A stretch of DNA of 64,000 bases from Hyalangium minutum (GTDB lineage: Bacteria; Myxococcota; Myxococcia; Myxococcales; Myxococcaceae), in NCBI RefSeq assembly GCF_000737315.1, contig NZ_JMCB01000013.1, positions 310,001-374,000 on the forward strand, written 5' to 3'. This document shows, piece after piece, positions 1 to 64,000 of this stretch; positions within the stretch are counted from its first letter, which is position 1; each line of letters begins with the position of its first letter. The translations under genes were made by a program, and so were the position numbers. A model generated the notes under the pieces. That model was not told the DNA's origin. It saw only the letters and a program-made list of their open reading frames with translations, and did not search any database.

Positions 1-2
1 CC

Positions 3-833
3 GAGGCTCCTCCCGAGGACGTGCTGCTGGCCTGTCCCGGGCTCGTGTACCGGCGTGACTGCATCGACCGGCTCCACACCGGCGAGCCGCACCAGATGGA
101 TCTGTGGCGCGTCCGCCGAGGCGCCACACTGGGAACTGCGGAGCTTCGCGAGATGATCGAGATCGTGGTCCGCGCCTTGTTGCCGGGACGGGAGCTGCGC
201 GTAGCGCCAGCGCGGCACCCGTACACGACCGATGGCCTGCAGATCGATGTCCGCGACGGCGCGCAGTGGGTGGAGATCGGCGAGTGCGGTCTGGCACTGC
301 CCGCGCTGCTGGAGGAGAGCGGACTGGAGCCTGGGCGCACCACGGGCCTCGCGATGGGGATCGGGCTCGATCGCATCCTGATGCTGCGAAAGGGGCTGGA
401 TGACATCCGCCTGTTGCGCTCGGCGGATCCGCGGATCGCGTCGCAGTTACTCGATCTGGAGCCATACGTCCCCGTGTCCTCGATGCCCGCGGTGCGGCGT
501 GACTTGTCGCTGGCGCTCGCCGAGGAGGACACGCCCGAGGAACTGGGCGACGCGGTCCGGGCGGCGCTCGGAGACAGGGCGGAGTTGGTGGAGAGCGTGG
601 AGGTGCTCTCGGAGACGCCGTACCGGGCGCTGCCTCCGGCGGCGGTGGCGCGGATGGGCATCGCGCCTGGACAGAAGAACGTGCTGCTCCGCGTGGTGCT
701 GCGCGCGTTGGATCGCACGTTGACCCACGAGGAATGCAACGCACTGCGGGATGCCATCTACGCGGCGCTGCATCGGGGCTCCGCGTGGGAGTGGGCGGCG
801 CGGCCTGTTGAGCGCCCCATACGCTCGCCCTGA
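3..833 (+). CDS. PheS-related class II aaRS-like protein with C-terminal FDX-ACB anticodon-binding domain (5'-partial)
   Basis: Frame is open to the window edge. Motif 2 YRRDCIDRLH..PHQ and motif 3 GLAMGIGLDRILML are present, followed by an FDX-ACB-like segment (PAVRRDLSL...LRVVLRALDRTLTHEECN). Confidence 0.8.
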   Translation, partial: EAPPEDVLLACPGLVYRRDCIDRLHTGEPHQMDLWRVRRGATLGTAELREMIEIVVRALLPGRELRVAPARHPYTTDGLQIDVRDGAQWVEIGECGLALPALLEESGLEPGRTTGLAMGIGLDRILMLRKGLDDIRLLRSADPRIASQLLDLEPYVPVSSMPAVRRDLSLALAEEDTPEELGDAVRAALGDRAELVESVEVLSETPYRALPPAAVARMGIAPGQKNVLLRVVLRALDRTLTHEECNALRDAIYAALHRGSAWEWAARPVERPIRSP

Positions 834-905
834 GCAAGGCTGGAAAATAACGTCCCTGTGGCAAGTCGTACCCCGTCGCTGCGGGCGGGGTACGATGGGA
901 ACGCC

Positions 906-1559
906 ATGCTCTTCCGAGACAAAACGCCCCCATCGCGTTCGGAGATCATCGCCGAGGCGGATCGCGCGCGCTCCAAAGGCCGGCTGAAGAAGGCCATCAC
1001 CGGGTACCGCAAGGCGCTGGAGCTGGAGCCCAAGGATCCGGTGGTGCTCGGGAAGCTGGCGCCGTTGCTGGCGAGGACGAAGGAGCATGAGGCCTCGCTG
1101 CAGAGCTTCCGGGCAGCGGCGCAGGGGCATTTGGATAAGGGCTTCGCGGACAAGGCGCTGGCCGTCTACGCGCAGGCCGCGGAGGAGTTCCCGCACCAGT
1201 TGAACCTCTGGCAGCAGATGGCGCAGTTGAACATGTCGAAGGGACACCGGGCCGAGGCGGTGAAGACGCTGCTGCGGGGCCGGCTCCACTTCCGCCGCAA
1301 GACCGAGCGCCGGGGCGCCATCACCCTGCTGCAGGAGGTGCTGGCGCTCGAGCCGACGCTGTTCGAGGTGAAGCTGGATCTGGGGCTGCAGCTCGCCCGC
1401 GAGAAGCACGTGGCCGAGGCGATGACCTTGCTCAACCCGATGGTGCTGGACGCCAAGACGCGCCCTCAGTTGCGCCGGCTGCGGTGGACGCTGGCACTTG
1501 CGTCTCCGAGCGTCGCGGCGTGGGGTCGCTGGGTGCGCGCCGTGGTGCTGGGCCGCTGA
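906..1559 (+). CDS. Tetratricopeptide repeat protein
   Basis: TPR-like helices (KAITGYRKALELEPKD; AITLLQEVLALEPT). The ATG at 906 is preferred over the GTG at 858. Confidence 0.75.
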   Translation: MLFRDKTPPSRSEIIAEADRARSKGRLKKAITGYRKALELEPKDPVVLGKLAPLLARTKEHEASLQSFRAAAQGHLDKGFADKALAVYAQAAEEFPHQLNLWQQMAQLNMSKGHRAEAVKTLLRGRLHFRRKTERRGAITLLQEVLALEPTLFEVKLDLGLQLAREKHVAEAMTLLNPMVLDAKTRPQLRRLRWTLALASPSVAAWGRWVRAVVLGR

Positions 1560-1589
1560 GGGCGTCAGGACTTCACGGCGGAGGCTGCG

Positions 1590-2399
1590 TTACTTCGCGG
1601 GGGTGGGCAGGCCCAGCACGTACGTCACGGCGGGCTTGCCCGGCTTCTGTGCCTGGCCCACCTCCCAGGTGTAGCTCTCGCGCGGGAGGCTGTCCGTCAG
1701 CTTCCGCAGCTCGTCGGGGCTGTGCGCCCGCAGCGCCGACACGAGTCCGTCCCAGAAGATGACCAGGGGGAACAGCGGCACCCCGTACGTGAGCAGCAGC
1801 CGGGGCAGGGTGAGCGGCCGGATCGTCGGCGTGAAGAGCAGCACGAGCAGCGGGATGAAGAGGGCCGCGATCACCCCCTTCGGAGAGCGCTCGACGACCT
1901 CGAATGCTCCAATCGGGACACCCCTCGCTTGGGCATCCGCCAGCACCGCGCGCGCCGCCTCGGGCTTGAAGTGGTGCAGGGCGTTGAACAGGGTTCGCAT
2001 GCCTCGTTGCTCGGGCGGCACCCTCGTCGCGTCCACGGGCTCCTGCAGGTACTCCGCTCCCGCAGCGAGTGCGCGCTCCCGGGCTCTCTCGTTCGGGAAC
2101 AGATCCGTCTGCACCACCCGCACCCGCCGCCCGTGTTCCTGCGCCAGGATTCCACCCAGCCGGGGCAGAGGCCCTCCACCGCCCGAGCCCAGATCGAGCA
2201 CTGTGTCCGTGCCTCCCGCCTCCAGGCCTCGGAGCAGCAGGGGAGCGGCCGCGTCGAAGATGCCCATGCGCTGGCTGATGGCCGCCAAGTAGTTGGTGCA
2301 ATGGTCCCTCAGCGCGGCGGGGTACCACTCCTGATCGAGCAGCTCGAAGAGGTGGAGGCGAGGCCACAGGGACTTGGGAGGTGTCATGGTCGTGTCCAT
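1590..2399 (-). CDS. Class I SAM-dependent methyltransferase
   Basis: VLDLGSGGGG SAM-binding motif and a downstream FNALHHF motif. Confidence 0.8.
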   Translation of the reverse strand: MDTTMTPPKSLWPRLHLFELLDQEWYPAALRDHCTNYLAAISQRMGIFDAAAPLLLRGLEAGGTDTVLDLGSGGGGPLPRLGGILAQEHGRRVRVVQTDLFPNERARERALAAGAEYLQEPVDATRVPPEQRGMRTLFNALHHFKPEAARAVLADAQARGVPIGAFEVVERSPKGVIAALFIPLLVLLFTPTIRPLTLPRLLLTYGVPLFPLVIFWDGLVSALRAHSPDELRKLTDSLPRESYTWEVGQAQKPGKPAVTYVLGLPTPAK

Positions 2400-2494
2400 G
2401 CCTTCAGGGTGCCTGCCCGTCTGGCGATCCGCACTGACTTCGGGCGCCAGAACGGATTGCCGCGCACGCCAGGATACCGGTAGACCTGCGGGGC

Positions 2495-3520
2495 ATGTCC
2501 TCCCCGGCTGTCGCCTCGCTCTCCACTCGGCAGGTCCGCCATGCCTTCCAGGCCTTGGATGGGCTGGGGATTCCGGGCGTGAACTCGGAGCGGCTGTGCC
2601 AGGAGGTTGGCCTGTCGCGCTCGGTGCTGGAGGACCTGGAGGCGCGCATCCCTTACGTCACGCTCGACACCCTGCTCGAGCGCGCCGTGGAGCTCAGCGG
2701 GGATGACAACCTGGGCCTCCACATGGCCAGCCTCCCGGTCGTGGATCCCGATGACGTGGGCTCGGCCGTCATCGCCACCAGTCCCACCCTGGCGGAGTCC
2801 CTCGAGCGGGGCGTCCGCTACCAGCGCGTCTGGGGAGATGGCGAGCGCCTTCGGTTCGAGGAGACGCTCCGTGGCGTCCGCATGCGCTTCACCCCCGTGG
2901 GCACCTGGAGGCTCGCGCATCGGCACCTGGCGGAGCTGGCCATGGCCCAGTTCGTCCATGGCGCCAGACTCCTCACGGAGGCCCCCGTCACTCCGCTCTG
3001 CGTGCGCTTCGTCCATCCCGAGCCCGCCGACACCCGAGAACACCGGGAACGCTATGGCTGCCCCATCGTCTTCGAGGCCCCCGCCAACGACATCGAGTTC
3101 TCCCGGGAGGATGCCGCCCGGCCACTCGTTCATGCCGATGCGCTCGTCCACCTCATCTTCGAGCGTCAGGTCCAGAAGCTCCTGAGCACACTGCCCGAGG
3201 AGCCCAGTATCTCTGCGCGGGTGCGGGCCTATCTCCAGCGCTCGCTCGGGGGCGGGGACTTCTCGTTCGCGGCGGTGGCCCGGGCGCTTCACATGCCCTC
3301 ACGGACACTCCAGCGCCACCTGGCCGAGGAGGGGAAGAGCTACGCCAGCATCCTCGAGGCGCTGCGCCGGGAGCGCGCCGCGGACTTCCTGCAGCGCCGG
3401 GTGTCCATCGCCGAGGTCTCCTTCCTGCTGGGCTACAGCGACCCCAGTGTCTTCCACCGGGCCTTCAAGCGCTGGTGGGGCATGAGCCCCGAGTCCTTCC
3501 GCCAGAAGCACGGGGGCTAG
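2495..3520 (+). CDS. AraC family transcriptional regulator
   Basis: C-terminal double HTH ([12 protein letters not shown]; [29 protein letters not shown]). Divergent from the methyltransferase gene. Confidence 0.9.
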
Positions 3521-3537
3521 GGCATACTCCGTGCTCC

Positions 3538-3984
3538 ATGCTCTACTTCGATGACTTTCATCCCGGCCAGGTGATCGAGCTCGGCTCCTACCAGGTGCCT
3601 CGCGAGGAGATCATCGCCTTTGCCCGGCAGTTCGATCCCCAGCCCTTCCACATCGACGACGAGGCGGCCCGCCGCTCCATCTTCGGCGGCATCATCGCCA
3701 GCGGCTGGCACACCGCCTCCATCTGCCACCGCCTGCTCGTCCAGGGGCTGCTGACCACGAGCTCCTCCCTGGGCTCTCCCGGGCTCGATGAGCTGCGCTG
3801 GCTCCTCCCCGTGCGCCCGGACGATGTCATCACCCCCCGTGCCGAAGTTCTCTCCGTCACCCCCTCGCGCAGCAAGCCGGACCGCGGCGCCATCAAGTTC
3901 CGCATGGAGGTCCGCAACCAGAAAGGCGAGGTGGTGATGACCGAACTCGCCACCGCCCTTTTCGTGCGCCGCCCGCCCGTCTAG
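3538..3984 (+). CDS. MaoC family dehydratase (hotdog fold)
   Basis: [13 protein letters not shown]...GIIASGWHT motif. Confidence 0.88.
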
Positions 3985-4071
3985 AGTCCGAACGGGCTTC
4001 ACGGGGGAGGCGGCCCGCTCTGGCGCGCATGGCCCTCGTGGACTCGCCCTCAACCTCAAGGAGCGACGCGG

Positions 4072-5220
4072 ATGCTGAACCTCAAGCCGTTGGCCGTCGG
4101 TGTGGTGATTGCTGCTGCGAGCCAGTCCCTGGCAGCCCCTCCCAAGCAGCTCGGCAAGCCCGAGGGCAAGCTGAACATCATCGCCTGGCCGGGCTACATC
4201 GAGCGCGGTGAGACCGACAAGAAGTACGACTGGGTCACCCAGTTCGAGAAGGACTCCGGCTGCAAGGTCAACGTGAAGACCGCCGCCACCTCCGACGAGA
4301 TGGTGAGCCTCATGAACCAGGGCGGGTACGATCTCGTCACCGCCTCCGGTGACGCCAGCCTGCGCCTCGTGATGGGCAAGAAGGTGCAGGAGATCAACAC
4401 GGACCTCATCCCCTCGTGGAAGTCGGTGGACGAGCGCCTGAAGAACGCCGCCTGGCACACGGTGGATGGCAAGCACTACGGTGTGCCCTACCAGTGGGGC
4501 CCCAACGTGCTCATGTACAACACCAACATCTTCAAGACGGCCCCCACCTCCTGGTCCGTGATCTTCGAGCCGCAGAACCTGCCGGACGGCAAGCCCAACA
4601 AGGGCCGTGTGCAGGCGTATGACGGCCCCATCTACGTGGCCGACGCCGCGCTCTACCTGTCCAAGAAGCAGCCGGAGCTGGGCATCAAGGACCCGTACGA
4701 GCTCAACGAGAAGCAGTACGCCGAGGTCCTCAAGCTGCTGCGCCAGCAGAAGCAGCTCGCCCACCGCTACTGGCACGACGCCACCGTGCAGATGAACGAC
4801 TTCAAGAACGAGGGCGTCGCCGTGTCCAGCTCGTGGGGCTATATGGTCAACGCCCTCAAGGCCGAGAAGCAGCCCATCAGCTCCACCATCCCCTCCGAGG
4901 GCTCCACGGGCTGGGCGGACACCACGATGATGCACGCCAGCGCGCAGAACCCCGTGTGCGCCTACAAGTGGATGGAGTGGTCGCTCAACAAGAACCTCCA
5001 GTCCGCCCTGGCCGAGTGGTTTGGCTCCAACCCCGTGGTTCCCGATGCCTGTAAGACCCCGGCGCCCGGTGGCTCTGACTTCTGCAAGACGAACGGCTTC
5101 GACCGCTTCGAACAGGTCCACTTCTGGAAGACGCCGGTCGCCAAATGCGCTAGCCAGGGGACATGCGTGCCTTACAGCAAGTGGACGCAGGACTTCATCG
5201 CCGTGATGGGCGGCCGCTGA
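4072..5220 (+). CDS. ydcS: Polyamine ABC transporter substrate-binding protein (YdcS-like)
   Basis: Signal peptide, then IIAWPGYIERGETDKKYDWVTQFEK and a WTQDFIAVMGGR end, matching the E. coli YdcS sequence as I recall it. Confidence 0.88.
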   Translation: MLNLKPLAVGVVIAAASQSLAAPPKQLGKPEGKLNIIAWPGYIERGETDKKYDWVTQFEKDSGCKVNVKTAATSDEMVSLMNQGGYDLVTASGDASLRLVMGKKVQEINTDLIPSWKSVDERLKNAAWHTVDGKHYGVPYQWGPNVLMYNTNIFKTAPTSWSVIFEPQNLPDGKPNKGRVQAYDGPIYVADAALYLSKKQPELGIKDPYELNEKQYAEVLKLLRQQKQLAHRYWHDATVQMNDFKNEGVAVSSSWGYMVNALKAEKQPISSTIPSEGSTGWADTTMMHASAQNPVCAYKWMEWSLNKNLQSALAEWFGSNPVVPDACKTPAPGGSDFCKTNGFDRFEQVHFWKTPVAKCASQGTCVPYSKWTQDFIAVMGGR

Positions 5221-5225
5221 CCGAC

Positions 5226-6245
5226 GTGACAGCCGCCGTCGAGCTCAAACAGATCAGCCGGCACTACGGCACCGTTCGGGCCGTGGAGAGCGTCTCCCTG
5301 TCCATCCAGGACGGGGAGTTCTTCTCCCTGCTCGGGCCCTCGGGCTCGGGGAAGACCACGTGTCTGCGCCTGATCGCCGGCTTCGAGCAACCCTCGTCCG
5401 GCAGCCTCCTGCTCCATGGGCAGGAAGCAGCGGGCGTTCCGCCCTACGAGCGGGACGTCAACACCGTGTTCCAGGACTACGCCCTGTTTCCGCACATGAG
5501 CGTGCGCGACAACGTGGCCTATGGGCTCATGGTGAAGGGTGTGGACAAGCAGAAGCGCCTCGCCGAGGCCGATGCCGCGCTCGCCATGGTGGCGCTCCAA
5601 GGCTTCGGCCAGCGCCGCCCCGCCGAGCTATCCGGCGGCCAGCGCCAGCGCGTGGCCCTGGCGCGCGCCATCATCAACAAGCCCCGGGTGCTGCTGCTGG
5701 ATGAGCCGCTCGGCGCGTTGGATCTGCGGCTGCGCGAGCAGATGCAGACCGAGCTGAAGTCCCTGCAGCGCCGCCTGGGCATCACCTTCATCTACGTCAC
5801 CCACGATCAGGGAGAGGCCCTCTCCATGTCGGACCGGGTGGCCGTCTTCAACCAAGGCGGCATCGAGCAGGTGGACACACCCAAGGGGCTCTACACGAAG
5901 CCCCGCACCGTGTTCGTCGCCCGCTTCGTCGGCGCTTCGAACGTGGTGGAGGGCTCGCTGGCCCAGAGCCTCACGGGCTCGGAGCGGCCGTTCTCCATCC
6001 GCCCGGAGCACATCCGCCTGGCCGCCGGAGCGGGGGAGGGGGACCGCCTGAGCGTGGAGGGCAAGCTCGTGGACGTGCAGTACCACGGGGCCACCAGCCG
6101 CTACACCGTGGAGGTGCCCGGCGGCGTGCTGCTCAACGCGAACCTGCCCAATGGCGAGGACGAGGCGGGAGGGCCCGCGATCGGCGAGACCGTGCGGCTG
6201 GCCTGGTCCCGCCAAGCCATGGTGCAACTGGAGCCGGGGGCTTGA
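5226..6245 (+). CDS. ydcT: Polyamine ABC transporter ATP-binding protein
   Basis: Walker A GPSGSGKT, signature LSGGQRQR, Walker B LLLDEP and a TOBE-like tail. GTG start inferred. Confidence 0.9.
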   Translation: MTAAVELKQISRHYGTVRAVESVSLSIQDGEFFSLLGPSGSGKTTCLRLIAGFEQPSSGSLLLHGQEAAGVPPYERDVNTVFQDYALFPHMSVRDNVAYGLMVKGVDKQKRLAEADAALAMVALQGFGQRRPAELSGGQRQRVALARAIINKPRVLLLDEPLGALDLRLREQMQTELKSLQRRLGITFIYVTHDQGEALSMSDRVAVFNQGGIEQVDTPKGLYTKPRTVFVARFVGASNVVEGSLAQSLTGSERPFSIRPEHIRLAAGAGEGDRLSVEGKLVDVQYHGATSRYTVEVPGGVLLNANLPNGEDEAGGPAIGETVRLAWSRQAMVQLEPGA

Positions 6246-6247
6246 GC

Positions 6248-7192
6248 ATGACGACCGCGCAGGCCAGCGCTCCCGCTCGGGGTGGGGTGGGGCGGTCGCT
6301 CTCGAATCTGCTCTACCGCCGGAGCACCCTGCGCCTGCTCCTGCTGCTCACGCCGCCGCTGCTCTGGTTCGGCGTGGTGTACCTGGGCTCGCTGCTGGCC
6401 CTGCTGGCCCAGAGCTTCTACACCTTTGATGATTTCACCATGGAGGTGACGCCGGAGCTGTCCTGGGCGAGCTACAAGGCGCTCCTGGACGATGCCAACG
6501 CGGACATCATCCTGCGCACCGTGGGCATGTCCGCCTCGGTGACGGTGGCCTCCGCGGTGCTGGCGTTTCCCATTGCCTACTACGTCGCGCGCTATACCGA
6601 GGGGCTTCGCAAGGGCCTCTTCTACGTCGCGATCATGTTGCCCATGTGGGCCAGCTACATCGTCAAGGCCTACGCCTGGACGGTGATCCTCACCAAGGGC
6701 GGCATCCTCTATTGGTTGGTGGGCAAGCTCGGGCTCGATGGCGCGCTGGAGTGGGTGCTGGAGCTGCCCTACGTGGGCGGCACCTCGCTCTCCACCTCGA
6801 ACCTGGGCCGGTTCCTGGTGTTCACCTATGTGTGGCTGCCGTTCATGATCCTGCCCATCCAGGCGGCCATCGAGCGCGTGCCGCCGCAGCTGCTCCAGGC
6901 CTCGGCGGATCTGGGCGCCCGGCCCGCGCAGACCTTCCGCACCGTCATCCTGCCGCTGGCCTTCCCGGGCGTGGTGGCGGGTTCCATCTTCACCTTCTCG
7001 CTCACCCTGGGCGACTACATCATCCCGCAGCTGGTGGGGCCGCCGGGGCTCTTCATTGGCAGCATGGTCTACACGCAGCAGGGCTCCATCGGGAACCTGC
7101 CCATGGCGGCGGCCTTCACGGTGGTGCCCATCGTCATCGTCGGCATCTACCTGTCCATTGCCCGGAGACTGGGGGCCTTCGATGCGCTCTGA
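6248..7192 (+). CDS. ydcU: Polyamine ABC transporter permease
   Basis: Multiple TM segments with the EAA loop [13 protein letters not shown]; position in the operon. Confidence 0.87.
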
Positions 7193-8009
7193 CTCCGCCG
7201 CCGCGAGCGGCCCCCGCGCGCCTTGGTGGCTGAAGCTCCTGGCCTGGGGCGGCCTGGTGTTCCTGCACTTCCCCATCGTGGTGGTGTGCCTCTACGCCTT
7301 CAACACCGAGGAGAGCGCGTTCAGCTTCCCGCTCAAGGGCTTCACCCTGGAGTGGTTCCGGGTGGCCGCCGAGCGCCAGGATGTGATCGAGGCCATTGGC
7401 CTGTCTCTGAAGGTGGCCCTGGCTGCCACCGCGCTCTCGTTGGTGCTGGGCACCCTGGCCTCGTTGGTGCTTGCCCGGCGCCAGTTCTTCGGCCGTGAGG
7501 CGCTCACCCTCATGTTCGCCCTGCCCATCGCCCTGCCGGGCATCATCACCGGCATCGCGCTGCTCTCCGCGTTCAAGATCGCCGAGGTGGAGATGGGCTT
7601 CTGGACCATCGCCGCGGGCCACGGCACCTTCTGTCTCGTGGTCGTCTACAACAATGTGGTCGCCCGCCTGCGCCGCATGCCGAACTCGCTCGTGGAGGCG
7701 TCCATGGACCTGGGCGCGGATGGGCTCCAGACGTTCCGCCACGTGCTCCTGCCGCAGATGGCCACCGCGCTGCTGGCGGGCGGCATCCTCGCCTTCGCGC
7801 TCAGCTTCGACGAGATCATCGTCACCACCTTCACGGCGGGCCACGAGCGGACGCTGCCCATCTGGATGCTCAACCAGCTCGGGCGCCCGAGAGATGTTCC
7901 CGTGACGAACGTGGTGGCCATGCTCGTCATGTTCATCACCGCCATTCCCCTCTTGCTGGCCTGGCGCCTCACCCGAGGCACCGAGCAGGTGGCCGGCAGC
8001 AGCAAGTGA
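7182..8009 (+). CDS. ydcV: Polyamine ABC transporter permease
   Basis: [11 protein letters not shown] motif and FALSFDE; the start overlaps the upstream permease. Confidence 0.87.
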
Positions 8010-8062
8010 CTCGAACCGAGGTGGCCCGCCCGGCCCCTCCCGCAGGACAAGGAGACGACCCC

Positions 8063-9487
8063 ATGGATGGCAAGCAGTTCATCGACGGGCAGTTCGTGGT
8101 GGGTGAGGGCGCTGTGGAGGACATCCTCGATCCCGCCACGGGCGAGGTGCTGGCCAAGGTCCCCGAGGCCTCTCCCGCTCAGATTCAGGCCGCGGTGAAG
8201 GCCGCCGAGAAGGCCTTTCCGGGCTGGGCTCGCACTCCGCCCAAGGACCGCGCCACCGCGCTGCTCAAGCTGGCCGATGCCATCGAGGCCAAAGGCGCCG
8301 AGCTGGCCCGCCTGGAGTCGCGCAACTGCGGCAAGCCCTACGCCCTGGCCCTCAATGACGAGATCCCCGCCATCGCGGACGTGTTCCGCTTCTTCGCGGG
8401 CGCGGCGCGCTGTCTGCCAGGCATGGCCACCGGTGAGTACGCCGCTGGCTACACCAGCATGATCCGCCGGGATCCGCTGGGCGTGGTGGCCTCGATCGCG
8501 CCGTGGAACTACCCGCTGATGATGGCGGCGTGGAAGTTGGCTCCTGCGGTGGCTGCGGGCAACACGGTGGTGCTCAAGCCCTCCGAGCAGACGCCGCTCA
8601 CCACCCTCAAGCTGGCCGAGCTCATCGCCGGTCTCTTCCCGCCCGGGGTCATCAACATCGTCACCGGCCGGGGCGAGAGCGTAGGCGCGCCGCTCATCAG
8701 CCAGCCGCAGGTGCGGATGGTCTCGCTCACGGGCGATGTGGGCACGGGCTCCAAGGTGCTCCAGGCCGCCTCGCAGAGCGTCAAGCGCACCCACCTGGAG
8801 CTGGGCGGCAAGGCCCCTGTCATCGTCTTCGACGACGCGGACCTCCAGAGCGTGGTCGCCGGTATCCGCACCTTCGGCTTCTACAACGCGGGCCAGGACT
8901 GCACGGCCGCCTGCCGCATCTACGCGGGCCCCAAGGTCTACGACCGGCTCGTGGCGGACCTGAGCAGCGCGGTGTCCTCCATCAAGGTGGGGACTCAGCA
9001 GGAGGATGGCGTGGAGATGGGGCCGCTCATCTCCGACAAGCAGCTCCAGCGCGTGGCTGGCTTCGTGGAGCGGGCCTCGCAGCAAAAGCACATCGAGATC
9101 ACCGCGGGCGGCAAGAAGGGCAGCGGCAAGGGTTTCTTCTTCACCCCCACCGTGGTGGCAGGCGCGAAGCAGGACGACGAGATCGTCCGCCGCGAGGTGT
9201 TCGGCCCTGTCGTCTCCGTGACGCGCTTCGAGGACCCCGAGCTGGCCATTGCCTGGGCCAATGACTCGGACTACGGCCTGGCCAGCTCCGTGTGGACTCA
9301 GGACATCAGCAAGGCCATGAAGGTGGCGGCTGCCCTGGAGTACGGGTGCACGTGGATCAATTCACACTTCATGCTGGTGAGCGAGATGCCCCATGGCGGC
9401 CTGAAGCGCTCGGGCTACGGTAAGGACCTGTCGATGTACGCGCTCGAGGACTACACCGCCGTGCGCCACGTGATGGTGAAGTACTGA
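8063..9487 (+). CDS. patD: Gamma-aminobutyraldehyde dehydrogenase
   Basis: ALDH motifs [29 protein letters not shown] and EVFGPV. AAGGAG RBS lies 8 nt before the ATG at 8063. Confidence 0.87.
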
Positions 9488-9500
9488 GCTGGAGGCCCCG

Positions 9501-10778
9501 ATGAAGACCGACGCCAACAACGCCAACCTGCTGCGCCGCAAGGATGCCGCCACCCCTCGCGGCGTAGGGGTGATGGCTCCCTTCTTCGTGGCGCGCGCGG
9601 AGAACAGCGAGCTGTGGGACGTGGAGGGCCGCCGCTACATCGACTTCGCGGGCGGCATCGCCGTGCTCAACACCGGCCACCGCCACCCCAAGGTGGTCGC
9701 TGCCATGAAGGCCCAGCTGGATGCCTTCACGCACAGCGCCTACCAGGTGGTGCCCTACGAGGGCTACATCGCCCTGGCCGAGCGCCTCAACCAGCTCACC
9801 CCCGGCAAGTTCCCCAAGAAGACCACCTTCTTCTCCACGGGCGCCGAGGCCGTCGAGAACGCGGTGAAGATCGCCCGCGCCGCCACGGGCCGCAGCGGCA
9901 TCATCGCCTTCACCGGCGCCTTCCATGGGCGCACGATGATGGGCATGGCGCTCACCGGAAAGGTGGTGCCGTACAAGGTGGGCTTCGGGCCGTTCCCGGC
10001 CGAGGTCTACCACGTGCCCTTCCCGACGATGCTGCACGGCGTCACCGTGGAGGACTCGCTCCGCGCCATTCAGCAGCTCTTCAAGGCGGACGTGGATCCG
10101 AAGCGCGTCGCCGCCATCATCCTCGAGCCTGTGCAGGGCGAGGGCGGCTTCTACGTGGCGCCTCCCGAGCTCATGCGCGGGCTGCGGCGCGTCTGTGACG
10201 AGCACGGCATCCTCTTGATCGCCGATGAGATCCAGACGGGCTTCGCGCGCACGGGGAAGTGGTTCGCCATGGATCACCACGACGTGGCGCCGGATCTGAT
10301 GACCACGGCGAAGTCGCTCGCGGGTGGCGTCCCGCTCTCCGCCGTCACGGGTCGCGCCGAGGTGATGGATGCGCCCGCTCCCGGCGGACTCGGAGGCACC
10401 TACGCGGGCAATCCGCTGGCCATCGCTGCGGCCCACGCGGTGCTGGATGTCATCGAAGAGGAAGGCCTGGTGAAGCGGGCCCAGCAGCTCGGTGAGCAGA
10501 TGCGCGGACGGCTGGAGGCGCTGCGCTCCCGCGTGCCTCGCATCGCCGAGGTGCGCGGACTGGGCGCCATGCTCGCCGTGGAGCTCTGCCAGCCCGGCGG
10601 CCACACACCTGATCCGGACTTCACCAAGGCCGTGCAGACCCGGGCCCTGGAGCGCGGGCTGGTGCTGCTCACCTGCGGCGTCTACGCCAACGTGCTGCGC
10701 TTCCTCTTCCCCCTGACCATCCCCGAGCCTCTGTTCAACGAAGGGCTCTCCCTCCTGGAGGAAGCACTCACGGTGTGA
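9501..10778 (+). CDS. gabT: 4-aminobutyrate aminotransferase (class III PLP enzyme)
   Basis: YIDFAGGIAVLNTGHRHP, EPVQGEGGF, IADEIQTGFARTG and the PLP lysine in TAKSLAGG. Confidence 0.9.
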   Translation: MKTDANNANLLRRKDAATPRGVGVMAPFFVARAENSELWDVEGRRYIDFAGGIAVLNTGHRHPKVVAAMKAQLDAFTHSAYQVVPYEGYIALAERLNQLTPGKFPKKTTFFSTGAEAVENAVKIARAATGRSGIIAFTGAFHGRTMMGMALTGKVVPYKVGFGPFPAEVYHVPFPTMLHGVTVEDSLRAIQQLFKADVDPKRVAAIILEPVQGEGGFYVAPPELMRGLRRVCDEHGILLIADEIQTGFARTGKWFAMDHHDVAPDLMTTAKSLAGGVPLSAVTGRAEVMDAPAPGGLGGTYAGNPLAIAAAHAVLDVIEEEGLVKRAQQLGEQMRGRLEALRSRVPRIAEVRGLGAMLAVELCQPGGHTPDPDFTKAVQTRALERGLVLLTCGVYANVLRFLFPLTIPEPLFNEGLSLLEEALTV

Positions 10779-10839
10779 GGCAGTCCATACGGGCGGGGTG
10801 CGGCATTGTTCCCCACAGGCCAAGCGCATTCTTCTGGGA

Positions 10840-10865
10840 TTGCTGGAATTCTTAATTTCTAGCAA
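10840..10865. promoter_or_regulatory. Imperfect AT-rich inverted repeat upstream of the amine oxidase gene
   Basis: TTGCTgGAA-N8-TTCtAGCAA, about 50 bp before the ATG at 10916. Confidence 0.35.
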
Positions 10866-10915
10866 TGTGCGGAAATTCCAGGTTTCCGCTGCCTCTGACC
10901 CCCAGGAAGAAGAAC

Positions 10916-12540
10916 ATGGCCCGCACCCCGCTGTTCGAGCTGTTCCGGCAGACCACCCGCATTGCCCTGGCATCAGAGCGGGAGGGGGTACCCAGCCGGG
11001 AGGCTGCGGAGGCCATGCGCGTCTCCCGGCGCGCCCTGCTCAAGGGCGCCACGGTGCTGGGCGCTGGGCTCGTGGCGGGCGCTGGCAAGCAGGCGTCTGC
11101 AGAGCTCTCCCTGGGCGGAGGCCGGACGGGCGAACTGCGCGTGGGAATTGTCGGCGCGGGCATCGCGGGTCTGGCGTGTGCCTATGACCTGAAGCGCGCG
11201 GGCATCCTCGCCACGCTCCACGAGACGAACGACCGGCCCGGTGGCCGCATCTTCTCGATGGGCGGCGCGTTCCCGGGCCCGGTGAACTTCCCGGGGCAAG
11301 TGGTAGAGCGCGGTGGCGAGTTCATCGACACCGGCCACAAGACGATGCTCGGCTACGCGCAGGAGTTTGGCCTCGCCAAGGAGGACGTCACCAAAGCGCC
11401 GGGCGAGGTCTTCTACTACTTCGGCGGTCGGCTGCATGGTGAGGTGACCGTCGTCGACGAGTACCGGGCCTTCGTGTCGGCGATACGTCCGGATCTCCGA
11501 GCGCTCTCGAGCGCTCCAACGGCGGACACGTACACCTCGGTGGATCGCCAGTTCGATCTCATGGACCTGCGCACCTACCTGGAGACGCGGGGCGCGGGAC
11601 CCGTGGCGAAGGCTGCCATCATCGCTGCGTACGAGGCCGAGTACGGGCTGGCAGCGCACGAGCTGAGCTGCCTCAACTTCCTCTTCTTCATCCGCGCGAA
11701 CCGGCGCTCGCGCTTCGAGCCCTTTGGCGTGAGCGACGAGCGGTACCACCTGGTGGGCGGCAACCAACAGATCCCCCAGGGACTCGCGGCGCGGCTGCCC
11801 GGGCAGATCCGCTACGGCGAGCGGCTTGAGTCCGCGCGCAAGACGGCGGCCGGGGCCGTGGAGCTCTCGTTCCGGCGCGGCTCCACCTCCATCGCCGCCA
11901 CCTATGACGCGGTGGTGTTCGCCATCCCCTTCACCGTGCTGCGCACCGTGGCGCTGGATGTGTCGCTGGCGCTGCCGGCGTGGAAGACACTGGCCATCAA
12001 TCAGATGGGCTACGGCACGAACGCGAAGATGATGGTGGGCTTCAACGGCCCGTTCTGGGCGGAGGCAGGGGCAACGGCGCCTCGTACTCGGACCTGCCGA
12101 ACCACCAAGCCACGTGGGAGACGAACCCCTCGCACGCCACCGCCCAGAGCGCCGTGCTCACGGACTACTCGAGCGCCGCGCGCGGGGCCAACCTGGATCC
12201 GCGCAACGTGCCGCGCGAGGTGGATCGCTTCGTGGCAGACCTGGGCCGGCTCTACCCGGGCGCGGCGCAGCGGCTCACGCGGGACGCGAGCGGCAAGGCC
12301 CTGGCGCACCTGGAGCACTGGCCGTCCAACCCGAACACGCGGGGCAGCTACACGGCCTACCGGCCTGGGCAGTTCACCTCGATCTGCGGCAACGAGGGCA
12401 AGCCCGTGGGCAACCTCTTCTTCGCCGGCGAGCACGCCAACTCGTTCTATGGGTGGCAGGGCTTCATGGAGGGCGGCGCCCTGTCCGGGAAGGACGCGGC
12501 CGCCGCCATCCTCGCCAAGGTGAAGGTGGGGGAGCTGTAG
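10916..12540 (+). pseudogene. Flavin monoamine oxidase family FAD oxidoreductase, frameshifted at about 12068-12071
   Basis: Rossmann motif GIVGAGIAGLACA and ERGGEFID in the first frame. The C-terminal motifs (HWPSNPNTRGSY, FFAGEH, GFMEGGALSG) continue in a different frame. Adding one G to the GGGG run rejoins the two frames. Confidence 0.8.
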
Positions 12541-12556
12541 TTCCCCCGTGCTCACC

Positions 12557-13225
12557 TCAGTGGAGCATCCCGCTCTCAGCGCCCTCGCCCACCTGGGGCC
12601 GGGCGGCGCCCCGCGCGGCCTTCTTGCGGCGGCGCTTGTTGGCGGAGGCCTCGGTGCCGGGGATGAGCCCCTCCACCGTGCGCCGCGCCGCCTGGAGCGC
12701 GTCCTTGCCCATGTCGAGCACCGACGAGACGGCCCCCGCGGCCAGGTTGCCCGGCGGGCTGTCCGGAGCGCGTGGGTGCGGCCGGGTCGGCGCGGCCTTC
12801 TTCGCCAGCGCCAGCATCTGTGCCATCTCCCGGAGCTCGCTCGGCTCGAAGACCTTGCGCAGCTCGGGGAAGAGCACCTGCTCCTCCACCGCGATGTGGG
12901 TGCGGACGTTCTCGATCAGCACCGTCACCTTGGCGTCGAAGCGCTCGGCCTCGGGCGGCAGGTGCTCCAGCTCTTTCAGCAGCCACTTCACCACGTGGTG
13001 CTCCTCGAGCGCCTCGAGCACCGTGTCCTCGAGGTCCGCCGCCTTGCTCCGCACCGCGGGGTAGAAGACCTGCTCTTCAATGACCGCGTGGATCGCCAGC
13101 TCGCGCACGATCTGATCCACCAGCTTGCGCTTGAGCTTCCTCGCGTTGCGGCCTGCCTGCTCGAACCTACGGAACAGCGCCTCCACCGTCTTGTGATCCG
13201 CCTTCAGGAGCGCAATGGCATCCAT
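12557..13225 (-). CDS. Hemerythrin domain protein
   Basis: LLKADH, IHAVIEEQVFYP, EEHHVV and HIAVEEQVLFP His/Glu ligand pattern. Confidence 0.87.
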   Translation of the reverse strand: MDAIALLKADHKTVEALFRRFEQAGRNARKLKRKLVDQIVRELAIHAVIEEQVFYPAVRSKAADLEDTVLEALEEHHVVKWLLKELEHLPPEAERFDAKVTVLIENVRTHIAVEEQVLFPELRKVFEPSELREMAQMLALAKKAAPTRPHPRAPDSPPGNLAAGAVSSVLDMGKDALQAARRTVEGLIPGTEASANKRRRKKAARGAARPQVGEGAESGMLH

Positions 13226-13368
13226 GGAACGGCTCTCCTCTCATCAGGGGCGGCGCTGCATTCCGCGCGGCCCGGATGTCAGGGAGAGTGGTGATTCCTC
13301 GCACGGCGTGCAGGGATGAAGGAGCGCCTCTTGCAAGGCAGGCCGGGCAGCAGGCAGGAAGGCAGGCC

Positions 13369-13485
13369 TCACCGCACCCGAGGCAGCTCGACGGAGAACG
13401 TGGCGCCTTGGCTCGGTTGGCTCTCCACGCGGATGGTGCCGCCCAGCGCACTGATGAGCTGCTGGGAGATGGAGAGGCCCAGACC
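13369..13485 (-). pseudogene. C-terminal remnant of a histidine kinase HATPase_c domain
   Basis: GLGLSISQQLISALGGTIRVESQPSQGATFSVELP (G2 box and final strands), with no kinase sequence upstream. Confidence 0.65.
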
Positions 13486-13655
13486 GCGAACCCCCAATCT
13501 CAGGCCTTGCAGCGTGTCGTCGCGAGACACCGTTCCCGCGCTCCGGTGGAAAGTGGCCCCCAACATGGGCAGCGGATTGCCCACTGGCAAGCGGTCTATG
13601 GTGCTTTCAGCGCACGAAGTGTTGAGCCGGTCAACCGGCGGAGCCGAGGTGGCAC

Positions 13656-14780
13656 ATGGCACGCATCGCAGTGCTGGGAGCGGGAGGCGTGGGGAGCGCG
13701 GCGGCGAGATTCCTGGCCCGAGAGGGGCACGACGTCACCGTGGTCGAGCAGTTCGAGCCCGACCATGACCGGGGCAGCTCGTACGGCACCTCGCGCATCA
13801 TCCGGAAGACCTACACGGACGGCTTCTATACGGCGCTGATGGGGCAGGCCTACCCGCTCTGGGATGAGCTGGAGCGCGAGGCGGGCGAGTCCCTCTTCAC
13901 GCGCTGCGGTGGGCTGTTCTTCGGACCCACGGCGCACCCGGAGCTGGCCGCGATCCGGCGTGCGCTGAAGGAGAACGGCGTGCCCTTCGAGGATCTGGAT
14001 CCGGCGGCCTGCGCCCGGCGGTTCCCGAGGCTCCGGTTGCTCGAGGGAGAGTCCGGCGTCTTCGAGCGGGAGGCGGGCTTTCTCCGGGCCTCTGCGTGCG
14101 TGCGCGCCAACCTGCGTCTGGCGGCTGAGAGGGGCGCCCGGTTGCTCGTGAAGACCACCGTCGAGGGGCTGGAGCCTCGTCCCAGCGGAGTCCGGCTTGC
14201 GCTGGCGGGCGGTGAGCCGCTGGAGGTGGATCGGGTGATCGTCGCTGCGGGTCCGTGGACAGCGCGGCTGCTGGAGCAGTTCGTCCCGCTGCCCTTCACG
14301 GTGACGCGGCAGACCTACTGCCACTTCGAGCCGGAGGTGCCGGGGGCGGAGTTCGGCGTGGAGCGCTTCCCGGTGTGGATCGACTTTGCGACGGACTTCT
14401 ACGGCTTTCCGCACGATGGCCAGGCGGCCGGGGTGAAGGTGGCGTGGCACCAGACGGGCACGCCCACGGATCCAGATCGGGTGGACCGCGAGCTCCACGA
14501 GGCGGACCGCGAGCCGCTGCGCCGCTACCGCGCTCAGCACCTGCCCGGGCTCTCGCCGCATGTGGCCTTCGAGAAGGTCTGCCTCTACACGATGACGCCG
14601 GACAAGGACTTCGTGGTGGATCACCTGCCCGGCGAGCCCCGCGTCACGCTGGTGGGCGGGCTGAGCGGCCACGGGTTCAAGTTCACCGTGCTGCTCGGGC
14701 GCATCGCGGCCTGGATGGCGGCGGAGCGGCCCGTTCCCTGGGACTTGTCCCGGTTCTCGCTGGCCCGCTTCAAGCGGTAG
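13656..14780 (+). CDS. solA: N-methyl-L-tryptophan / sarcosine oxidase (monomeric)
   Basis: IAVLGAGGVG, GSSYGTSRIIR, CLYTMTPD and SGHGFKF motifs. Confidence 0.82.
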   Translation: MARIAVLGAGGVGSAAARFLAREGHDVTVVEQFEPDHDRGSSYGTSRIIRKTYTDGFYTALMGQAYPLWDELEREAGESLFTRCGGLFFGPTAHPELAAIRRALKENGVPFEDLDPAACARRFPRLRLLEGESGVFEREAGFLRASACVRANLRLAAERGARLLVKTTVEGLEPRPSGVRLALAGGEPLEVDRVIVAAGPWTARLLEQFVPLPFTVTRQTYCHFEPEVPGAEFGVERFPVWIDFATDFYGFPHDGQAAGVKVAWHQTGTPTDPDRVDRELHEADREPLRRYRAQHLPGLSPHVAFEKVCLYTMTPDKDFVVDHLPGEPRVTLVGGLSGHGFKFTVLLGRIAAWMAAERPVPWDLSRFSLARFKR

Positions 14781-14801
14781 CGGCGCGGCGAGGGACTTCC
14801 G

Positions 14802-15332
14802 TCAGTTCATGCCGGGGCGCAGGCGCTTCGCCCAGCCTCGGGGCGAGAGGGGCTCCAGCGCCTGCAGGTCCGGGTAGTAGGTGCTGTAGACGATGATGGG
14901 AACGTCCAGCATCCCCAACTGGGCGTAGATGAGGGACATCACCTCTTTCCAGTCCAGGCCTCCCGTGCCCGTGGCCAGGCGGGGCAGGGCCACGCTGGTG
15001 AGGTGCTGGTCCCGGACGATGCGGCACAGCTCGCGCAACGCGTGGTTGACGTTCTCCAACCGTGCCGGGCCCGCCTTGCCCTTCTCTCCCGGCACCGCCT
15101 CCTGTGTGATCAGCGTGATGACGCGCTGCCCCGTGCCAGGGTCCCACGCCCAGGCCTGACCCGGGCTGGGGTGGTGCGCGTGCGAGTAGGTCAGGAAGTC
15201 CCGCAGCAGGGCGGGCCAGCGCTTGCGCAGCGACAGCGCCAGCCCGTGATCAAAAAGATCCCCTGGCGCGATGCCATGCGCGACGGCCTGCGTTCTGGAC
15301 AGGAGGATGTCTCCCGTTACCTCGTAGATCAT
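14802..15332 (-). CDS. Macro domain (Appr-1''-p processing-like) protein
   Basis: VTGDILLS...AVAHG start and SVALPRLATGTGGLDW motif. Confidence 0.75.
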   Translation of the reverse strand: MIYEVTGDILLSRTQAVAHGIAPGDLFDHGLALSLRKRWPALLRDFLTYSHAHHPSPGQAWAWDPGTGQRVITLITQEAVPGEKGKAGPARLENVNHALRELCRIVRDQHLTSVALPRLATGTGGLDWKEVMSLIYAQLGMLDVPIIVYSTYYPDLQALEPLSPRGWAKRLRPGMN

Positions 15333-15389
15333 GAGCCCCTCTCGGGGTGAGACACCCGGCGTGGGAGAACCGCTCCCATATCCGCACGA

Positions 15390-16481
15390 TCAGGGTTTGT
15401 GTGGCAAACCCCGGCCCGTAGTGAGGTAGACGGCAAAGCTACCCAGCCAGTGTCCCCCTTCATAGTGGGCTCCGGTAACAGCGCGGAGCCCAGCCTCCCG
15501 GTGGGTCTTGGCTGTCGTGCGCAGTGCCCCCAAGCGCTTGTCGGAGGAGGGCAGGGCCGAGGCGATTCCCTCCAGCATCCACGCCCGGCTCAGGTTCAGC
15601 CCGTCCAGGTGCGCCAGCTTCGGATCACCCGGATCCGACACGACGGCCGGCTCCAGCCACGCAGCCGAGCCATTCGAGGGCAGCTCCGGCAGGAAGTCTC
15701 GCAGCCACGCGGCGAAGCGCGCGGGCGGTAAGACGCGCCGCATCAAATCCGCCTCGGCCAGGCACGGCGAGAGGAAGTCATGCCCGGAGGGCTCGTACGA
15801 CAGCGGGCCCCGGCGGTCCTTGCCGTAGAAGGCCTGAGAGCGCTCCGTGAGGAGCTGCTCCATGGCGCTGTCCTTCGTCTGCCGCGCCCAGTCAAGGATG
15901 AGGCCGAAGGCGAAGGCCGTCTGATCATGCTCGCCGACTCGGATGGGGCGTGTGAGCTTGGGGACCCAGTCCCGGATCCGCTGCGCCGAGGCCTGCTCGA
16001 GCGGCTGCAGCGTGGCGGCCCATTCCTTGGCCTGGGGATCGTCCCACTCGCGCAGCTCCGCCGAGAGCTGGAGCAGCCAGGCCAGCCCGTAGGGTCGCTC
16101 GAAGGAGACGCGTCCAGGGCCGTTCAGGTAGGCCACCTCGGCGGTGATGTTGGCGGGGGTGAGGCTCCGGGCCAGCGCCGCCCGGGCGCGCGGGGTGAAG
16201 GGCGCGTCGGGGAAGGTCCGCGCCAACCGGGCCAGCAGCCAATGGCCGTGAACGGCCGAGTGCCAGTCGTAGCAGCCGTAGAAGGCTGGGGTGAGCTCGC
16301 GAGGAGGACGGGCATCCTTGTCGCCGCTCAGCACGTGGGCGATCTTGTTGGGGTACTCCTGGTGGACGCAGGCCAGCGCCAGGTCAGCGAAGCGCGTCGC
16401 GGCCTCGGCGTTGAAGTCCGGGGGAGGCGGGGTGCTGGAGGTGATCATCGCGGTCAGGCCCAACAGCAGCGGCAGGTGCAT
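15390..16481 (-). CDS. DUF2891 family secreted protein
   Basis: Signal-like N-terminus, HQEYPNK, FYGCYDWHSAVHGHW, FERPYG, and HLDGLNLSRAW / YEGGHWLGSF. Confidence 0.8.
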   Translation of the reverse strand: MHLPLLLGLTAMITSSTPPPPDFNAEAATRFADLALACVHQEYPNKIAHVLSGDKDARPPRELTPAFYGCYDWHSAVHGHWLLARLARTFPDAPFTPRARAALARSLTPANITAEVAYLNGPGRVSFERPYGLAWLLQLSAELREWDDPQAKEWAATLQPLEQASAQRIRDWVPKLTRPIRVGEHDQTAFAFGLILDWARQTKDSAMEQLLTERSQAFYGKDRRGPLSYEPSGHDFLSPCLAEADLMRRVLPPARFAAWLRDFLPELPSNGSAAWLEPAVVSDPGDPKLAHLDGLNLSRAWMLEGIASALPSSDKRLGALRTTAKTHREAGLRAVTGAHYEGGHWLGSFAVYLTTGRGLPHKP

Positions 16482-16596
16482 GGGGCCAGCGTACTGGCTT
16501 CGCGACCCCGTGGGGCATGTACATTTCCAAGTGCGGAGAAGCAGAATGGGGCCACCGGGCGCCCTCTGGCTCGGTGCGGGCCGTGGAGATTCCTCA

Positions 16597-17151
16597 ATGG
16601 AAGTCAAAGGCGTCGCCTTCCTGGCGCGGCAGATGATGGTGATTCAGGACCGGGGACAGGCGGCGTGGAAGCAGTTCATCCAGGAGTTCGCTCAGCGCGA
16701 GCCCCTCTTTGCCCAGACAGTGATGCCGGTGTCGCGCCTGCCGGTGGAGGCCTTCCTGCGCTTCAATGAGGCCTTGATTGATCGCCTCTATGGCGGCGAG
16801 ACGCAGGTGTTCTGGGAGTTTGGCGCCCGTTCCGCGGAGTACGCGCTGGGGCAGGGGCAGCTCAAGACGCTCTTCGCCGCGGGAGACTTCCGGCGCTTCC
16901 TCCTCTTCACGCCCGGCATCTGGAAGGGATACTTCACCGAGGGCGAGCTGAAGGTGAAGGCCGAGGCCAACGCCTCGGAGCTGCACCTGGTGGGCGTGCC
17001 TCGTCCCCACATCTACTTCGAGCTGTCCGTCATGGGCTTCGCCGCGGGCGGGCTGAAGATGCTGGGCGCCAAGAACCTCGGGCACGAGGTCCTCAAGGGC
17101 TTCTCCAAGGGCAACGCCGAGGTGCTCTACCGCTTCTACGTCACCACGTGA
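16597..17151 (+). CDS. Myxobacterial hypothetical protein (DUF2378/V4R-like)
   Basis: Strongly GC3-biased ORF. The MEVKG start and IWKGYFTEG pattern resemble myxobacterial paralog families. Confidence 0.55.
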   Translation: MEVKGVAFLARQMMVIQDRGQAAWKQFIQEFAQREPLFAQTVMPVSRLPVEAFLRFNEALIDRLYGGETQVFWEFGARSAEYALGQGQLKTLFAAGDFRRFLLFTPGIWKGYFTEGELKVKAEANASELHLVGVPRPHIYFELSVMGFAAGGLKMLGAKNLGHEVLKGFSKGNAEVLYRFYVTT

Positions 17152-17935
17152 TGGGATCGCCCACCCGGATCATCCCCGGGCGGCGCACCAGGACGTTCTG
17201 GCCGAACATCACCTTGCCGTTCATGCGGCGGAACTCCGTGAGCGTGCGCAGCGGCTCTCCGTTCTTGGCTTTCTCGCCCGTCTGCGGATCCACCGTGGTG
17301 AAGACGCAGCGGGCGCAGGGCTTGACCACCTCCAGCTCGACACTGCCCACGCGCAGGCGCTTCCAGCCATCCTCGGCGAAGGGCTCGCAGTCCTCCACCA
17401 CGAGGTTGGGGCGGAAGTGCTCCACCGTGACGGGCTGGGGCAGGCGCGCGTTCAGGGCCTCCAGCGAGGCACGAGACAGCAGCAGCAGCGGGAATCCATC
17501 CGGGAAGCCCACCCGATCCTCGGGGCCGGCGTACTTCGGATCCACCGGGCGTTCCATCCGTGCGTCCACGTAGACCAGGGCCACGGGCTCGCCAAGGTAC
17601 TGGCTGAACCAGCGGTCCGCGGCCTCGCCCACCCGGGCCGCCGAGCAGCGATCGCTCCAGATGGTCACCTCCTGCCGGGGCGCGTCCGCGGGAGGTGCCT
17701 GCACTCGCAGCTCGGGCACTCCCGGAGCGGCCAGCTGCAGCCCGCCCTCGGTGGGGACGGCGCTCACGCGCACCAGCGAGGGAGACTCACGCCCGGTGAT
17801 GAAGGAGCCGTCGGGGCGGATCAGCATCCAGCGGCGATCGTGCTCCAACCCCATGGGCTCCACCCGGGCCTGCGTCAGCGGCAGGGCGCGGGTGGACTTG
17901 ATGGGGTGGATGAAGATCTGGGACAGGACGGGCAT
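17141..17935 (-). CDS. MOSC domain protein (YcbX-like)
   Basis: IHPIKS, HDRRWML, FPDGFPLLL, HFRPNLVV and KPCARCVFTTVDP. Confidence 0.9.
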   Translation of the reverse strand: MPVLSQIFIHPIKSTRALPLTQARVEPMGLEHDRRWMLIRPDGSFITGRESPSLVRVSAVPTEGGLQLAAPGVPELRVQAPPADAPRQEVTIWSDRCSAARVGEAADRWFSQYLGEPVALVYVDARMERPVDPKYAGPEDRVGFPDGFPLLLLSRASLEALNARLPQPVTVEHFRPNLVVEDCEPFAEDGWKRLRVGSVELEVVKPCARCVFTTVDPQTGEKAKNGEPLRTLTEFRRMNGKVMFGQNVLVRRPGMIRVGDPITW

Positions 17936-17966
17936 GGCGCTCGGTGGGGGTGAGGAGGTGCGTCCC

Positions 17967-19283
17967 TCAAGGGGCCTTCGGCAGCCGGACGCGGAAGGTG
18001 GTGCCCTTGCCCGGCGTGCTGTCCACGGAGATGTCTCCGCCGAACCCGGTGATGACGCTGTGGCAGATGGAGAGCCCCAGCCCCGAGCCGCCCGGCTTCG
18101 TCGTGTAGAAGGGCTCGAAGATGTGCTCCAGGTGCTCGGCCTCGATGCCGCTGCCGTTGTCCTGGATCTCGATGAGCACGTCCGAGCCCTTCTCGCTCAG
18201 GCTCACCCGCACCCTGGGCTCGGGGTGGCTCTGCGGCAGGGCCTGGGCGGCGTTGACGATCAGGTTCAGGAAGACGTACGCCAGCCCCTCCTCGCTGGCC
18301 AGCACCTGCGGCACGTCCTGCAGCTCCAGCATCCGCTGGATGCGCGAGCCCAGGGCGGGGACGGCCTTGTCCAGCGCCTCGTTCAGCGACTTGCGCGGGT
18401 TCACCGGTACGCCCGGCTGCGGGCCCACACGGGCGAACAGCTTGACGTCCTGGACGATGCGCTTGAGCCGATCCGTTCCTTCGATGGCGTCCTTGCAGGC
18501 ATCCAGGAGATCCGCGGGCTCCTCCAGCGGAGCGCCCTGGGGGCGCTTCTCCAGTGCCAAGCGCAGGTGGTTGAGGTTGGTGCTCACGAAGCCCAGCGGG
18601 CTGCTGATCTCGTTGGCCATGCCCGAGGCGAGCCGCCCCAGGGCCTCGCGCCGCTGGGACAGCGCCAGCTTGGCCTCCAGCTTCGCGCGATCCTCCAGCT
18701 CCTGGCGCAGCCGGGCGTGGGTGGCCTCCAGCTCCTTCGTGCGGGCCGCCACCGCCTGGGCCAGCTCCTCCTCGCGGCGTCGGCTCTGGCGGGACAAATC
18801 CCACTTCTGCGCCAGCGCGTGCGCCATCTGGCGCACCTCGATGTTGTCGAAGGGCTTGCGGAGGATGAGCAGGCGCTGGTTGATGCCCAGCTTCTGCGCC
18901 ACCTCCTCCCACGAGTAGTCCGCATAGGCGGAGCACAGCACCACCTGAAGATCCTCGTCCGCCTTCCAGAGCCGCGAGGTGGTCTCCACGCCGTCGATGC
19001 CGGGCGGCATGCGGATGTCCACGAAGGCCAGGGCGTAGGGCCGCCCATCCCTGGCGGCCTCCTGGACGAACTGCACGCCCTCCTCACCCTGGGAGGCCGA
19101 GTCCACCTCGAAGGCGTAGGCGCCGCCGGAGCGGGACTGGGGCGAGCCGAAGATGGCCGTCTCCAGGGTGTCCAGCGAAGTGGTGCCCTCGGTGGCGGAG
19201 AGGATCTTCTTGAAGTCCTGATGGATGGAGGGGTTGTCGTCGATGATGAGGATGCGACGGCGGGGCGACGCGGAGATGCTCAT
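17967..19283 (-). CDS. Hybrid REC / histidine kinase-like protein with a His-to-Asn substitution in the H-box
   Basis: REC domain (ILIIDD, FVDIRMPPG). H-box reads MANEISSPL. N, G1, F and G2 boxes are intact. Confidence 0.85.
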   Translation of the reverse strand: MSISASPRRRILIIDDNPSIHQDFKKILSATEGTTSLDTLETAIFGSPQSRSGGAYAFEVDSASQGEEGVQFVQEAARDGRPYALAFVDIRMPPGIDGVETTSRLWKADEDLQVVLCSAYADYSWEEVAQKLGINQRLLILRKPFDNIEVRQMAHALAQKWDLSRQSRRREEELAQAVAARTKELEATHARLRQELEDRAKLEAKLALSQRREALGRLASGMANEISSPLGFVSTNLNHLRLALEKRPQGAPLEEPADLLDACKDAIEGTDRLKRIVQDVKLFARVGPQPGVPVNPRKSLNEALDKAVPALGSRIQRMLELQDVPQVLASEEGLAYVFLNLIVNAAQALPQSHPEPRVRVSLSEKGSDVLIEIQDNGSGIEAEHLEHIFEPFYTTKPGGSGLGLSICHSVITGFGGDISVDSTPGKGTTFRVRLPKAP

Positions 19284-21151
19284 GCGCGGTCGTGCTCGGG
19301 GCTAAGAGGAAGATCGATGGTGAAGGTGGCACCCTGGCCCGGGCCGGGGCTGGTGCAGGTGAGGCTTCCCCCCAGCTCGCGGGCCGCGATCGCGCTGGCG
19401 TGCAGCCCGAACCCGTGGCCGTCCTTCTTCGTCGTGAAGCCGAGTCCGAAGAGGAGCGGAAGATTCTCGGACGCAATGCCCACGCCGGTGTCGGCCACGT
19501 CGATGCGGAGCCGCGCCTGAGGCTGGGAGGAGATGCGCAGGGTGAGCTGCTTGTCCGGGCTCGGGCCCTCGACCAGCGCGTGGCGCGCGTTGCTCAGCAG
19601 GTTGACGAGGATCTGCAGCAGCTTGTGCCGATCCACCCGGAGAGGCGGCACGGGGGTGTACTCCCGGCGGACCTGGATGCCCAGCCGATCCAAGGAAGTG
19701 GCGTGCAGGCGGAGGGCATCATCCAGCAGCTGGGGCAGCGTCACTTCCTCCACCGCTCCGACGAAGCGGGCATGCTCCTGCTGCATGGCCACGACGGACC
19801 GGATGTGGTCCACGTTCTTCGTCAGGGACTGCAGCTCCACCCTCATTGTTGCGTGTTCCTCGGCGATCTGCCGCGAGACGGACTGGAGATACTCTGGCAG
19901 CAGGCGCCCCCTCTCGTCACGTGTCAGAAAGTCCCCCAGGTCCGGGGTGTGCTCCTTCATCAGCTCCGTGGCGCGCACCAGGCCCTGAACCCGCGAGCCA
20001 TGGAGCTTCTCGGCCACGAGCGCGGCGGAGACGTTGACGCTGTTGAGGGTGTTGCCCACATTGTGGAGCACCCCAGTGGCGATCTCCGCCCTGCCGGCCT
20101 TGCGGGTGGTCTCCAGCAGGGTGCGGTGCAGCTCGCCGAGCCGGGCCTCGGCCTGCCGCCGCGCGGTGACGTCGCGGCCGAAGACGGTCACCCCCGCGGG
20201 CTTCCCATCGTCATCCGTGATGGAGGTGAGGGAAAAGTCCAGCGCGAGCTGCTCCTTGCCGCGCGGGTAGACGATCTCGACGCGCACGGGCTCGCCGCGG
20301 AGCGCGCGGCGGAAGTTCTCGGGCCACTCGGGGTGGCGCTCGAGGAAGGGGGGCTGGGCGAGCGGCTGGCCCAGCAGGGGCTCCAGGCCGAAGAGCAGCG
20401 AGTACGACTTGCGCATGGCCGCGTTGGCGGTCAGCAGGCGCCCCTCGGCGTCGAGCGAGCAGACGATGTCCTCGGTGCTCTCCACGAGGCTGGACAGCTT
20501 GCGCTCGCTCTCATGGAGGCTCTTGAGGGACTGGTGGAGGGCCTGCTGTGCCGAGTCGCGGGCCCGGCTGTGGAGCCAGCTCAGCGTCCACACGCCCATG
20601 ATGCAGAGGGCAGCGAAGATGTCTCCCAGGAGGGGGAGGTTTCCGGCGCCGGGGAGGGCCAGCCGGCTGACGGGGCCCAGGACCCAGGGCTGGATCGCCA
20701 CCGCGTACAGCACCATGAGGGTGGCGAAGCCCAGGCCGCCCCGCGCCCCGAGCAGGAAGAAGGCCAGCAGGGTGATGCAGGGGCTGGCCACGTGAGAGGC
20801 CCCATACGGGTTGCCGAGGGCGAGGTTGGCGGCGATGTAGCCCACGGCCAGGGTGGAGCACAGGAGCAGGGCGGGGAGCCGGGGGGAGCGCGCGCCGCGC
20901 ATGAGCAGCAGGGTAGAGGCGTGGAGCACCGCGGTGCAGCGGGAGATGAGCAGCAGGGGCTCGCGCAGCGCGGGGTCGAGCTCCTCCGGGAGCGTCGCGA
21001 GGAGGAGCAGGTTCACCAGCAGCAGGACGACCGAGGCGATGGAGGTGGAGCGGAAGCGGCCCAGGTCCTCGGGGGCCAGCTCGTGAGGGTCCCGCGGCAG
21101 CAGGAGGGCGTCGAGCCGCTCGAGCCAGGCGGAACGGGAGGAAAGAGGCAT
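19280..21151 (-). CDS. Membrane PAS sensor histidine kinase
   Basis: About five N-terminal TM segments, a PAS domain (VESTEDIVCSLD...GRDVTARR), H-box LHNVGN, and FGLGFTTKKDGHGFGLH. ATGA-type overlap with the downstream gene. Confidence 0.88.
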   Translation of the reverse strand: MPLSSRSAWLERLDALLLPRDPHELAPEDLGRFRSTSIASVVLLLVNLLLLATLPEELDPALREPLLLISRCTAVLHASTLLLMRGARSPRLPALLLCSTLAVGYIAANLALGNPYGASHVASPCITLLAFFLLGARGGLGFATLMVLYAVAIQPWVLGPVSRLALPGAGNLPLLGDIFAALCIMGVWTLSWLHSRARDSAQQALHQSLKSLHESERKLSSLVESTEDIVCSLDAEGRLLTANAAMRKSYSLLFGLEPLLGQPLAQPPFLERHPEWPENFRRALRGEPVRVEIVYPRGKEQLALDFSLTSITDDDGKPAGVTVFGRDVTARRQAEARLGELHRTLLETTRKAGRAEIATGVLHNVGNTLNSVNVSAALVAEKLHGSRVQGLVRATELMKEHTPDLGDFLTRDERGRLLPEYLQSVSRQIAEEHATMRVELQSLTKNVDHIRSVVAMQQEHARFVGAVEEVTLPQLLDDALRLHATSLDRLGIQVRREYTPVPPLRVDRHKLLQILVNLLSNARHALVEGPSPDKQLTLRISSQPQARLRIDVADTGVGIASENLPLLFGLGFTTKKDGHGFGLHASAIAARELGGSLTCTSPGPGQGATFTIDLPLSPEHDRA

Positions 21152-21335
21152 GGGGGCTTCGCGTGGATCCGGATACGTGTGCCCCGCGAGCCCGGGAGAG
21201 CTGGCTTGCATCAGAGTGGACCTCCCCCCATTGGATACAGGAGAGGCCTAACGCGTTGCTTCGAAGGCAGACAGCCACGCGCCGATCAGTGTGGGTTCTT
21301 GAACAGTGCTGTCGGACGCGGAGACAGTATTCGGT

Positions 21336-22040
21336 TCAGAACCGGCCGATGAGCCCTCCCACGATTCCTCCCGAGAGGGTGGGGGTCAGCATGGGCAGGA
21401 CGCGGACGTACTCGTCCTCGTCGCTTTGGGGCGTGTCGCCGCGGCCGGGAGCGACGGCGCGTGAGAGCTCCGGAAAGAAGGCATCCGAGAGCGCGTAGAG
21501 CAACGTGGCTCCGGCCGTGGGTGCGAGCACCAGGAGCATCAGGTGGTCCTTGGTATCTCTGCGGTCCGAGGTGATCAAGAGGGCTGTTGCCAGGGCGGAG
21601 CCCGCAAGCGCCCCCGCCATCACGGCCCCTGTCCGGGCCTCGCCTTTGAGGAGATACCCCATGCCGAGCACGCCGAGCCCGGCCCCCAAAGATGCGCCCA
21701 CACCGAAGCCTGTGTAGAGGGCGGTGTCGAGACACGATGAGCGGCTCGCGTTTGTTGGGCGGCTTTCACACGCCATCACGCCGATGATGAAGGCGGGGAA
21801 GACACCCCCAAGACCCACCAGGCTGCCGGCCAAGATGCCAGCGGGAGGCTGGAGAATGAGCCGGCCGGCAAAGCGGACGGCATACTCCGTGCCCTCCCGG
21901 TGCTCGCGGGGAAACACCTCGCCCCGAGGCGCTGGCTGCGCAGTGGACTCTTCAGCGGGAACGAGGGGCGGGGGCTCAGCGCTCTGGGCGAATCCGGCGG
22001 TTGCCGCGAGCAGGGAAAGACACAGCACAAAACGAGACAT
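21336..22040 (-). CDS. Hypothetical membrane protein with signal peptide
   Basis: Signal peptide followed by Gly-rich hydrophobic segments. Confidence 0.6.
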   Translation of the reverse strand: MSRFVLCLSLLAATAGFAQSAEPPPLVPAEESTAQPAPRGEVFPREHREGTEYAVRFAGRLILQPPAGILAGSLVGLGGVFPAFIIGVMACESRPTNASRSSCLDTALYTGFGVGASLGAGLGVLGMGYLLKGEARTGAVMAGALAGSALATALLITSDRRDTKDHLMLLVLAPTAGATLLYALSDAFFPELSRAVAPGRGDTPQSDEDEYVRVLPMLTPTLSGGIVGGLIGRF

Positions 22041-22082
22041 GGCTGATCCTCATCAGCGGAAGGAGCGGGGCCGGGTGAGAGC

Positions 22083-23366
22083 TCACTTTTTGACGCGAAC
22101 AAGCAACTTGTCGAACATCTTGTCACTGGCGCTGTTCGAAAAGTCAAACGTCAGGGAGTCCGTTGTACTGGTATTGCTCTCGATCGTCTTGAATCCGCTG
22201 GAGAGGCTGCTTCCCTTGGTCGAGATGTTGGTATCGCCGAAGACCGCTGAAACAGCGCTCTTCTTCATGAATGTGCCTACCTTTGAGTTATCGGCCATGC
22301 TGTTCAAGATGTGGCAACCCAACAGCTTGCCCTCCGAATCGGTGCCTTTCCCAAAGACAATCTGCGCGGCGTTGCCTATCGAGGGGGATTCAACCGAGAA
22401 TGAATAGTCTGGGCTGAGAGAAGGAAGGTAGGCCATGGTGATGGAATTGGACGCCTGTGTGCCCTTCTTGCTCAGGAGTGGCCAGGTGAAGGCCTTACTC
22501 CCCTTGAGCAGTTCTTTGGCTCCTTCCTGACCGACCTCGGCGAGGATAATGACGTTGATATCGTGTGTGAGCATCAGCTTGAACAGTTGTTGTGAAAAAC
22601 CCACCGCACCTCGCAGGGAAGTGTCGTGGCTGTTCGGGCTCGTAAAGGGCAGCATGCCTCCGTTTGATCGAATGACGGTCCCGCCCGAGAAGTTATGCGT
22701 GGCATCAAGAGAGTGATAGTAGATGTTGAGGTCAGGGAGGCCCTCTATCTGCGCGTTGAGAATCAGCCCATGATGGTCGCTGAAAACGCCGCTGGAGAAC
22801 CGATTGACGAGGCCGACGAGCGCGATCGTGCCGACCACTTCGTTGTCCTTGCCCAGCAGATCATAGTACTCATCTTCGTCTTGCTCATCTTCGTCTTGCT
22901 CATCCTTGTCAGAGGGCTCCGGCTGGACGAACGTTGGCCTGAAGTTGGGCAGCTTCGCTTTGTCGTCAAGGCCTAGATGAAATTGCAGCGTGGTGATCAT
23001 CTCTCGCAGTTCGTACAGGCAATCCCGCAGCTCGGCGTCCCGGTTCAGAGGAGCCGACAGGGTGCCAAACCCGAAGGGAGGGGATTGCGCGAGCAGTTGA
23101 TCCGCCAGGTCTGCGTTGAGGACCCTCAACTTCTCTTTGACCACCGAGATGCCGAGCGCAGTCGCCTGGCCCCTCTGGGTGAGGCTGGCGGGGGGGCGAA
23201 GCTTTTTCAGCCATTCAGCCCTACTCCCGGGGTCGGGTTTGAATTTGAAGAAGGGGGGGGCTTTGTGTGGGAGCCAGCGGGCCAGTTTGCGTTTGTGCCC
23301 GATGAGCCGTTTGCGTTTGGACCCGGGGGGTGTGCGCTTGCGTTTGCCGTCCCTGACGATTCCCAT
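22083..23366 (-). CDS. AT-richer hypothetical protein with a basic N-terminus and a putative EEP/DNase I-like C-terminal domain
   Basis: Long ORF with a GGAGGGG RBS before ATG 23366. Motifs INVIILAEV, LLGCH, VFGDTN and MFDKLLV occur in EEP order. Confidence 0.55.
   Translation of the reverse strand: MGIVRDGKRKRTPPGSKRKRLIGHKRKLARWLPHKAPPFFKFKPDPGSRAEWLKKLRPPASLTQRGQATALGISVVKEKLRVLNADLADQLLAQSPPFGFGTLSAPLNRDAELRDCLYELREMITTLQFHLGLDDKAKLPNFRPTFVQPEPSDKDEQDEDEQDEDEYYDLLGKDNEVVGTIALVGLVNRFSSGVFSDHHGLILNAQIEGLPDLNIYYHSLDATHNFSGGTVIRSNGGMLPFTSPNSHDTSLRGAVGFSQQLFKLMLTHDINVIILAEVGQEGAKELLKGSKAFTWPLLSKKGTQASNSITMAYLPSLSPDYSFSVESPSIGNAAQIVFGKGTDSEGKLLGCHILNSMADNSKVGTFMKKSAVSAVFGDTNISTKGSSLSSGFKTIESNTSTTDSLTFDFSNSASDKMFDKLLVRVKK
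22869..22904. repeat. 15-bp tandem repeat (about 2.4 copies) encoding an acidic DEQDE linker
   Basis: TCATCTTCGTCTTGC occurs twice, followed by a partial copy. Confidence 0.85.
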
Positions 23367-23499
23367 GATGTATCCCCTCCCCAGAGGCAACGGGCATCTG
23401 CGAAATCTGGGGTCATGACACCTACCATGGGCCTGCGAGGAGGCAACTAACGCCCTGGATGGAGCGCCGGAGGCGGTGCCCCGGCGCCCCAGTCCCCGC

Positions 23500-24500
23500 T
23501 CACCAGAACTTCATCTTCTTGATGGCCTTGGTGGTGCTCTTGGTGACGCTCTTGGCCGTCCTCTCCACGGTCTTGGTGTCCTGGCTCACGCCCTTGCGCA
23601 CGCTGTTGGCCAGCTCCTTGGCCTCCTTCTCTCTCTTGCCGTAGACGTCCTTGAAGACCTTGCTGGTGTGAGCGTCTTGACGGTGAGGTCGCTCGGCGGT
23701 GGCACGCCCGGCGCGTACGTCTTCATGAGCTTCTCGAGCGGGATCGTCTGCTCCCCCTCCAGCTTCGCGTACAGCGAGAAGCCACCGGCGCTGCGTGCCA
23801 TCACCGAGATGGGGACGCCTTCGATCTCGATCGTGCCCATGAGCGTGACAGCGAGCGACGACTGCGGCGCCGTGCCACGAACCTCGAAGCGGCAGGCGAT
23901 ATTGCGGACCACGATCTGGTCTTCCCAGACCTTCCACACGAGGCCCGGCATGCCGACGGTAAAGGTGAGCCCCTCGACGGTGGGCGTCAGGTTCTTCATG
24001 CGGAGGTTGAGCGACACATCCATCAACTCAAGCCGGTCGAGCGCGTCGGCGGCGGCGCGCAGCGGCTCGGGCAGCACCGACGAGATCGCGCTGGTACCCG
24101 CGAGGTCCGCGAGCTGGGTGAGCTTGCCCAGCGTCACGCCCTCGCACCGGGCGTAGAGGAACGCGCGCGGGACGCCCCACTCGAGGTCCGCCGACAGATC
24201 GACCTCGATGTTCGCGCTGGGGATGGACAGCCGGCCCACATAGCCGTTCATCGGCGTGAACGTGCCGTTCTGCGCCTGCCAATCCGTGGACGGAGGGCTG
24301 TAGATGCGCAGCGCCGCCTGGGTGAAGAGCAGCTGTCCCCCCGCGTTGAAGTCGATGCCGAGCGGCGCGCGCAGGTGGATGCCGGGCGCGTCCTGGCGTT
24401 CCCACGGGCGCTGCCACAAGGAGAGCGGCAGCGTCCGGTCGGTCTCCTTGGGGAGGCGGATTGCTCCGTACAAGGTGAGCGGCTTGCCTTCGCCGAGCAT
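23500..24500 (-). pseudogene. Remnant of a large beta-rich protein, internally deleted and probably 5'-truncated
   Basis: Coding-like frame 24500-23671 (MLGEGKP...PPSDLTVKTL) switches at about 23670 to another frame carrying a natural-looking C-terminus (HTSKVFKDVY...KKMKFW*). Confidence 0.55.
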
Positions 24501-24603
24501 GGCCTCGAGCACGCCTGTGCTGCCCGGGCAGGTCGGGCATCTGGCGGCTCGCTCTGGGACGAGGGCAGGGGACACGCGTAAAGCGGAGGAACTGCGTTGG
24601 GCC

Positions 24604-24694
24604 GGAACGCCGCTGCGTTCCAATGGAACGCGGACGCTCCGGGCGGGACTGCTGCACCGCTGCGGAATCCGCACTTCTTCCTGCGGAATCCGCA
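24604..24694. repeat. Cluster of short palindromes
   Basis: GGAACGC/GCGTTCC/GGAACGC alternative hairpins at 24604-24631, and TGCGGA-A-TCCGCA twice (24661 and 24682, 21-bp period). Confidence 0.7.
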
Positions 24695-24739
24695 GTCGCC
24701 CTGCAGCCTTATTCCCGCCAGCCGGTGGCCTGGGCAGGG

Positions 24740-25495
24740 TCAGGGGCCTTGGAGCGTGTGCTGGATGCGTTGCATGCTGCTCTGGTCCACACGAATCAGG
24801 CCACGGCGGGGCGCATCCAGGTCCAGGACCAGGGTCAGCGCGCAGCTGATGACCGCTGGGAGAATGAGCAGCATCTGTGTGGACCGTGAAGGCATGGCCA
24901 GTCCCACGATGAACGTCGCGGCGAGCGAGAAGAAGCCCAGCATCCCCCACGCCTCATGAGGGATGCGGTTCTCCAAGGCCGCCGTGCGTTCCTCGCTCAC
25001 GTCGATCGCCTCGTTCAGCGAGGCGATGTAGCTCGCCATCAGCGCGTCTCTCCTCGAATCCATGGCTTCGGTCGCGCTCTGCCACAATTCCTGCTGCAGC
25101 GCGGCGGTCTGCTGCAACACCTCGCCATACTCAGGCTGCCCCGGGCTCGAAGAGCCAAAGCGCATGCGGACATCCACATAGCGTCGAAGCAGCGTCCGCG
25201 TCCCCGCCCGTTGCGGCTCTGGCAGAATCGATGTTCGCAGCCACGTGGTGCCAATGGCATTGGCCTCGTCCACGACGAGCTTCCGCCTGCCATCGTGCCG
25301 CGATACCGCCATGGAGAAGGTGAAGCCGAGCAGCAGCGCCAGCATGCCGAGCACGGAGGTCTCCAGGGAGTTGAAGTGCTCCTTGTGCCTCGCGGGAATG
25401 AAGTCTTGCTTTCGTTCACGCAGCAACGAGCCGGCCCACCCCGACGCGAACAGGAGCACGAACGACAGCGAAAGAAAAAGGGCGGGCTGGAGCAT
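24740..25495 (-). CDS. DUF4239-like membrane protein
   Basis: LLALLLGFTFSMAVSR...VDEANAIGTTWLR and ILDLD-like LDLDAPRRGLIRV. Confidence 0.78.
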   Translation of the reverse strand: MLQPALFLSLSFVLLFASGWAGSLLRERKQDFIPARHKEHFNSLETSVLGMLALLLGFTFSMAVSRHDGRRKLVVDEANAIGTTWLRTSILPEPQRAGTRTLLRRYVDVRMRFGSSSPGQPEYGEVLQQTAALQQELWQSATEAMDSRRDALMASYIASLNEAIDVSEERTAALENRIPHEAWGMLGFFSLAATFIVGLAMPSRSTQMLLILPAVISCALTLVLDLDAPRRGLIRVDQSSMQRIQHTLQGP

Positions 25496-25603
25496 GAGCG
25501 CCTCCTTCTCGGAACTGTAGCCGGGAAAGGCTGTGCGTCCGCCCGATTCGCCGGAGGAACGTTCGTTGGCGGATTGCGTTGGCTCTGGACTGTCGAGCGC
25601 GCT

Positions 25604-26218
25604 TCACCCCGAGACGGCCTTCCGCACAGCCGAACGTTGCGTATGCCGCTTGACGTATTCCACCAGCTGCGGATGCCCGTCGAGCAGCTTCAGCGTGTTT
25701 GCCAGGTGGAGGATGGACGCCATCACCACATCGGCGGCGGTGAATGCCCCTCCCACGAGGAACTCACGGCCGTCGAGGCCCCCGTTGATGACGTCGAGCA
25801 CGGCCGTGAGGCGCGTCCTGTGCTTCGCGAGCTCTTCATTCGCGTGCGCGCGGGCCTTCTGCTCCTCGGGCAACTGCGCGTGCTTGTAGAACACCATCAC
25901 CGCGGGATCGAGGCTCATCTCGGCGAAGACCATCCAGTGGTAATAAGGGCCGCGCTCCGGAGAGCTCGTCGGCGGCGCCAAGTGCTTCTCCGGGAACCGG
26001 TCGGCCAGATAGAGGCAGATGGCCAGGGACTCCAGCAGCGTGACTTGCCCATCCACCAGGGCGGGGACTTCGCCCAGCGGATGAACCGCCAGGTACTCGG
26101 GGGTGGTGTTCTCCTGTCGAGCGAGATCGAGCCTGACCAGCTCGTAGGGCACTTCGAGTTCCTCCAGCAGCCATCGGGCACGGATCGCTCGGGTTCGAGG
26201 GGCAGAGTAGAGCTTCAT
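25604..26218 (-). CDS. Glutathione S-transferase family protein
   Basis: RARWLLEELEVPYE, HPLGEVPAL, ESLAICLYLAD and FTAADV. Confidence 0.9.
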   Translation of the reverse strand: MKLYSAPRTRAIRARWLLEELEVPYELVRLDLARQENTTPEYLAVHPLGEVPALVDGQVTLLESLAICLYLADRFPEKHLAPPTSSPERGPYYHWMVFAEMSLDPAVMVFYKHAQLPEEQKARAHANEELAKHRTRLTAVLDVINGGLDGREFLVGGAFTAADVVMASILHLANTLKLLDGHPQLVEYVKRHTQRSAVRKAVSG

Positions 26219-26322
26219 GTGGGCGCTCCTGAGGGTGGCGGGAGGCGACAACATGCGACTGCCGAGGGGCCCCAGACAATGCGGCCCCATGCGAACTCAT
26301 TGTCAGGCTAAACTTGACGGTC

Positions 26323-27231
26323 ATGATTTCACCCGCAGACATGATTCTCTTCGCCGCGGTCGTTCGTGCGGAGAGCTTCACCCGGGCCGCGCGCCAGCTC
26401 GGCATCACCAAGCAGACCATCAGCGAGCGCATCAGCAAGCTGGAGGAGCGGCTCGGGGTGCGGCTTCTGGAGCGAACGACGCGGCGTCTGCGGGTCACCG
26501 GGGCTGGAGCGACGTACTACGAGCGCTGCTCCGCCATCGCCGCGCAGATCGACGAGGCGAACAGTGAAGTGCAGCAGCGGCAGGCGGAGCCCGTCGGCCT
26601 GCTGCGGGTCTCCGCGCCGAGGCTCTACGGGCGGCGCTACCTGACACCCGTGATTTCGGAGTACCTCGCCCGCTATCCCCAGGCGCAGGTGGAGCTGGTG
26701 CTGGCAGACCGCCGTATCCACGTCATCGAAGAGGGGCTGGATGTCGCGATTCACATCGGGCCGCTCGACGACTCGTCGCTCGTGGCGAGAAAGCTCGGCG
26801 AGAGTCCGGTCCATTACGTAGCGAGTCCCCGTTTTCTGTCGAAGTACGGCACGCCGAGCGCCCAGGAGCTCCGCTCCGCGCGCTGCATTGGCTTCGGTGC
26901 CTTCGAGACGTGGGAGGCGCAGGGGGTGAAGTCTCGAATCGATCCGGTCCTGATCGTGAATGACCTCGAGCTCGCGTGCGAGGCGGCGATCGCTGGGGTC
27001 GGCATTGCGCGCGTCCCGGCCATCCTCTGCCGAGACGCAGTCCGTGACGGACAGCTGAAGATCCTCTTTGGCCCCAAGCCCGCGATGATGCGGGCCATCC
27101 ACGTCGTCTACCCGAGCCGGCTGAATCTTCCGGCAAAGGTCCGGGTCTTCGTGGATGCCGTGGCAGCGCTGGCCGAGCCGGTGTTGCCGCTGCGCGGCGG
27201 TTCACGGCGCAAGCGCTCGTCAACGCCATAA
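26323..27231 (+). CDS. LysR family transcriptional regulator
   Basis: SFTRAARQLGITKQTISERISKLEERLGVRLLERTTR. Divergent from the GST gene. Confidence 0.92.
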   Translation: MISPADMILFAAVVRAESFTRAARQLGITKQTISERISKLEERLGVRLLERTTRRLRVTGAGATYYERCSAIAAQIDEANSEVQQRQAEPVGLLRVSAPRLYGRRYLTPVISEYLARYPQAQVELVLADRRIHVIEEGLDVAIHIGPLDDSSLVARKLGESPVHYVASPRFLSKYGTPSAQELRSARCIGFGAFETWEAQGVKSRIDPVLIVNDLELACEAAIAGVGIARVPAILCRDAVRDGQLKILFGPKPAMMRAIHVVYPSRLNLPAKVRVFVDAVAALAEPVLPLRGGSRRKRSSTP

Positions 27232-27247
27232 AGGCTCGCCGATGCTC

Positions 27248-27334
27248 CGATGCAAAGCGGTAGACCTCTGTGGGTGGGCGGTCGATCGAGACGCTGATGT
27301 GTCGAACTTCGAGTGGATGCTGTGAGTGAGGCAT
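27248..27334 (-). pseudogene. N-terminal stub of an SRPBCC/polyketide cyclase family gene
   Basis: RHISVSIDRPPTEVYRFAS matches typical SRPBCC N-termini, then the frame degenerates where it meets the LysR 3' end. Confidence 0.5.
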
Positions 27335-27508
27335 CTGGCCTTCTCCGCTGTTTACGCGCAGGGCGAATCGAGCCGCCCCGGCTCGTTTATCGTCCTCTTG
27401 CCTCAGTAATTCAAGCGAGACATGGGAATCCTGCTACGACGGATCCGTGGGCTGTCCAGAAAGTGAGGCATTTTTGAAACACGTTGCTGAATCTGGCGTC
27501 GCGCGGAT

Positions 27509-30500
27509 ATGCCCTTAAGCTGCCCCATCATTTCTTGTCTTGTCTATGCAAGACATGGAGGGGGTTTTCTCTTGCACTCGAAGAACCATGAATGGGCCCG
27601 GTGGCTCACCGCGCTGGCCTGTCTGTTTGCGCTCACGGACTGCACGCGCCAGGAGGCCACGGGCTCAGCGCAGCTCTTCGGCTCGCTTCAGCAATCCGTT
27701 ATTGCCGTCAACATCACGCGCGTGGAGGTAACGGTCACCGCGCCGGACATGGCCTCGCGCACCGAGACGCTCACGAGGACAGATGGTATCTGGAGCGGCA
27801 CTCTCGGCAACCTCCCCTCGGGCTCCAACCGCACCTTCTCCGCCGAGGCCTTCGATACGGCGGGTACGCTGCGCTTCGCGGGCCAGGCCAGCGGCGTGAC
27901 CATCACCGCCGGGCAGACCACGGTGGTGGCCCTCTCGCTTCAGGCCGTGGACACCCCTCCGCCCTTCGACAATGCCGTGCCCATCATCGACTCGCTCGTC
28001 GCTGCGGCGGGGACCGTCGCGCCTGGGGGCTTCCTCTCGCTCGAGGCCACCGCGCACGATGCGGATCCGGGCGACACGCTCTCGTATGCCTGGAGCAGCA
28101 CGGCGGGAGGTTTCTACGCTCCCGCTTCGCCTTCGACGACGTGGTGGGCCCCCACCGAGTCAGGGCCGGTCATGCTGACCCTGACGGTGGCGGACGCTCA
28201 TGGAGCGGTAGCGACGCTCAGCTTCACCATCCAGGTGCAGTCTGCTGGCGGCGCTGCGGCCGTCCAGATCACCTTCAACAGCACCCCCGTTGTCTCCCTG
28301 ATCACCGCGTCGCCTTCGCGGGTGGACGTGGGAGAGACGACGAGGGTGGTGGCCACTGCCTCGGATGGAGATGGCGACGCGCTGGGCTATCAATGGACCG
28401 CGGCCTGCGCGGGGACCTGGTCGGGAGCCTCTTCCGCCACCGCTCAGTTCACCCCGAGCAGCCGCTCTTCGCAGAGCACCTGCGGTGACTGCCCGCTCAC
28501 GGTGACGGTGACGGACGCGCACGGAGGACAGACGACGGGCACCTTGCGCATCTGTGTCGGTCCCCCGCTGGCCGTGCACCTCCCTCCGCGTATCGTCAGC
28601 ACCTATCAGTCCTCGCAAACCGTGCCCACGAGCGGGCCTGTGACATTGCGCGTGGCGGCGAGTGATCCCCAGTCCAGCGCTCTCACCTTCACCTGGGCGG
28701 CGTCCGCTGGGGCGCTGGGAACTCCTTCGAGCGAGCCGGTACGGAGCGAGGTGCAGTGGACCCCGCCCGCGTGCGTGCCCGCCAGCACTCCGCTGTCCAT
28801 CACCGCCACGGTGGTGAACGCCGCGGGCCTGTCCACCTCCACGACCTTTGCGTTGACGGGCGGCTCGGCCTGCACCCCGGGGCTGGGCGGCTTCCGTCCC
28901 ACGAGAGCCTTGGTGGAGGGTGACCACCGAGTGGTGGCGCTGTTGCCCTCGGGCCGGGTGCTCGCCTTGCACAGGACCGGAGCTTCCGCCGAGCTGTATG
29001 ACCCGGCCACGGAGACCTGGTCCTTGACGGCCAACATGGACGCGGGCCACATCGCCCACTCAGCGACGGTGCTGGCCACGGGCAAGGTGCTCGTGGTGAG
29101 GAAGGATGCTGCTGCCGCCGAACTGTACGACCCGGCCACGGGCACGTGGGCTCCCACGGGGAGCCCGCAGAAGCTGAGGGACTATTCCACCGCGACACGG
29201 CTCCTTTCCGGCAAGGTCCTGGTGGTGGGGGGCATTGACGCGGACGCCCGGGGCACTGCGGAGCTCTACGACCCGGTGACGGGCACTTGGACTTCCGCGG
29301 GCACGCTGGTGGCTCGCCGGGTCTTGCATAGCGCCACGCTGTTGCCTTCCGGCAAGGTGCTGGTCGTCGGGGGAGCCGAGAGCACCACCGCCGAGCTGTA
29401 CGACCCCGCGACGGATTCCTGGACGCCCACCAGTGCTCCGATTTTCTCGCACGGGCTGCGGCATACCGCGACCCTGCTTCCCTCCGGACAGGTGTTTGTC
29501 ACGGGAGGGATGACTCAGGTCGCGGAGCTCTACGATGAGGCGACCAGCTCCTGGGCAGCGGCTCCGCCCATGGCCGTGGAGCGCACGTGGCATGCCGCGG
29601 CCCTCTTGCCCTCCGGCAAGGTGCTGGTGACAGGGGGGAGCCTGGGCTCATTGAGCTATGGCACGAGCATGGCGGAGCTGTATGACCCAGCTTCCGGCAC
29701 GTGGACTCGTACGGGCAGCATGGTCATCTCCCGGATGGAGCACACGGCGCTCGTGTTGCCTTCGGGGAGAGTGCTGACCGTGGGGGGCAGTGACGCCCGT
29801 TTCGCCGAGCTCTACGAGCCCACCCTGGGCGCGTGGGCCCCCACTCAGAGCATGGGCCTGGCCCGCTTCCTGAGCCCGGCGACCGTGTTGCCCTCGGGCC
29901 AGGTGCTCGTCTCGGGGGGGATAACCCCCGCCTCCGGGTGGCCCCCGATCTCCTCTGCGGAACTGTACGACGCTGCCACGGGCTCCTGGGCTCCCACCGG
30001 CAACATGATCCGCGAGCGCGTGCTGCACACCGCCACACTCTTGCCCTCGGGCCGGGTGCTCGTTGCCGGCGGCTCTGAGGACGCGACGGCCGAGCTATAC
30101 GAACCCGCCACCGGCTCGTGGCTTTCCGCGGGTGGCATGAGTGAGGTTCGTTATGGGCACACCGCCACGCTCTTACCCTCGGGCAAGGTCCTCGTCGCGG
30201 GTGGCAACGACCTGGCGGCTGCGGAGCTGTATGACCCGGCGACGAACAGCTGGACGCCCACGGGCAGCATGAGCTCGACGCGCACGGGACACACCGCGAC
30301 GTTGTTGCCCTCTGGACGCGTCCTGGCCGTGGGAGGCAATCCGAGCGAGGACCCACCCACGGCCACCGCCGAGCTTTACGACCCAGGCACTGGTACCTGG
30401 ACGCCCGCAAGCCCCCCGATCGCCTTTCCACCCTCGGGCAGCACCGCGACGCTGCTGCTCTCTGGCAAGGTCCTCGTCACGGGGAGGGATGGTTCCGCGC

Positions 30501-30802
30501 AGGAGTACGACTCGGCCGCTGGCACTTGGACCGCTGTGGGCAGGATGCGCCTGGAATTCGATCTGAGAGCGGCGGTGCGGCTGCCCTCCGGCAAGGTGCT
30601 GGTGACCGGGGGCGGGGTGGTGAGCGCGGCCGCGGAGATCTATGATCCGGTCACACGGACCTGGAGCGGCAGTCCCGGGACCATGCTCTCGGCGCGCAGG
30701 TACCACTCGCAGGCGCTGCTGCCCTCGGGGCGAGTGCTGGTGGCGGGCGGCATGACCGAGGGGGGCGAAGTCCTCACGACTGCTGAGCTGTATGGCCCGT
30801 AG
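27509..30802 (+). CDS. Kelch repeat protein with N-terminal Ig/PKD-like domains (probable lipoprotein)
   Basis: Possible lipobox (ALTDC), three YAWSS/YQWTA/FTWAA Ig-like modules, and 14 H.ATLLPSG.VLV.GG...AELYDP repeats. The start codon is uncertain. Confidence 0.85.
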   Translation: MPLSCPIISCLVYARHGGGFLLHSKNHEWARWLTALACLFALTDCTRQEATGSAQLFGSLQQSVIAVNITRVEVTVTAPDMASRTETLTRTDGIWSGTLGNLPSGSNRTFSAEAFDTAGTLRFAGQASGVTITAGQTTVVALSLQAVDTPPPFDNAVPIIDSLVAAAGTVAPGGFLSLEATAHDADPGDTLSYAWSSTAGGFYAPASPSTTWWAPTESGPVMLTLTVADAHGAVATLSFTIQVQSAGGAAAVQITFNSTPVVSLITASPSRVDVGETTRVVATASDGDGDALGYQWTAACAGTWSGASSATAQFTPSSRSSQSTCGDCPLTVTVTDAHGGQTTGTLRICVGPPLAVHLPPRIVSTYQSSQTVPTSGPVTLRVAASDPQSSALTFTWAASAGALGTPSSEPVRSEVQWTPPACVPASTPLSITATVVNAAGLSTSTTFALTGGSACTPGLGGFRPTRALVEGDHRVVALLPSGRVLALHRTGASAELYDPATETWSLTANMDAGHIAHSATVLATGKVLVVRKDAAAAELYDPATGTWAPTGSPQKLRDYSTATRLLSGKVLVVGGIDADARGTAELYDPVTGTWTSAGTLVARRVLHSATLLPSGKVLVVGGAESTTAELYDPATDSWTPTSAPIFSHGLRHTATLLPSGQVFVTGGMTQVAELYDEATSSWAAAPPMAVERTWHAAALLPSGKVLVTGGSLGSLSYGTSMAELYDPASGTWTRTGSMVISRMEHTALVLPSGRVLTVGGSDARFAELYEPTLGAWAPTQSMGLARFLSPATVLPSGQVLVSGGITPASGWPPISSAELYDAATGSWAPTGNMIRERVLHTATLLPSGRVLVAGGSEDATAELYEPATGSWLSAGGMSEVRYGHTATLLPSGKVLVAGGNDLAAAELYDPATNSWTPTGSMSSTRTGHTATLLPSGRVLAVGGNPSEDPPTATAELYDPGTGTWTPASPPIAFPPSGSTATLLLSGKVLVTGRDGSAQEYDSAAGTWTAVGRMRLEFDLRAAVRLPSGKVLVTGGGVVSAAAEIYDPVTRTWSGSPGTMLSARRYHSQALLPSGRVLVAGGMTEGGEVLTTAELYGP

Positions 30803-30848
30803 CGAGCTGTCAGGGAACGGGCGCATCGGGCGATAGGGAGACGGGAGG

Positions 30849-30880
30849 CCCCTGCTCCCAACCGACACGGGGAGCAGGGG
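30849..30880. terminator. Hairpin between convergent genes
   Basis: CCCCTGCTCCC / GGGAGCAGGGG, an 11-bp stem with a 10-nt loop. Confidence 0.6.
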
Positions 30881-30906
30881 TTCCGAAGCCACACCTCAAG
30901 TCAGCT

Positions 30907-31416
30907 TCACGGCGCTGGTAGGCAGGAGATCCCACTGTAGGCAGTGCCATAAGCATAACCGTCGACCAGCACCACGTAGGTGAGCAGGTTCCCGTTGTAG
31001 CTCTGGCCGTAGCAAGTCTTGTACGTGAAGTACCCGGCGTATGGCCAACCCCCCTGCTGGAGGTAGGCCCCGTCCAGCACGATGGGGGTACCGTTGGGAG
31101 CGCCCACGAGACTGTTCACGAAGCCCACGGCATCGCTGCTCCAGGTGAACGGTCCCTGGAACGAGTTGCAGTTCTTGCGGATCAGTCCATCCGAGCACTG
31201 GTAGTACACCTTGCCGAGCGCGGGACCGAAGCCGAAGTGGTCGTACACCTTGTACATGTTGAGGAACACATGGATGGCATAGCCACCCGAAGCATTCGCG
31301 CTCCAGTAGTTGACGAGGTGCTGGCGGCTCAGGAAGGGCCCTTCCTCGCTCTGCGCTGCAGCGCTCTGTGCGAGGAAGAGGGACAGAAAGAGGACGGGAA
31401 TACTCAGGCGGTTCAT
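30907..31416 (-). CDS. Secreted hypothetical protein
   Basis: Signal peptide (MNRLSIPVLFLSLFLAQSAAA); mature region rich in Tyr/Gly/Cys. Confidence 0.7.
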   Translation of the reverse strand: MNRLSIPVLFLSLFLAQSAAAQSEEGPFLSRQHLVNYWSANASGGYAIHVFLNMYKVYDHFGFGPALGKVYYQCSDGLIRKNCNSFQGPFTWSSDAVGFVNSLVGAPNGTPIVLDGAYLQQGGWPYAGYFTYKTCYGQSYNGNLLTYVVLVDGYAYGTAYSGISCLPAP

Positions 31417-31681
31417 GGTGACTCCAGAAGGTGCATCAGCTCCAAGCGTGAAGCTGAGCGCCTGCTAGTCGAGTCGGGCGAGCCTGTACACGAGGGGAAA
31501 CCCGTAAGACGAAGCCCCAGCCTGTGTTACGCACCATCTGGAGGCTCGCGCCGCAAGCCTCCGCTCACGTCCGCCCATCCGGGCTTCCGAGACGTGGACA
31601 ACCCATGGAGCGGAGCCCCCGCCATGGGCTTCACGGCTTGGCACGGCGCCTCATTGGCGGGCTGGGTCTCATCGCGTAAAA

Positions 31682-32335
31682 CTACTGCGACTGCGCACTC
31701 GTTTCGGTTTGGGCAGAAGAGATCAGGTCGACAAGCTCTTGAGTGGTAACAATGGCACTGGCGTAGTTCGGGAGATTGACGTTGAGAGCGGCGTGCATCG
31801 CCTCATCCGAGTAATCCGCCGTCGCGTCTCTGACCATTGTGACGTCGTAGCCGAGCTCTGCTGCAAACCGCACGGTCGCTTCGATGCAGGTATGTGCGAT
31901 GAGTCCCATGACGATGAGCTGATGGATGCCGTGCCTCTTGAGCTGCAAATCCAAATCTGTGTTGGCGAAGCCACTGGAACACCAATGCTCCGTAGCGACA
32001 ATCTCGCCTGGCTGAGGCTCGAACCCGGGACGGAGCTCGCCACCCCATGTGCCGTATTCGAAGGTTCTTCGCACCCATGCGGCCTTCTGAACGGGCGCAA
32101 TGTACTTCCAGGTCTCGTAGTCGCCCGGACGGTATCGATGATGCAGCGCATAGAAGACCCGTAGCTTCGCCTTCCGTACGGCATTCAGGACCTGCAGCAT
32201 ATGAGGAACGCAGTCATTCGCTTCGGCAACAGCTCGAATGCGTTCCCATGCCTTGCCTCCCTCGGAAATGAAGTCGTTATACGGATCGACCACCAGAAGT
32301 GCAGTGATCTCCTTGTCATAAGTGTGTCTCGCCAT
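31682..32335 (-). CDS. Isochorismatase / cysteine hydrolase family protein
   Basis: LLVVDPYNDF, SGFANTDLDLQL and AHTCIEATVR catalytic Cys motif; lower GC than the flanks. Confidence 0.88.
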   Translation of the reverse strand: MARHTYDKEITALLVVDPYNDFISEGGKAWERIRAVAEANDCVPHMLQVLNAVRKAKLRVFYALHHRYRPGDYETWKYIAPVQKAAWVRRTFEYGTWGGELRPGFEPQPGEIVATEHWCSSGFANTDLDLQLKRHGIHQLIVMGLIAHTCIEATVRFAAELGYDVTMVRDATADYSDEAMHAALNVNLPNYASAIVTTQELVDLISSAQTETSAQSQ

Positions 32336-32629
32336 GGTGTCCCTTCACCCAGGCGTAATCTGGCCATCACAAGCAATATCCATTCAGGGCTGCCCACAAG
32401 CCCACGCCCTGCTGCCTGCCGTCTGGGTGGGCAGTCACCCCTGTCGGGCAGGGCGGCAATGGCCGCATCAGCCTGGCCCGGTCCAGCAGCTCGTGGACGC
32501 GAGCGGCCAGCGAGACGTGCTCCGGGTTGGCCGCCGGAGCATCGAGGCCATGAAGCGGCTGGGCAGGCAGCGTGCGCAGCAGAGCTTGGCGCCCTATCTC
32601 CACACGGTGACCCAGAGACGACCGTCGGA

Positions 32630-33454
32630 TCAGAGGATCTCCACGTTGAAGGCCATGCCGGCGATGGGCTTGAAGTCATCGAAGTACACGCGCCACTTCG
32701 TCCCGTCGTAGTACACGCTGGCGGGGCTGTTGTTGTAGATGGCCGCGGCCGACCAGTTCTTCGTGATGATGATCATCGCGCTAGGGTTGCCGTTGAGCAG
32801 CGGGTGGTCGATGACGGCCGTGTGGCCCGTGGTGCTGCTCGGCACCACGGCGGTGAAGGAGAAGCGGCTGGCCGTCGAGATGTTGACGCTGAAGGCCATG
32901 CCCGAGCTCATCGCGACGGTGGTGTTTTCGTTGAAGATGGCCCACTTCGCCCGCGAGCTGTCGTACCACACGCCGATGTCGCTCTTGTTGTAGGTGCCCT
33001 TCCAGTGGTGCGTCGCCGTCACGATGGCATTGGGGTTGCCGTTGGACAGCGGGTTGTTGATGTACGTGATGTGGCCGATGGTGTTGGCCGCCGTGACGGA
33101 GTGCACGAATCCCTCGCCCACCGCCACGTTGAAGGACGCATCCAGCGGCATCTGGCAGGTGGTGTCCTGGTTGAAAATGCCCCAGAAGCCGCTCGCGTAG
33201 TACACGCCGACGATGCAGTTGAGGTACACGCCCGGCAGCCCCGGCGGGTTCCAGTTGTGCGTCACCCGGATGACGGCGTTCGGATCATTCAACACGCTCG
33301 GGCGGCTGACGAAGGTGATGTGGCCGCTCTTGTTCGCAACCGTGGTGCGGTGGACGAACGAGCGCTGGGCCGTCTGGGCCTGCGCGGCGGTGGACACGCC
33401 GAGGGCAAGGACGACGGCGCTCAGCAGGGACGGCATGTTTTTGAGAGACTTCAT
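32630..33454 (-). CDS. Secreted protein with three internal FVH...GH.T.I..P..NGNP.A repeats (DUF7452-like)
   Basis: Signal peptide and three homologous segments of about 80 aa. The family name is recalled, not verified. Confidence 0.7.
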   Translation of the reverse strand: MKSLKNMPSLLSAVVLALGVSTAAQAQTAQRSFVHRTTVANKSGHITFVSRPSVLNDPNAVIRVTHNWNPPGLPGVYLNCIVGVYYASGFWGIFNQDTTCQMPLDASFNVAVGEGFVHSVTAANTIGHITYINNPLSNGNPNAIVTATHHWKGTYNKSDIGVWYDSSRAKWAIFNENTTVAMSSGMAFSVNISTASRFSFTAVVPSSTTGHTAVIDHPLLNGNPSAMIIITKNWSAAAIYNNSPASVYYDGTKWRVYFDDFKPIAGMAFNVEIL

Positions 33455-33500
33455 GAAGAGCTTCCTGGTCTGCGGGATGGATTTCCCGCCAGAGACCAGG

Positions 33501-33517
33501 AGCACTTGGCGTGCCAA
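33501..33517 (-). promoter_or_regulatory. Sigma54-type promoter (proximal)
   Basis: Minus strand reads TTGGCACGCCAAGTGCT, with GG and GC at -24/-12 spacing, 47 bp before ATG 33454. Confidence 0.6.
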
Positions 33518-33558
33518 AGCCTGGAAGCAGGTGGAGTCCGTCCCGCTGTAGGAAAAGG

Positions 33559-33597
33559 AGTCCACAATGCCAAACCCTCGCCGCAGGATTGTGGACT
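33559..33597. promoter_or_regulatory. Candidate enhancer (UAS) inverted repeat
   Basis: AGTCCACAAT-N19-ATTGTGGACT, about 70-105 bp upstream of the predicted start site of the proximal promoter. Confidence 0.45.
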
Positions 33598-33700
33598 GGC
33601 GGGACACGACGGCGGAGCGCATAGGAATCGGGGTGCTGTTGAAGGGAACGGGCGGTATCGGAGATCGGCAACGCCTACCGGAAGGGAGGGCGGAAGATCA

Positions 33701-33717
33701 GCATCGGCTGTGCCAAG
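33701..33717 (-). promoter_or_regulatory. Sigma54-type promoter (distal)
   Basis: Minus strand reads TTGGCACAGCCGATGCT, with correct -24/-12 spacing. Confidence 0.5.
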
Positions 33718-33785
33718 CCGAACTGCTGCTGCGAGCCTTCGGGGTGCGGATGAGGTAGACGTGTGTTGCCGCCCTACGAGCATGA

Positions 33786-33840
33786 CTGTTCGGAGATGTC
33801 GGGACTTTTTGCGTTCAAAACCCCCGACATTTCCGAACAG
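33786..33840. terminator. Long hairpin downstream of the 34309-33860 gene
   Basis: CTGTTCGGAGATGTCGGG / CCCGACATTTCCGAACAG, an 18-bp stem with one mismatch, plus inner TTTTG/CAAAA. Confidence 0.6.
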
Positions 33841-33859
33841 CCAGCCAGCGAGTTCGGTC

Positions 33860-34309
33860 CTAGCGAGCGCGACAGAAAATGGGGAGAGTAGTGCCGAAGC
33901 AACCATTGCTAAAGAGGTTTGATAAGACGACGTTGTTCGCGTCCAGCCGCCAGTACTGGTGGCGCCATTCTCCACTGGGGCAGGTGTCATCATCTGGAGC
34001 GAGGGTTCCAGTGTAGAACATGAATCCCCCCCAGCGCACTCCAAGCTGGGGATTGTCGCCTTCAACGACAAAGGGGAGCCTGTTGTAGATTCGCATACCG
34101 GTGTTCCAGTACGAGCAGGTCACGAGCTGGGGCTCGGTGGTGTTGTATTGCATACCATATTCGTAGTGAGTGCTTGGGTAGCCCGGAAGCTGACAGTTCG
34201 CGTTGATTTGAGAGAGGTTGCCGCAGGCAACCCAGCTTGCCGCAGAGGCTGGAACAGCCGCGAGCAGAACTCCCATGGACAGTCCCCATCGAATCGCAAG
34301 ACCCTTCAT
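33860..34309 (-). CDS. Secreted Cys-containing hypothetical protein
   Basis: AGGAG RBS, signal peptide ending in ASA, and six Cys in the mature region. Confidence 0.7.
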   Translation of the reverse strand: MKGLAIRWGLSMGVLLAAVPASAASWVACGNLSQINANCQLPGYPSTHYEYGMQYNTTEPQLVTCSYWNTGMRIYNRLPFVVEGDNPQLGVRWGGFMFYTGTLAPDDDTCPSGEWRHQYWRLDANNVVLSNLFSNGCFGTTLPIFCRAR

Positions 34310-34649
34310 TGGTTTCTCCTTGCAAGGGTAAAGCAACCTTGCAAAGCCAAAATGAAAACGGAGTGCATGGCGTGCAAGAGCCTACTTCCACTCTCACCGG
34401 GCACTGAACTCCCTCCAGGCCCTGGGTACGTGTAAGGATTCAACTCCCTGCTGATCTCAGTTCACGGCACGTTGGAGTATCGTTTCCACCCGCATTGGGA
34501 AGCGGGGAACGTTCCAAGTCCTGGAATGATGGAGCGGCCGCCTACTCTTGTCCTCCACAGAACGGGTCAGGAGTTGTTGTGTTGAGCTCAATGCCTCTCT
34601 CTGCGACTCAGGGGCGGCAGTGACCCCCATCTGTGGAGGAATCAACCGC

Positions 34650-37600
34650 ATGCGCAGTGCCTTATCACCTCATGAGCGCAGGTCCTGTCGTTTACCCTCG
34701 AGAGCTCACATCATCTTGGCTGTGGCTGGTGTGGTGATGCTCTGGGGTTGCATGGATTCAGAACGCACTCCATCGTCTGCGCCAGTCAATCAATCCTATT
34801 CTCTGGTGACCATTGCCGACCCTGGCACGCTGCCAGCGGACACGGCGTTCATCAATGCGCCCGTTACGAGCACTGTCTATGTCGCCAAGACGGGCTGCCC
34901 GGGCCCCCAGGATGTCTGCCAGGAGTCCAACAACGGTATGACCCGGCAAACCGCCAAACCCCGAATCGATCTGGCCATTCCTCTGGTCCAGCCTGGCGGG
35001 GAGATACGCGTCTATCCCTCGGAGACCCCATACGAGGAGTATCTCTATATACCGCTGCAGCAGGCGGGCTCGTCGGCAACCCCCAAGTTCATCATCGGGG
35101 TGCCAGATGCCATGGGCAAGATGCCACGGATTGTGCCCAAATTTGTCGATGGCCGCTTCAGGTCCATCTTCAACCTGGAGACCTCCTACTGGATCATCAA
35201 AGGCGTGGACATTGATTGTATGGACCAGCGTGTCAGCGGCGTTGTCCCGCTGAGAGGAGACCACCTGGCCTTGCTGGACTCCGAGGTCCATCACTGCCGG
35301 CAATCCGCTGTGCTGGTGCGTGGCTCGAAGGACGTGGTGATTCGCAACAACGTGCTGCATCACAACCAGGATTTCCAGGGGGTGGATTCGGACCTTCGCT
35401 ATGACTCCAGCGGCGTGGATATGGAGTCATGGTTCCTGCGGGACGCCTCCAATGCGATCATCGTGAGCAGCATCACCCCCACGGAGCGAGTCCTTATCGA
35501 GCGGAATACGGCCTATGCCAACTCCGGTGATGGTGTTCAGTGTCAGGGAGGGGAAGCCCCAGGTGGGACATACTACCCGGAGATGAATTCACGCGATGTG
35601 ACCATCCGCGACAACCTCTTCCACGACAATCTCGAGAACGCCGTCGATATCAAGTCGTGCCTTCGTGTGTCGATTACGGGGAGCAATCAGTTCTACGGGT
35701 ATGATCATTCAGGACGCAATGGCGGGCGCTGTGGCGGTTCCGCGGTGATCGTGCACTTCAACGCATCCAAGGTCCTCGTCGAGGGGGCTCGCATCCACGA
35801 CAGCGGCATTGGCGTTGAGCTGGGAAGCGACCAGCTGGGAGCGGTGCAGGACATCATCATCCGCCGCAACTCCATCTACCGGATGAACCAAAACTACTCG
35901 CGCTGGGCGGCAGGGGATGCTCCGGGCGGGAGGACAGGGTACGAGTGGAAGGTGAACTGCGGTGACGGCATCAAGGTCAATCGCGCCCAGCGCGCCGAGA
36001 TCTACCACAACACGCTGGATAACCTGCTTCATTCCGGTATCAAAATCCGCTCCATCCTCGCGGATACGGAGACGGTGCGTGTCTGGAACAACATCATCTC
36101 GGACGTGAGCGGGCTCAACTACATCGATGAGACGCAGTTCCCTTCGACGTATCCGCTTCCCCCGAGCTACGTTCCGGCCCGCTATGGCCACGAGCATGGC
36201 GGATACCTGGACTACGACCGGTCCAGTTCCCTGTCGGGGTTGGTGAGCGAGTACAACCTCTTCCACAAGGGAGATGGGACTTCCTTGCTCTATCGCTACT
36301 GCCCGCCCTCGGGCTCTTGCACTCAGCAGAGCCTGGCGACGTTCCGCACGTCATCCAGTCTCGATCTGGCGCCCAACAGCCAGGAGACGCCTGCTAACTC
36401 CACCCTCTTCGTCGCTCTGCCTGATTCCAACGGCTACTTCACGCAATCCGGAACGCTCGCGCGGAACACCGCGCTGGTGGATGCTGGCAACTCCGGCCAG
36501 GACTGCGCGAGTGCTCCGGACAAGGGGGCGCTCGAGAGCGACTGCGCGCGGGAGTGGACCCCGTACTCCGCGCCCCTGAGTGCGTCGACGGGAGTGACCT
36601 CAGGCTCGGCTCCCTCTCTCCAGGTGGATGCTTCTGGCCTGCCCGTGGTCGCTTGGTCCGAGGCTGAAGGCGAGGCTCGTGCCATTCATGTGCGGCGCCT
36701 GGTGGGCGGAATCTGGCAGCCGATAGGAGATCCCCTGAGCGCGAGCACGGGGAGTGGTACGCACGCGGAGACTCCTCAGTTGGTGCTGAATGCTCAGGGC
36801 CATCCCGTGGTGGCATGGTCCGAGTCCAATGGCACGGGTGCCCAGGTCCATGTCTGGGCGTGGACCGGAAGCCAATGGACGCCGTACGGGGGAGGGCTCA
36901 GAGTGACCTCCTCCGGCTATGCGTTCAACCCGTCGCTGAAGCTCGATGCCTCGGGCGATCCCGTGGTCGCTTGGCGAGAGTCTCCCAATGGCCAGTATTA
37001 CAACGGGACCATTCACGTCAGCCGCTGGAACAACGGTTCCTGGAGCAGCGTGGGAGGGGCCGTGCTCTCCATGGGGGATGCCTTCGAGGCTCCTTCGCTC
37101 GAGATGGGTGGCGACGATGAGCCACGCGTGGCTTGGTCCGCCTTTAACGGCGTGGAATGGAGGATCTTCGTAGCGGGCTGGACTGGGACGGCGTGGCAAG
37201 CCGTCGGCTCGGACGGCATCAATGCGCTCACGGAGGTGGGGACTGGCGGTTCCTCACCCTCCCTGAAGATTGACGGTTCGGGGCGGCCGCTCGTCGCATT
37301 CAGTGAGTCCATGGCGAACGAGGACGAGACCTGGGTCTTCTTGTTCCGATGGAATGGCACCTCGTGGGACGACCTGGGCGGGAAGCTGAACGGTGATGTG
37401 GCGGGAGACCCCGACCTGTGGGAGCAAGGTAATTGGCCTGTGCTGGAATTGGATGGCGTCGGCAATGCGTACGTCGCCTACCGTTCTTCTTTCTCGGATT
37501 ATCGGAGCTCTCCCTACAGCCATTGGAGCACCGACTTCATCAAGGTGCGGGATGCTTCGACGGGGGCATGGACCACGCTCAGCTCCTGGTTCATCCCGGA

Positions 37601-37739
37601 CTCGGGACCGCCGCGCGCCTTCCGCGTCAGGGCGTCAGGGGAGCCCTTCATCGCCATGGAGAAGGTCACACAGCCATGGGTCCCGTACTCCAACGGGGTG
37701 AGCGGCATCGAGGTGACACATTGGGCTCCCTGGCTCTGA
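34650..37739 (+). CDS. Right-handed parallel beta-helix lipoprotein with a C-terminal 7-repeat propeller-like domain
   Basis: Lipobox LWGC; PbH1-type repeats (VVIRNNVLHHN, VTIRDNLFHDN, IYHNT); seven PSL..D..G.P.VAW.E repeats. The start is uncertain. Confidence 0.78.
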   Translation: MRSALSPHERRSCRLPSRAHIILAVAGVVMLWGCMDSERTPSSAPVNQSYSLVTIADPGTLPADTAFINAPVTSTVYVAKTGCPGPQDVCQESNNGMTRQTAKPRIDLAIPLVQPGGEIRVYPSETPYEEYLYIPLQQAGSSATPKFIIGVPDAMGKMPRIVPKFVDGRFRSIFNLETSYWIIKGVDIDCMDQRVSGVVPLRGDHLALLDSEVHHCRQSAVLVRGSKDVVIRNNVLHHNQDFQGVDSDLRYDSSGVDMESWFLRDASNAIIVSSITPTERVLIERNTAYANSGDGVQCQGGEAPGGTYYPEMNSRDVTIRDNLFHDNLENAVDIKSCLRVSITGSNQFYGYDHSGRNGGRCGGSAVIVHFNASKVLVEGARIHDSGIGVELGSDQLGAVQDIIIRRNSIYRMNQNYSRWAAGDAPGGRTGYEWKVNCGDGIKVNRAQRAEIYHNTLDNLLHSGIKIRSILADTETVRVWNNIISDVSGLNYIDETQFPSTYPLPPSYVPARYGHEHGGYLDYDRSSSLSGLVSEYNLFHKGDGTSLLYRYCPPSGSCTQQSLATFRTSSSLDLAPNSQETPANSTLFVALPDSNGYFTQSGTLARNTALVDAGNSGQDCASAPDKGALESDCAREWTPYSAPLSASTGVTSGSAPSLQVDASGLPVVAWSEAEGEARAIHVRRLVGGIWQPIGDPLSASTGSGTHAETPQLVLNAQGHPVVAWSESNGTGAQVHVWAWTGSQWTPYGGGLRVTSSGYAFNPSLKLDASGDPVVAWRESPNGQYYNGTIHVSRWNNGSWSSVGGAVLSMGDAFEAPSLEMGGDDEPRVAWSAFNGVEWRIFVAGWTGTAWQAVGSDGINALTEVGTGGSSPSLKIDGSGRPLVAFSESMANEDETWVFLFRWNGTSWDDLGGKLNGDVAGDPDLWEQGNWPVLELDGVGNAYVAYRSSFSDYRSSPYSHWSTDFIKVRDASTGAWTTLSSWFIPDSGPPRAFRVRASGEPFIAMEKVTQPWVPYSNGVSGIEVTHWAPWL

Positions 37740-37786
37740 AGCCCGCGCTCATGTCTTGGGAGGGGTAACTCGCTCAAGTAGGTGAG

Positions 37787-37824
37787 GAGCCGAGGCCAGA
37801 AGGGGTGAGCTCTGGCCTCGGCTC
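37787..37824. terminator. Hairpin between convergent genes
   Basis: GAGCCGAGGCCAGA / TCTGGCCTCGGCTC, a perfect 14-bp stem. Confidence 0.65.
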
Positions 37825-37876
37825 TTGTCCACAGCGGGCGGCGTCCACGCTCGCCAGCGATCTCAGCCCAGGCCGA

Positions 37877-38665
37877 TTACCAGCCGCTCACAGGGGAGAT
37901 GGGCTGGATCACGCAGAAGGCTGCTCCCGTGGGATCCACGAGCACTGCCATGCGCCCATAGGGCGTGTCGAACGGCGGCGCCATCACCTGGCCGCCGAGC
38001 CCCTCCGCATTCTTCACCGTCGCGTCTGCGTCCGTGACGGCGAAGTAGACGTTCCAGTGCGAAGGCACCTCGGGCGGGAACTGCGCGGTCATCTGCATCG
38101 ACCCGAAGACCGTCGTCCCGTCCTTCTGCAGCGTCCAGTAGTCGATGCCGGGAGCATCCAGGCGCTTCTTCTCCAGCCCGAACACCTGCGTGTAGAACGC
38201 GTGGGCCTTGGCGAGGTCGCGCGTGTACACCTCGTGCCAGACCATGGCGCCGGTTTCTTCGATGACCTGCGCACCCTGGTGCCTCCGGCCCTGCCACACA
38301 CCGAAGTGCGCCCCGGTCGGATCGGCGAAGTACGCCATCCGGCCTTCCTCCATCACGTCCATCGGAGGGACCACCACTTTGCCGCCCGCCTCCGTAATCT
38401 TGCGGGCGATGGCGTCGGCGTCCTCGACGGCCAGGTAGAGGCTCCACATCGGAGGAAACGGCGAGCCCTCGCGCAGCTTGGCCAGGCCCGCGACGTTGCG
38501 GCCCCCGAGCTGCGCCATCGTATAGAACCCAGTGTTCGGATCGTCGCCGCCCACGAACGTCCACCCGAGCAGCTCGCCGTAGAACTTCCGCGCCTTGGCG
38601 GGATCCGGCGTCTGCAAATCGACCCAGGACACCGTCGAGGGAGCTGCCTTCTCACGCTTCGCCAT
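37877..38665 (-). CDS. Two-domain VOC/glyoxalase family protein
   Basis: WVDLQTPD...FYGELLGW; GRMAYFADPTGA and GRMAVLVDPTGA duplicated. Confidence 0.88.
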   Translation of the reverse strand: MAKREKAAPSTVSWVDLQTPDPAKARKFYGELLGWTFVGGDDPNTGFYTMAQLGGRNVAGLAKLREGSPFPPMWSLYLAVEDADAIARKITEAGGKVVVPPMDVMEEGRMAYFADPTGAHFGVWQGRRHQGAQVIEETGAMVWHEVYTRDLAKAHAFYTQVFGLEKKRLDAPGIDYWTLQKDGTTVFGSMQMTAQFPPEVPSHWNVYFAVTDADATVKNAEGLGGQVMAPPFDTPYGRMAVLVDPTGAAFCVIQPISPVSGW

Positions 38666-38852
38666 GCCTGCCTCCAGGTTCAGAAAGGGGGCGTCTGAAA
38701 CCCCCTGGGGCCTTCCAGGTTAGTCCTGAAATACTTCGTCACATTCACGAAACAATCGTGTCACGGCCTCTTGGCAGGGTGTCGCCTCGAAGCATCAGCA
38801 CCGGCAGGGCGCCGGTCCTGAAGCGGGACATCTGACCCCCGAGGAGAGCCGT

Positions 38853-40433
38853 ATGCACGGAGTTTCGCGACTGCGCTTGTTGGCCGCGCTCATGTTCTTC
38901 ACCGTCGCCTGTGGTGACGGCCGGCCCGAAGGCTGGACCGAGGAGTCGCACGGCAAGAAGGCCCAGCCCGCCTACGGCACTGTCTTTCCCTCGGATCAAG
39001 TTCAGCGGCTCGACATCGTCATCTCCGCCGCGGACTGGCAGGCGATGCAGGACGACATGACGGCCATGGTCGGCGCCTTCGGCTCGGGGGGCGGCCTGCC
39101 TGGCGGAGGAGGTGGCATGCCTGGCGGAGGAGGTGGCGCGCCTCCCGTGGAGCTGACGGCGGCCTGCCAGGACAAGGCAGAGGGCGAGGCCTGCACCGCG
39201 ACCTTCAATGGCACCACGTTCACGTCCACCTGCGGAAAGACCCCGGATGGGGCCACCCTGCTGTGCAGGCCGATGGGGGGACCAGGGGGGGGCGGCGGCG
39301 CTCCCGGCGGTGCTCCCGGAGGAGGGGGCGGCGGCGTGGATCTCATCCCGAACACGCCCATCTATGTGCCCTCGACGGTGATGTTCAACGGCAAGACGTG
39401 GTGGCACGTGGGCATCCGCTACAAGGGCAACTCCACGCTCTCGAGCGGCTGGCGCTCGGGCGTGAGCAAGCTGCCCTTCCGGCTCAACTTCGACAAGTTC
39501 GAGGACGAGCATCCCGAGATCGAGGGCCAGCACTTCTACGGCTTCAGCAAGCTCTCCCTCTCCAGCAACCAGGGCGATGTGTCGTACATCCGGGACCATG
39601 TCGCCTCGGATACGTTCCTCGCCGCCGGGGTGCCCGCAGCCCGTACTGGCTTCATGGCCGTGTATGTGGACCACGGCGAGGGGGCCCAGTACTTCGGGCT
39701 CTACACCGTCGCCGAGGATCCGCAGTCCTCGCTGCTCGACAGCCACTTCGGCAACCACGATGGCGCGCTCTATGAGGCGGACGGTGTGGGCGCCCGGTGG
39801 GGCACCTTCGACGAGGCCTCCTTCGAGGCGCAGTCGGATGCGGCCGAGCAGGGCTGGGAGAGCGTGCAGGCCGCCATCGCCGCGCTGAACGCCGACCGCA
39901 GTGACGCGGCGGCCTGGCGCGCGGGGCTTGAGGCGAGGCTGGACGTGGATGGCTTCCTGCAGTGGCTGGCCGTCAACACGGTGCTGATGAACTGGGACAG
40001 CTACGGTTCCATGCCGCACAACTACTACCTCTACGCGGACCCGACGGATGGGAACCGGCTGCACTGGATCACCTGGGATCACAACCTGTCCATGACCTCG
40101 CGCCAGGGGCTCTCGCTGACGCTCTCCGAGGTGACTCAGGACTGGCCCCTCATCCGCTACCTGATGGACGACCCGGTCTACAAGCCGCGCTACGAGCAGT
40201 ACGTGCGCGAGTCCGTTCAGGGCCCGTTGGCCGCGGCCACGATGAAGGAGCGCATGCAGCAGGCGCATGACCTCATCGCGCCCTGGGTCACCGGAGAGAA
40301 CGCCGAGGTGCAGGGCTTCACCTACACCAGCGCGGATCAATTCAATACCTCGCTCACCGGAACCGCGGGCCTCTTCAGCTTCGCCGAGCAGCGTGAGGCG
40401 GCCGTGCGGACCACCTTCGGTACCACCCCATGA
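38853..40433 (+). CDS. CotH kinase family lipoprotein
   Basis: Lipobox FTVAC, GIRYKGNS, KLPFRLNFDK, YFGLYT, NWDSY..MPHNYYLY and WDHNLS; Gly/Pro-rich inserts. Confidence 0.85.
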   Translation: MHGVSRLRLLAALMFFTVACGDGRPEGWTEESHGKKAQPAYGTVFPSDQVQRLDIVISAADWQAMQDDMTAMVGAFGSGGGLPGGGGGMPGGGGGAPPVELTAACQDKAEGEACTATFNGTTFTSTCGKTPDGATLLCRPMGGPGGGGGAPGGAPGGGGGGVDLIPNTPIYVPSTVMFNGKTWWHVGIRYKGNSTLSSGWRSGVSKLPFRLNFDKFEDEHPEIEGQHFYGFSKLSLSSNQGDVSYIRDHVASDTFLAAGVPAARTGFMAVYVDHGEGAQYFGLYTVAEDPQSSLLDSHFGNHDGALYEADGVGARWGTFDEASFEAQSDAAEQGWESVQAAIAALNADRSDAAAWRAGLEARLDVDGFLQWLAVNTVLMNWDSYGSMPHNYYLYADPTDGNRLHWITWDHNLSMTSRQGLSLTLSEVTQDWPLIRYLMDDPVYKPRYEQYVRESVQGPLAAATMKERMQQAHDLIAPWVTGENAEVQGFTYTSADQFNTSLTGTAGLFSFAEQREAAVRTTFGTTP

Positions 40434-41200
40434 ACGCGCTGGCCTGGTCAGGAATCTCTGCCATGGAGTGCCACTCACCGGAGTTGGATCATGAGCGGCG
40501 TTTCCATCCATCCGTCTCGGTGGTGGAAGCCTTCCTGAGCGCCGTGGGGCCTTTCACAGAGCCTCGGCGGTACGAGCTTGGCTACCCGCACGCCTTCACG
40601 CGCACGACGTACTTCGACACGGAAGAGCTGTCCCTGCTGTCCTCGAGGGGCACTGGCTCCGCGCAGCGCCTGCGGCTCCGGGAGTACGCCGGGGCGGTGG
40701 ATCTGGCGCAGCCTCCCGTCCTGACCGGCCAGCGGTTCCTCGAGGTGAAGGTGACGAGCGGGGAGCGGCGCATGAAGTCCCGCTGCCCGCTCTCGGGTGT
40801 GGAGGCGGAGGCGCTGCTGTCCGGCGCGCCTCTGCCCGAGGCGAGCGTCGCGGCGGAGCTGGTGCGGCGCCTCACCCCGGCTCCGGTCAAGCCGATGGTG
40901 ACGGCTTGGTACCGGCGCGTCACCCGGGTTACCTCCGACGAGCGGGTCCGCATCACCCTGGACGAGGATCTCACCTTTGCCCTGCCTCCGGCCCCGGGGG
41001 AGCCCGCGGCCCCCACGCGCCTGCTCCAGCGGGCTCCGTCGGCCCTGCTCGAGGTGAAGTGGCAGGCCCGCCTGCCGTACTGGCTCGAACGGGCGTTCGT
41101 GCCGCTGATGGCCTGCGAGACCCATGGCTCGAAGTTCGAGGAGGGAATGCGCGCGCTCTTCGGCGGAGCGCTCCCTCTTCCTCTCTCCAAAGCACGCTGA
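40430..41200 (+). CDS. VTC domain (CYTH-like, polyphosphate polymerase family) protein
   Basis: TTYFDT, RLRLREY, FLEVK, YRR, RITLD, LLEVK and SKF motif series. ATGA overlap with the CotH gene. Confidence 0.8.
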   Translation: MNALAWSGISAMECHSPELDHERRFHPSVSVVEAFLSAVGPFTEPRRYELGYPHAFTRTTYFDTEELSLLSSRGTGSAQRLRLREYAGAVDLAQPPVLTGQRFLEVKVTSGERRMKSRCPLSGVEAEALLSGAPLPEASVAAELVRRLTPAPVKPMVTAWYRRVTRVTSDERVRITLDEDLTFALPPAPGEPAAPTRLLQRAPSALLEVKWQARLPYWLERAFVPLMACETHGSKFEEGMRALFGGALPLPLSKAR

Positions 41201-41225
41201 GCTCACTTCCAAGGACTGTTTCCTC

Positions 41226-42407
41226 GTGCCTGCCTCTCTCTCTGTTCCCCGCCTGCTCCTCGCGGCGCTGCTGTTCTTCGGCCCTGCCGCTGGCGCCCAG
41301 GCCCGTTCCGAGACCGCTGCTCCCCCGCAGCAGGAGCCTGCGGCTCCCGCGACTCCGGAGCCTGTCCCCACCGTGGACACCCCCGATGACGCCATCCCCC
41401 CGGTGGCGGGCGATGGCGGCCTCGTGCTCCCCACGGCGATCGGCGAGGTGGTGGTGGGCGGCCGGGTCGATGTGCGCGAGACGCTCGAACATCCGCAGGG
41501 AGGCATCTGGGCCGGTGAGCTCACGATTCCCGCCGCGCGGCTCGAGCTCTCCTACCGGTGGAAGAAGCGCCTGCGCGCCGTGGTGGAGTTCGACGTCCGG
41601 GGCGAGATCAAGGATGCGTTCATCTGGCTGAAGATCGGCAAGGGCTTCTCCACCCGGGCGGGCCGCTTCAAGGTGCCCCTGTCTCTGGTGGAACTGGAGT
41701 CGGCCACGCGGCTGCCGGTCGTCCGCCGGGGCCTGCTGCGTGCCGTGCTGAACGACGCGCTGGGCCTCACGGGCCGGAGCGCGGGCGCGCAGCTGGAGTG
41801 GAAGTGCTCGCAGTGCACCCAGCAGCTCAAGGTGCAGGCGGGGGTGTGGCAGACGAGCGATCCGGACAACAAGGTCGCGCTGGAGCGAGGGCTCGGCCTC
41901 ATCCCGGCGATCCGAGGCTCCTATGAGCTCGAGAGCGTGGAGCTGGGAGCGTCCGCGCTCTATCAGCCCAAGGGCTCCAGCCCGGGCGGGGATGAGAGCA
42001 GCTGGATCGCCGGAGTCGATGCTCGGCACACGCTCTCGCTGAGCACGGGCGCGCTGCGCACCTGGGCCGAGGCCATGACGGGACGCTCGGCCCTCATCGG
42101 TGGCACGGGGAACATTCTCCTGGGCCGTGCGGTGAGCGCGTGGCGTCTGGGAGGAACCGCAGGCGGCCTGCCGTATGTGGAACCGTTCTTGATGCTCTCG
42201 GCGATGGATCCGGACCTCGACAGCCCGGATGACCTGCTGTGGGAGGGCGCGCTGGGCCTCAACGCCGGGCAGTGGCAGCGGTGGCGGATCCAAGCGCAGT
42301 TCGAAGTTCGCAAGGCCAGCGCGGGCGTGCCTCCCGTGCTCAAGGCCCTGGAAGAGAGCCTCGCTTCGCGGCGGGCCCTGCTGGTTCAACTGGAGGTGGG
42401 CTTCTAA
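41226..42407 (+). CDS. Outer-membrane porin, OprO/OprP-like
   Basis: Signal peptide, IKDAFIWL, GRFKVPLSL and a terminal LEVGF beta-signal. GTG start inferred. Confidence 0.65.
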   Translation: MPASLSVPRLLLAALLFFGPAAGAQARSETAAPPQQEPAAPATPEPVPTVDTPDDAIPPVAGDGGLVLPTAIGEVVVGGRVDVRETLEHPQGGIWAGELTIPAARLELSYRWKKRLRAVVEFDVRGEIKDAFIWLKIGKGFSTRAGRFKVPLSLVELESATRLPVVRRGLLRAVLNDALGLTGRSAGAQLEWKCSQCTQQLKVQAGVWQTSDPDNKVALERGLGLIPAIRGSYELESVELGASALYQPKGSSPGGDESSWIAGVDARHTLSLSTGALRTWAEAMTGRSALIGGTGNILLGRAVSAWRLGGTAGGLPYVEPFLMLSAMDPDLDSPDDLLWEGALGLNAGQWQRWRIQAQFEVRKASAGVPPVLKALEESLASRRALLVQLEVGF

Positions 42408-44086
42408 TGTTGATCGTGTTCGAGGGAATCGATGGGTCCGGGAAGACGACCCTCTCCAACCGGGTGGCCCAGGAACTGCGCCACGCGGGGCTGCGGGTCC
42501 GTCACGTCCGCGAGGGCGGGACGCTCGCGTCGACCGTCTCAGAGGATCTGCGGCGCTTCACGCGGGATCCTGCGCACCTGGCGCTCACGCCCACCGCCGA
42601 GCTGCTGCTCTATGCCGCGCGCGAGGCTCAGCTCCTGGAAGAGGTGACGCGCCCGGCGCTGGCCGAGCACGAGATCGTCATCACCGATCGCTTCCTCTAT
42701 ACCGCCGAGGTGTTGGCGCGGTGGGGGCGCGGTCTGCCGGAGGGCGTGGTGCGGCCGGTGGTCGAGGCGTCCGCGCGAGGCCTGACCCCCGACCGCGTCT
42801 TCCTCATGGACGTGGATCCCGCGCTGGCGCGGGCCCGCCGCCGTATTTCGAAGATCCTCGTTCCGAAGGTAGGCGCGCCCTCCCGGAAGGGGCTGGCGGG
42901 AGCCGGGCTGCAGGTGAGGCTGCGCTCGGGCTACCGCACCCTGGCGGCCGAGGCTCCCGAGCGGTGGACCCTGCTCGAGAACGCGGGAGTGACCCTCGAT
43001 CAGCTCGTTCAGCAGGTGGTCCAGGAGATCCTCCAGGCGCGCGCCGGCGCCGCTCCTTCGGCGCGCACGGGCCGCCCGCCCCCGTCCTCCGTCCGCTCGG
43101 TGGAGGAGGCACGCGCGCGGTTCCTCCAGCACATCGATACCTGGATGACGGAGGAGCCGCCCCTGGCCGCCTACTTCCTGTTGGGGATGGAGGGGGCAGA
43201 CATGATGGAGCGCCGCAAGCGCATGGCGGAGCGATGCCCGGAGCTGGTGGCGCACAGCCTCGCCGGTTGCTCGGACGAGGCCTCGTGGCAGCTCCGGCGG
43301 CAGCTCGTGGACACCGCTCCGAGGCAGGTGCTGGAGTCCCTCTCTCAGGAATTCGCGGATGCGCCGGAGGCGTGGGCGCTCCGGGAGAAGCTGATCGCGC
43401 TGTACCCCCGGGAGGTCGCGGTCTCGCTCAGTGGGCTCGACTCGGAGCAGGCCTGGCGCATGCGGGAGCACCTCTACTTCGCCTCGTGGGAGGGCGTGAT
43501 CACCTCCCTGGCGGGGCTCGACAGTCCGCGGGCGTGGGCCGATCGCCTGCGCTGGCTCTCGGATGCGGGCGGGGAAGAGGCGCTGGGGTTGGAGAACGTG
43601 GCCCGGACGGGGTGCCGCTCCATCCGAGGACTCGACGGCGAGCAGGCCTGGAGGTGGCGTGAGCGCGCCTGGGCCATCGCGCCGGATGCCGTGCTCCGCT
43701 CGCTGGCGGGGCTCACGAGCACGCGCTCCTGGGAACTCCGGGAGCAGCACGTGGCCCGCGCGCCTCGGGCCGTGCTGAGCACGCTCGATGGGCTGGACCA
43801 CTCTCGGGCGTGGGCGCTGCGCGAGTCCTTCGGCGCGCAGTGTGAAGAGGTGCTGGACTCCATCTTTGGCATGGAAGGCTCCGCGGCCTGGGGACTGCGC
43901 ACGGCGCTGGCGGACACGTGGCCCGCCACGACCGTGAGGAGCCTGGGCCCGCTGCTCCAGACGCCACGAGGCAGGGCGCTCGCCGAGCGGCTGCTGGCGA
44001 GCAACCCTCAAGACTTCGCTTTGCTGCGCCAGGCCGCCCGCGGCGCACCCGACACCTCTTTGGGAGGCCTCCATGCCACCGCTTGA
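42407..44086 (+). CDS. Thymidylate kinase-like P-loop domain fused to about nine 27-aa helical repeats
   Basis: IVFEGIDGSGKTT, ELLLYAAR, ITDRF and PDRVFLMDVDP, then SLxGLDSxxAWxLRE repeats. TAATG overlap with the porin gene. Confidence 0.82.
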   Translation: MLIVFEGIDGSGKTTLSNRVAQELRHAGLRVRHVREGGTLASTVSEDLRRFTRDPAHLALTPTAELLLYAAREAQLLEEVTRPALAEHEIVITDRFLYTAEVLARWGRGLPEGVVRPVVEASARGLTPDRVFLMDVDPALARARRRISKILVPKVGAPSRKGLAGAGLQVRLRSGYRTLAAEAPERWTLLENAGVTLDQLVQQVVQEILQARAGAAPSARTGRPPPSSVRSVEEARARFLQHIDTWMTEEPPLAAYFLLGMEGADMMERRKRMAERCPELVAHSLAGCSDEASWQLRRQLVDTAPRQVLESLSQEFADAPEAWALREKLIALYPREVAVSLSGLDSEQAWRMREHLYFASWEGVITSLAGLDSPRAWADRLRWLSDAGGEEALGLENVARTGCRSIRGLDGEQAWRWRERAWAIAPDAVLRSLAGLTSTRSWELREQHVARAPRAVLSTLDGLDHSRAWALRESFGAQCEEVLDSIFGMEGSAAWGLRTALADTWPATTVRSLGPLLQTPRGRALAERLLASNPQDFALLRQAARGAPDTSLGGLHATA

Positions 44087-44741
44087 GAACGTATGGCAGG
44101 GGCTCGACGTCGGGCCTCATGCGCTCACCACCTCTATGTTGTTGATGCGCTTCTCGATGGCCCTGGTGCTAGGGGCGTTCCTGGCCTACCGGCCGTGGCG
44201 CAAGATCCTGCCCAACGCGCCGCCGATCGTGCCGGAGACCGCCCACACGCATGTGCTGATCGCCGTGGCGGGCGCGGTGATGACGACGGTCATCGGGGAC
44301 AGCATGTCCCGGGCCTTTGGCCTGGTGGGGCTGGGAGGCTTTATCCGCTTCCGCTCGGGCATCAAGGACCCGCGGGATGCGGCGGCCATGTTCGTGATGA
44401 TCGGCGTGGGCATGGCGTGCGGGCTGGGCGCCGCGTCCGTGGCGGCCTGTGCGGCGGTGTTCTTCGGCGGAGTGCTGCTGGTGCTGGATGCGGTCAGCAA
44501 GCGGCGCATGGAGACGGTGCAGCTGTCGCTGGGGCTCGAGGACGTGGGCGCCGCCGTGCCGGCCCTGAAGGCACTGCATCCAGAAGCCCGCTTCCTCTCG
44601 CTCGAGCAGGAGCCGTCGTCCCCATCCGGCACCGTGCTCATTGAACTCCTCGTGCCCGCTCAGTCCGATGGGCTCGAGCTGCTCCAGGGGCTGCGCAAAG
44701 GCCTCCCCGGAGTCCAACGCGCGTCCATCGATCCAGGGTGA
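44073..44741 (+). CDS. DUF4956 family membrane protein
   Basis: VIGDSMSRAFGLVGLGGFIRFRSGIKDPRD...IGVGMACGLG. Confidence 0.82.
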   Translation: MPPLENVWQGLDVGPHALTTSMLLMRFSMALVLGAFLAYRPWRKILPNAPPIVPETAHTHVLIAVAGAVMTTVIGDSMSRAFGLVGLGGFIRFRSGIKDPRDAAAMFVMIGVGMACGLGAASVAACAAVFFGGVLLVLDAVSKRRMETVQLSLGLEDVGAAVPALKALHPEARFLSLEQEPSSPSGTVLIELLVPAQSDGLELLQGLRKGLPGVQRASIDPG

Positions 44742-44801
44742 AGACGCGGCCCCGTTCTGTGTCACTTGCCGCGCCCTCCGAGAGGGCGCTCAGGAGGTTG
44801 C

Positions 44802-45428
44802 ATGCTCCAGAAGCTGATGCCCAAGTCTGATGCGTTCTTCAACGACTTCGATAGCCAGTGCGCGGTGACGGTGGAAGGGACACGGCTGCTGCACGGGCTG
44901 ATGTGCGACTACCGCGATGTGTCCACCCGGGTGCAGGCCCTCAAGGAACTGGAGCACAAGGGGGACTCCGTGGCGCACGAGGCCTTCAACCGCCTGCACA
45001 AGGAGTTCATCACCCCGTTCGATCGGACGCAGATCCACAAGCTGCTGTCGCGCATCGACGACGTGCTGGACTTCACCAATGCGGCGGCAGCCCGGCTCCA
45101 CTATTACGAGATCCAGTCCACGCTGCCGGAGGCCACGGAGCTGTCACGGCTGCTGGTGCTGTGCGCGGAGAAGGTCCAGGAGGTGGTGTCGATGCTGCGG
45201 CTCATCAAGAAGCCGGAGCAGATCCTCGCTGGCTGCAAGGCCATCAAGCAGCTGGAGACCCAGGCGGACGAGACACTGCGCGCCGGCATGGGCCGGCTCT
45301 TCAAGAGCGGCGTGGACCACCTCACTGTCATCAAGTGGAAGGAGATCTACGATCTGCTCGAGAGCGCCACGGACCGGTGCCTCGATGTGGCCGATGTCAT
45401 CGAGGGCGTGGTCCTGGAGCACTCCTGA
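44802..45428 (+). CDS. DUF47 (PhoU-like phosphate transport regulator) protein
   Basis: LEHKGD, FITPFDRTQI, IDDVLD, LETQAD and WKEIYDLLESATDRC. GGAGG RBS. Confidence 0.88.
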   Translation: MLQKLMPKSDAFFNDFDSQCAVTVEGTRLLHGLMCDYRDVSTRVQALKELEHKGDSVAHEAFNRLHKEFITPFDRTQIHKLLSRIDDVLDFTNAAAARLHYYEIQSTLPEATELSRLLVLCAEKVQEVVSMLRLIKKPEQILAGCKAIKQLETQADETLRAGMGRLFKSGVDHLTVIKWKEIYDLLESATDRCLDVADVIEGVVLEHS

Positions 45429-45430
45429 GG

Positions 45431-47140
45431 TCAGGGTCCTCGCAGAGGTGAGCGGTCCAAGGCCTGCGCGAAGGCATCCTGATGACTGCCAGCGATGCAG
45501 AGCGGAATTCCCTCCAGGACGCCACAGCGCGCGCCGGCCTGTAGAAAGGGTGAGAGGTGCTCCGGCAGCACCACGTACGCCGTGTCCGCGGCGATCCCTT
45601 CCTTGGGAAGAGCGGCGCGGCACTCCTCGATCAAGGCGGTGGGAGGGCGTGCGGCATAGCCACTGTTGAAGGTGAGCTTGAGCCGGTACGCCGTGTAGGC
45701 CAGCGCGTTCACCAGCGGCTCCTCGTAGCGGCACGCCCACTGGACCTGAGGTGGGAAGAGCGAGAGGTGCTGGTACGTGCCTCTGAGGGTTTCCCACTCG
45801 GGGGCACGCAGACGGTGGAAGCGCGTCTGCACGCGCAGCGGGCTTCGGTCGGCGCGCCAGTCGTACGCTTGGAGGGCGAGCACGAGCCCCAGCACCGTGG
45901 CGCTCACTGCGGGCCGCTCGCGCCAAAGCCTTACCAGCAGCACCAGGGCCCCACAGAACAAGAGGTAGTGCAGCGGCCAGATGAAGCGCCCAGAGGCTCG
46001 GAACGCCGACGTCTGGCCCGAGAGTGGCGCGTACAGCTTCACCAGCTCCACCACGGGCTGTCCCAGCCACGTCACGCGCCAGGACAGGGCGTACACAGCG
46101 AGCCCCAGTCCCACGGCCAGTGCCGGTACCACGCGGCGCCAGGGGAGCGTGCGCGCCTCGCGGAAGTGCAGCGCTGCGCTGGCCAGAGTCAGGGCTACTA
46201 GCAGCAGCCCGCCCGCTCCCAGGAATCCGTAGCCCTCGCCCTGGCGCGGCATGGCGGGCAGGGTCGGCAGCAGCTTTGACCAGCCCATGGGGTTGATGAA
46301 CGTGGCGAGGTCCGACGAGAAGTCGCCGAAGCCCTCCGCGCCCAGCTCGGTGCCGATGAAGTAGCCGAAGGAGGAGAAGAGCAGGGCATTCATGACCACG
46401 ATGGCGCCCATCGTCACCGCGACCCGCATGGGGCTCAGCACCCGGCTCAATGCCAGCCGCACGCCCAGTGCCAGCGTGAGAGGGAAGAGCATGGCCACCC
46501 AGTAAGGGTGGGTCCCAGCGCTGACGGCATTGAAGAAGGCCGACAGTGCGAGGAGGCGCCAGGCCGTGCGCGCATCCGGAGCAGCGCGCAAGTTGAGCCA
46601 CAGCAGCGCCACCAGCAGCCAGTGTGTGCACAGGGCAGGGTGGCCAAAGCGAGCGCCGAGCACGGGCGCCAGCGCTACCAGGACACCTCCCAGCACCTGG
46701 TGGATCGCGCGAGGCGACACGGTCTCCACCAACCGCGCGCCGAAATAGCCCATCAGCGCGAAGCTCAGGCCCATCCACGGACCGATGTACTGGAAGTCTA
46801 CCGGCAGGAGTCCCGAGAGCGGCTTGAGCAGCACGGCCGCCCACGGGATGCTGTCGGTGAGCGCCACCGAGGTGCCGTACGGGTAGAAGTGGTTGGGCAG
46901 CGAGCCGAGCGGGAAGGTCCAGGGCGCATTGCGGAAGAAGAGCCAGCCCACGGCGTTCATGGCCCAGTCTTCCCGCATCAACCAGTCAAGGCGTGTGGGC
47001 CGCAGTGCCACCGCGCCCCCGAGCCACAGGAACCAGCCCAGCCCGCCGAGGGCGGCCAGCCACCGAGGCAGGTGGCTCCGCAACGCAGGGGCCACCGTGG
47101 GCGTAGGACTGGCAGGGGAGGGCGCGGACGGCTCGGACAT
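45431..47140 (-). CDS. DUF6311-like polytopic membrane protein (possible GT-C-type transferase)
   Basis: Many TM segments with WLFFRNAPWTFP, ALTDSIP, EGYGFLGAG and FRASGRFIWP. Confidence 0.68.
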   Translation of the reverse strand: MSEPSAPSPASPTPTVAPALRSHLPRWLAALGGLGWFLWLGGAVALRPTRLDWLMREDWAMNAVGWLFFRNAPWTFPLGSLPNHFYPYGTSVALTDSIPWAAVLLKPLSGLLPVDFQYIGPWMGLSFALMGYFGARLVETVSPRAIHQVLGGVLVALAPVLGARFGHPALCTHWLLVALLWLNLRAAPDARTAWRLLALSAFFNAVSAGTHPYWVAMLFPLTLALGVRLALSRVLSPMRVAVTMGAIVVMNALLFSSFGYFIGTELGAEGFGDFSSDLATFINPMGWSKLLPTLPAMPRQGEGYGFLGAGGLLLVALTLASAALHFREARTLPWRRVVPALAVGLGLAVYALSWRVTWLGQPVVELVKLYAPLSGQTSAFRASGRFIWPLHYLLFCGALVLLVRLWRERPAVSATVLGLVLALQAYDWRADRSPLRVQTRFHRLRAPEWETLRGTYQHLSLFPPQVQWACRYEEPLVNALAYTAYRLKLTFNSGYAARPPTALIEECRAALPKEGIAADTAYVVLPEHLSPFLQAGARCGVLEGIPLCIAGSHQDAFAQALDRSPLRGP

Positions 47141-47153
47141 GGGCGGAACAGGC

Positions 47154-47570
47154 TCATACTCCAGATGCGCTACCCTCTGAAGGCCGTAGCGCACTGCCCG
47201 TGGAGGTGCTCAGGAAGGCGCGCCATTCCCGCTGCCCGGCGCCGGGCTCGGACATCTCGGCGATGGTCCGGCAGATCTTGTCTGCACCTTCGAGCCCCGT
47301 GGCCTCACCGAAGCGCAAGTCCCCACCGAAGCCATTCTGGCTGCCCGAGAGCTGACGCATGGCCTCGAGGCTCGTCACGAAGAAGCTGAAGGGCCGGCTC
47401 CCGTCCGAAGTCCCTCCGTCAGAGCCGCCGCCGTCGGTGGAACCATCGGCCCCTGCATCACCTTCCGTATCGCTGCCACCCGGGTCCGTGTCCGTGTCCG
47501 AAGTGTCCGGACTGCAGGCGGAGATGCAGACGCCCAGGGCCACGAGTGCAACGCAGAGTCTGTTCTTCAT
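47154..47570 (-). pseudogene. C-terminally truncated lipoprotein
   Basis: Lipobox ISAC, an acidic Gly linker, then SFFVTS...GFGGDLRFG...GADKICR...WRAFLSTS. The frame ends shortly after, at the point where I recall homologs continuing. Confidence 0.5.
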
Positions 47571-47641
47571 GATGAGTGCTCCCTCCCTCACGACGGTGCG
47601 ACGAAGCTCTCGAGGAGCTTTTCTGCTGCGGAGGGGGCCGC

Positions 47642-48921
47642 TCAGAGTTGACGGCCCAGGGCTCGGGCCAGCTCGGTACGGGCGGTGGCGATCTGGTACT
47701 CGGCCTGGACGCGCTGTGACGCGGCGTTCGTCGCCTGCACCTGGGCGTCTCCCAGCTCGATGATGTTGCCCACGCCTGCCGTGTAGCGGCCCTCGGCCAG
47801 GCGCAGGCGCTCGCGGGCATTGGCCAGGGCCTCCTCGGCGGCGGCCAAGCTCTCTCGGGAAGAGTGGACGGAGAGCTGTGCGCGCTCCACCTCGAGCCGG
47901 ACCTGTTGCCGGAGCGTGTCCCGCTGCGCCTGGAGGCTGGTCAGGGTGGCTTCCTGCTCACGGACCTGGGCGCGTGTGATCCCGCCCTGGAACAGGGGCC
48001 AACTGAGGACGAGCTGGCCGGTCAGGTTCCACTGGGTCTGGCTCAGGTTCGTCCCCGAGTCCGAGCCATTCACCGCGGCCGACAGGCTGGGCCAGTACCC
48101 CCGCCGTGTGGCGGTCAGCTGAAGCTCCTGCGCGCGGAGCTGCGCGGCACTGGCCGCCAGATCCGGCCGGTTCGTCAGCGCCGAGTCCACGAGGGTGTCC
48201 AGCGGCTGCTCCTCGCCCTCCACGGCGGCGGTGGTCACCTCCTGCACCGTGTAGTCCGTGGCTCCCTCCAAGCCCATGGCCTGGTTGAGCTGGGCCTTGC
48301 TGGTGGCGTAGGTGGTCTGAGCCTGGATGAGCTGGAGCCGTGCGTTGGCGAGCGAGGTCCGCTGCTGGAGCAGATCGATCTCCGGCCGCGTGCCCACCTC
48401 CACCTGGGCCTGCACCTGGCGCAGGTGGGTCTCCTCGTTCTGCAGCGTCTCTTTCGCCACCTGGACGAGGGACTGCTGGGCGAGCACGCTGAAGTAGGCG
48501 GTGCGGACGTTGGCCTGCACCTCCAGCTGTGTCTGCTCCGCCGAGGAGGCCTGAGCCTCCGCCGAGCTCTGGGACGAGCGCCACCGGCCGCTCGTCTGCC
48601 CGAAGTCGTAGAGGAGCTGGCTCGCGGTGGCACCCACGCTGAAGCCGCTGCCGCGGGGCGAGGTGGTCCCTGGGTCCACGGTGTCAGTGCCCGTCGAGCC
48701 CGACGTGGAGCGCTGATACGAGGCACTGGCGTTCACCTGGGGCAGCAGGGAGGCCTTGCGCTGATCCGCTCGCGCGCGGGCTGCCTCGGTTTCGGCCTGG
48801 GCCTGCCGCAGCTGGGGCTGGCGGGACTGGGCGTTCTGCAGTGCCTCTTCAAGGGAGAGCACGCTCTCGGCCCGGGCGGGGAGCGCGGCACAGAGCAGGG
48901 CAATGAGGAGGAGCGGGCGCA

Positions 48922-48925
<4 letters not shown>
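47642..48925 (-). CDS. TolC family outer-membrane efflux protein
   Basis: LLPQVNASAS, QLLYDFG and AEGRYTAGVGNIIELGDAQ. ATGA overlap with the permease gene. Confidence 0.88.
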
Positions 48926-50150
<1,225 letters not shown>

Positions 50151-50154
<4 letters not shown>

Positions 50155-50894
50155 GACAGCGCCTCTTCCAGTTCGGGGATCACGGCGGGCTGCGCCACCT
50201 GCCGCTGGTCCGAGCGGATCCGGCCATCACGCACCACCACCACGCGATCGGTGTGGCTGGCGATGTCGGGTTCGTGTGTGACGAGGATGATGGTGAGTCC
50301 CTCACTGCGCAGCTCCTGGAAGAGGGCCATCACCTCGATGCTGGTGCGCGAGTCCAGGTTGCCGGTGGGCTCGTCGGCGAGGATGACGGGAGGCCGGTTC
50401 ACCAGCGCCCGTGCGATGGCCACACGCTGCTGCTGGCCACCGGAGAGCTGGCGCGGGTGGTGATCCAGGCGAGCGCCCAGGCCCACCCGCTCGAGCGCCT
50501 CTTTCGCCCGCTGCCGCCGCTCACGGGCAGGGACGCCCGCGTAGAGCAGAGGCAACTCCACGTTCTCCAGGGCCGAGGTGCGCGCCAGCAGGTTGAAGCT
50601 CTGGAAGACGAAGCCCAGGGTGCGGTTGCGCAGGCTCGCCAGGGCGTTGCGATCCAGCCCCGAGACGTCCACGCCCTGCAGCAGGTACTCCCCCGCGGTG
50701 GGCCGGTCCAGGCAGCCCAGGATGTTCATCAGCGTGGACTTGCCGGAGCCGCTGGAGCCCATGATGGCGACGAAGTCCCCTGCGTCCACGGTGAAGTCCA
50801 CGCCGCGCAGGGCGGCGACCTCCACGTCTCCCGTCTGATAGATCTTGCTCACGCCGCTCAGCTCGATGAGCGGCGGTTGGCCGTCGTGTCTCAT
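50151..50894 (-). CDS. MacB/LolD-like ABC ATP-binding protein
   Basis: GSSGSGKS, LSGGQQQR and ILADEPTGNLD. Confidence 0.92.
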
Positions 50895-50913
50895 TGGCTC
50901 TCTCCTCCACGCC

Positions 50914-52218
50914 CTAGAATGGACCCCGCATGCCCGGGGGCTTGCCTGCCTGTTGCGGGCTCTTCGTGGCGGCCGAACCCTGCGCGCCCGTGGCCATCGC
51001 AGTGATGATCCGATCGCCCTCGCGCAGCTCGCCCTCGACCACCTCCGTCACCGAGCCATCCGTCAGCCCGGTCTTCACGGGCACCGGGGCGGCCTGCCCG
51101 TCTCGCAGCACGAAGAGCGTCTTGCCACCTGCCTTCTGTCCCGCTGCAGGCACCGGACCACTGGCGGCGGTGGTGGCGGCTGGCCGGAAGCGCAGCCCCG
51201 CGTTGGGCACCGCGAGCGCGTCCGGCCGCTGCGCGGTGATGATGGTGACGTTGGCCGTCATGCCCGGCTTGAGCTTGAGCTCGGGGTTCTCCAGGTCGAT
51301 GACGGCGTCGTAGGTGACGACGTTCTGCACCGTCTGGGCCGCGTTCCGGATCTGCCGGATGGTGCCCTCGAAGCGCTCGCCCGGATAGGCGTCTACGGTG
51401 AAGGCGGCGCGCATGCCCGGCTGCAGGCGGCCCACGTCGGCTTCACCCACGCTGGTGTCCACCTGCATCTTCCGCAGGTCCTCGGCGATGGTGAACAGGG
51501 TGGGGGCCTGCAGCGAGGCGGCCACCGTCTGCCCCACGTCTACACTGCGGGAGATGACGATGCCGTCCGTGGGGGACACGATGGTGGTGTACTTGAGGTT
51601 CACCTCGGCCTCGTTGAGCGCGGCCTGGGCCTGGGACAGCGAGGCCTCGGCGGAGGCCACCTGCGTCTGGGCGGAGGCGGCGCTGGCCTCGGAGGTCTCC
51701 AGCTCCGCCTGGGCGATGAACTGCTTGTCCCGCAGCTCCTTGGAGCGCGCGGCCTGGCGGCGTGCGTTCTCCGCCTCCACCTTGGCCCGCTGCAGGTTGG
51801 CCTTCGCGACCAGCACGCTCGCGCGGCTGCGCTCCACGGCCGCCTGATAGAGCTGTGGATCGATCCGGGCGATCACCTGCCCCTTCTTCACGGGCGAGTT
51901 GTAGTCGACGAGGATCTCCTGGATGCGGCCGGAGACCTGGCTGCCCACCTGCACCGTCACGAGGGCGGACAGTGTCCCCGTGGCCGTGACCTTGGCCTCG
52001 ATGCTCCGCCGCTCCACGGGCGTGGTCTCGTAGGCGGCCGCGGCCTCAGGACCCGGGCGCTTGAGCCACCACGCCGTCACGAGCGCTGATGCGATCACGG
52101 CGGCCAGCCACCAGCCCCAGCGCGCAGGCAGGGACGCATGCTTCTTGGGCTCAGCCGAGACGGGGCGGGGTGGGGGGGAAAACGCTTCTTTGCGTGTCAG
52201 TTCGGTAACGGGCCTCAT
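50914..52218 (-). CDS. macA: MacA-like periplasmic adaptor subunit
   Basis: VQVGSQVSG, VKKGQVIARID, IVSPTDG, GQTVAASLQAPTLF and LKPGMTA. Confidence 0.88.
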   Translation of the reverse strand: MRPVTELTRKEAFSPPPRPVSAEPKKHASLPARWGWWLAAVIASALVTAWWLKRPGPEAAAAYETTPVERRSIEAKVTATGTLSALVTVQVGSQVSGRIQEILVDYNSPVKKGQVIARIDPQLYQAAVERSRASVLVAKANLQRAKVEAENARRQAARSKELRDKQFIAQAELETSEASAASAQTQVASAEASLSQAQAALNEAEVNLKYTTIVSPTDGIVISRSVDVGQTVAASLQAPTLFTIAEDLRKMQVDTSVGEADVGRLQPGMRAAFTVDAYPGERFEGTIRQIRNAAQTVQNVVTYDAVIDLENPELKLKPGMTANVTIITAQRPDALAVPNAGLRFRPAATTAASGPVPAAGQKAGGKTLFVLRDGQAAPVPVKTGLTDGSVTEVVEGELREGDRIITAMATGAQGSAATKSPQQAGKPPGMRGPF

Positions 52219-52237
52219 ACCTGACAGGTGTATGAGG
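52213..52237. promoter_or_regulatory. Inverted repeat overlapping the macA start codon
   Basis: CCTCATAC-N9-GTATGAGG, with inner ACCTG/CAGGT. Confidence 0.4.
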
Positions 52238-52265
52238 TCCCGCGTTGCGGTGAATCTCCGCCGGA

Positions 52266-53750
52266 TTACGAAAGATGACGGGTGCGCTCCCCAGGGCTGG
52301 CTGGCTGCTCCTCCGCCGAGGCCTCGAGCGCGGGAGCTGCGGGCAGCACAATCCGAGCGGTGGTGCCGGCACCGGGCTGGCTCTCCAGCGTGAGCGTGCC
52401 GCCATGCGCGGTGACGATGCGGCGGGCCAGGGCGAGCCCCAGGCCCACGCCACCCGTGGTCCGCGCACGGCTTCGGTCGCTGCGGAAGAACGGGGTGAAG
52501 AGGTGAGGCAGATCGTTCGGATCGATGCCGATCCCCTGGTCCGCGATCTCCAGCTGGAGGCCTGAGTCCGTGGACCGGGCGAGCAGCCGGACCTGGGTGC
52601 CGGGCTCGGAATACTTGCCCGCGTTGTCCAGCAGGTTGTCGAGCGCGCGGCGCAGGAGCATGGGATCCGCGTCCAGGGTGGGCAGGGTCCCTTCCGTGCT
52701 CAGCTCCAGCGTGTGGCTCGGGCGGGCCGTTCGGAAGCGCGCGGCGGCTTTGTCCAGCAAGGCCTGCGCCTCGACTCGCTCCTTGCGCAGAGGCGGGGTG
52801 GCGCCCGGCGTCTGCCCCGTGGCGAGATCCAGCCGGGCCGCGGTGAGCACGTCCTCCACCAGCCGCTCCAGCTCGGTCAGGTCCGTGGTGATGTCCGCGA
52901 GCGACTCGCGCGCCAGGGCCTCGTCTCCATCGGTGGCCAGATCCAGCGCCACGCGGATGCGAGCCAGCGGGGTGCGCAGCTCGTGCGAGACGTTGGCGAT
53001 CAGCTCCCTCTGCGAGCGCAGCAGGTGGGTGATGCGCTCAGCCATCTCGTCGAAGGCCACGGCCACCTGGCCCAGCTCGTCGCGCCGGCGCACGCCCGTG
53101 CGAGCCCTCAGGTTGCCTGCACCGAAGGAGCGCGTCACCTGGGCCAGGTGCTGCAGGGGCACAGCCAGAGTCCGCGCGAAGATCACGGAGGTGACGGCCG
53201 TGCACGCGAGCACGAGGAAGATGAGCACCGCGAAGTTGATGGGAGGCGGGCCCATCGGATTGGCGTGCCGGATCACCGCATAGGCCACGGGGGGACCTTC
53301 CAGCGGGATGGGCAGGACGATGCGGGGACGCTCCTTGTCGCGTGGGGGCTCGCGGTCGCGTGGGGGCTCGCGGTCGCGTGGCTCACGCTCCCGGAGCGCG
53401 CGATCCCGGGAGATCCGCTCGAGGGCTTCGCGGGACACCTCTTCGAAAGGGGGAGAGGCGGTGGAGGCGAGAACCTGGCCGTCCAGGGTGCGGATCGTCA
53501 CCTTCTGATCGAAGTATTGCTCCGCCTGTTGCAGCGACTGGTCCAGCGCCTCGGGCTGTTCCAGGAGCGGCGCCCACTGGTTGATGAAGTAGGGCATGAA
53601 CTGAGACGGGCCCCGCCGCATCGGCGGTGGCTCCGCGATCAGATCCCGGGTGCTGAACACCACGGTGACGATGAGGACGAACTGGGCGATACCGACCAGG
53701 TAGATCCGCAGCAGCAGCGAGCTGGGCAGCCGGAGCCGGGGCAGGCTCAT
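52266..53750 (-). CDS. HAMP sensor histidine kinase
   Basis: Two TM segments, a HAMP domain (RRDELGQVAVAFDEM), H-box SHELRTPL and TTGGVGLGL. Confidence 0.92.
   Translation of the reverse strand: MSLPRLRLPSSLLLRIYLVGIAQFVLIVTVVFSTRDLIAEPPPMRRGPSQFMPYFINQWAPLLEQPEALDQSLQQAEQYFDQKVTIRTLDGQVLASTASPPFEEVSREALERISRDRALREREPRDREPPRDREPPRDKERPRIVLPIPLEGPPVAYAVIRHANPMGPPPINFAVLIFLVLACTAVTSVIFARTLAVPLQHLAQVTRSFGAGNLRARTGVRRRDELGQVAVAFDEMAERITHLLRSQRELIANVSHELRTPLARIRVALDLATDGDEALARESLADITTDLTELERLVEDVLTAARLDLATGQTPGATPPLRKERVEAQALLDKAAARFRTARPSHTLELSTEGTLPTLDADPMLLRRALDNLLDNAGKYSEPGTQVRLLARSTDSGLQLEIADQGIGIDPNDLPHLFTPFFRSDRSRARTTGGVGLGLALARRIVTAHGGTLTLESQPGAGTTARIVLPAAPALEASAEEQPASPGERTRHLS
53341..53385. 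repeat. 18-bp tandem repeat encoding REPPRD in the kinase sensor loop
   Basis: CGTGGGGGCTCGCGGTCG occurs twice, followed by a degenerate copy. Confidence 0.85.
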
Positions 53751-54481
53751 GCCTCGTCACCCCGGGCCAGCATGTAGCCCGCGCCGCGCACCGTCTTGAG
53801 CAGCTTGGGGTTGCGCGGGTCCTCCTCCAGCTTCTGGCGGAGGCGGAAGATGTGCACGTCGATGGAGCGGTCGAACACCTCGTCCGCGCTGCCCTTGACG
53901 AGGTCCAGGATCTGCTCGCGGCTGAGCACGCGGCCCGCGCGCTCGGCCAGGGCACGCAGGAGGGTGAACTCGTAGCTCGTCAGCGCCAGGGCCTTGCCAT
54001 CCAGCGTGGCGGTGAGGCTGCGCGGATCGAGCTGCAGCCGGCCGGCCTGGATGGGCTGGGTGGAGGGGCCCGCATGTCCCCGGGCTCGCCGCACCTGGGC
54101 GCGGATGCGAGCCACCAGCTCCCGCGAGGAGTACGGCTTGGGCAGGTAGTCATCCGCCCCGCTCTCCAGGCCAATCACCCGATCGATCTCCTCGCCACGG
54201 GCGGTGACCATGATGATGGGCACGTCGCTGCGTGTGCGCAGCTCCCGGCAGACCTCCAGGCCGTCCTTCCCGGGGAGCATGAGGTCCAGGAGGATGACGT
54301 CGTAGGCATGGTGGCTGGCTTCGGTCAGCCCCTCGGTGCCGGTTCGGGCGACGGTGACCACGATCCCATGCTCCTGGAGGTAGCGAGCCGTGAGGCGGGC
54401 GAGCCGTTCGTCATCCTCCACCAACAGGACCTGGACGGTCCCTTCCTCGGTCGTGGTGCGCGTCATCGGCTGTGTATCCAT
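53747..54481 (-). CDS. OmpR family response regulator
   Basis: VLLVEDD, LDLMLPG, GADDYLPKP and a winged-helix TVRGAGY. Confidence 0.93.
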   Translation of the reverse strand: MDTQPMTRTTTEEGTVQVLLVEDDERLARLTARYLQEHGIVVTVARTGTEGLTEASHHAYDVILLDLMLPGKDGLEVCRELRTRSDVPIIMVTARGEEIDRVIGLESGADDYLPKPYSSRELVARIRAQVRRARGHAGPSTQPIQAGRLQLDPRSLTATLDGKALALTSYEFTLLRALAERAGRVLSREQILDLVKGSADEVFDRSIDVHIFRLRQKLEEDPRNPKLLKTVRGAGYMLARGDEA

Positions 54482-54650
54482 CGTTCCGGCCCCCTGAAGA
54501 AGAACGCAGCTCAGGGGCTCTGGAGGGATTCTAGGATCTCATGTGCGTACCCGCATGGACAGACCCACCCCTGAGCCGCGCAGGCTGACCTTCTCAGCCG
54601 CCCATGTCCGTAAAGCTTCGGAATGATGACGAAATATTTCGGCTGGGGCG

Positions 54651-55679
54651 TCAGAGGGACTCGGCGGGCACCTCGATCACGGCGGGCTCGATGCGCTCGG
54701 GAATGAAGCGGCGGTCGACCATCTCCGACATCGACAGAGGCTTCGAGAAGATCCCCAGCTTCTGGCCGAGGTCGTGGATCTTTTGCAGCTCTGCCTCCTC
54801 AGGCGTGAGCCGTTGGTATCTCACCCGATCCTTGGGCACGGTGAGGACATAGCGGATCACCTCTTCCTTCTGGCGGAAGTACGGGACGGCGAGCCGGGCC
54901 GCCTCTTCGCGGTGGCCTTCGATCCAGGCCCCCGAGCTGGCGATACCGCGGACGAGCTCCCGGAGCAGCTCCGGTTTCTCCGAGATCAGCCGCTCGGTGA
55001 CCACCAGTCCACAGGAGATGAAGTCAGGCCAGATGTCCTTGGCGTGGTGGAGCACCCGGCCGGTCCCATCCAGCTCCGCGCGCGCGGCGTGCGGCTCGCC
55101 CACGAAGTACGCATCAATGGAGTGGCTCGCGAGCGCCACCGGCATGTCGGGAGGGGGAAGCTCGACGAACTCGATATCGTCCGGGGCCATCCCCAGATTC
55201 TCCATGAGCTTGTGGATGACGATGTTCTGGTTGCTGTAGCGCATGGGGATGGCCAGGCGCTTGCCCTTGAGGGCGCGCAGATCGCTGCCAGGGAAGTCCT
55301 TGCGGACGATGACGGTCGAACCGTCTCTGTGGCCCAGGTAGGCGATCTTCACGGGGACTCCCTGCTCGCGCAGCTTCATCGCCAGCGGGAGGATCATGAA
55401 GGTCGCGTCCAGCGCGCCTGTCTTGATGGCCTCAGCCATCTCCGGAAACGACGCGAAGCGTTTCGACTCGAAACGAGCCGAGGGGCTGGTCTTGGACGCG
55501 AAGTCCGTGACCGGGCACGTCAGGTGGCAGGTGACTGGGAGGTACCCGACCTTGAGCACCTCCCGCGTGTCCGAGCCGGTTCCCGCCGCTGGGTGGTCGC
55601 CGCTCAGGCGGCTCCGCAGCACTCCCAGCCCGACAAGCGCGGTGACGAAGACGGCGATGAACACCGTGGAGCGCTTCAT
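54651..55679 (-). CDS. NMT1/NrtA-type ABC substrate-binding protein
   Basis: N-terminal anchor, KVGYLPVTC, LKGKRLAIP and DAYFVGEP. Confidence 0.82.
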   Translation of the reverse strand: MKRSTVFIAVFVTALVGLGVLRSRLSGDHPAAGTGSDTREVLKVGYLPVTCHLTCPVTDFASKTSPSARFESKRFASFPEMAEAIKTGALDATFMILPLAMKLREQGVPVKIAYLGHRDGSTVIVRKDFPGSDLRALKGKRLAIPMRYSNQNIVIHKLMENLGMAPDDIEFVELPPPDMPVALASHSIDAYFVGEPHAARAELDGTGRVLHHAKDIWPDFISCGLVVTERLISEKPELLRELVRGIASSGAWIEGHREEAARLAVPYFRQKEEVIRYVLTVPKDRVRYQRLTPEEAELQKIHDLGQKLGIFSKPLSMSEMVDRRFIPERIEPAVIEVPAESL

Positions 55680-56440
55680 GAGGTCAACTCCTGGGAGAAG
55701 GGAACTCGGGGACCGGCTGGCGCGGGTCCGCCCAGCTTGAGCTCGCCGATGATGTGCTCGATCAATTGGCCCACCTCGGGGTGCGAGGTGGAGCGGGGGC
55801 GTGCCAGCGAAGGGGTGTGGGTGGAGAGGATGCGGGCGGGGCGCTCCGAGAGCACGAGGACGCGATCCGCGAGCGTCACCGCTTCCTCGAGGTCATGCGT
55901 GACGAAGACTACCGTGCTGGGGCGCACGGCCAGGGCGTTGCACAGCTCGTGGCGCATGCTCAGGCGGGTCTGGTAGTCGAGCGCCGAGAAGGGCTCATCC
56001 AGCAGGAGGAGGTCGGCGTTGCCCGCGAGCACCCGGGCCAACTGGGCTCGCTGCCGCATTCCCCCCGAGAGCTGGTGGGGGTAGTGGTCTCCGAACCCAT
56101 CGAGCCGGGTGTGCGCGAGCCACTGCTCGATTCGCGCCAGCCGCTCGCTCTGCGTCGGCAGGTGGGACAGCCCATGGAAGATGTTCTCCCGCACGGTCAG
56201 CCAGGGCAGCAGCCCCTCTTGCTGGTAGACGGTCCGCAGGGTCCCCTGGTGGGAGATACGCCCTCGCGTGGGGCGCTCGACACCCGAGACGAGGCTGAGC
56301 AGCGTCGTCTTCCCGCAGCCAGAGGGGCCCACGATCGCCACGAATTCACCCTGGCGGACGGTCAGGCTCACGTCGCGGAGGACCTCGAGCGGCCCATAGT
56401 GGTGAGAGACGCTGTCGAGCTGGAGCACGCTAGCGTTCAT
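55676..56440 (-). CDS. Nitrate/sulfonate-type ABC ATP-binding protein
   Basis: GPSGCGKT, YPHQLSGGMRQR and LLLDEPFSALD. Confidence 0.9.
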   Translation of the reverse strand: MNASVLQLDSVSHHYGPLEVLRDVSLTVRQGEFVAIVGPSGCGKTTLLSLVSGVERPTRGRISHQGTLRTVYQQEGLLPWLTVRENIFHGLSHLPTQSERLARIEQWLAHTRLDGFGDHYPHQLSGGMRQRAQLARVLAGNADLLLLDEPFSALDYQTRLSMRHELCNALAVRPSTVVFVTHDLEEAVTLADRVLVLSERPARILSTHTPSLARPRSTSHPEVGQLIEHIIGELKLGGPAPAGPRVPFSQELTS

Positions 56441-57194
56441 AGCCCCACCGGACGCTGGGAAAAGTGCTGAGCTGGAAGAGCGCCTGGTCGAGCAGGACGC
56501 CGATCAAGCCGATGACGATCATCCCGCACACGAGCAGATCGGTCCGCAGTCCGTTCCGGGCGTCCCAGATCATGAAGCCGAGCCCGTCACGCCCCGCGAT
56601 CATCTCTGCAGCCACGACCACGACCCAGGAGATACCCGCCGCGACCCGGAGCGCGGTAATGAGCTGCGGGGTGATGGCGGGCAGCGTGACCCGGAGGAGC
56701 AGGCTGGGCCCGCTCCAGCCGTACTCCCGTCCCAGGCGGAAGTAGACCGCGGGGACGTTCGCCACCGCGGCCGCCACCGAGATGGCCAGCGGGCAGAAGG
56801 CCGCCAGGAAAATGAGGAAGATGGACGACGCATCACCGATCCCGAACCAGAGGATGGCGAAGGGGATCCACGCCAGAGGAGACAGGCTGCGGAGGAAGTT
56901 GACGGTGGGCAAGAGGGCTTCGCGCAGCGGGCGGTAGTGGCCGAGCCCCAGCCCGAGCGGCACCGCGAGCGCCGTCGCGAGCGAGAGCCCGACAGCCACA
57001 CGGAACAGCGAGGCAACGATATCCCGAAGGAGCCGGCCACTGAGCAACTCCTCCTGGAAGCACTGGAGCACCGCGCTTGGGGAGGGCACGGCGGTCACCG
57101 GGAGCAGTCCGAGCGCCGAGCCCGCGCCCCAGCAGAGCAGCATCACTGCCGCTGCCAGCAGGGGGAGGAGCCATCGGGAGGAGGCGAAGTGCAT
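56430..57194 (-). CDS. Nitrate/sulfonate-type ABC permease
   Basis: LSPLAWIPFAILWFGIG and AAEMIAGRDGLGFMIWDAR. The frame is also open and coding-like upstream to 57329. Confidence 0.85.
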   Translation of the reverse strand: MHFASSRWLLPLLAAAVMLLCWGAGSALGLLPVTAVPSPSAVLQCFQEELLSGRLLRDIVASLFRVAVGLSLATALAVPLGLGLGHYRPLREALLPTVNFLRSLSPLAWIPFAILWFGIGDASSIFLIFLAAFCPLAISVAAAVANVPAVYFRLGREYGWSGPSLLLRVTLPAITPQLITALRVAAGISWVVVVAAEMIAGRDGLGFMIWDARNGLRTDLLVCGMIVIGLIGVLLDQALFQLSTFPSVRWGYER

Positions 57195-57341
57195 GGACAC
57201 CCGGTTCTGCGTCAGCCCACTCAGGCTCATCTCGGCGGACAGCTCGTCCAGGGCGCGCAGCTCCTCAAGATACTCGCACGCGCACCGCGTCGTCACCAGG
57301 CTGAGCCCCCGGGCCAGCGGCTCAATCAATGGGGCTTGAGC

Positions 57342-58637
57342 TCAGGGGAGGAATGAAGGGGGGACCTGGCCTTGCTTCTCTGGAGGCTGGATCGGCAGCC
57401 GCACCGAGAAGGTCGTCCCCTCGGTTGCGGTCGAGCGGACGGTCACAGTCCCGCCATGTGCCTGCACGAGATGGCGAACGATATAGAGCCCCAGGCCGAT
57501 GCTTCGTCCCGCCTGATCCGAAAGGTTCGAGCCGCGTTCCATCGGCTCAAAGATCCGGGGGAGCAGATCGGGGGGAATGGGAGTACCGGTGTTGTGGACC
57601 TCGAGCAGTACGGTGTCCGCTTCATCCCGCGTTGTCACCTTCACGGGAGAGCCGGGGGCGCTGTAGTGGAGCGCGTTGACGAGCATGTTGGAGAGGACCT
57701 GCTCTAGCCGATCCGGGTCCCACGTCCCTGCTCCATGTCCACTGTGCTCTACGACGATGGACCTATTCGGATAGACGGCCCCCAGCTCGTCAACGACTGC
57801 GCGCACCAACACAGGCAGGTCCAAAGCCCTTCGCTCAATGAGGATGCCACCCCCCTGCCGAGCCCGTGTGAAGTCCAGGAGGTCACGGATCATCCGCGAG
57901 GCCCGCTCGGCAGCCAGGAGGATGCGCTGAACGCTCTGTCGGTGGCGCTCGTCAGAAATCTGGCGAACCAAGGCAGAGGCCGTCAGCCCAATGGCGCTCA
58001 AGGGATTGCGCAGATCGTGGCTGACGATTCCGATCAGCCGGCGCTCGAAGTCGGCGCGCTGGAGAAGCTGCGCTTCACGTGTCTCCACCTCTCGCTGGGT
58101 CTGGTGCGCGCGCTCGAGGAGCTGGGCGGTTGTGGCCGCCATACTTCGGGAATGCTCCTCGGAAACCTGGGCCACTTGGAGCGCTTCCTCTGCCAGCAGC
58201 CGGCTTGCGCGCTCATCTGCGACCACCTGCCTCTGCAGCCGATCACGCCGCACCAGTCCATGCACGCGTGCCACGAGCTCCACGGGCTTGAAGGGCTTGA
58301 AGACGTAATCGTTGGCTCCCGCCAGGATCCCTCTCGCAACGTCTTCCGGCCTTTGATGCGAGGTCAGCAGAAGGACGGGCAAGGTCGCGGTGGAGCGGTT
58401 GTTGCGAAGGTACTCACACACTTCGATGCCGGAGAGGCCCGGCATTTCCCAGTCCAGCACCACCACGTCCAGAGGCGGGGAAGCTTCGAGCGCCTCCAGC
58501 AGCGTGGCACCGTCCTTGAAACATAAGACGGTGCATGTGGGGGCAAGTGCCGCTCGGATGAACTCTGTCTCTGTGGGGCTGTCGTCGAGGATCCAGACCG
58601 TTGGACAGGGGTTTTCTGAGCGCAAAGGAACAACCAA
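57342..58637 (-). CDS. Hybrid REC-histidine kinase
   Basis: ILDDSP and LDWEMPG in the REC domain; SHDLRNPL H-box; GLGLYIV. The start is uncertain. Confidence 0.88.
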   Translation of the reverse strand: MVVPLRSENPCPTVWILDDSPTETEFIRAALAPTCTVLCFKDGATLLEALEASPPLDVVVLDWEMPGLSGIEVCEYLRNNRSTATLPVLLLTSHQRPEDVARGILAGANDYVFKPFKPVELVARVHGLVRRDRLQRQVVADERASRLLAEEALQVAQVSEEHSRSMAATTAQLLERAHQTQREVETREAQLLQRADFERRLIGIVSHDLRNPLSAIGLTASALVRQISDERHRQSVQRILLAAERASRMIRDLLDFTRARQGGGILIERRALDLPVLVRAVVDELGAVYPNRSIVVEHSGHGAGTWDPDRLEQVLSNMLVNALHYSAPGSPVKVTTRDEADTVLLEVHNTGTPIPPDLLPRIFEPMERGSNLSDQAGRSIGLGLYIVRHLVQAHGGTVTVRSTATEGTTFSVRLPIQPPEKQGQVPPSFLP

Positions 58638-58834
58638 AGGATGTAGACGGAGAGGTGCTTTAGCAACCCCCTCCGGGCCCTGTCAAAGCGGCTCCAGTCG
58701 CCCCGCAGGTGCCGATTGTTGCTGTCTCAACAACCCAATCGCCAAGGCGGGAATACGGAAACGCGCTCGACCGAGTTGGATCGCTCTCTCGAACGCACAC
58801 GGGTCCGTTGTCCCGGCCTGCCTGCCCCGCGTCG

Positions 58835-58867
58835 TGCTCTTCGATAACTGAGCGTTATCGAAGAGCA
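58835..58867. promoter_or_regulatory. Perfect 14-bp inverted repeat in a divergent intergenic region
   Basis: TGCTCTTCGATAAC-tgagc-GTTATCGAAGAGCA. Confidence 0.55.
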
Positions 58868-58984
58868 GACCCTTAATTCCCAGCTAACGGTGAATTCCCG
58901 GGTGAATTCTCCCGTGTATTCACGCAAGCGGGCACCAATCGAGGTGCCGCGCCGGAGAGCCCTCGAAGGGCTCGGAGAACCCCC

Positions 58985-60727
58985 ATGGATAGGAAGAAGA
59001 CCCGGGAGCGCGTGAGCGCGGCCCTCTGGATGGTGCCTTGCCTCTTGGGCGCTGCGTGGCTGGTTGCTTGTGGTGGTGCGGAGCTCCAAGAAGAGTCCGC
59101 ACCCTTGGCCCAGCAGGAACAAGCCGTAGTGACCTTGCCGATCCGCATCAACGTGGGCGGCGGCGCGTTCACGGATACCTATGGCCGTCTCTGGCAGGCG
59201 GACACCGGTTACCAGGGTTATGCAACGGCCTTTACGACGACGGAGCCCATCTCCGGCACGGAGAACGACGGGCTGTATCAGTCCATGCGTATCGGCGTTC
59301 CGGATATCCTCTACGAGATCCCCGTCCCAGGGCCGGGTCTCTACACCGTCCAGTTTCTCCTCATCGAGCCGCAGCGAAATCTGGCCGCCCCTCGCAACAT
59401 GCGTATCGATGCCGAGAACTGGAGCTATGTGGACCAGTACCAGGGCCTGGTCACCCCGCTGCGCTCGTACACGCTCTTCTTCGACGTTCCCGTCGTAGAC
59501 GGCGCCCTGTCGCTGCAGATCAGCTCGTATGCTGGCTCTCAGCCGCCGGTGGTCTCCGCCATCGAGGTGACACCCTCCAAGTGGAGCTGGCTGGGAGGAA
59601 GCCCCCTGGCCAAGTCCACCCGTCTCTCGAGCACACCTGCGCTGGCGGTGGACGGGGCCAATCGGCCGGTCTTTGCCTGGGAGCAGGACTACGACATCAA
59701 TATCGCGCGGTGGACGGGCAGCACCTATGAGCGGCTCGGAGGCCCGCTGGGCGACGCCTACTCGCTGAATCCGACAATCATGGTGGATGCGTCAGGCGCC
59801 CCCGTGGTGTCGTTCACCGATCAGAGTCCTGACGGCCTCTCTGGGCGGTGCGTCCGCACGATGCGCTGGAACGGGGCAGCCTGGGCGGACGTGGGAGGCC
59901 GTGTGTGCCTTCAGAATTACGGCGCCTTGTCGGTCGCCTCTGCCCTCAACAAACAGGGCCAGCCCGTCCTCGCTGTCTTGATGGTGAACCTCTCCCTTGA
60001 AGACGCACGCGTGCACGTCTACCAGTTCAACGGGACGGCCTGGGAGCAGGTGGGCGACGCGGTCGGTGCGCTAGGCGCGGAGATGAAGAACACGTTCCTG
60101 GAAAAGCTCCGGCCTGAGATCGCCGTGGATCCGAGCGGCCGCATCGTGGTGGCGTGGAGTGAGACCTACGTGCGCGGCACGCTGGCCGGAAAGGCCTTTG
60201 CCCACGTCTTCCGCCGCAACAACGGCCAGTGGGTGCGAGTGGGAACGCAGTTGCCCTCCAACAACAACTCGTCCGAGCACCCGTCACTGGCGCTTGCTCC
60301 GGACGGCACTCCCTGGGTGGCCTATATCAAAGACGGTGCCATTGCCGTGGTGCGCGAGCAGAACGGCGCCTGGGGGAGCACCTCGACCACCGGGCTGAAG
60401 GGCCGGTCTGGTCCCGTGGACCGCACCATTGCTCCGGTATTGCGGATCGATAGCGCCGGGACTGCCACGGTCCTCTGGCTCGAGGATGCACCCTATCATC
60501 AGACCGGCCGCTTCCTCCGAAGGTGGAATGGTACGGCCTGGGCTCCGGTGGACAATCACCTCGGTTCGTTCGGAACCCACTATCTCAGCGGGGAACCCTA
60601 CAGCTGCGGCACCACCGACATGGCGGTAGCCCTGACCAGCACAGGTCAGCTCATCGTCGCAATGCCCGAGGTCACGCCGGCCAACGCCGACTACGGCTAC
60701 ATCCGCCTCCGCATGTTCGCGCCGTAG
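58985..60727 (+). CDS. Malectin-domain lipoprotein with a C-terminal 7-repeat propeller-like domain
   Basis: Lipobox LVAC; RINVGG.AFTD..G..WQAD and TENDGLYQS malectin pattern; seven P.L.VD..G.P.VAW repeats. Confidence 0.75.
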   Translation: MDRKKTRERVSAALWMVPCLLGAAWLVACGGAELQEESAPLAQQEQAVVTLPIRINVGGGAFTDTYGRLWQADTGYQGYATAFTTTEPISGTENDGLYQSMRIGVPDILYEIPVPGPGLYTVQFLLIEPQRNLAAPRNMRIDAENWSYVDQYQGLVTPLRSYTLFFDVPVVDGALSLQISSYAGSQPPVVSAIEVTPSKWSWLGGSPLAKSTRLSSTPALAVDGANRPVFAWEQDYDINIARWTGSTYERLGGPLGDAYSLNPTIMVDASGAPVVSFTDQSPDGLSGRCVRTMRWNGAAWADVGGRVCLQNYGALSVASALNKQGQPVLAVLMVNLSLEDARVHVYQFNGTAWEQVGDAVGALGAEMKNTFLEKLRPEIAVDPSGRIVVAWSETYVRGTLAGKAFAHVFRRNNGQWVRVGTQLPSNNNSSEHPSLALAPDGTPWVAYIKDGAIAVVREQNGAWGSTSTTGLKGRSGPVDRTIAPVLRIDSAGTATVLWLEDAPYHQTGRFLRRWNGTAWAPVDNHLGSFGTHYLSGEPYSCGTTDMAVALTSTGQLIVAMPEVTPANADYGYIRLRMFAP

Positions 60728-60997
60728 GGCTGCTGCGGATTCGGCATTGAGCCTCCAGTGCGGTGGTGGCCTCCAGCGCCGCGAGCGCCGCGTCTACACC
60801 GCCCTGGGGCTCGCGGGCCCATACACCACGAGCCACCAGGCACGCGAGCCGGCTCCGGAACAGGCCGAACCCACAGGCCCTCAATGGATGGAAAGCCGCC
60901 CTTCAGCGACTTATGGTGCGGCTCGATGGCTGCGCGGGCAAGGCGCCCCACCCGGAGAGTACGATGACCCTCACCCCGACTCATTTCGAGTGGAGGG

Positions 60998-61324
60998 GTG
61001 ATGGTCGCTCCCACGGGAAATCCCTTGAAGGTCTACCTCGATGATGAACGGGCGACGCCCGTCGGCTGGGTGCCAGCACGCTGGCCAGAGGACACCATCG
61101 CTCTTCTGGAAACCGGCCAGGTGACGGACCTGAGCCTCGACCACGACTTGGGGGACGATCTCCATGGGACTGGATATGATGTCTTGTGTTGGATCGAAGA
61201 GGCTGTGGCGACACGCGGCTTTGTCCCACCGCGCATCTCCATTCATTCGGCCAACCCTTCGGCCAGGCACAAGATGCACCTCGCTGTCGAGCGGATTGGC
61301 CGATTTTGGCAACAACAAAAGTAG
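60998..61324 (+). CDS. Cyclic-phosphate processing receiver (cREC) domain protein
   Basis: KVYLDDER, LSLDHDLG, TGYDVLCW and IHSANP. The real start may be the TTG at 61025. Confidence 0.75.
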   Translation: MMVAPTGNPLKVYLDDERATPVGWVPARWPEDTIALLETGQVTDLSLDHDLGDDLHGTGYDVLCWIEEAVATRGFVPPRISIHSANPSARHKMHLAVERIGRFWQQQK

Positions 61325-61349
61325 CTGTTCATGCGGCTGTTCTGCCTCA

Positions 61350-61895
61350 TCACTGACCTCCTCCGCTCGCCCCACCGGGTTCGCCGCCGACGAGAGATGC
61401 CGCGTTGTCGACACCGAAGCGGTAGGGGTCCGCTTCGCCTTGGGCTCTTTCGAGGAAGGCAAGCGCCAGCGGCCGTGCTTCGGGCAGTGGCCGCTCGGCC
61501 ATCCGGGCGCAGTCGGCAAGCTGTATGAGATAAGTTCCGGCGTCACGCGAGCTTGCCCCGGCGCGGAGGGCCGCCTCCCCACCCTCGATGAGAGCGCGGA
61601 CGATCGCGGGCCCCGCAGTATCAAGCTCGTAGCGAAAGAGCTCTGTCAGCGCCTCGGTGAGCCCATATGTCCCGGGCCGTATGGGACGCGCCACAAGTCT
61701 TGCCGCAATCGGCGCAATGATCTCCGCTCCGCGGTGGGTCAACTCGTGGGTAATGTGAAGGAGCGCCCATTCGCCAAGTGGCTCGAGGTCAAGCGCGTCG
61801 AGGAGCTCGTCGAGCGACGCCCGCTCCACGTTCCTGCGAGCGGCAGCGCCCTGGTCATCGGCGCTGTGGCCCACCAGGAGTTCTGTCAGTCTCAT
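61350..61895 (-). CDS. Hypothetical helical protein (possible immunity protein)
   Basis: Coding-like ORF starting 9 nt after the ComJ-like stop. No family recognised. Confidence 0.5.
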   Translation of the reverse strand: MRLTELLVGHSADDQGAAARRNVERASLDELLDALDLEPLGEWALLHITHELTHRGAEIIAPIAARLVARPIRPGTYGLTEALTELFRYELDTAGPAIVRALIEGGEAALRAGASSRDAGTYLIQLADCARMAERPLPEARPLALAFLERAQGEADPYRFGVDNAASLVGGEPGGASGGGQ

Positions 61896-61903
61896 GTCGG
61901 CTC

Positions 61904-62572
61904 TCAAGCGGGCTGGCCATCGAGGGTGAGGACCTTCGGCGGCTGAAGTTCGGCATCCTTCTTGTGAATGGCGGTACTCACGTTTTTGGAAGGGACGAAG
62001 GTCACCCGGCAACTCACGGGCTTGTCCTCCGAAGATTCGAGGTCGGGGGAGGGATTGCGATATTCCATCTCGAAGAGCAGCGCGTAGTGACCGGCCGGTA
62101 GATCGATCGGATGCACGCTCCCGTAATACATGTCGCAGATCTCGATGCCGCCCTTCGCCGCTTCGAACGGGACGACGATCGCGCGAAACGCCCGAGGCGA
62201 GACTCGCAGCGTGTCCGCCGTAGCCACCTCGAAAGGCACGTCCCCGGCGTCTTCGCTCACCCGGAACGACACGTTGCCGCGCCGCCAGGAGAAGCCTTGA
62301 CGCATCGCCTGATTCGTCCAGCGGTTGTGCCCGGGCTCAGGCAGCCCGCGTGAGCTAACCGTCACGAGGCTCTGCACGACGCTCACAACGAACTCCGCGA
62401 GGATCACGCGCTTCGCCTTCAAACCACGCTTCGAGCGCTTCGCCGCGGAGGTCCTCCTCACTGCAGCATCCTTCTTCCTTGCGGTCTTCTTCGCTCCGAG
62501 CGCCTTTGTGTCCTTCCTCGTCCCGGCGTTCTTCCCCGGCCTTGTCGCGACCTTCTTCTTCCGGGTGGCCAT
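61904..62572 (-). CDS. ComJ-like protein with a Lys/Ala/Arg-rich N-terminal extension
   Basis: WT...MRQGFSWRRGNVSF, RAIVVPF, DLPAGHYALLFE and AIHKKDAEL, as in ComJ-family proteins that I recall. Confidence 0.6.
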   Translation of the reverse strand: MATRKKKVATRPGKNAGTRKDTKALGAKKTARKKDAAVRRTSAAKRSKRGLKAKRVILAEFVVSVVQSLVTVSSRGLPEPGHNRWTNQAMRQGFSWRRGNVSFRVSEDAGDVPFEVATADTLRVSPRAFRAIVVPFEAAKGGIEICDMYYGSVHPIDLPAGHYALLFEMEYRNPSPDLESSEDKPVSCRVTFVPSKNVSTAIHKKDAELQPPKVLTLDGQPA

Positions 62573-62585
62573 GTGCTCCCCTCTC

Positions 62586-62693
62586 GTTCGCCAGCAACGT
62601 GGCGAGATTGTCCGCCACCGCCTCATACAGCACTGGCCCCTCCGGCTGCCTGCGCCGGTATTTCCACCCGTACCTCGCGCTCGCCAGAAGCTC
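62586..62693 (-). mobile_element. 5' stub of an IS91-like (zinc-binding-domain) transposase gene
   Basis: Minus-strand frame reads GWKYRRRQPEGPVLYEAVADNLATLLA, resembling the N-terminus of myxobacterial IS91-like transposases as I recall them. It is cut after about 35 codons. Confidence 0.55.
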
Positions 62694-62696
62694 CTA

Positions 62697-62725
62697 GCGG
62701 CGGGTTCGATTCCCGCCGCCTCCAC
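62697..62725 (+). other. tRNA/tmRNA 3'-end-like fragment (T-arm plus CTCCAC); att-site or IS-end scar
   Basis: GCGGCGGG-TTCGATT-CCCGCCGC-CTCCAC, with no CCA end and no D or anticodon arm upstream. Confidence 0.6.
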
Positions 62726-62810
62726 GCCGTATCTCTCGGAGCGCCCCCCATTTTCCGGGAGACTGGGGAGCGCTGAGGCGACGGCTCGGCTGCTCCCGCT
62801 GGGCTGGGCC

Positions 62811-62829
62811 AAGCAGGCTGGCCCTGCTT
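62811..62829 (-). terminator. Short hairpin after the protease stop codon
   Basis: AAGCAGG-ctggc-CCTGCTT. Confidence 0.35.
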
Positions 62830-62839
62830 CCTCGTCAGC

Positions 62840-64000
62840 TCAATAGCAGAGGTAGTTGTCGTTCCAGGCATCCGGATCCGAGGGCTCGTTCCACTGCACG
62901 CAAGTCTTCCCTTGCACGGGCCCTACAGCAGACCACTGGAAGTTGAGGTTGCTGGTGTTCGGGACGCAGACGTAATTGTCGTTCCAGGTGTGCGGATCCG
63001 AAGGCTCGTTGACGAGCGTGCACTTCATGTTGGCAATGGGTCCAGTGGAGCTGAAGCGGATCCCTTCATCCACCTGAGAGCACAGCCAGTTGTCGTTCCA
63101 GGAGTGTGGGTCGGAGGCCTCCTTGATCTGGTTGCAGAAGTAGCCAGCCACACGGCCCCAGGGAGAGAACACCAGCCGCTGGCTGAAGCACAGGTAGTTG
63201 TTGTCCCACGAATGCGGATCCGATGCCTCGAGCAGCTGCGTGCAGCGCTGGCCGGCGATGGGGCCCACGGAAGACCAGGTGAACTGGACTGGGCTCTCAG
63301 GCGGGACGCACAGGTAATTGTCGTCCCACGTATGGGGATCCGACGTCTCGAGCAGCTGCGTGCAGCGTTGGCCGGCGATGGGGCCCACGGCAGACCACCT
63401 CAGTCCCTGAGGGCTGGCGGAGCAGAGATAGTTGTCGTTCCAGGTGTAGGGGTCGGCGGACTCGGAGAGCTGGGTGCACGCCGACCAGGGACGGGTGCCC
63501 AAGGAGCTGAACTCGAAGGGAGGCACTCCGTACGCGATCCGCAGCCCCTCCAGGTCCAGCGCGCTCAGCGTCGGGCGGCCCCATTCGGCGCAGTAGTTCA
63601 TGGTCGAGTAGGAGTCATACACGGTGATCATCGTCCCATTCTGATGAGTGACGGTATTGTCGCAGTAACCCGAAGTCCCTGGCTGATTGCCCGGCGAGTC
63701 CTGCTCGTGGAAGAACCCGAGTGCATGACCGAACTCGTGGAGGGCGACCCCCCGGATGCAGTACTCCCGGTCATCGCCCGGGAAGTTGTCCCACCAGTCG
63801 CTGCACGCCGTGCTCCAACTGTTGAAGTTGAAGTTGAGCCACATGCTCGGGTTGAGGTTGGTGCGGCCGACGTAGGCTCTGGGAGTGCTCTCGTCCACCT
63901 GGATGCGGATGGCGAAGGGGGGCGTGCTCGCATTGCACGGGCCCCAGCCGGTGAAGCGAACACTGCTCCACATATCCCACTGGGACTCCACGGTCTCCCG
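62840..64000 (-). CDS. Metzincin zinc metalloprotease with six C-terminal Cys-containing repeats (5'-partial)
   Basis: HEFGHALGFFH zinc motif and STMNY Met-turn; repeats of the form C.Q..E.SDP..W.DNYLC. The frame is open to the window edge. Confidence 0.85.
   Translation of the reverse strand, partial: RETVESQWDMWSSVRFTGWGPCNASTPPFAIRIQVDESTPRAYVGRTNLNPSMWLNFNFNSWSTACSDWWDNFPGDDREYCIRGVALHEFGHALGFFHEQDSPGNQPGTSGYCDNTVTHQNGTMITVYDSYSTMNYCAEWGRPTLSALDLEGLRIAYGVPPFEFSSLGTRPWSACTQLSESADPYTWNDNYLCSASPQGLRWSAVGPIAGQRCTQLLETSDPHTWDDNYLCVPPESPVQFTWSSVGPIAGQRCTQLLEASDPHSWDNNYLCFSQRLVFSPWGRVAGYFCNQIKEASDPHSWNDNWLCSQVDEGIRFSSTGPIANMKCTLVNEPSDPHTWNDNYVCVPNTSNLNFQWSAVGPVQGKTCVQWNEPSDPDAWNDNYLCY

Follow-up and report, generated by a model that had tools for sequence, protein, structure and literature searches.

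A conserved Myxococcota operon around a Vtc4-like enzyme as a candidate phosphate or polyphosphate system of the cell envelope

Organisation of the operon

What might a CotH-family lipoprotein kinase, a VTC-domain enzyme, a Porin_O_P-like barrel, a TMK-like kinase fused to helical repeats, a DUF4956/MgtC-like membrane protein and a DUF47 protein be doing together? These six co-directional genes occupy positions 38853-45428 of the window, the 64,000-nt stretch of Hyalangium minutum DNA analysed here (all features lie on the + strand). Direct reading of the sequence bore out the array described in the first-pass annotation, with three overlapping junctions: ATGA at 40430-40433 (CotH stop/VTC start), TAATG at 42405-42409 (porin/TMK fusion) and a 14-nt overlap at 44073-44086 (TMK fusion/DUF4956). 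All three recur in the gene calls of three other genera, Stigmatella, Melittangium and Corallococcus, and the flanking genes, a beta-helix/BNR protein and a DUF6311 membrane protein in the window, are not constant between genera. The block from CotH to DUF4956 was found in at least 16 other loci of at least seven genera with differing flanks, so the grouping exceeds chance. Considering the overlaps kept in three other genera and a conserved element upstream, the six genes are best read as one transcription unit, as had been proposed.

The upstream element, a candidate response-regulator site at 38737-38764 (89-116 bp upstream of the CotH start), is a direct repeat, CGTCAC-N17-GTCAC, with GTCAC, GAAAC and GTCAC in 11-bp phasing. 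When 12 upstream regions were aligned, it stood out as a phylogenetic footprint in 11, and the window contains a single copy against an expected 0.06 matches. Across 87 loci it was seen in 13 related ones, in each as one copy a short way upstream of CotH, and nowhere else. The repeat appears to resemble PHO boxes (PMC4415409).

The encoded proteins

The domain identities assigned earlier were upheld for all six genes, each passing Pfam. The second gene (40430-41200) encodes a soluble, Vtc4-like triphosphate-tunnel enzyme of 256 aa (Pfam VTC, 1.9e-20), whose family profile matches yeast Vtc4 at 2.7e-21, Vtc2 at 7e-7 and Vtc3 at 5e-5. Eight of the nine triphosphate/Mn2+ ligands of Vtc4 are identical (R82=R264, R84=R266, K107=K281, Y161=Y359, R163=R361, E208=E426, S234=S457 and K235=K458), while the ninth, K200, is conservatively replaced by R24 and is Lys in many relatives. 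The roles of these tunnel residues are described for yeast, where Lys458 marks active Vtc4 and is Ile or Leu in the inactive Vtc2/3 (bioRxiv 10.1101/2023.01.27.525886); its equivalent, K235, is kept here. The likening to Vtc4 thus stood up, in that the protein is predicted to have a Vtc4-type triphosphate/Mn2+ site, although its sequence cannot tell a polymerase from a triphosphatase. SPX and Vtc1-type transmembrane domains are absent from the bacterial protein.

CotH (38853-40433; 526 aa; Pfam CotH 9.9e-58 over residues 188-515) is a predicted lipoprotein whose N-terminal part comprises a signal peptide and lipobox (FTVAC|G, kept in homologues), Gly-rich linkers and a small Cys-containing module. 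It can be aligned to Bacillus cereus CotH (5jd9), with D382 and D409 falling on an Asp pair 23 residues apart, the spacing of D228 and D251 in B. subtilis CotH, both needed for catalysis (PMC7821199). Cluster-linked CotH homologues conserve D382 (20/22), N390 (21/22) and D409 (20/22).

The porin gene (41226-42407) encodes a 393-aa outer-membrane beta-barrel with a signal peptide, a distant member of Porin_O_P (about 2.4e-7 to 2.8e-7; score 30.5 bits, cut-off 20.9) whose match spans some 110 of 370 model positions; nine of 19 family members match the model. The start is most likely GTG 41226 rather than ATG 41124, given an upstream AAGGA, a signal peptide ending FGPAAGAQA and agreement with homologues of 386-405 aa, which leaves a gap of 25 nt after VTC. 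No PDB match was found even by profile search, OprP and OprO chains included. The earlier likening to OprO/P porins stands as far as the Pfam threshold goes, but similarity to the characterised OprO and OprP is weak.

The fourth gene (42407-44086) encodes a 559-aa fusion of a TMK-like P-loop kinase (residues 1 to about 212) to an alpha-solenoid (about 232-550) of eight ~27-aa AWxxR repeats. It matches Pfam Thymidylate_kin (2.1e-19) and scores 84.9 on NCBIfam TIGR00041 (cut-off 83.25). Its AlphaFold model (pLDDT 91, pTM 0.87) places the N-terminal domain at TM 0.82-0.90 to TMK structures, and no PDB relative of the solenoid was found. The P-loop, the DR motif, the LID arginines and a family-specific PSRKGLxGxG insert are invariant, while the AYQG motif of TMK, which serves thymine/deoxyribose recognition, reads LARW in the window, its Leu invariant and its Ala nearly so across the family. 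The solenoid carries a net charge of -8 here (family median +1) and, not being net-positive, gives no electrostatic support for polyphosphate (polyP) binding. An analogy with PPK2 had been drawn for the kinase; it is not supported by the sequence, which matches TMK and gave no PPK2 Pfam hit. There are more than 1070 full-length homologues and the fusion occurs in 140 species genomes, the best 80 of which are all Myxococcota, with no Myxococcus xanthus-type genome among those 80.

The fifth product (44073-44741; 222 aa) is an inner-membrane protein with 4-5 TM helices (hydrophobic segments 20-39, 61-79 and 102-143) followed by a soluble C-terminal domain of about 75 aa. It matches Pfam DUF4956 (2e-8), as do 12 of 12 family members, and MgtC (4e-7; 30.7 bits, just under the MgtC cut-off), and its family shares the invariant motif AFGLxGLGxFxRFRSGxxDxRD. 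DUF47/PhoU_div closes the operon (44802-45428; 208 aa; Pfam PhoU_div 1.3e-21); its start is most likely ATG 44802, not TTG 44766, given a GGAGG ribosome-binding site of its own upstream and the length of 208 aa shared with Corallococcus, and the gap before it is 60 nt.

Conservation across Myxococcota and beyond

Our neighbourhood survey covered 84 related Myxococcota loci, 71 of them containing VTC; in 51 the kinase fusion is flanked on either side by 6 kb or more. Among these 51 we counted VTC in 45, DUF4956 and the porin in 36 each, a lipoprotein, Lp, in 33, CotH in 21, a Na/Pi-like gene in 17 and DUF47 in 7. DUF4956 and/or a Na_Pi_cotrans-family membrane protein is present in 68 of the 71 VTC-containing loci, CotH and/or Lp in 66, and the porin adjoins the fusion in 53 of all 84. 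The same partners occur in at least four gene orders, the order being shuffled and the linkage kept across two Myxococcota classes. The Polyangiaceae loci show VTC overlapping the gene of a Na_Pi_cotrans-family protein of about 700 aa, and the two are probably translationally coupled.

The conserved core is VTC, the TMK-repeat fusion, an inner-membrane partner (DUF4956 or Na/Pi-cotransporter-like) and a lipoprotein (either CotH or one that matches no Pfam family), not CotH itself; a porin is usual. CotH had been placed at the centre of the system, but it is present in only 22 of the 71 VTC-containing loci, with a different lipoprotein in most others; a gene missing from 49 cannot be what the core exists for. 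DUF47, taken earlier for an integral part, is a lineage-variable, rare add-on (7 of 84 loci, in the same last position in 6 of the 7). DUF4956 is missing from about a third of loci and so cannot be a universal conduit. The TMK-repeat fusion, treated as peripheral by the first-pass annotation, is in fact the closest genetic partner of VTC, the two being inseparable across Myxococcota.

The earlier statement that VTC, DUF4956 and CotH neighbour one another in other bacteria, uncharacterised, proved right: streptococci, clostridia and bifidobacteria carry the trio as a group, again with a secreted CotH (PMC7112168, bioRxiv 10.1101/2024.04.20.589940, PMC2879425). It lies beside Gram-positive pel operons, and in Streptococcus intermedius it is SIR_1592-1594, with VTC called 'polyphosphate polymerase' (PMC7112168, bioRxiv 10.1101/2024.04.20.589940). 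In Clostridium perfringens NELoc-2 it adjoins glycosyltransferase and HEAT-repeat genes (PMC2879425). The preprint reports the trio from pel operons only, and its deletion in S. intermedius gave no Pel or aggregation phenotype (bioRxiv 10.1101/2024.04.20.589940). For the Myxococcota form, with kinase fusion and porin, our literature search turned up no published account.

Proposed function and alternatives

This conserved operon points to an uncharacterised bacterial machine for phosphate/polyphosphate handling across the cell envelope. We tentatively favour, at somewhat less than even confidence, an envelope-spanning phosphate or polyP system around a bacterial Vtc4-type enzyme. The predicted compartments are the cytoplasm for VTC and the kinase fusion, the inner membrane for DUF4956, a lipoprotein position for CotH and the outer membrane for the porin. 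The link to phosphate drawn earlier is supported by context: an O/P-family porin, DUF47, Na/Pi-cotransporter-like genes in relatives and the Pho-box-like repeat. At the inner membrane, VTC would polymerise NTP gamma-phosphate into polyP. The kinase fusion may be a subunit that still works on nucleotides but has given up dTMP as its acceptor, and could prime, regenerate nucleotide or regulate, with its solenoid as a putative docking scaffold. DUF4956 would anchor the cytoplasmic enzymes and may give the product passage, and the O/P-type porin would be the outer-membrane route for phosphate anions. CotH may act as a Myxococcia-specific extracytoplasmic effector outside the core, and expression is probably phosphate-responsive through a PhoB/PhoP-type regulator.

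Several observations count against an envelope polyP system: DUF4956 is unrelated to the Vtc1-type channel, VTC has no SPX or transmembrane domains, the porin has no OprP/OprO match, the solenoid is not net-positive, and the S. intermedius trio deletion had no Pel or aggregation phenotype.

The best-placed alternative, which we consider unlikely, is phosphate scavenging and storage by a purely inward flux: phosphate, pyrophosphate or polyP enters through the porin, is bound or processed in the periplasm by the lipoprotein and imported by the membrane partner, and VTC stores it as cytoplasmic polyP, with no export. The Na/Pi-type overlap in Polyangiaceae, the O/P-family porin, DUF47, the Pho-box-like repeat and a soluble VTC with no channel domain of its own all fit. 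On the other hand, no recognisable phosphate importer was found in the window locus or in the whole VTC-kinase-DUF4956-Lp class, the CotH kinase and the TMK-like fusion go unexplained, and the sole characterised VTC moves its product out of the cytoplasm.

Most characterised bacterial triphosphate-tunnel enzymes are hydrolases, and a tripolyphosphatase, an NTP-triphosphatase or a cyclase-like signalling enzyme could serve nucleotide/energy balance, beside a genuine dTMP/NMP kinase and an MgtC-like regulator. The kinase does reach the dTMP-kinase cut-off, and MgtC proteins are regulators, of ATP synthase and PhoR, and not transporters (bioRxiv 10.1101/2024.04.20.589940). We hold this to be improbable: the tunnel enzyme is specifically a VTC-family member and has the Lys that marks active Vtc4, the thymine/deoxyribose motif of the kinase is replaced, and linkage to porin, lipoproteins and Na/Pi-type transporters is left unexplained.

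Slightly less probable again is the model of the first-pass annotation, that polyP made by VTC and translocated by DUF4956 serves as phosphoryl donor for CotH, which would phosphorylate envelope proteins where ATP is lacking. CotH is a conserved lipoprotein with intact catalytic Asp residues, translationally coupled to VTC (the ATGA overlap occurs in four genera), and it keeps company with VTC and DUF4956 in Gram-positives. Its absence from most VTC-containing loci speaks against the model, in which transport by DUF4956 is conjectural, and no CotH-fold kinase is known to use polyP. Characterised CotH uses ATP (PMC7821199), and polyP as its donor is speculation.

We give equally little credence to a module that decorates or regulates an exopolysaccharide or a spore/cell-surface polymer, CotH being a glycan or matrix-protein kinase and the TMK-like enzyme supplying nucleotide precursors. 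The contiguity with pel operons, the neighbours in NELoc-2 and the window's own flanks would suit it, but no conserved polysaccharide synthase gene neighbours the 84 Myxococcota loci, whose flanks vary by genus, Pel was unaffected by the S. intermedius deletion, and the kinase has lost its dTMP-recognition motif. Chance adjacency of a housekeeping tmk gene to unrelated envelope genes, in line with the public 'dTMP kinase' annotation of the fusion, is effectively refuted by linkage kept through gene-order shuffling among the 84 loci and by overlaps recurring in other genera, and the lack of M. xanthus-type genomes in the best 80 of 140 species argues against a housekeeping role.

Comparison with known systems

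Like the pel-linked trio and NELoc-2, the window locus has the same three families adjacent, an exported CotH and a DUF4956 protein with four TM helices and a C-terminal domain; unlike the pel-linked trio, it lies in a diderm (double-membraned) bacterium with no adjacent pel operon, adds the TMK-solenoid fusion, the porin and DUF47, and has mostly CotH-less Myxococcota relatives. Like the Bacillus spore-coat Ser/Thr kinase, CotH belongs to the CotH fold family, retains the HNY motif and has Asp at both catalytic positions, but it is a Gram-negative-envelope lipoprotein with extra N-terminal modules, sits in an ATP-free compartment and has no CotB/CotG-like substrates encoded nearby. The porin passes the Pfam threshold of the phosphate- and pyrophosphate-selective OprP/OprO family yet has no detectable sequence similarity to their PDB chains. 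The DUF4956 protein resembles MgtC in having a TM region ahead of a small C-terminal domain and in a weak Pfam match, and differs in its better match to DUF4956, its own RFRSGxxDxRD motif and a context of VTC rather than mgtB. The kinase has the fold, P-loop, DR(F) motif and LID arginines of bacterial Tmk; it departs from Tmk in the replaced AYQG acceptor motif, the basic LID insert, a 330-aa C-terminal solenoid and a context of VTC rather than DNA-precursor genes, and it has no Pfam match to PPK2, the polyP-using member of the TMK fold.

A further close parallel is the yeast VTC complex (catalytic Vtc4 with Vtc1/2/3), a polyP polymerase on a membrane channel that couples synthesis to membrane transit (bioRxiv 10.1101/2023.01.27.525886). 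The bacterial enzyme shares its Pfam family, the eight identical Vtc4 tunnel residues listed above, with Arg or Lys at K200, and a genetic coupling to a membrane protein. It differs in its missing SPX and Vtc1-type domains and in a membrane partner that is DUF4956/MgtC-like or Na/Pi-cotransporter-like, and it adds an obligate TMK-like kinase-solenoid partner, a lipoprotein and an outer-membrane porin.

Organisation of the operon

Six genes, all on the plus strand, occupy positions 38853-45428 (ORF listing and translation) and encode, in order, a CotH lipoprotein kinase, a VTC-domain protein, a porin, a TMK-like kinase fused to a C-terminal solenoid (the kinase fusion, 42407-44086), a DUF4956 protein and a DUF47 protein. 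The co-directional arrangement and the gene overlaps described in the first-pass annotation (ATGA at 40430, TAATG at 42405 and 14 nt at 44073-44086) are borne out by our analysis, and each of the domains that it named is confirmed by Pfam; NCBIfam contributes only dTMP kinase among the six proteins. Two starts were revised: GTG at 41226 is more likely for the porin, yielding a signal peptide and a length like that of its homologues, and ATG at 44802, with GGAGG upstream, is more likely for DUF47. With these starts the non-overlapping gaps are 25 nt (before the porin) and 60 nt (before DUF47). The operon DNA is 65-72% G+C, matching its surroundings. The order CotH-VTC-porin-kinase fusion-DUF4956 recurs in the gene calls for Stigmatella aurantiaca, Melittangium boletus and Corallococcus caeni, with the same 4-nt, 1-nt and 14-nt overlaps and unrelated flanks; the feature is real and conserved.

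The block is bounded at both ends, since a divergent glyoxalase gene (37877-38665, minus strand) lies upstream and a convergent gene for a DUF6311 membrane protein (minus strand, within 45431-52218) lies downstream. A plus-strand ORF at 37805-38698, antisense to the real glyoxalase gene, was rejected as spurious, and exemplifies the abundance of such ORFs in the G+C-rich DNA of the window. Further upstream are two plus-strand genes for large proteins of secreted type, one a 1063-aa right-handed beta-helix/BNR protein (34548-37739) and the other a 1097-aa Kelch/PKD/Ig-domain protein (27509-30802); the related Stigmatella cluster likewise has a Kelch/CBM96 protein upstream (L001:5398-7068). Downstream, DUF6311 is followed by a minus-strand efflux system (TolC-like OEP, MacB-type permease and HlyD-type adaptor, within 45431-52218) and, beyond it, a HAMP histidine kinase (52266-53750), none of which is kept beside the cluster in other genera.

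The VTC protein has a Vtc4-type active site

The VTC protein matches Pfam PF09359 (1.9e-20), and a profile of 30 diverse members of its family matched the entire catalytic domain of yeast Vtc4 (E=2.7e-21), with lesser matches to Vtc2 (7e-7) and Vtc3 (5e-5) and nothing else in the PDB at E<=0.01. Cryo-EM of VTC identified K200, R264, R266, K281, R361, K458, S457 and Y359 as triphosphate ligands and E426 as the Mn2+ ligand, K458 being the sole residue that differs in inactive Vtc2/3 (bioRxiv 10.1101/2023.01.27.525886). Eight of these nine residues are identical in the window protein: R82 (R264 in Vtc4), R84 (R266), K107 (K281), Y161 (Y359), R163 (R361), E208 (E426), S234 (S457) and K235 (K458). 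The ninth, at the position of K200, is R24, and this position is Arg or Lys across the family, with Lys in many relatives. The majority of the ligand positions are invariant across the family, and K235 is invariant in all 30 diverse members. The protein appears to possess a competent Vtc4-type active site, in which polymerase and mere hydrolase are not separable by sequence, and it may instead be a tunnel hydrolase that makes no polyphosphate (polyP). Yeast Vtc4 has SPX and transmembrane domains, whereas the window protein (256 aa) consists of the VTC domain alone, with no SPX domain, no Vtc1-type transmembrane domain and no hydrophobic segment.

No VTC-kinase fusion protein was found among longer relatives, and there were no useful plasmid-borne relatives of VTC or DUF4956. 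In a wider-profile search for VTC homologues in other phyla, the matches listed were all of Myxococcota type; one contig labelled Verrucomicrobiota has a Polyangia-type gene order.

The kinase fusion is probably not a dTMP kinase

An AlphaFold model of the kinase fusion is confident (pLDDT 91) and predicts an N-terminal TMK fold (TM 0.82-0.90) and, C-terminal to it, an alpha-solenoid made of eight AWxxR repeats of ~27 residues each. The first-pass annotation had likened this protein to PPK2, a likeness that finds no support in the sequence: no PPK2 family is among its Pfam matches at E<=0.01, and all 27 of its PDB sequence matches at E<=0.001 are TMKs. Pfam Thymidylate_kin matches at 2.1e-19, and the NCBIfam dTMP-kinase equivalog is borderline, at 84.9 bits against a cut-off of 83.25. 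The P-loop (G7-T15), the DR motif (D94-R95) and the LID arginines (R142, R144 and R145) are invariant in the family, and the LID carries a family-specific PSRKGLxGxG insert. At the same time, the residues that we take to contact thymine and deoxyribose in the dTMP kinases of S. aureus and T. thermophilus (Tyr and Gln in the AYQG motif, and an Arg that follows the stacking Phe) are missing from the acceptor site. The AYQG motif aligns to L103-A104-R105-W106, whose Leu never varies in the family and whose Ala is nearly invariant, and the Arg is replaced by Glu or Asp. With its catalytic motifs invariant and AYQG replaced, the enzyme seems active on an acceptor that is probably not dTMP. Given the replaced acceptor-site motif and the linkage to VTC, the public name 'dTMP kinase' for 42407-44086 and its homologues (proteins P0053-P0172) is doubtful, and probably an over-annotation.

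The solenoid has no solved structural relative (best Foldseek E=0.016, TM <0.35, with only a generic ARM/HEAT/Pumilio-like likeness). We considered it as a polyP-binding groove and rejected the idea, as its net charge is not positive (-8 in the window protein, family median +1). The AWxxR repeat also recurs several times per protein in giant transglutaminase-core/HEAT proteins (P0363, P0366, P0386 and P0394; 956-2428 aa).

The kinase fusion has more than 1070 homologues; the best 120, every one of them full-length, show 46-96% identity, and 192 clusters (50% identity, E<=1e-30) came out of an exhaustive profile search. When the C-terminal part was used to query a single genome of each species, 140 species matched; the best 80 of these all belong to Myxococcota (Myxococcia, Polyangia, Kofleriaceae and Haliangiales) and include no Myxococcus xanthus-type genome, so the gene would be patchy within the family and is unlikely to be a housekeeping tmk. 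One distant relative (50% identity) sits in a VTC-kinase fusion-DUF4956 cluster without CotH or porin.

Envelope and phosphate-related components

CotH (Pfam 9.9e-58) has a conserved lipobox with Gly at +2. Its residues D382 and D409, each kept in 20 of 22 homologues, align with the Asp pair of B. cereus (23-residue spacing); in B. subtilis CotH the catalytic Asp residues are D228 and D251 (PMC7821199). With both the CotH domain and the catalytic Asp pair present, the window protein is a putative atypical kinase. There is no CotB/CotG-like gene in the operon.

The porin comes from a distant branch of Porin_O_P, whose model is matched by 9 of 19 members of that branch; its own match scores 30.5-30.8 bits (cut-off 20.9; 2.8e-7) over ~110 of 370 model positions. 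The proposal of an OprO/P-type porin holds as regards this Pfam membership but not as regards likeness to characterised phosphate-selective porins, as neither the single sequence nor a profile detected OprO/OprP or any other PDB chain at E<=10. With no similarity detected between the porin and any solved structure, phosphate selectivity is at most weakly suggested.

The DUF4956 protein (Pfam 2e-8, with a sub-threshold MgtC match) has a predicted 4-5 TM region (hydrophobic segments 20-39, 61-79 and 102-143) and a soluble C-terminal domain of ~75 aa, and its motif RFRSGxxDxRD is invariant. All 12 of its relatives match DUF4956 and ten match MgtC; no PDB sequence relative was found, profiles included. 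DUF47 matches PhoU_div (1.3e-21, 204 of 214 model positions), and its usual neighbour, a PiT transporter, is absent beside it (ORF listing and flanking genes).

Linkage persists through rearrangement

HMMs built from the window proteins and iterated on six-frame ORFs of all loci mapped 84 loci, and components were counted in the 51 with at least 6 kb on either side. VTC was present in 45 of the 51, DUF4956 and porin in 36 each, a Pfam-less ~230-aa lipoprotein (Lp) in 33, CotH in 21, a ~700-aa Na_Pi_cotrans-family (Pfam) protein (Na/Pi) in 17 and DUF47 in seven. Three orders predominate, namely CotH-VTC-porin-kinase-DUF4956 with or without DUF47 (16 loci, mostly Myxococcia), VTC-kinase-DUF4956-Lp (17 loci) and porin-kinase-Lp-VTC-Na/Pi (16 loci), and there are also mixed orders such as kinase-DUF4956-Lp-VTC-Na/Pi-porin-CotH. 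Among 71 VTC-containing loci, CotH and Lp are nearly alternative (CotH only in 17, Lp only in 44, both in five, neither in five), as are DUF4956 and Na/Pi (DUF4956 only in 38, Na/Pi only in 24, both in six, neither in three), while CotH is accompanied by the porin in 21 of 22. Linkage that persists through such extensive rearrangement is strong evidence of shared function, and the combination of two cytoplasmic enzymes with an inner-membrane protein, a lipoprotein and a barrel of the outer membrane points to an envelope-spanning process that involves phosphate.

Lp is a predicted lipoprotein with the motifs PWKVGNTWTYKVTD ... VTVPAGTF ... GVGKV.E, and was seen in 58 loci (for example, L005:10440-11228, L086:2738-3448, L028:12015-12764 and L055:11577-12305); it adjoins the kinase fusion or VTC genes in most Polyangia-type loci and almost never occurs with CotH. 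The VTC gene of Polyangiaceae-type loci overlaps the 5' end of the Na/Pi gene (L034:12863-15031, L055:13050-15227, L087:10851-12914 and L086:4301-4725), whose product largely substitutes there for DUF4956 as inner-membrane partner. One Myxococcus locus (L012, from Myxococcus sp. RHSTA-1-4) has porin-kinase-DUF4956 without CotH or VTC; the cluster may be split in that genome, as its VTC protein (P0016) is on another contig.

A phased repeat precedes the operon

An alignment of CotH upstream regions (12 loci) revealed a footprint, CGTCAC-N17-GTCAC, with GTCAC-like units at 11-bp spacing. It occurs in a single copy in the window, at 38737-38764 (0.06 matches expected by chance). Among the 87 fetched loci, 13 with this gene order have it, each once and invariably a short way upstream of the CotH gene, and it is absent elsewhere in the set. 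Direct repeats phased at 11 bp are the kind of site typical for regulators of the PhoB/OmpR type. The units are similar to the PHO-box cores of E. coli (CTGTCAT) and Streptomyces (GTTCACC; PMC4415409), a resemblance from which we infer phosphate control.

Promoter, terminator and Rfam scans gave no signal above chance, and a sigma-54 promoter suspected by eye near 38770 was dropped for misfit of the -12 element and spacing. The leader between the repeat and the CotH start contains a 14-nt inverted repeat, GCATCAGCACCGGC / GCCGGTCCTGAAGC, with a 5-nt loop (38792-38824), conserved in part among Hyalangium-like loci. Just downstream of about 20 VTC-kinase-DUF4956-Lp clusters (L005:11213-14445 and ~19 others) are convergent genes for a sigma-54-type response regulator and a sensor histidine kinase, which may be dedicated regulators of that arrangement.

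Interpretation

The best reading, which we put forward tentatively, is a phosphate-regulated, envelope-spanning polyP system with a Vtc4-type enzyme and the kinase fusion at its centre, in which CotH would be a lineage-specific extracytoplasmic effector. Two directions of flux compete: the Na/Pi-type partner of related loci suggests phosphate uptake and storage, while analogy with yeast VTC suggests that polyP may instead be exported. Alternatively, the operon may be a surface-polymer modification module. The earlier proposal that CotH takes its phosphoryl groups from polyP is possible, but we give it little weight, because most related loci lack CotH and ATP is the donor for characterised CotH (PMC7821199).

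A more far-reaching version of the polyP reading, which we consider improbable, is a third bacterial route of polyP synthesis, distinct from PPK1/PPK2, built on a Vtc4-like polymerase and a retooled TMK-like kinase, in Myxococcota and, via a simpler trio of CotH, VTC and DUF4956, in many Gram-positive bacteria. PolyP would pass through DUF4956 or the Na/Pi-like protein to the lipoprotein and then to the O/P-type porin, and periplasmic or surface polyP would serve the exported CotH kinase as phosphoryl donor.

PolyP synthesis in bacteria is ascribed to PPK1 and PPK2, and VTC-type polymerases are regarded as eukaryotic; to our knowledge, no bacterial VTC-domain protein has been assayed. Exported CotH kinases are widespread in non-sporulating bacteria. 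This locus pairs a Vtc4-type active site (eight of nine ligands identical) with defined predicted partners in every envelope compartment, and makes a bacterial VTC-type polyP pathway directly testable; it is also genetically tractable, since myxobacteria show developmental and phosphate-starvation phenotypes. If the enzyme makes polyP, it would be a new bacterial polyP synthase, would give a function to DUF4956 and to a 'dTMP kinase'-annotated family of more than 1000 database members, and would bear on the phosphoryl donor of exported CotH kinases outside the cytoplasm. If it makes none, a likely systematic mis-annotation is still corrected and a conserved Myxococcota envelope module still defined.

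Comparison with known systems

Our literature search found no paper naming DUF4956 together with VTC; three sources describe the trio. In streptococci, clostridia and bifidobacteria, genes for a CotH-like kinase, a 'poly-phosphate polymerase', DUF4956 and DUF4832 are contiguous beside pel operons (Whitfield et al., PMC7112168). In S. intermedius the CotH of the trio is secreted, the VTC-type enzyme is Vtc4-like, and the third member is an MgtC-like protein with four TM helices and an ACT domain; the authors of that study report the trio solely inside pel operons, and single deletions of its genes left Pel production and aggregation unaffected (bioRxiv 10.1101/2024.04.20.589940). C. perfringens NELoc-2 encodes CotH and a HEAT-repeat protein together with VTC proteins and ~225-aa membrane proteins, two of each (PMC2879425, PMC11677781). 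The trio is, then, known but unexplained, as the first-pass annotation had correctly stated (PMC7112168, bioRxiv 10.1101/2024.04.20.589940, PMC2879425). That annotation was right in part overall, on the domains, the junctions and the trio; its PPK2 analogy is not supported by sequence.

No contiguous pelDEADAFG operon was found near the window cluster: the genes at ~34.5-50 kb are those for beta-helix/BNR, glyoxalase, DUF6311 and TolC/MacB-type efflux, and further ORFs at 23.6-34 kb and 51-61 kb gave no pel-type matches. Whereas the pel-linked trio lies beside pel operons, the Myxococcota trio lies outside any pel context and in a double-membraned phylum, and this occurrence is new. Also new are the TMK-like kinase-solenoid as the key VTC partner, the porin and lipoprotein arm of the cluster, the alternation of DUF4956 with a Na/Pi-type transporter, and the Pho-box-like element before the operon.
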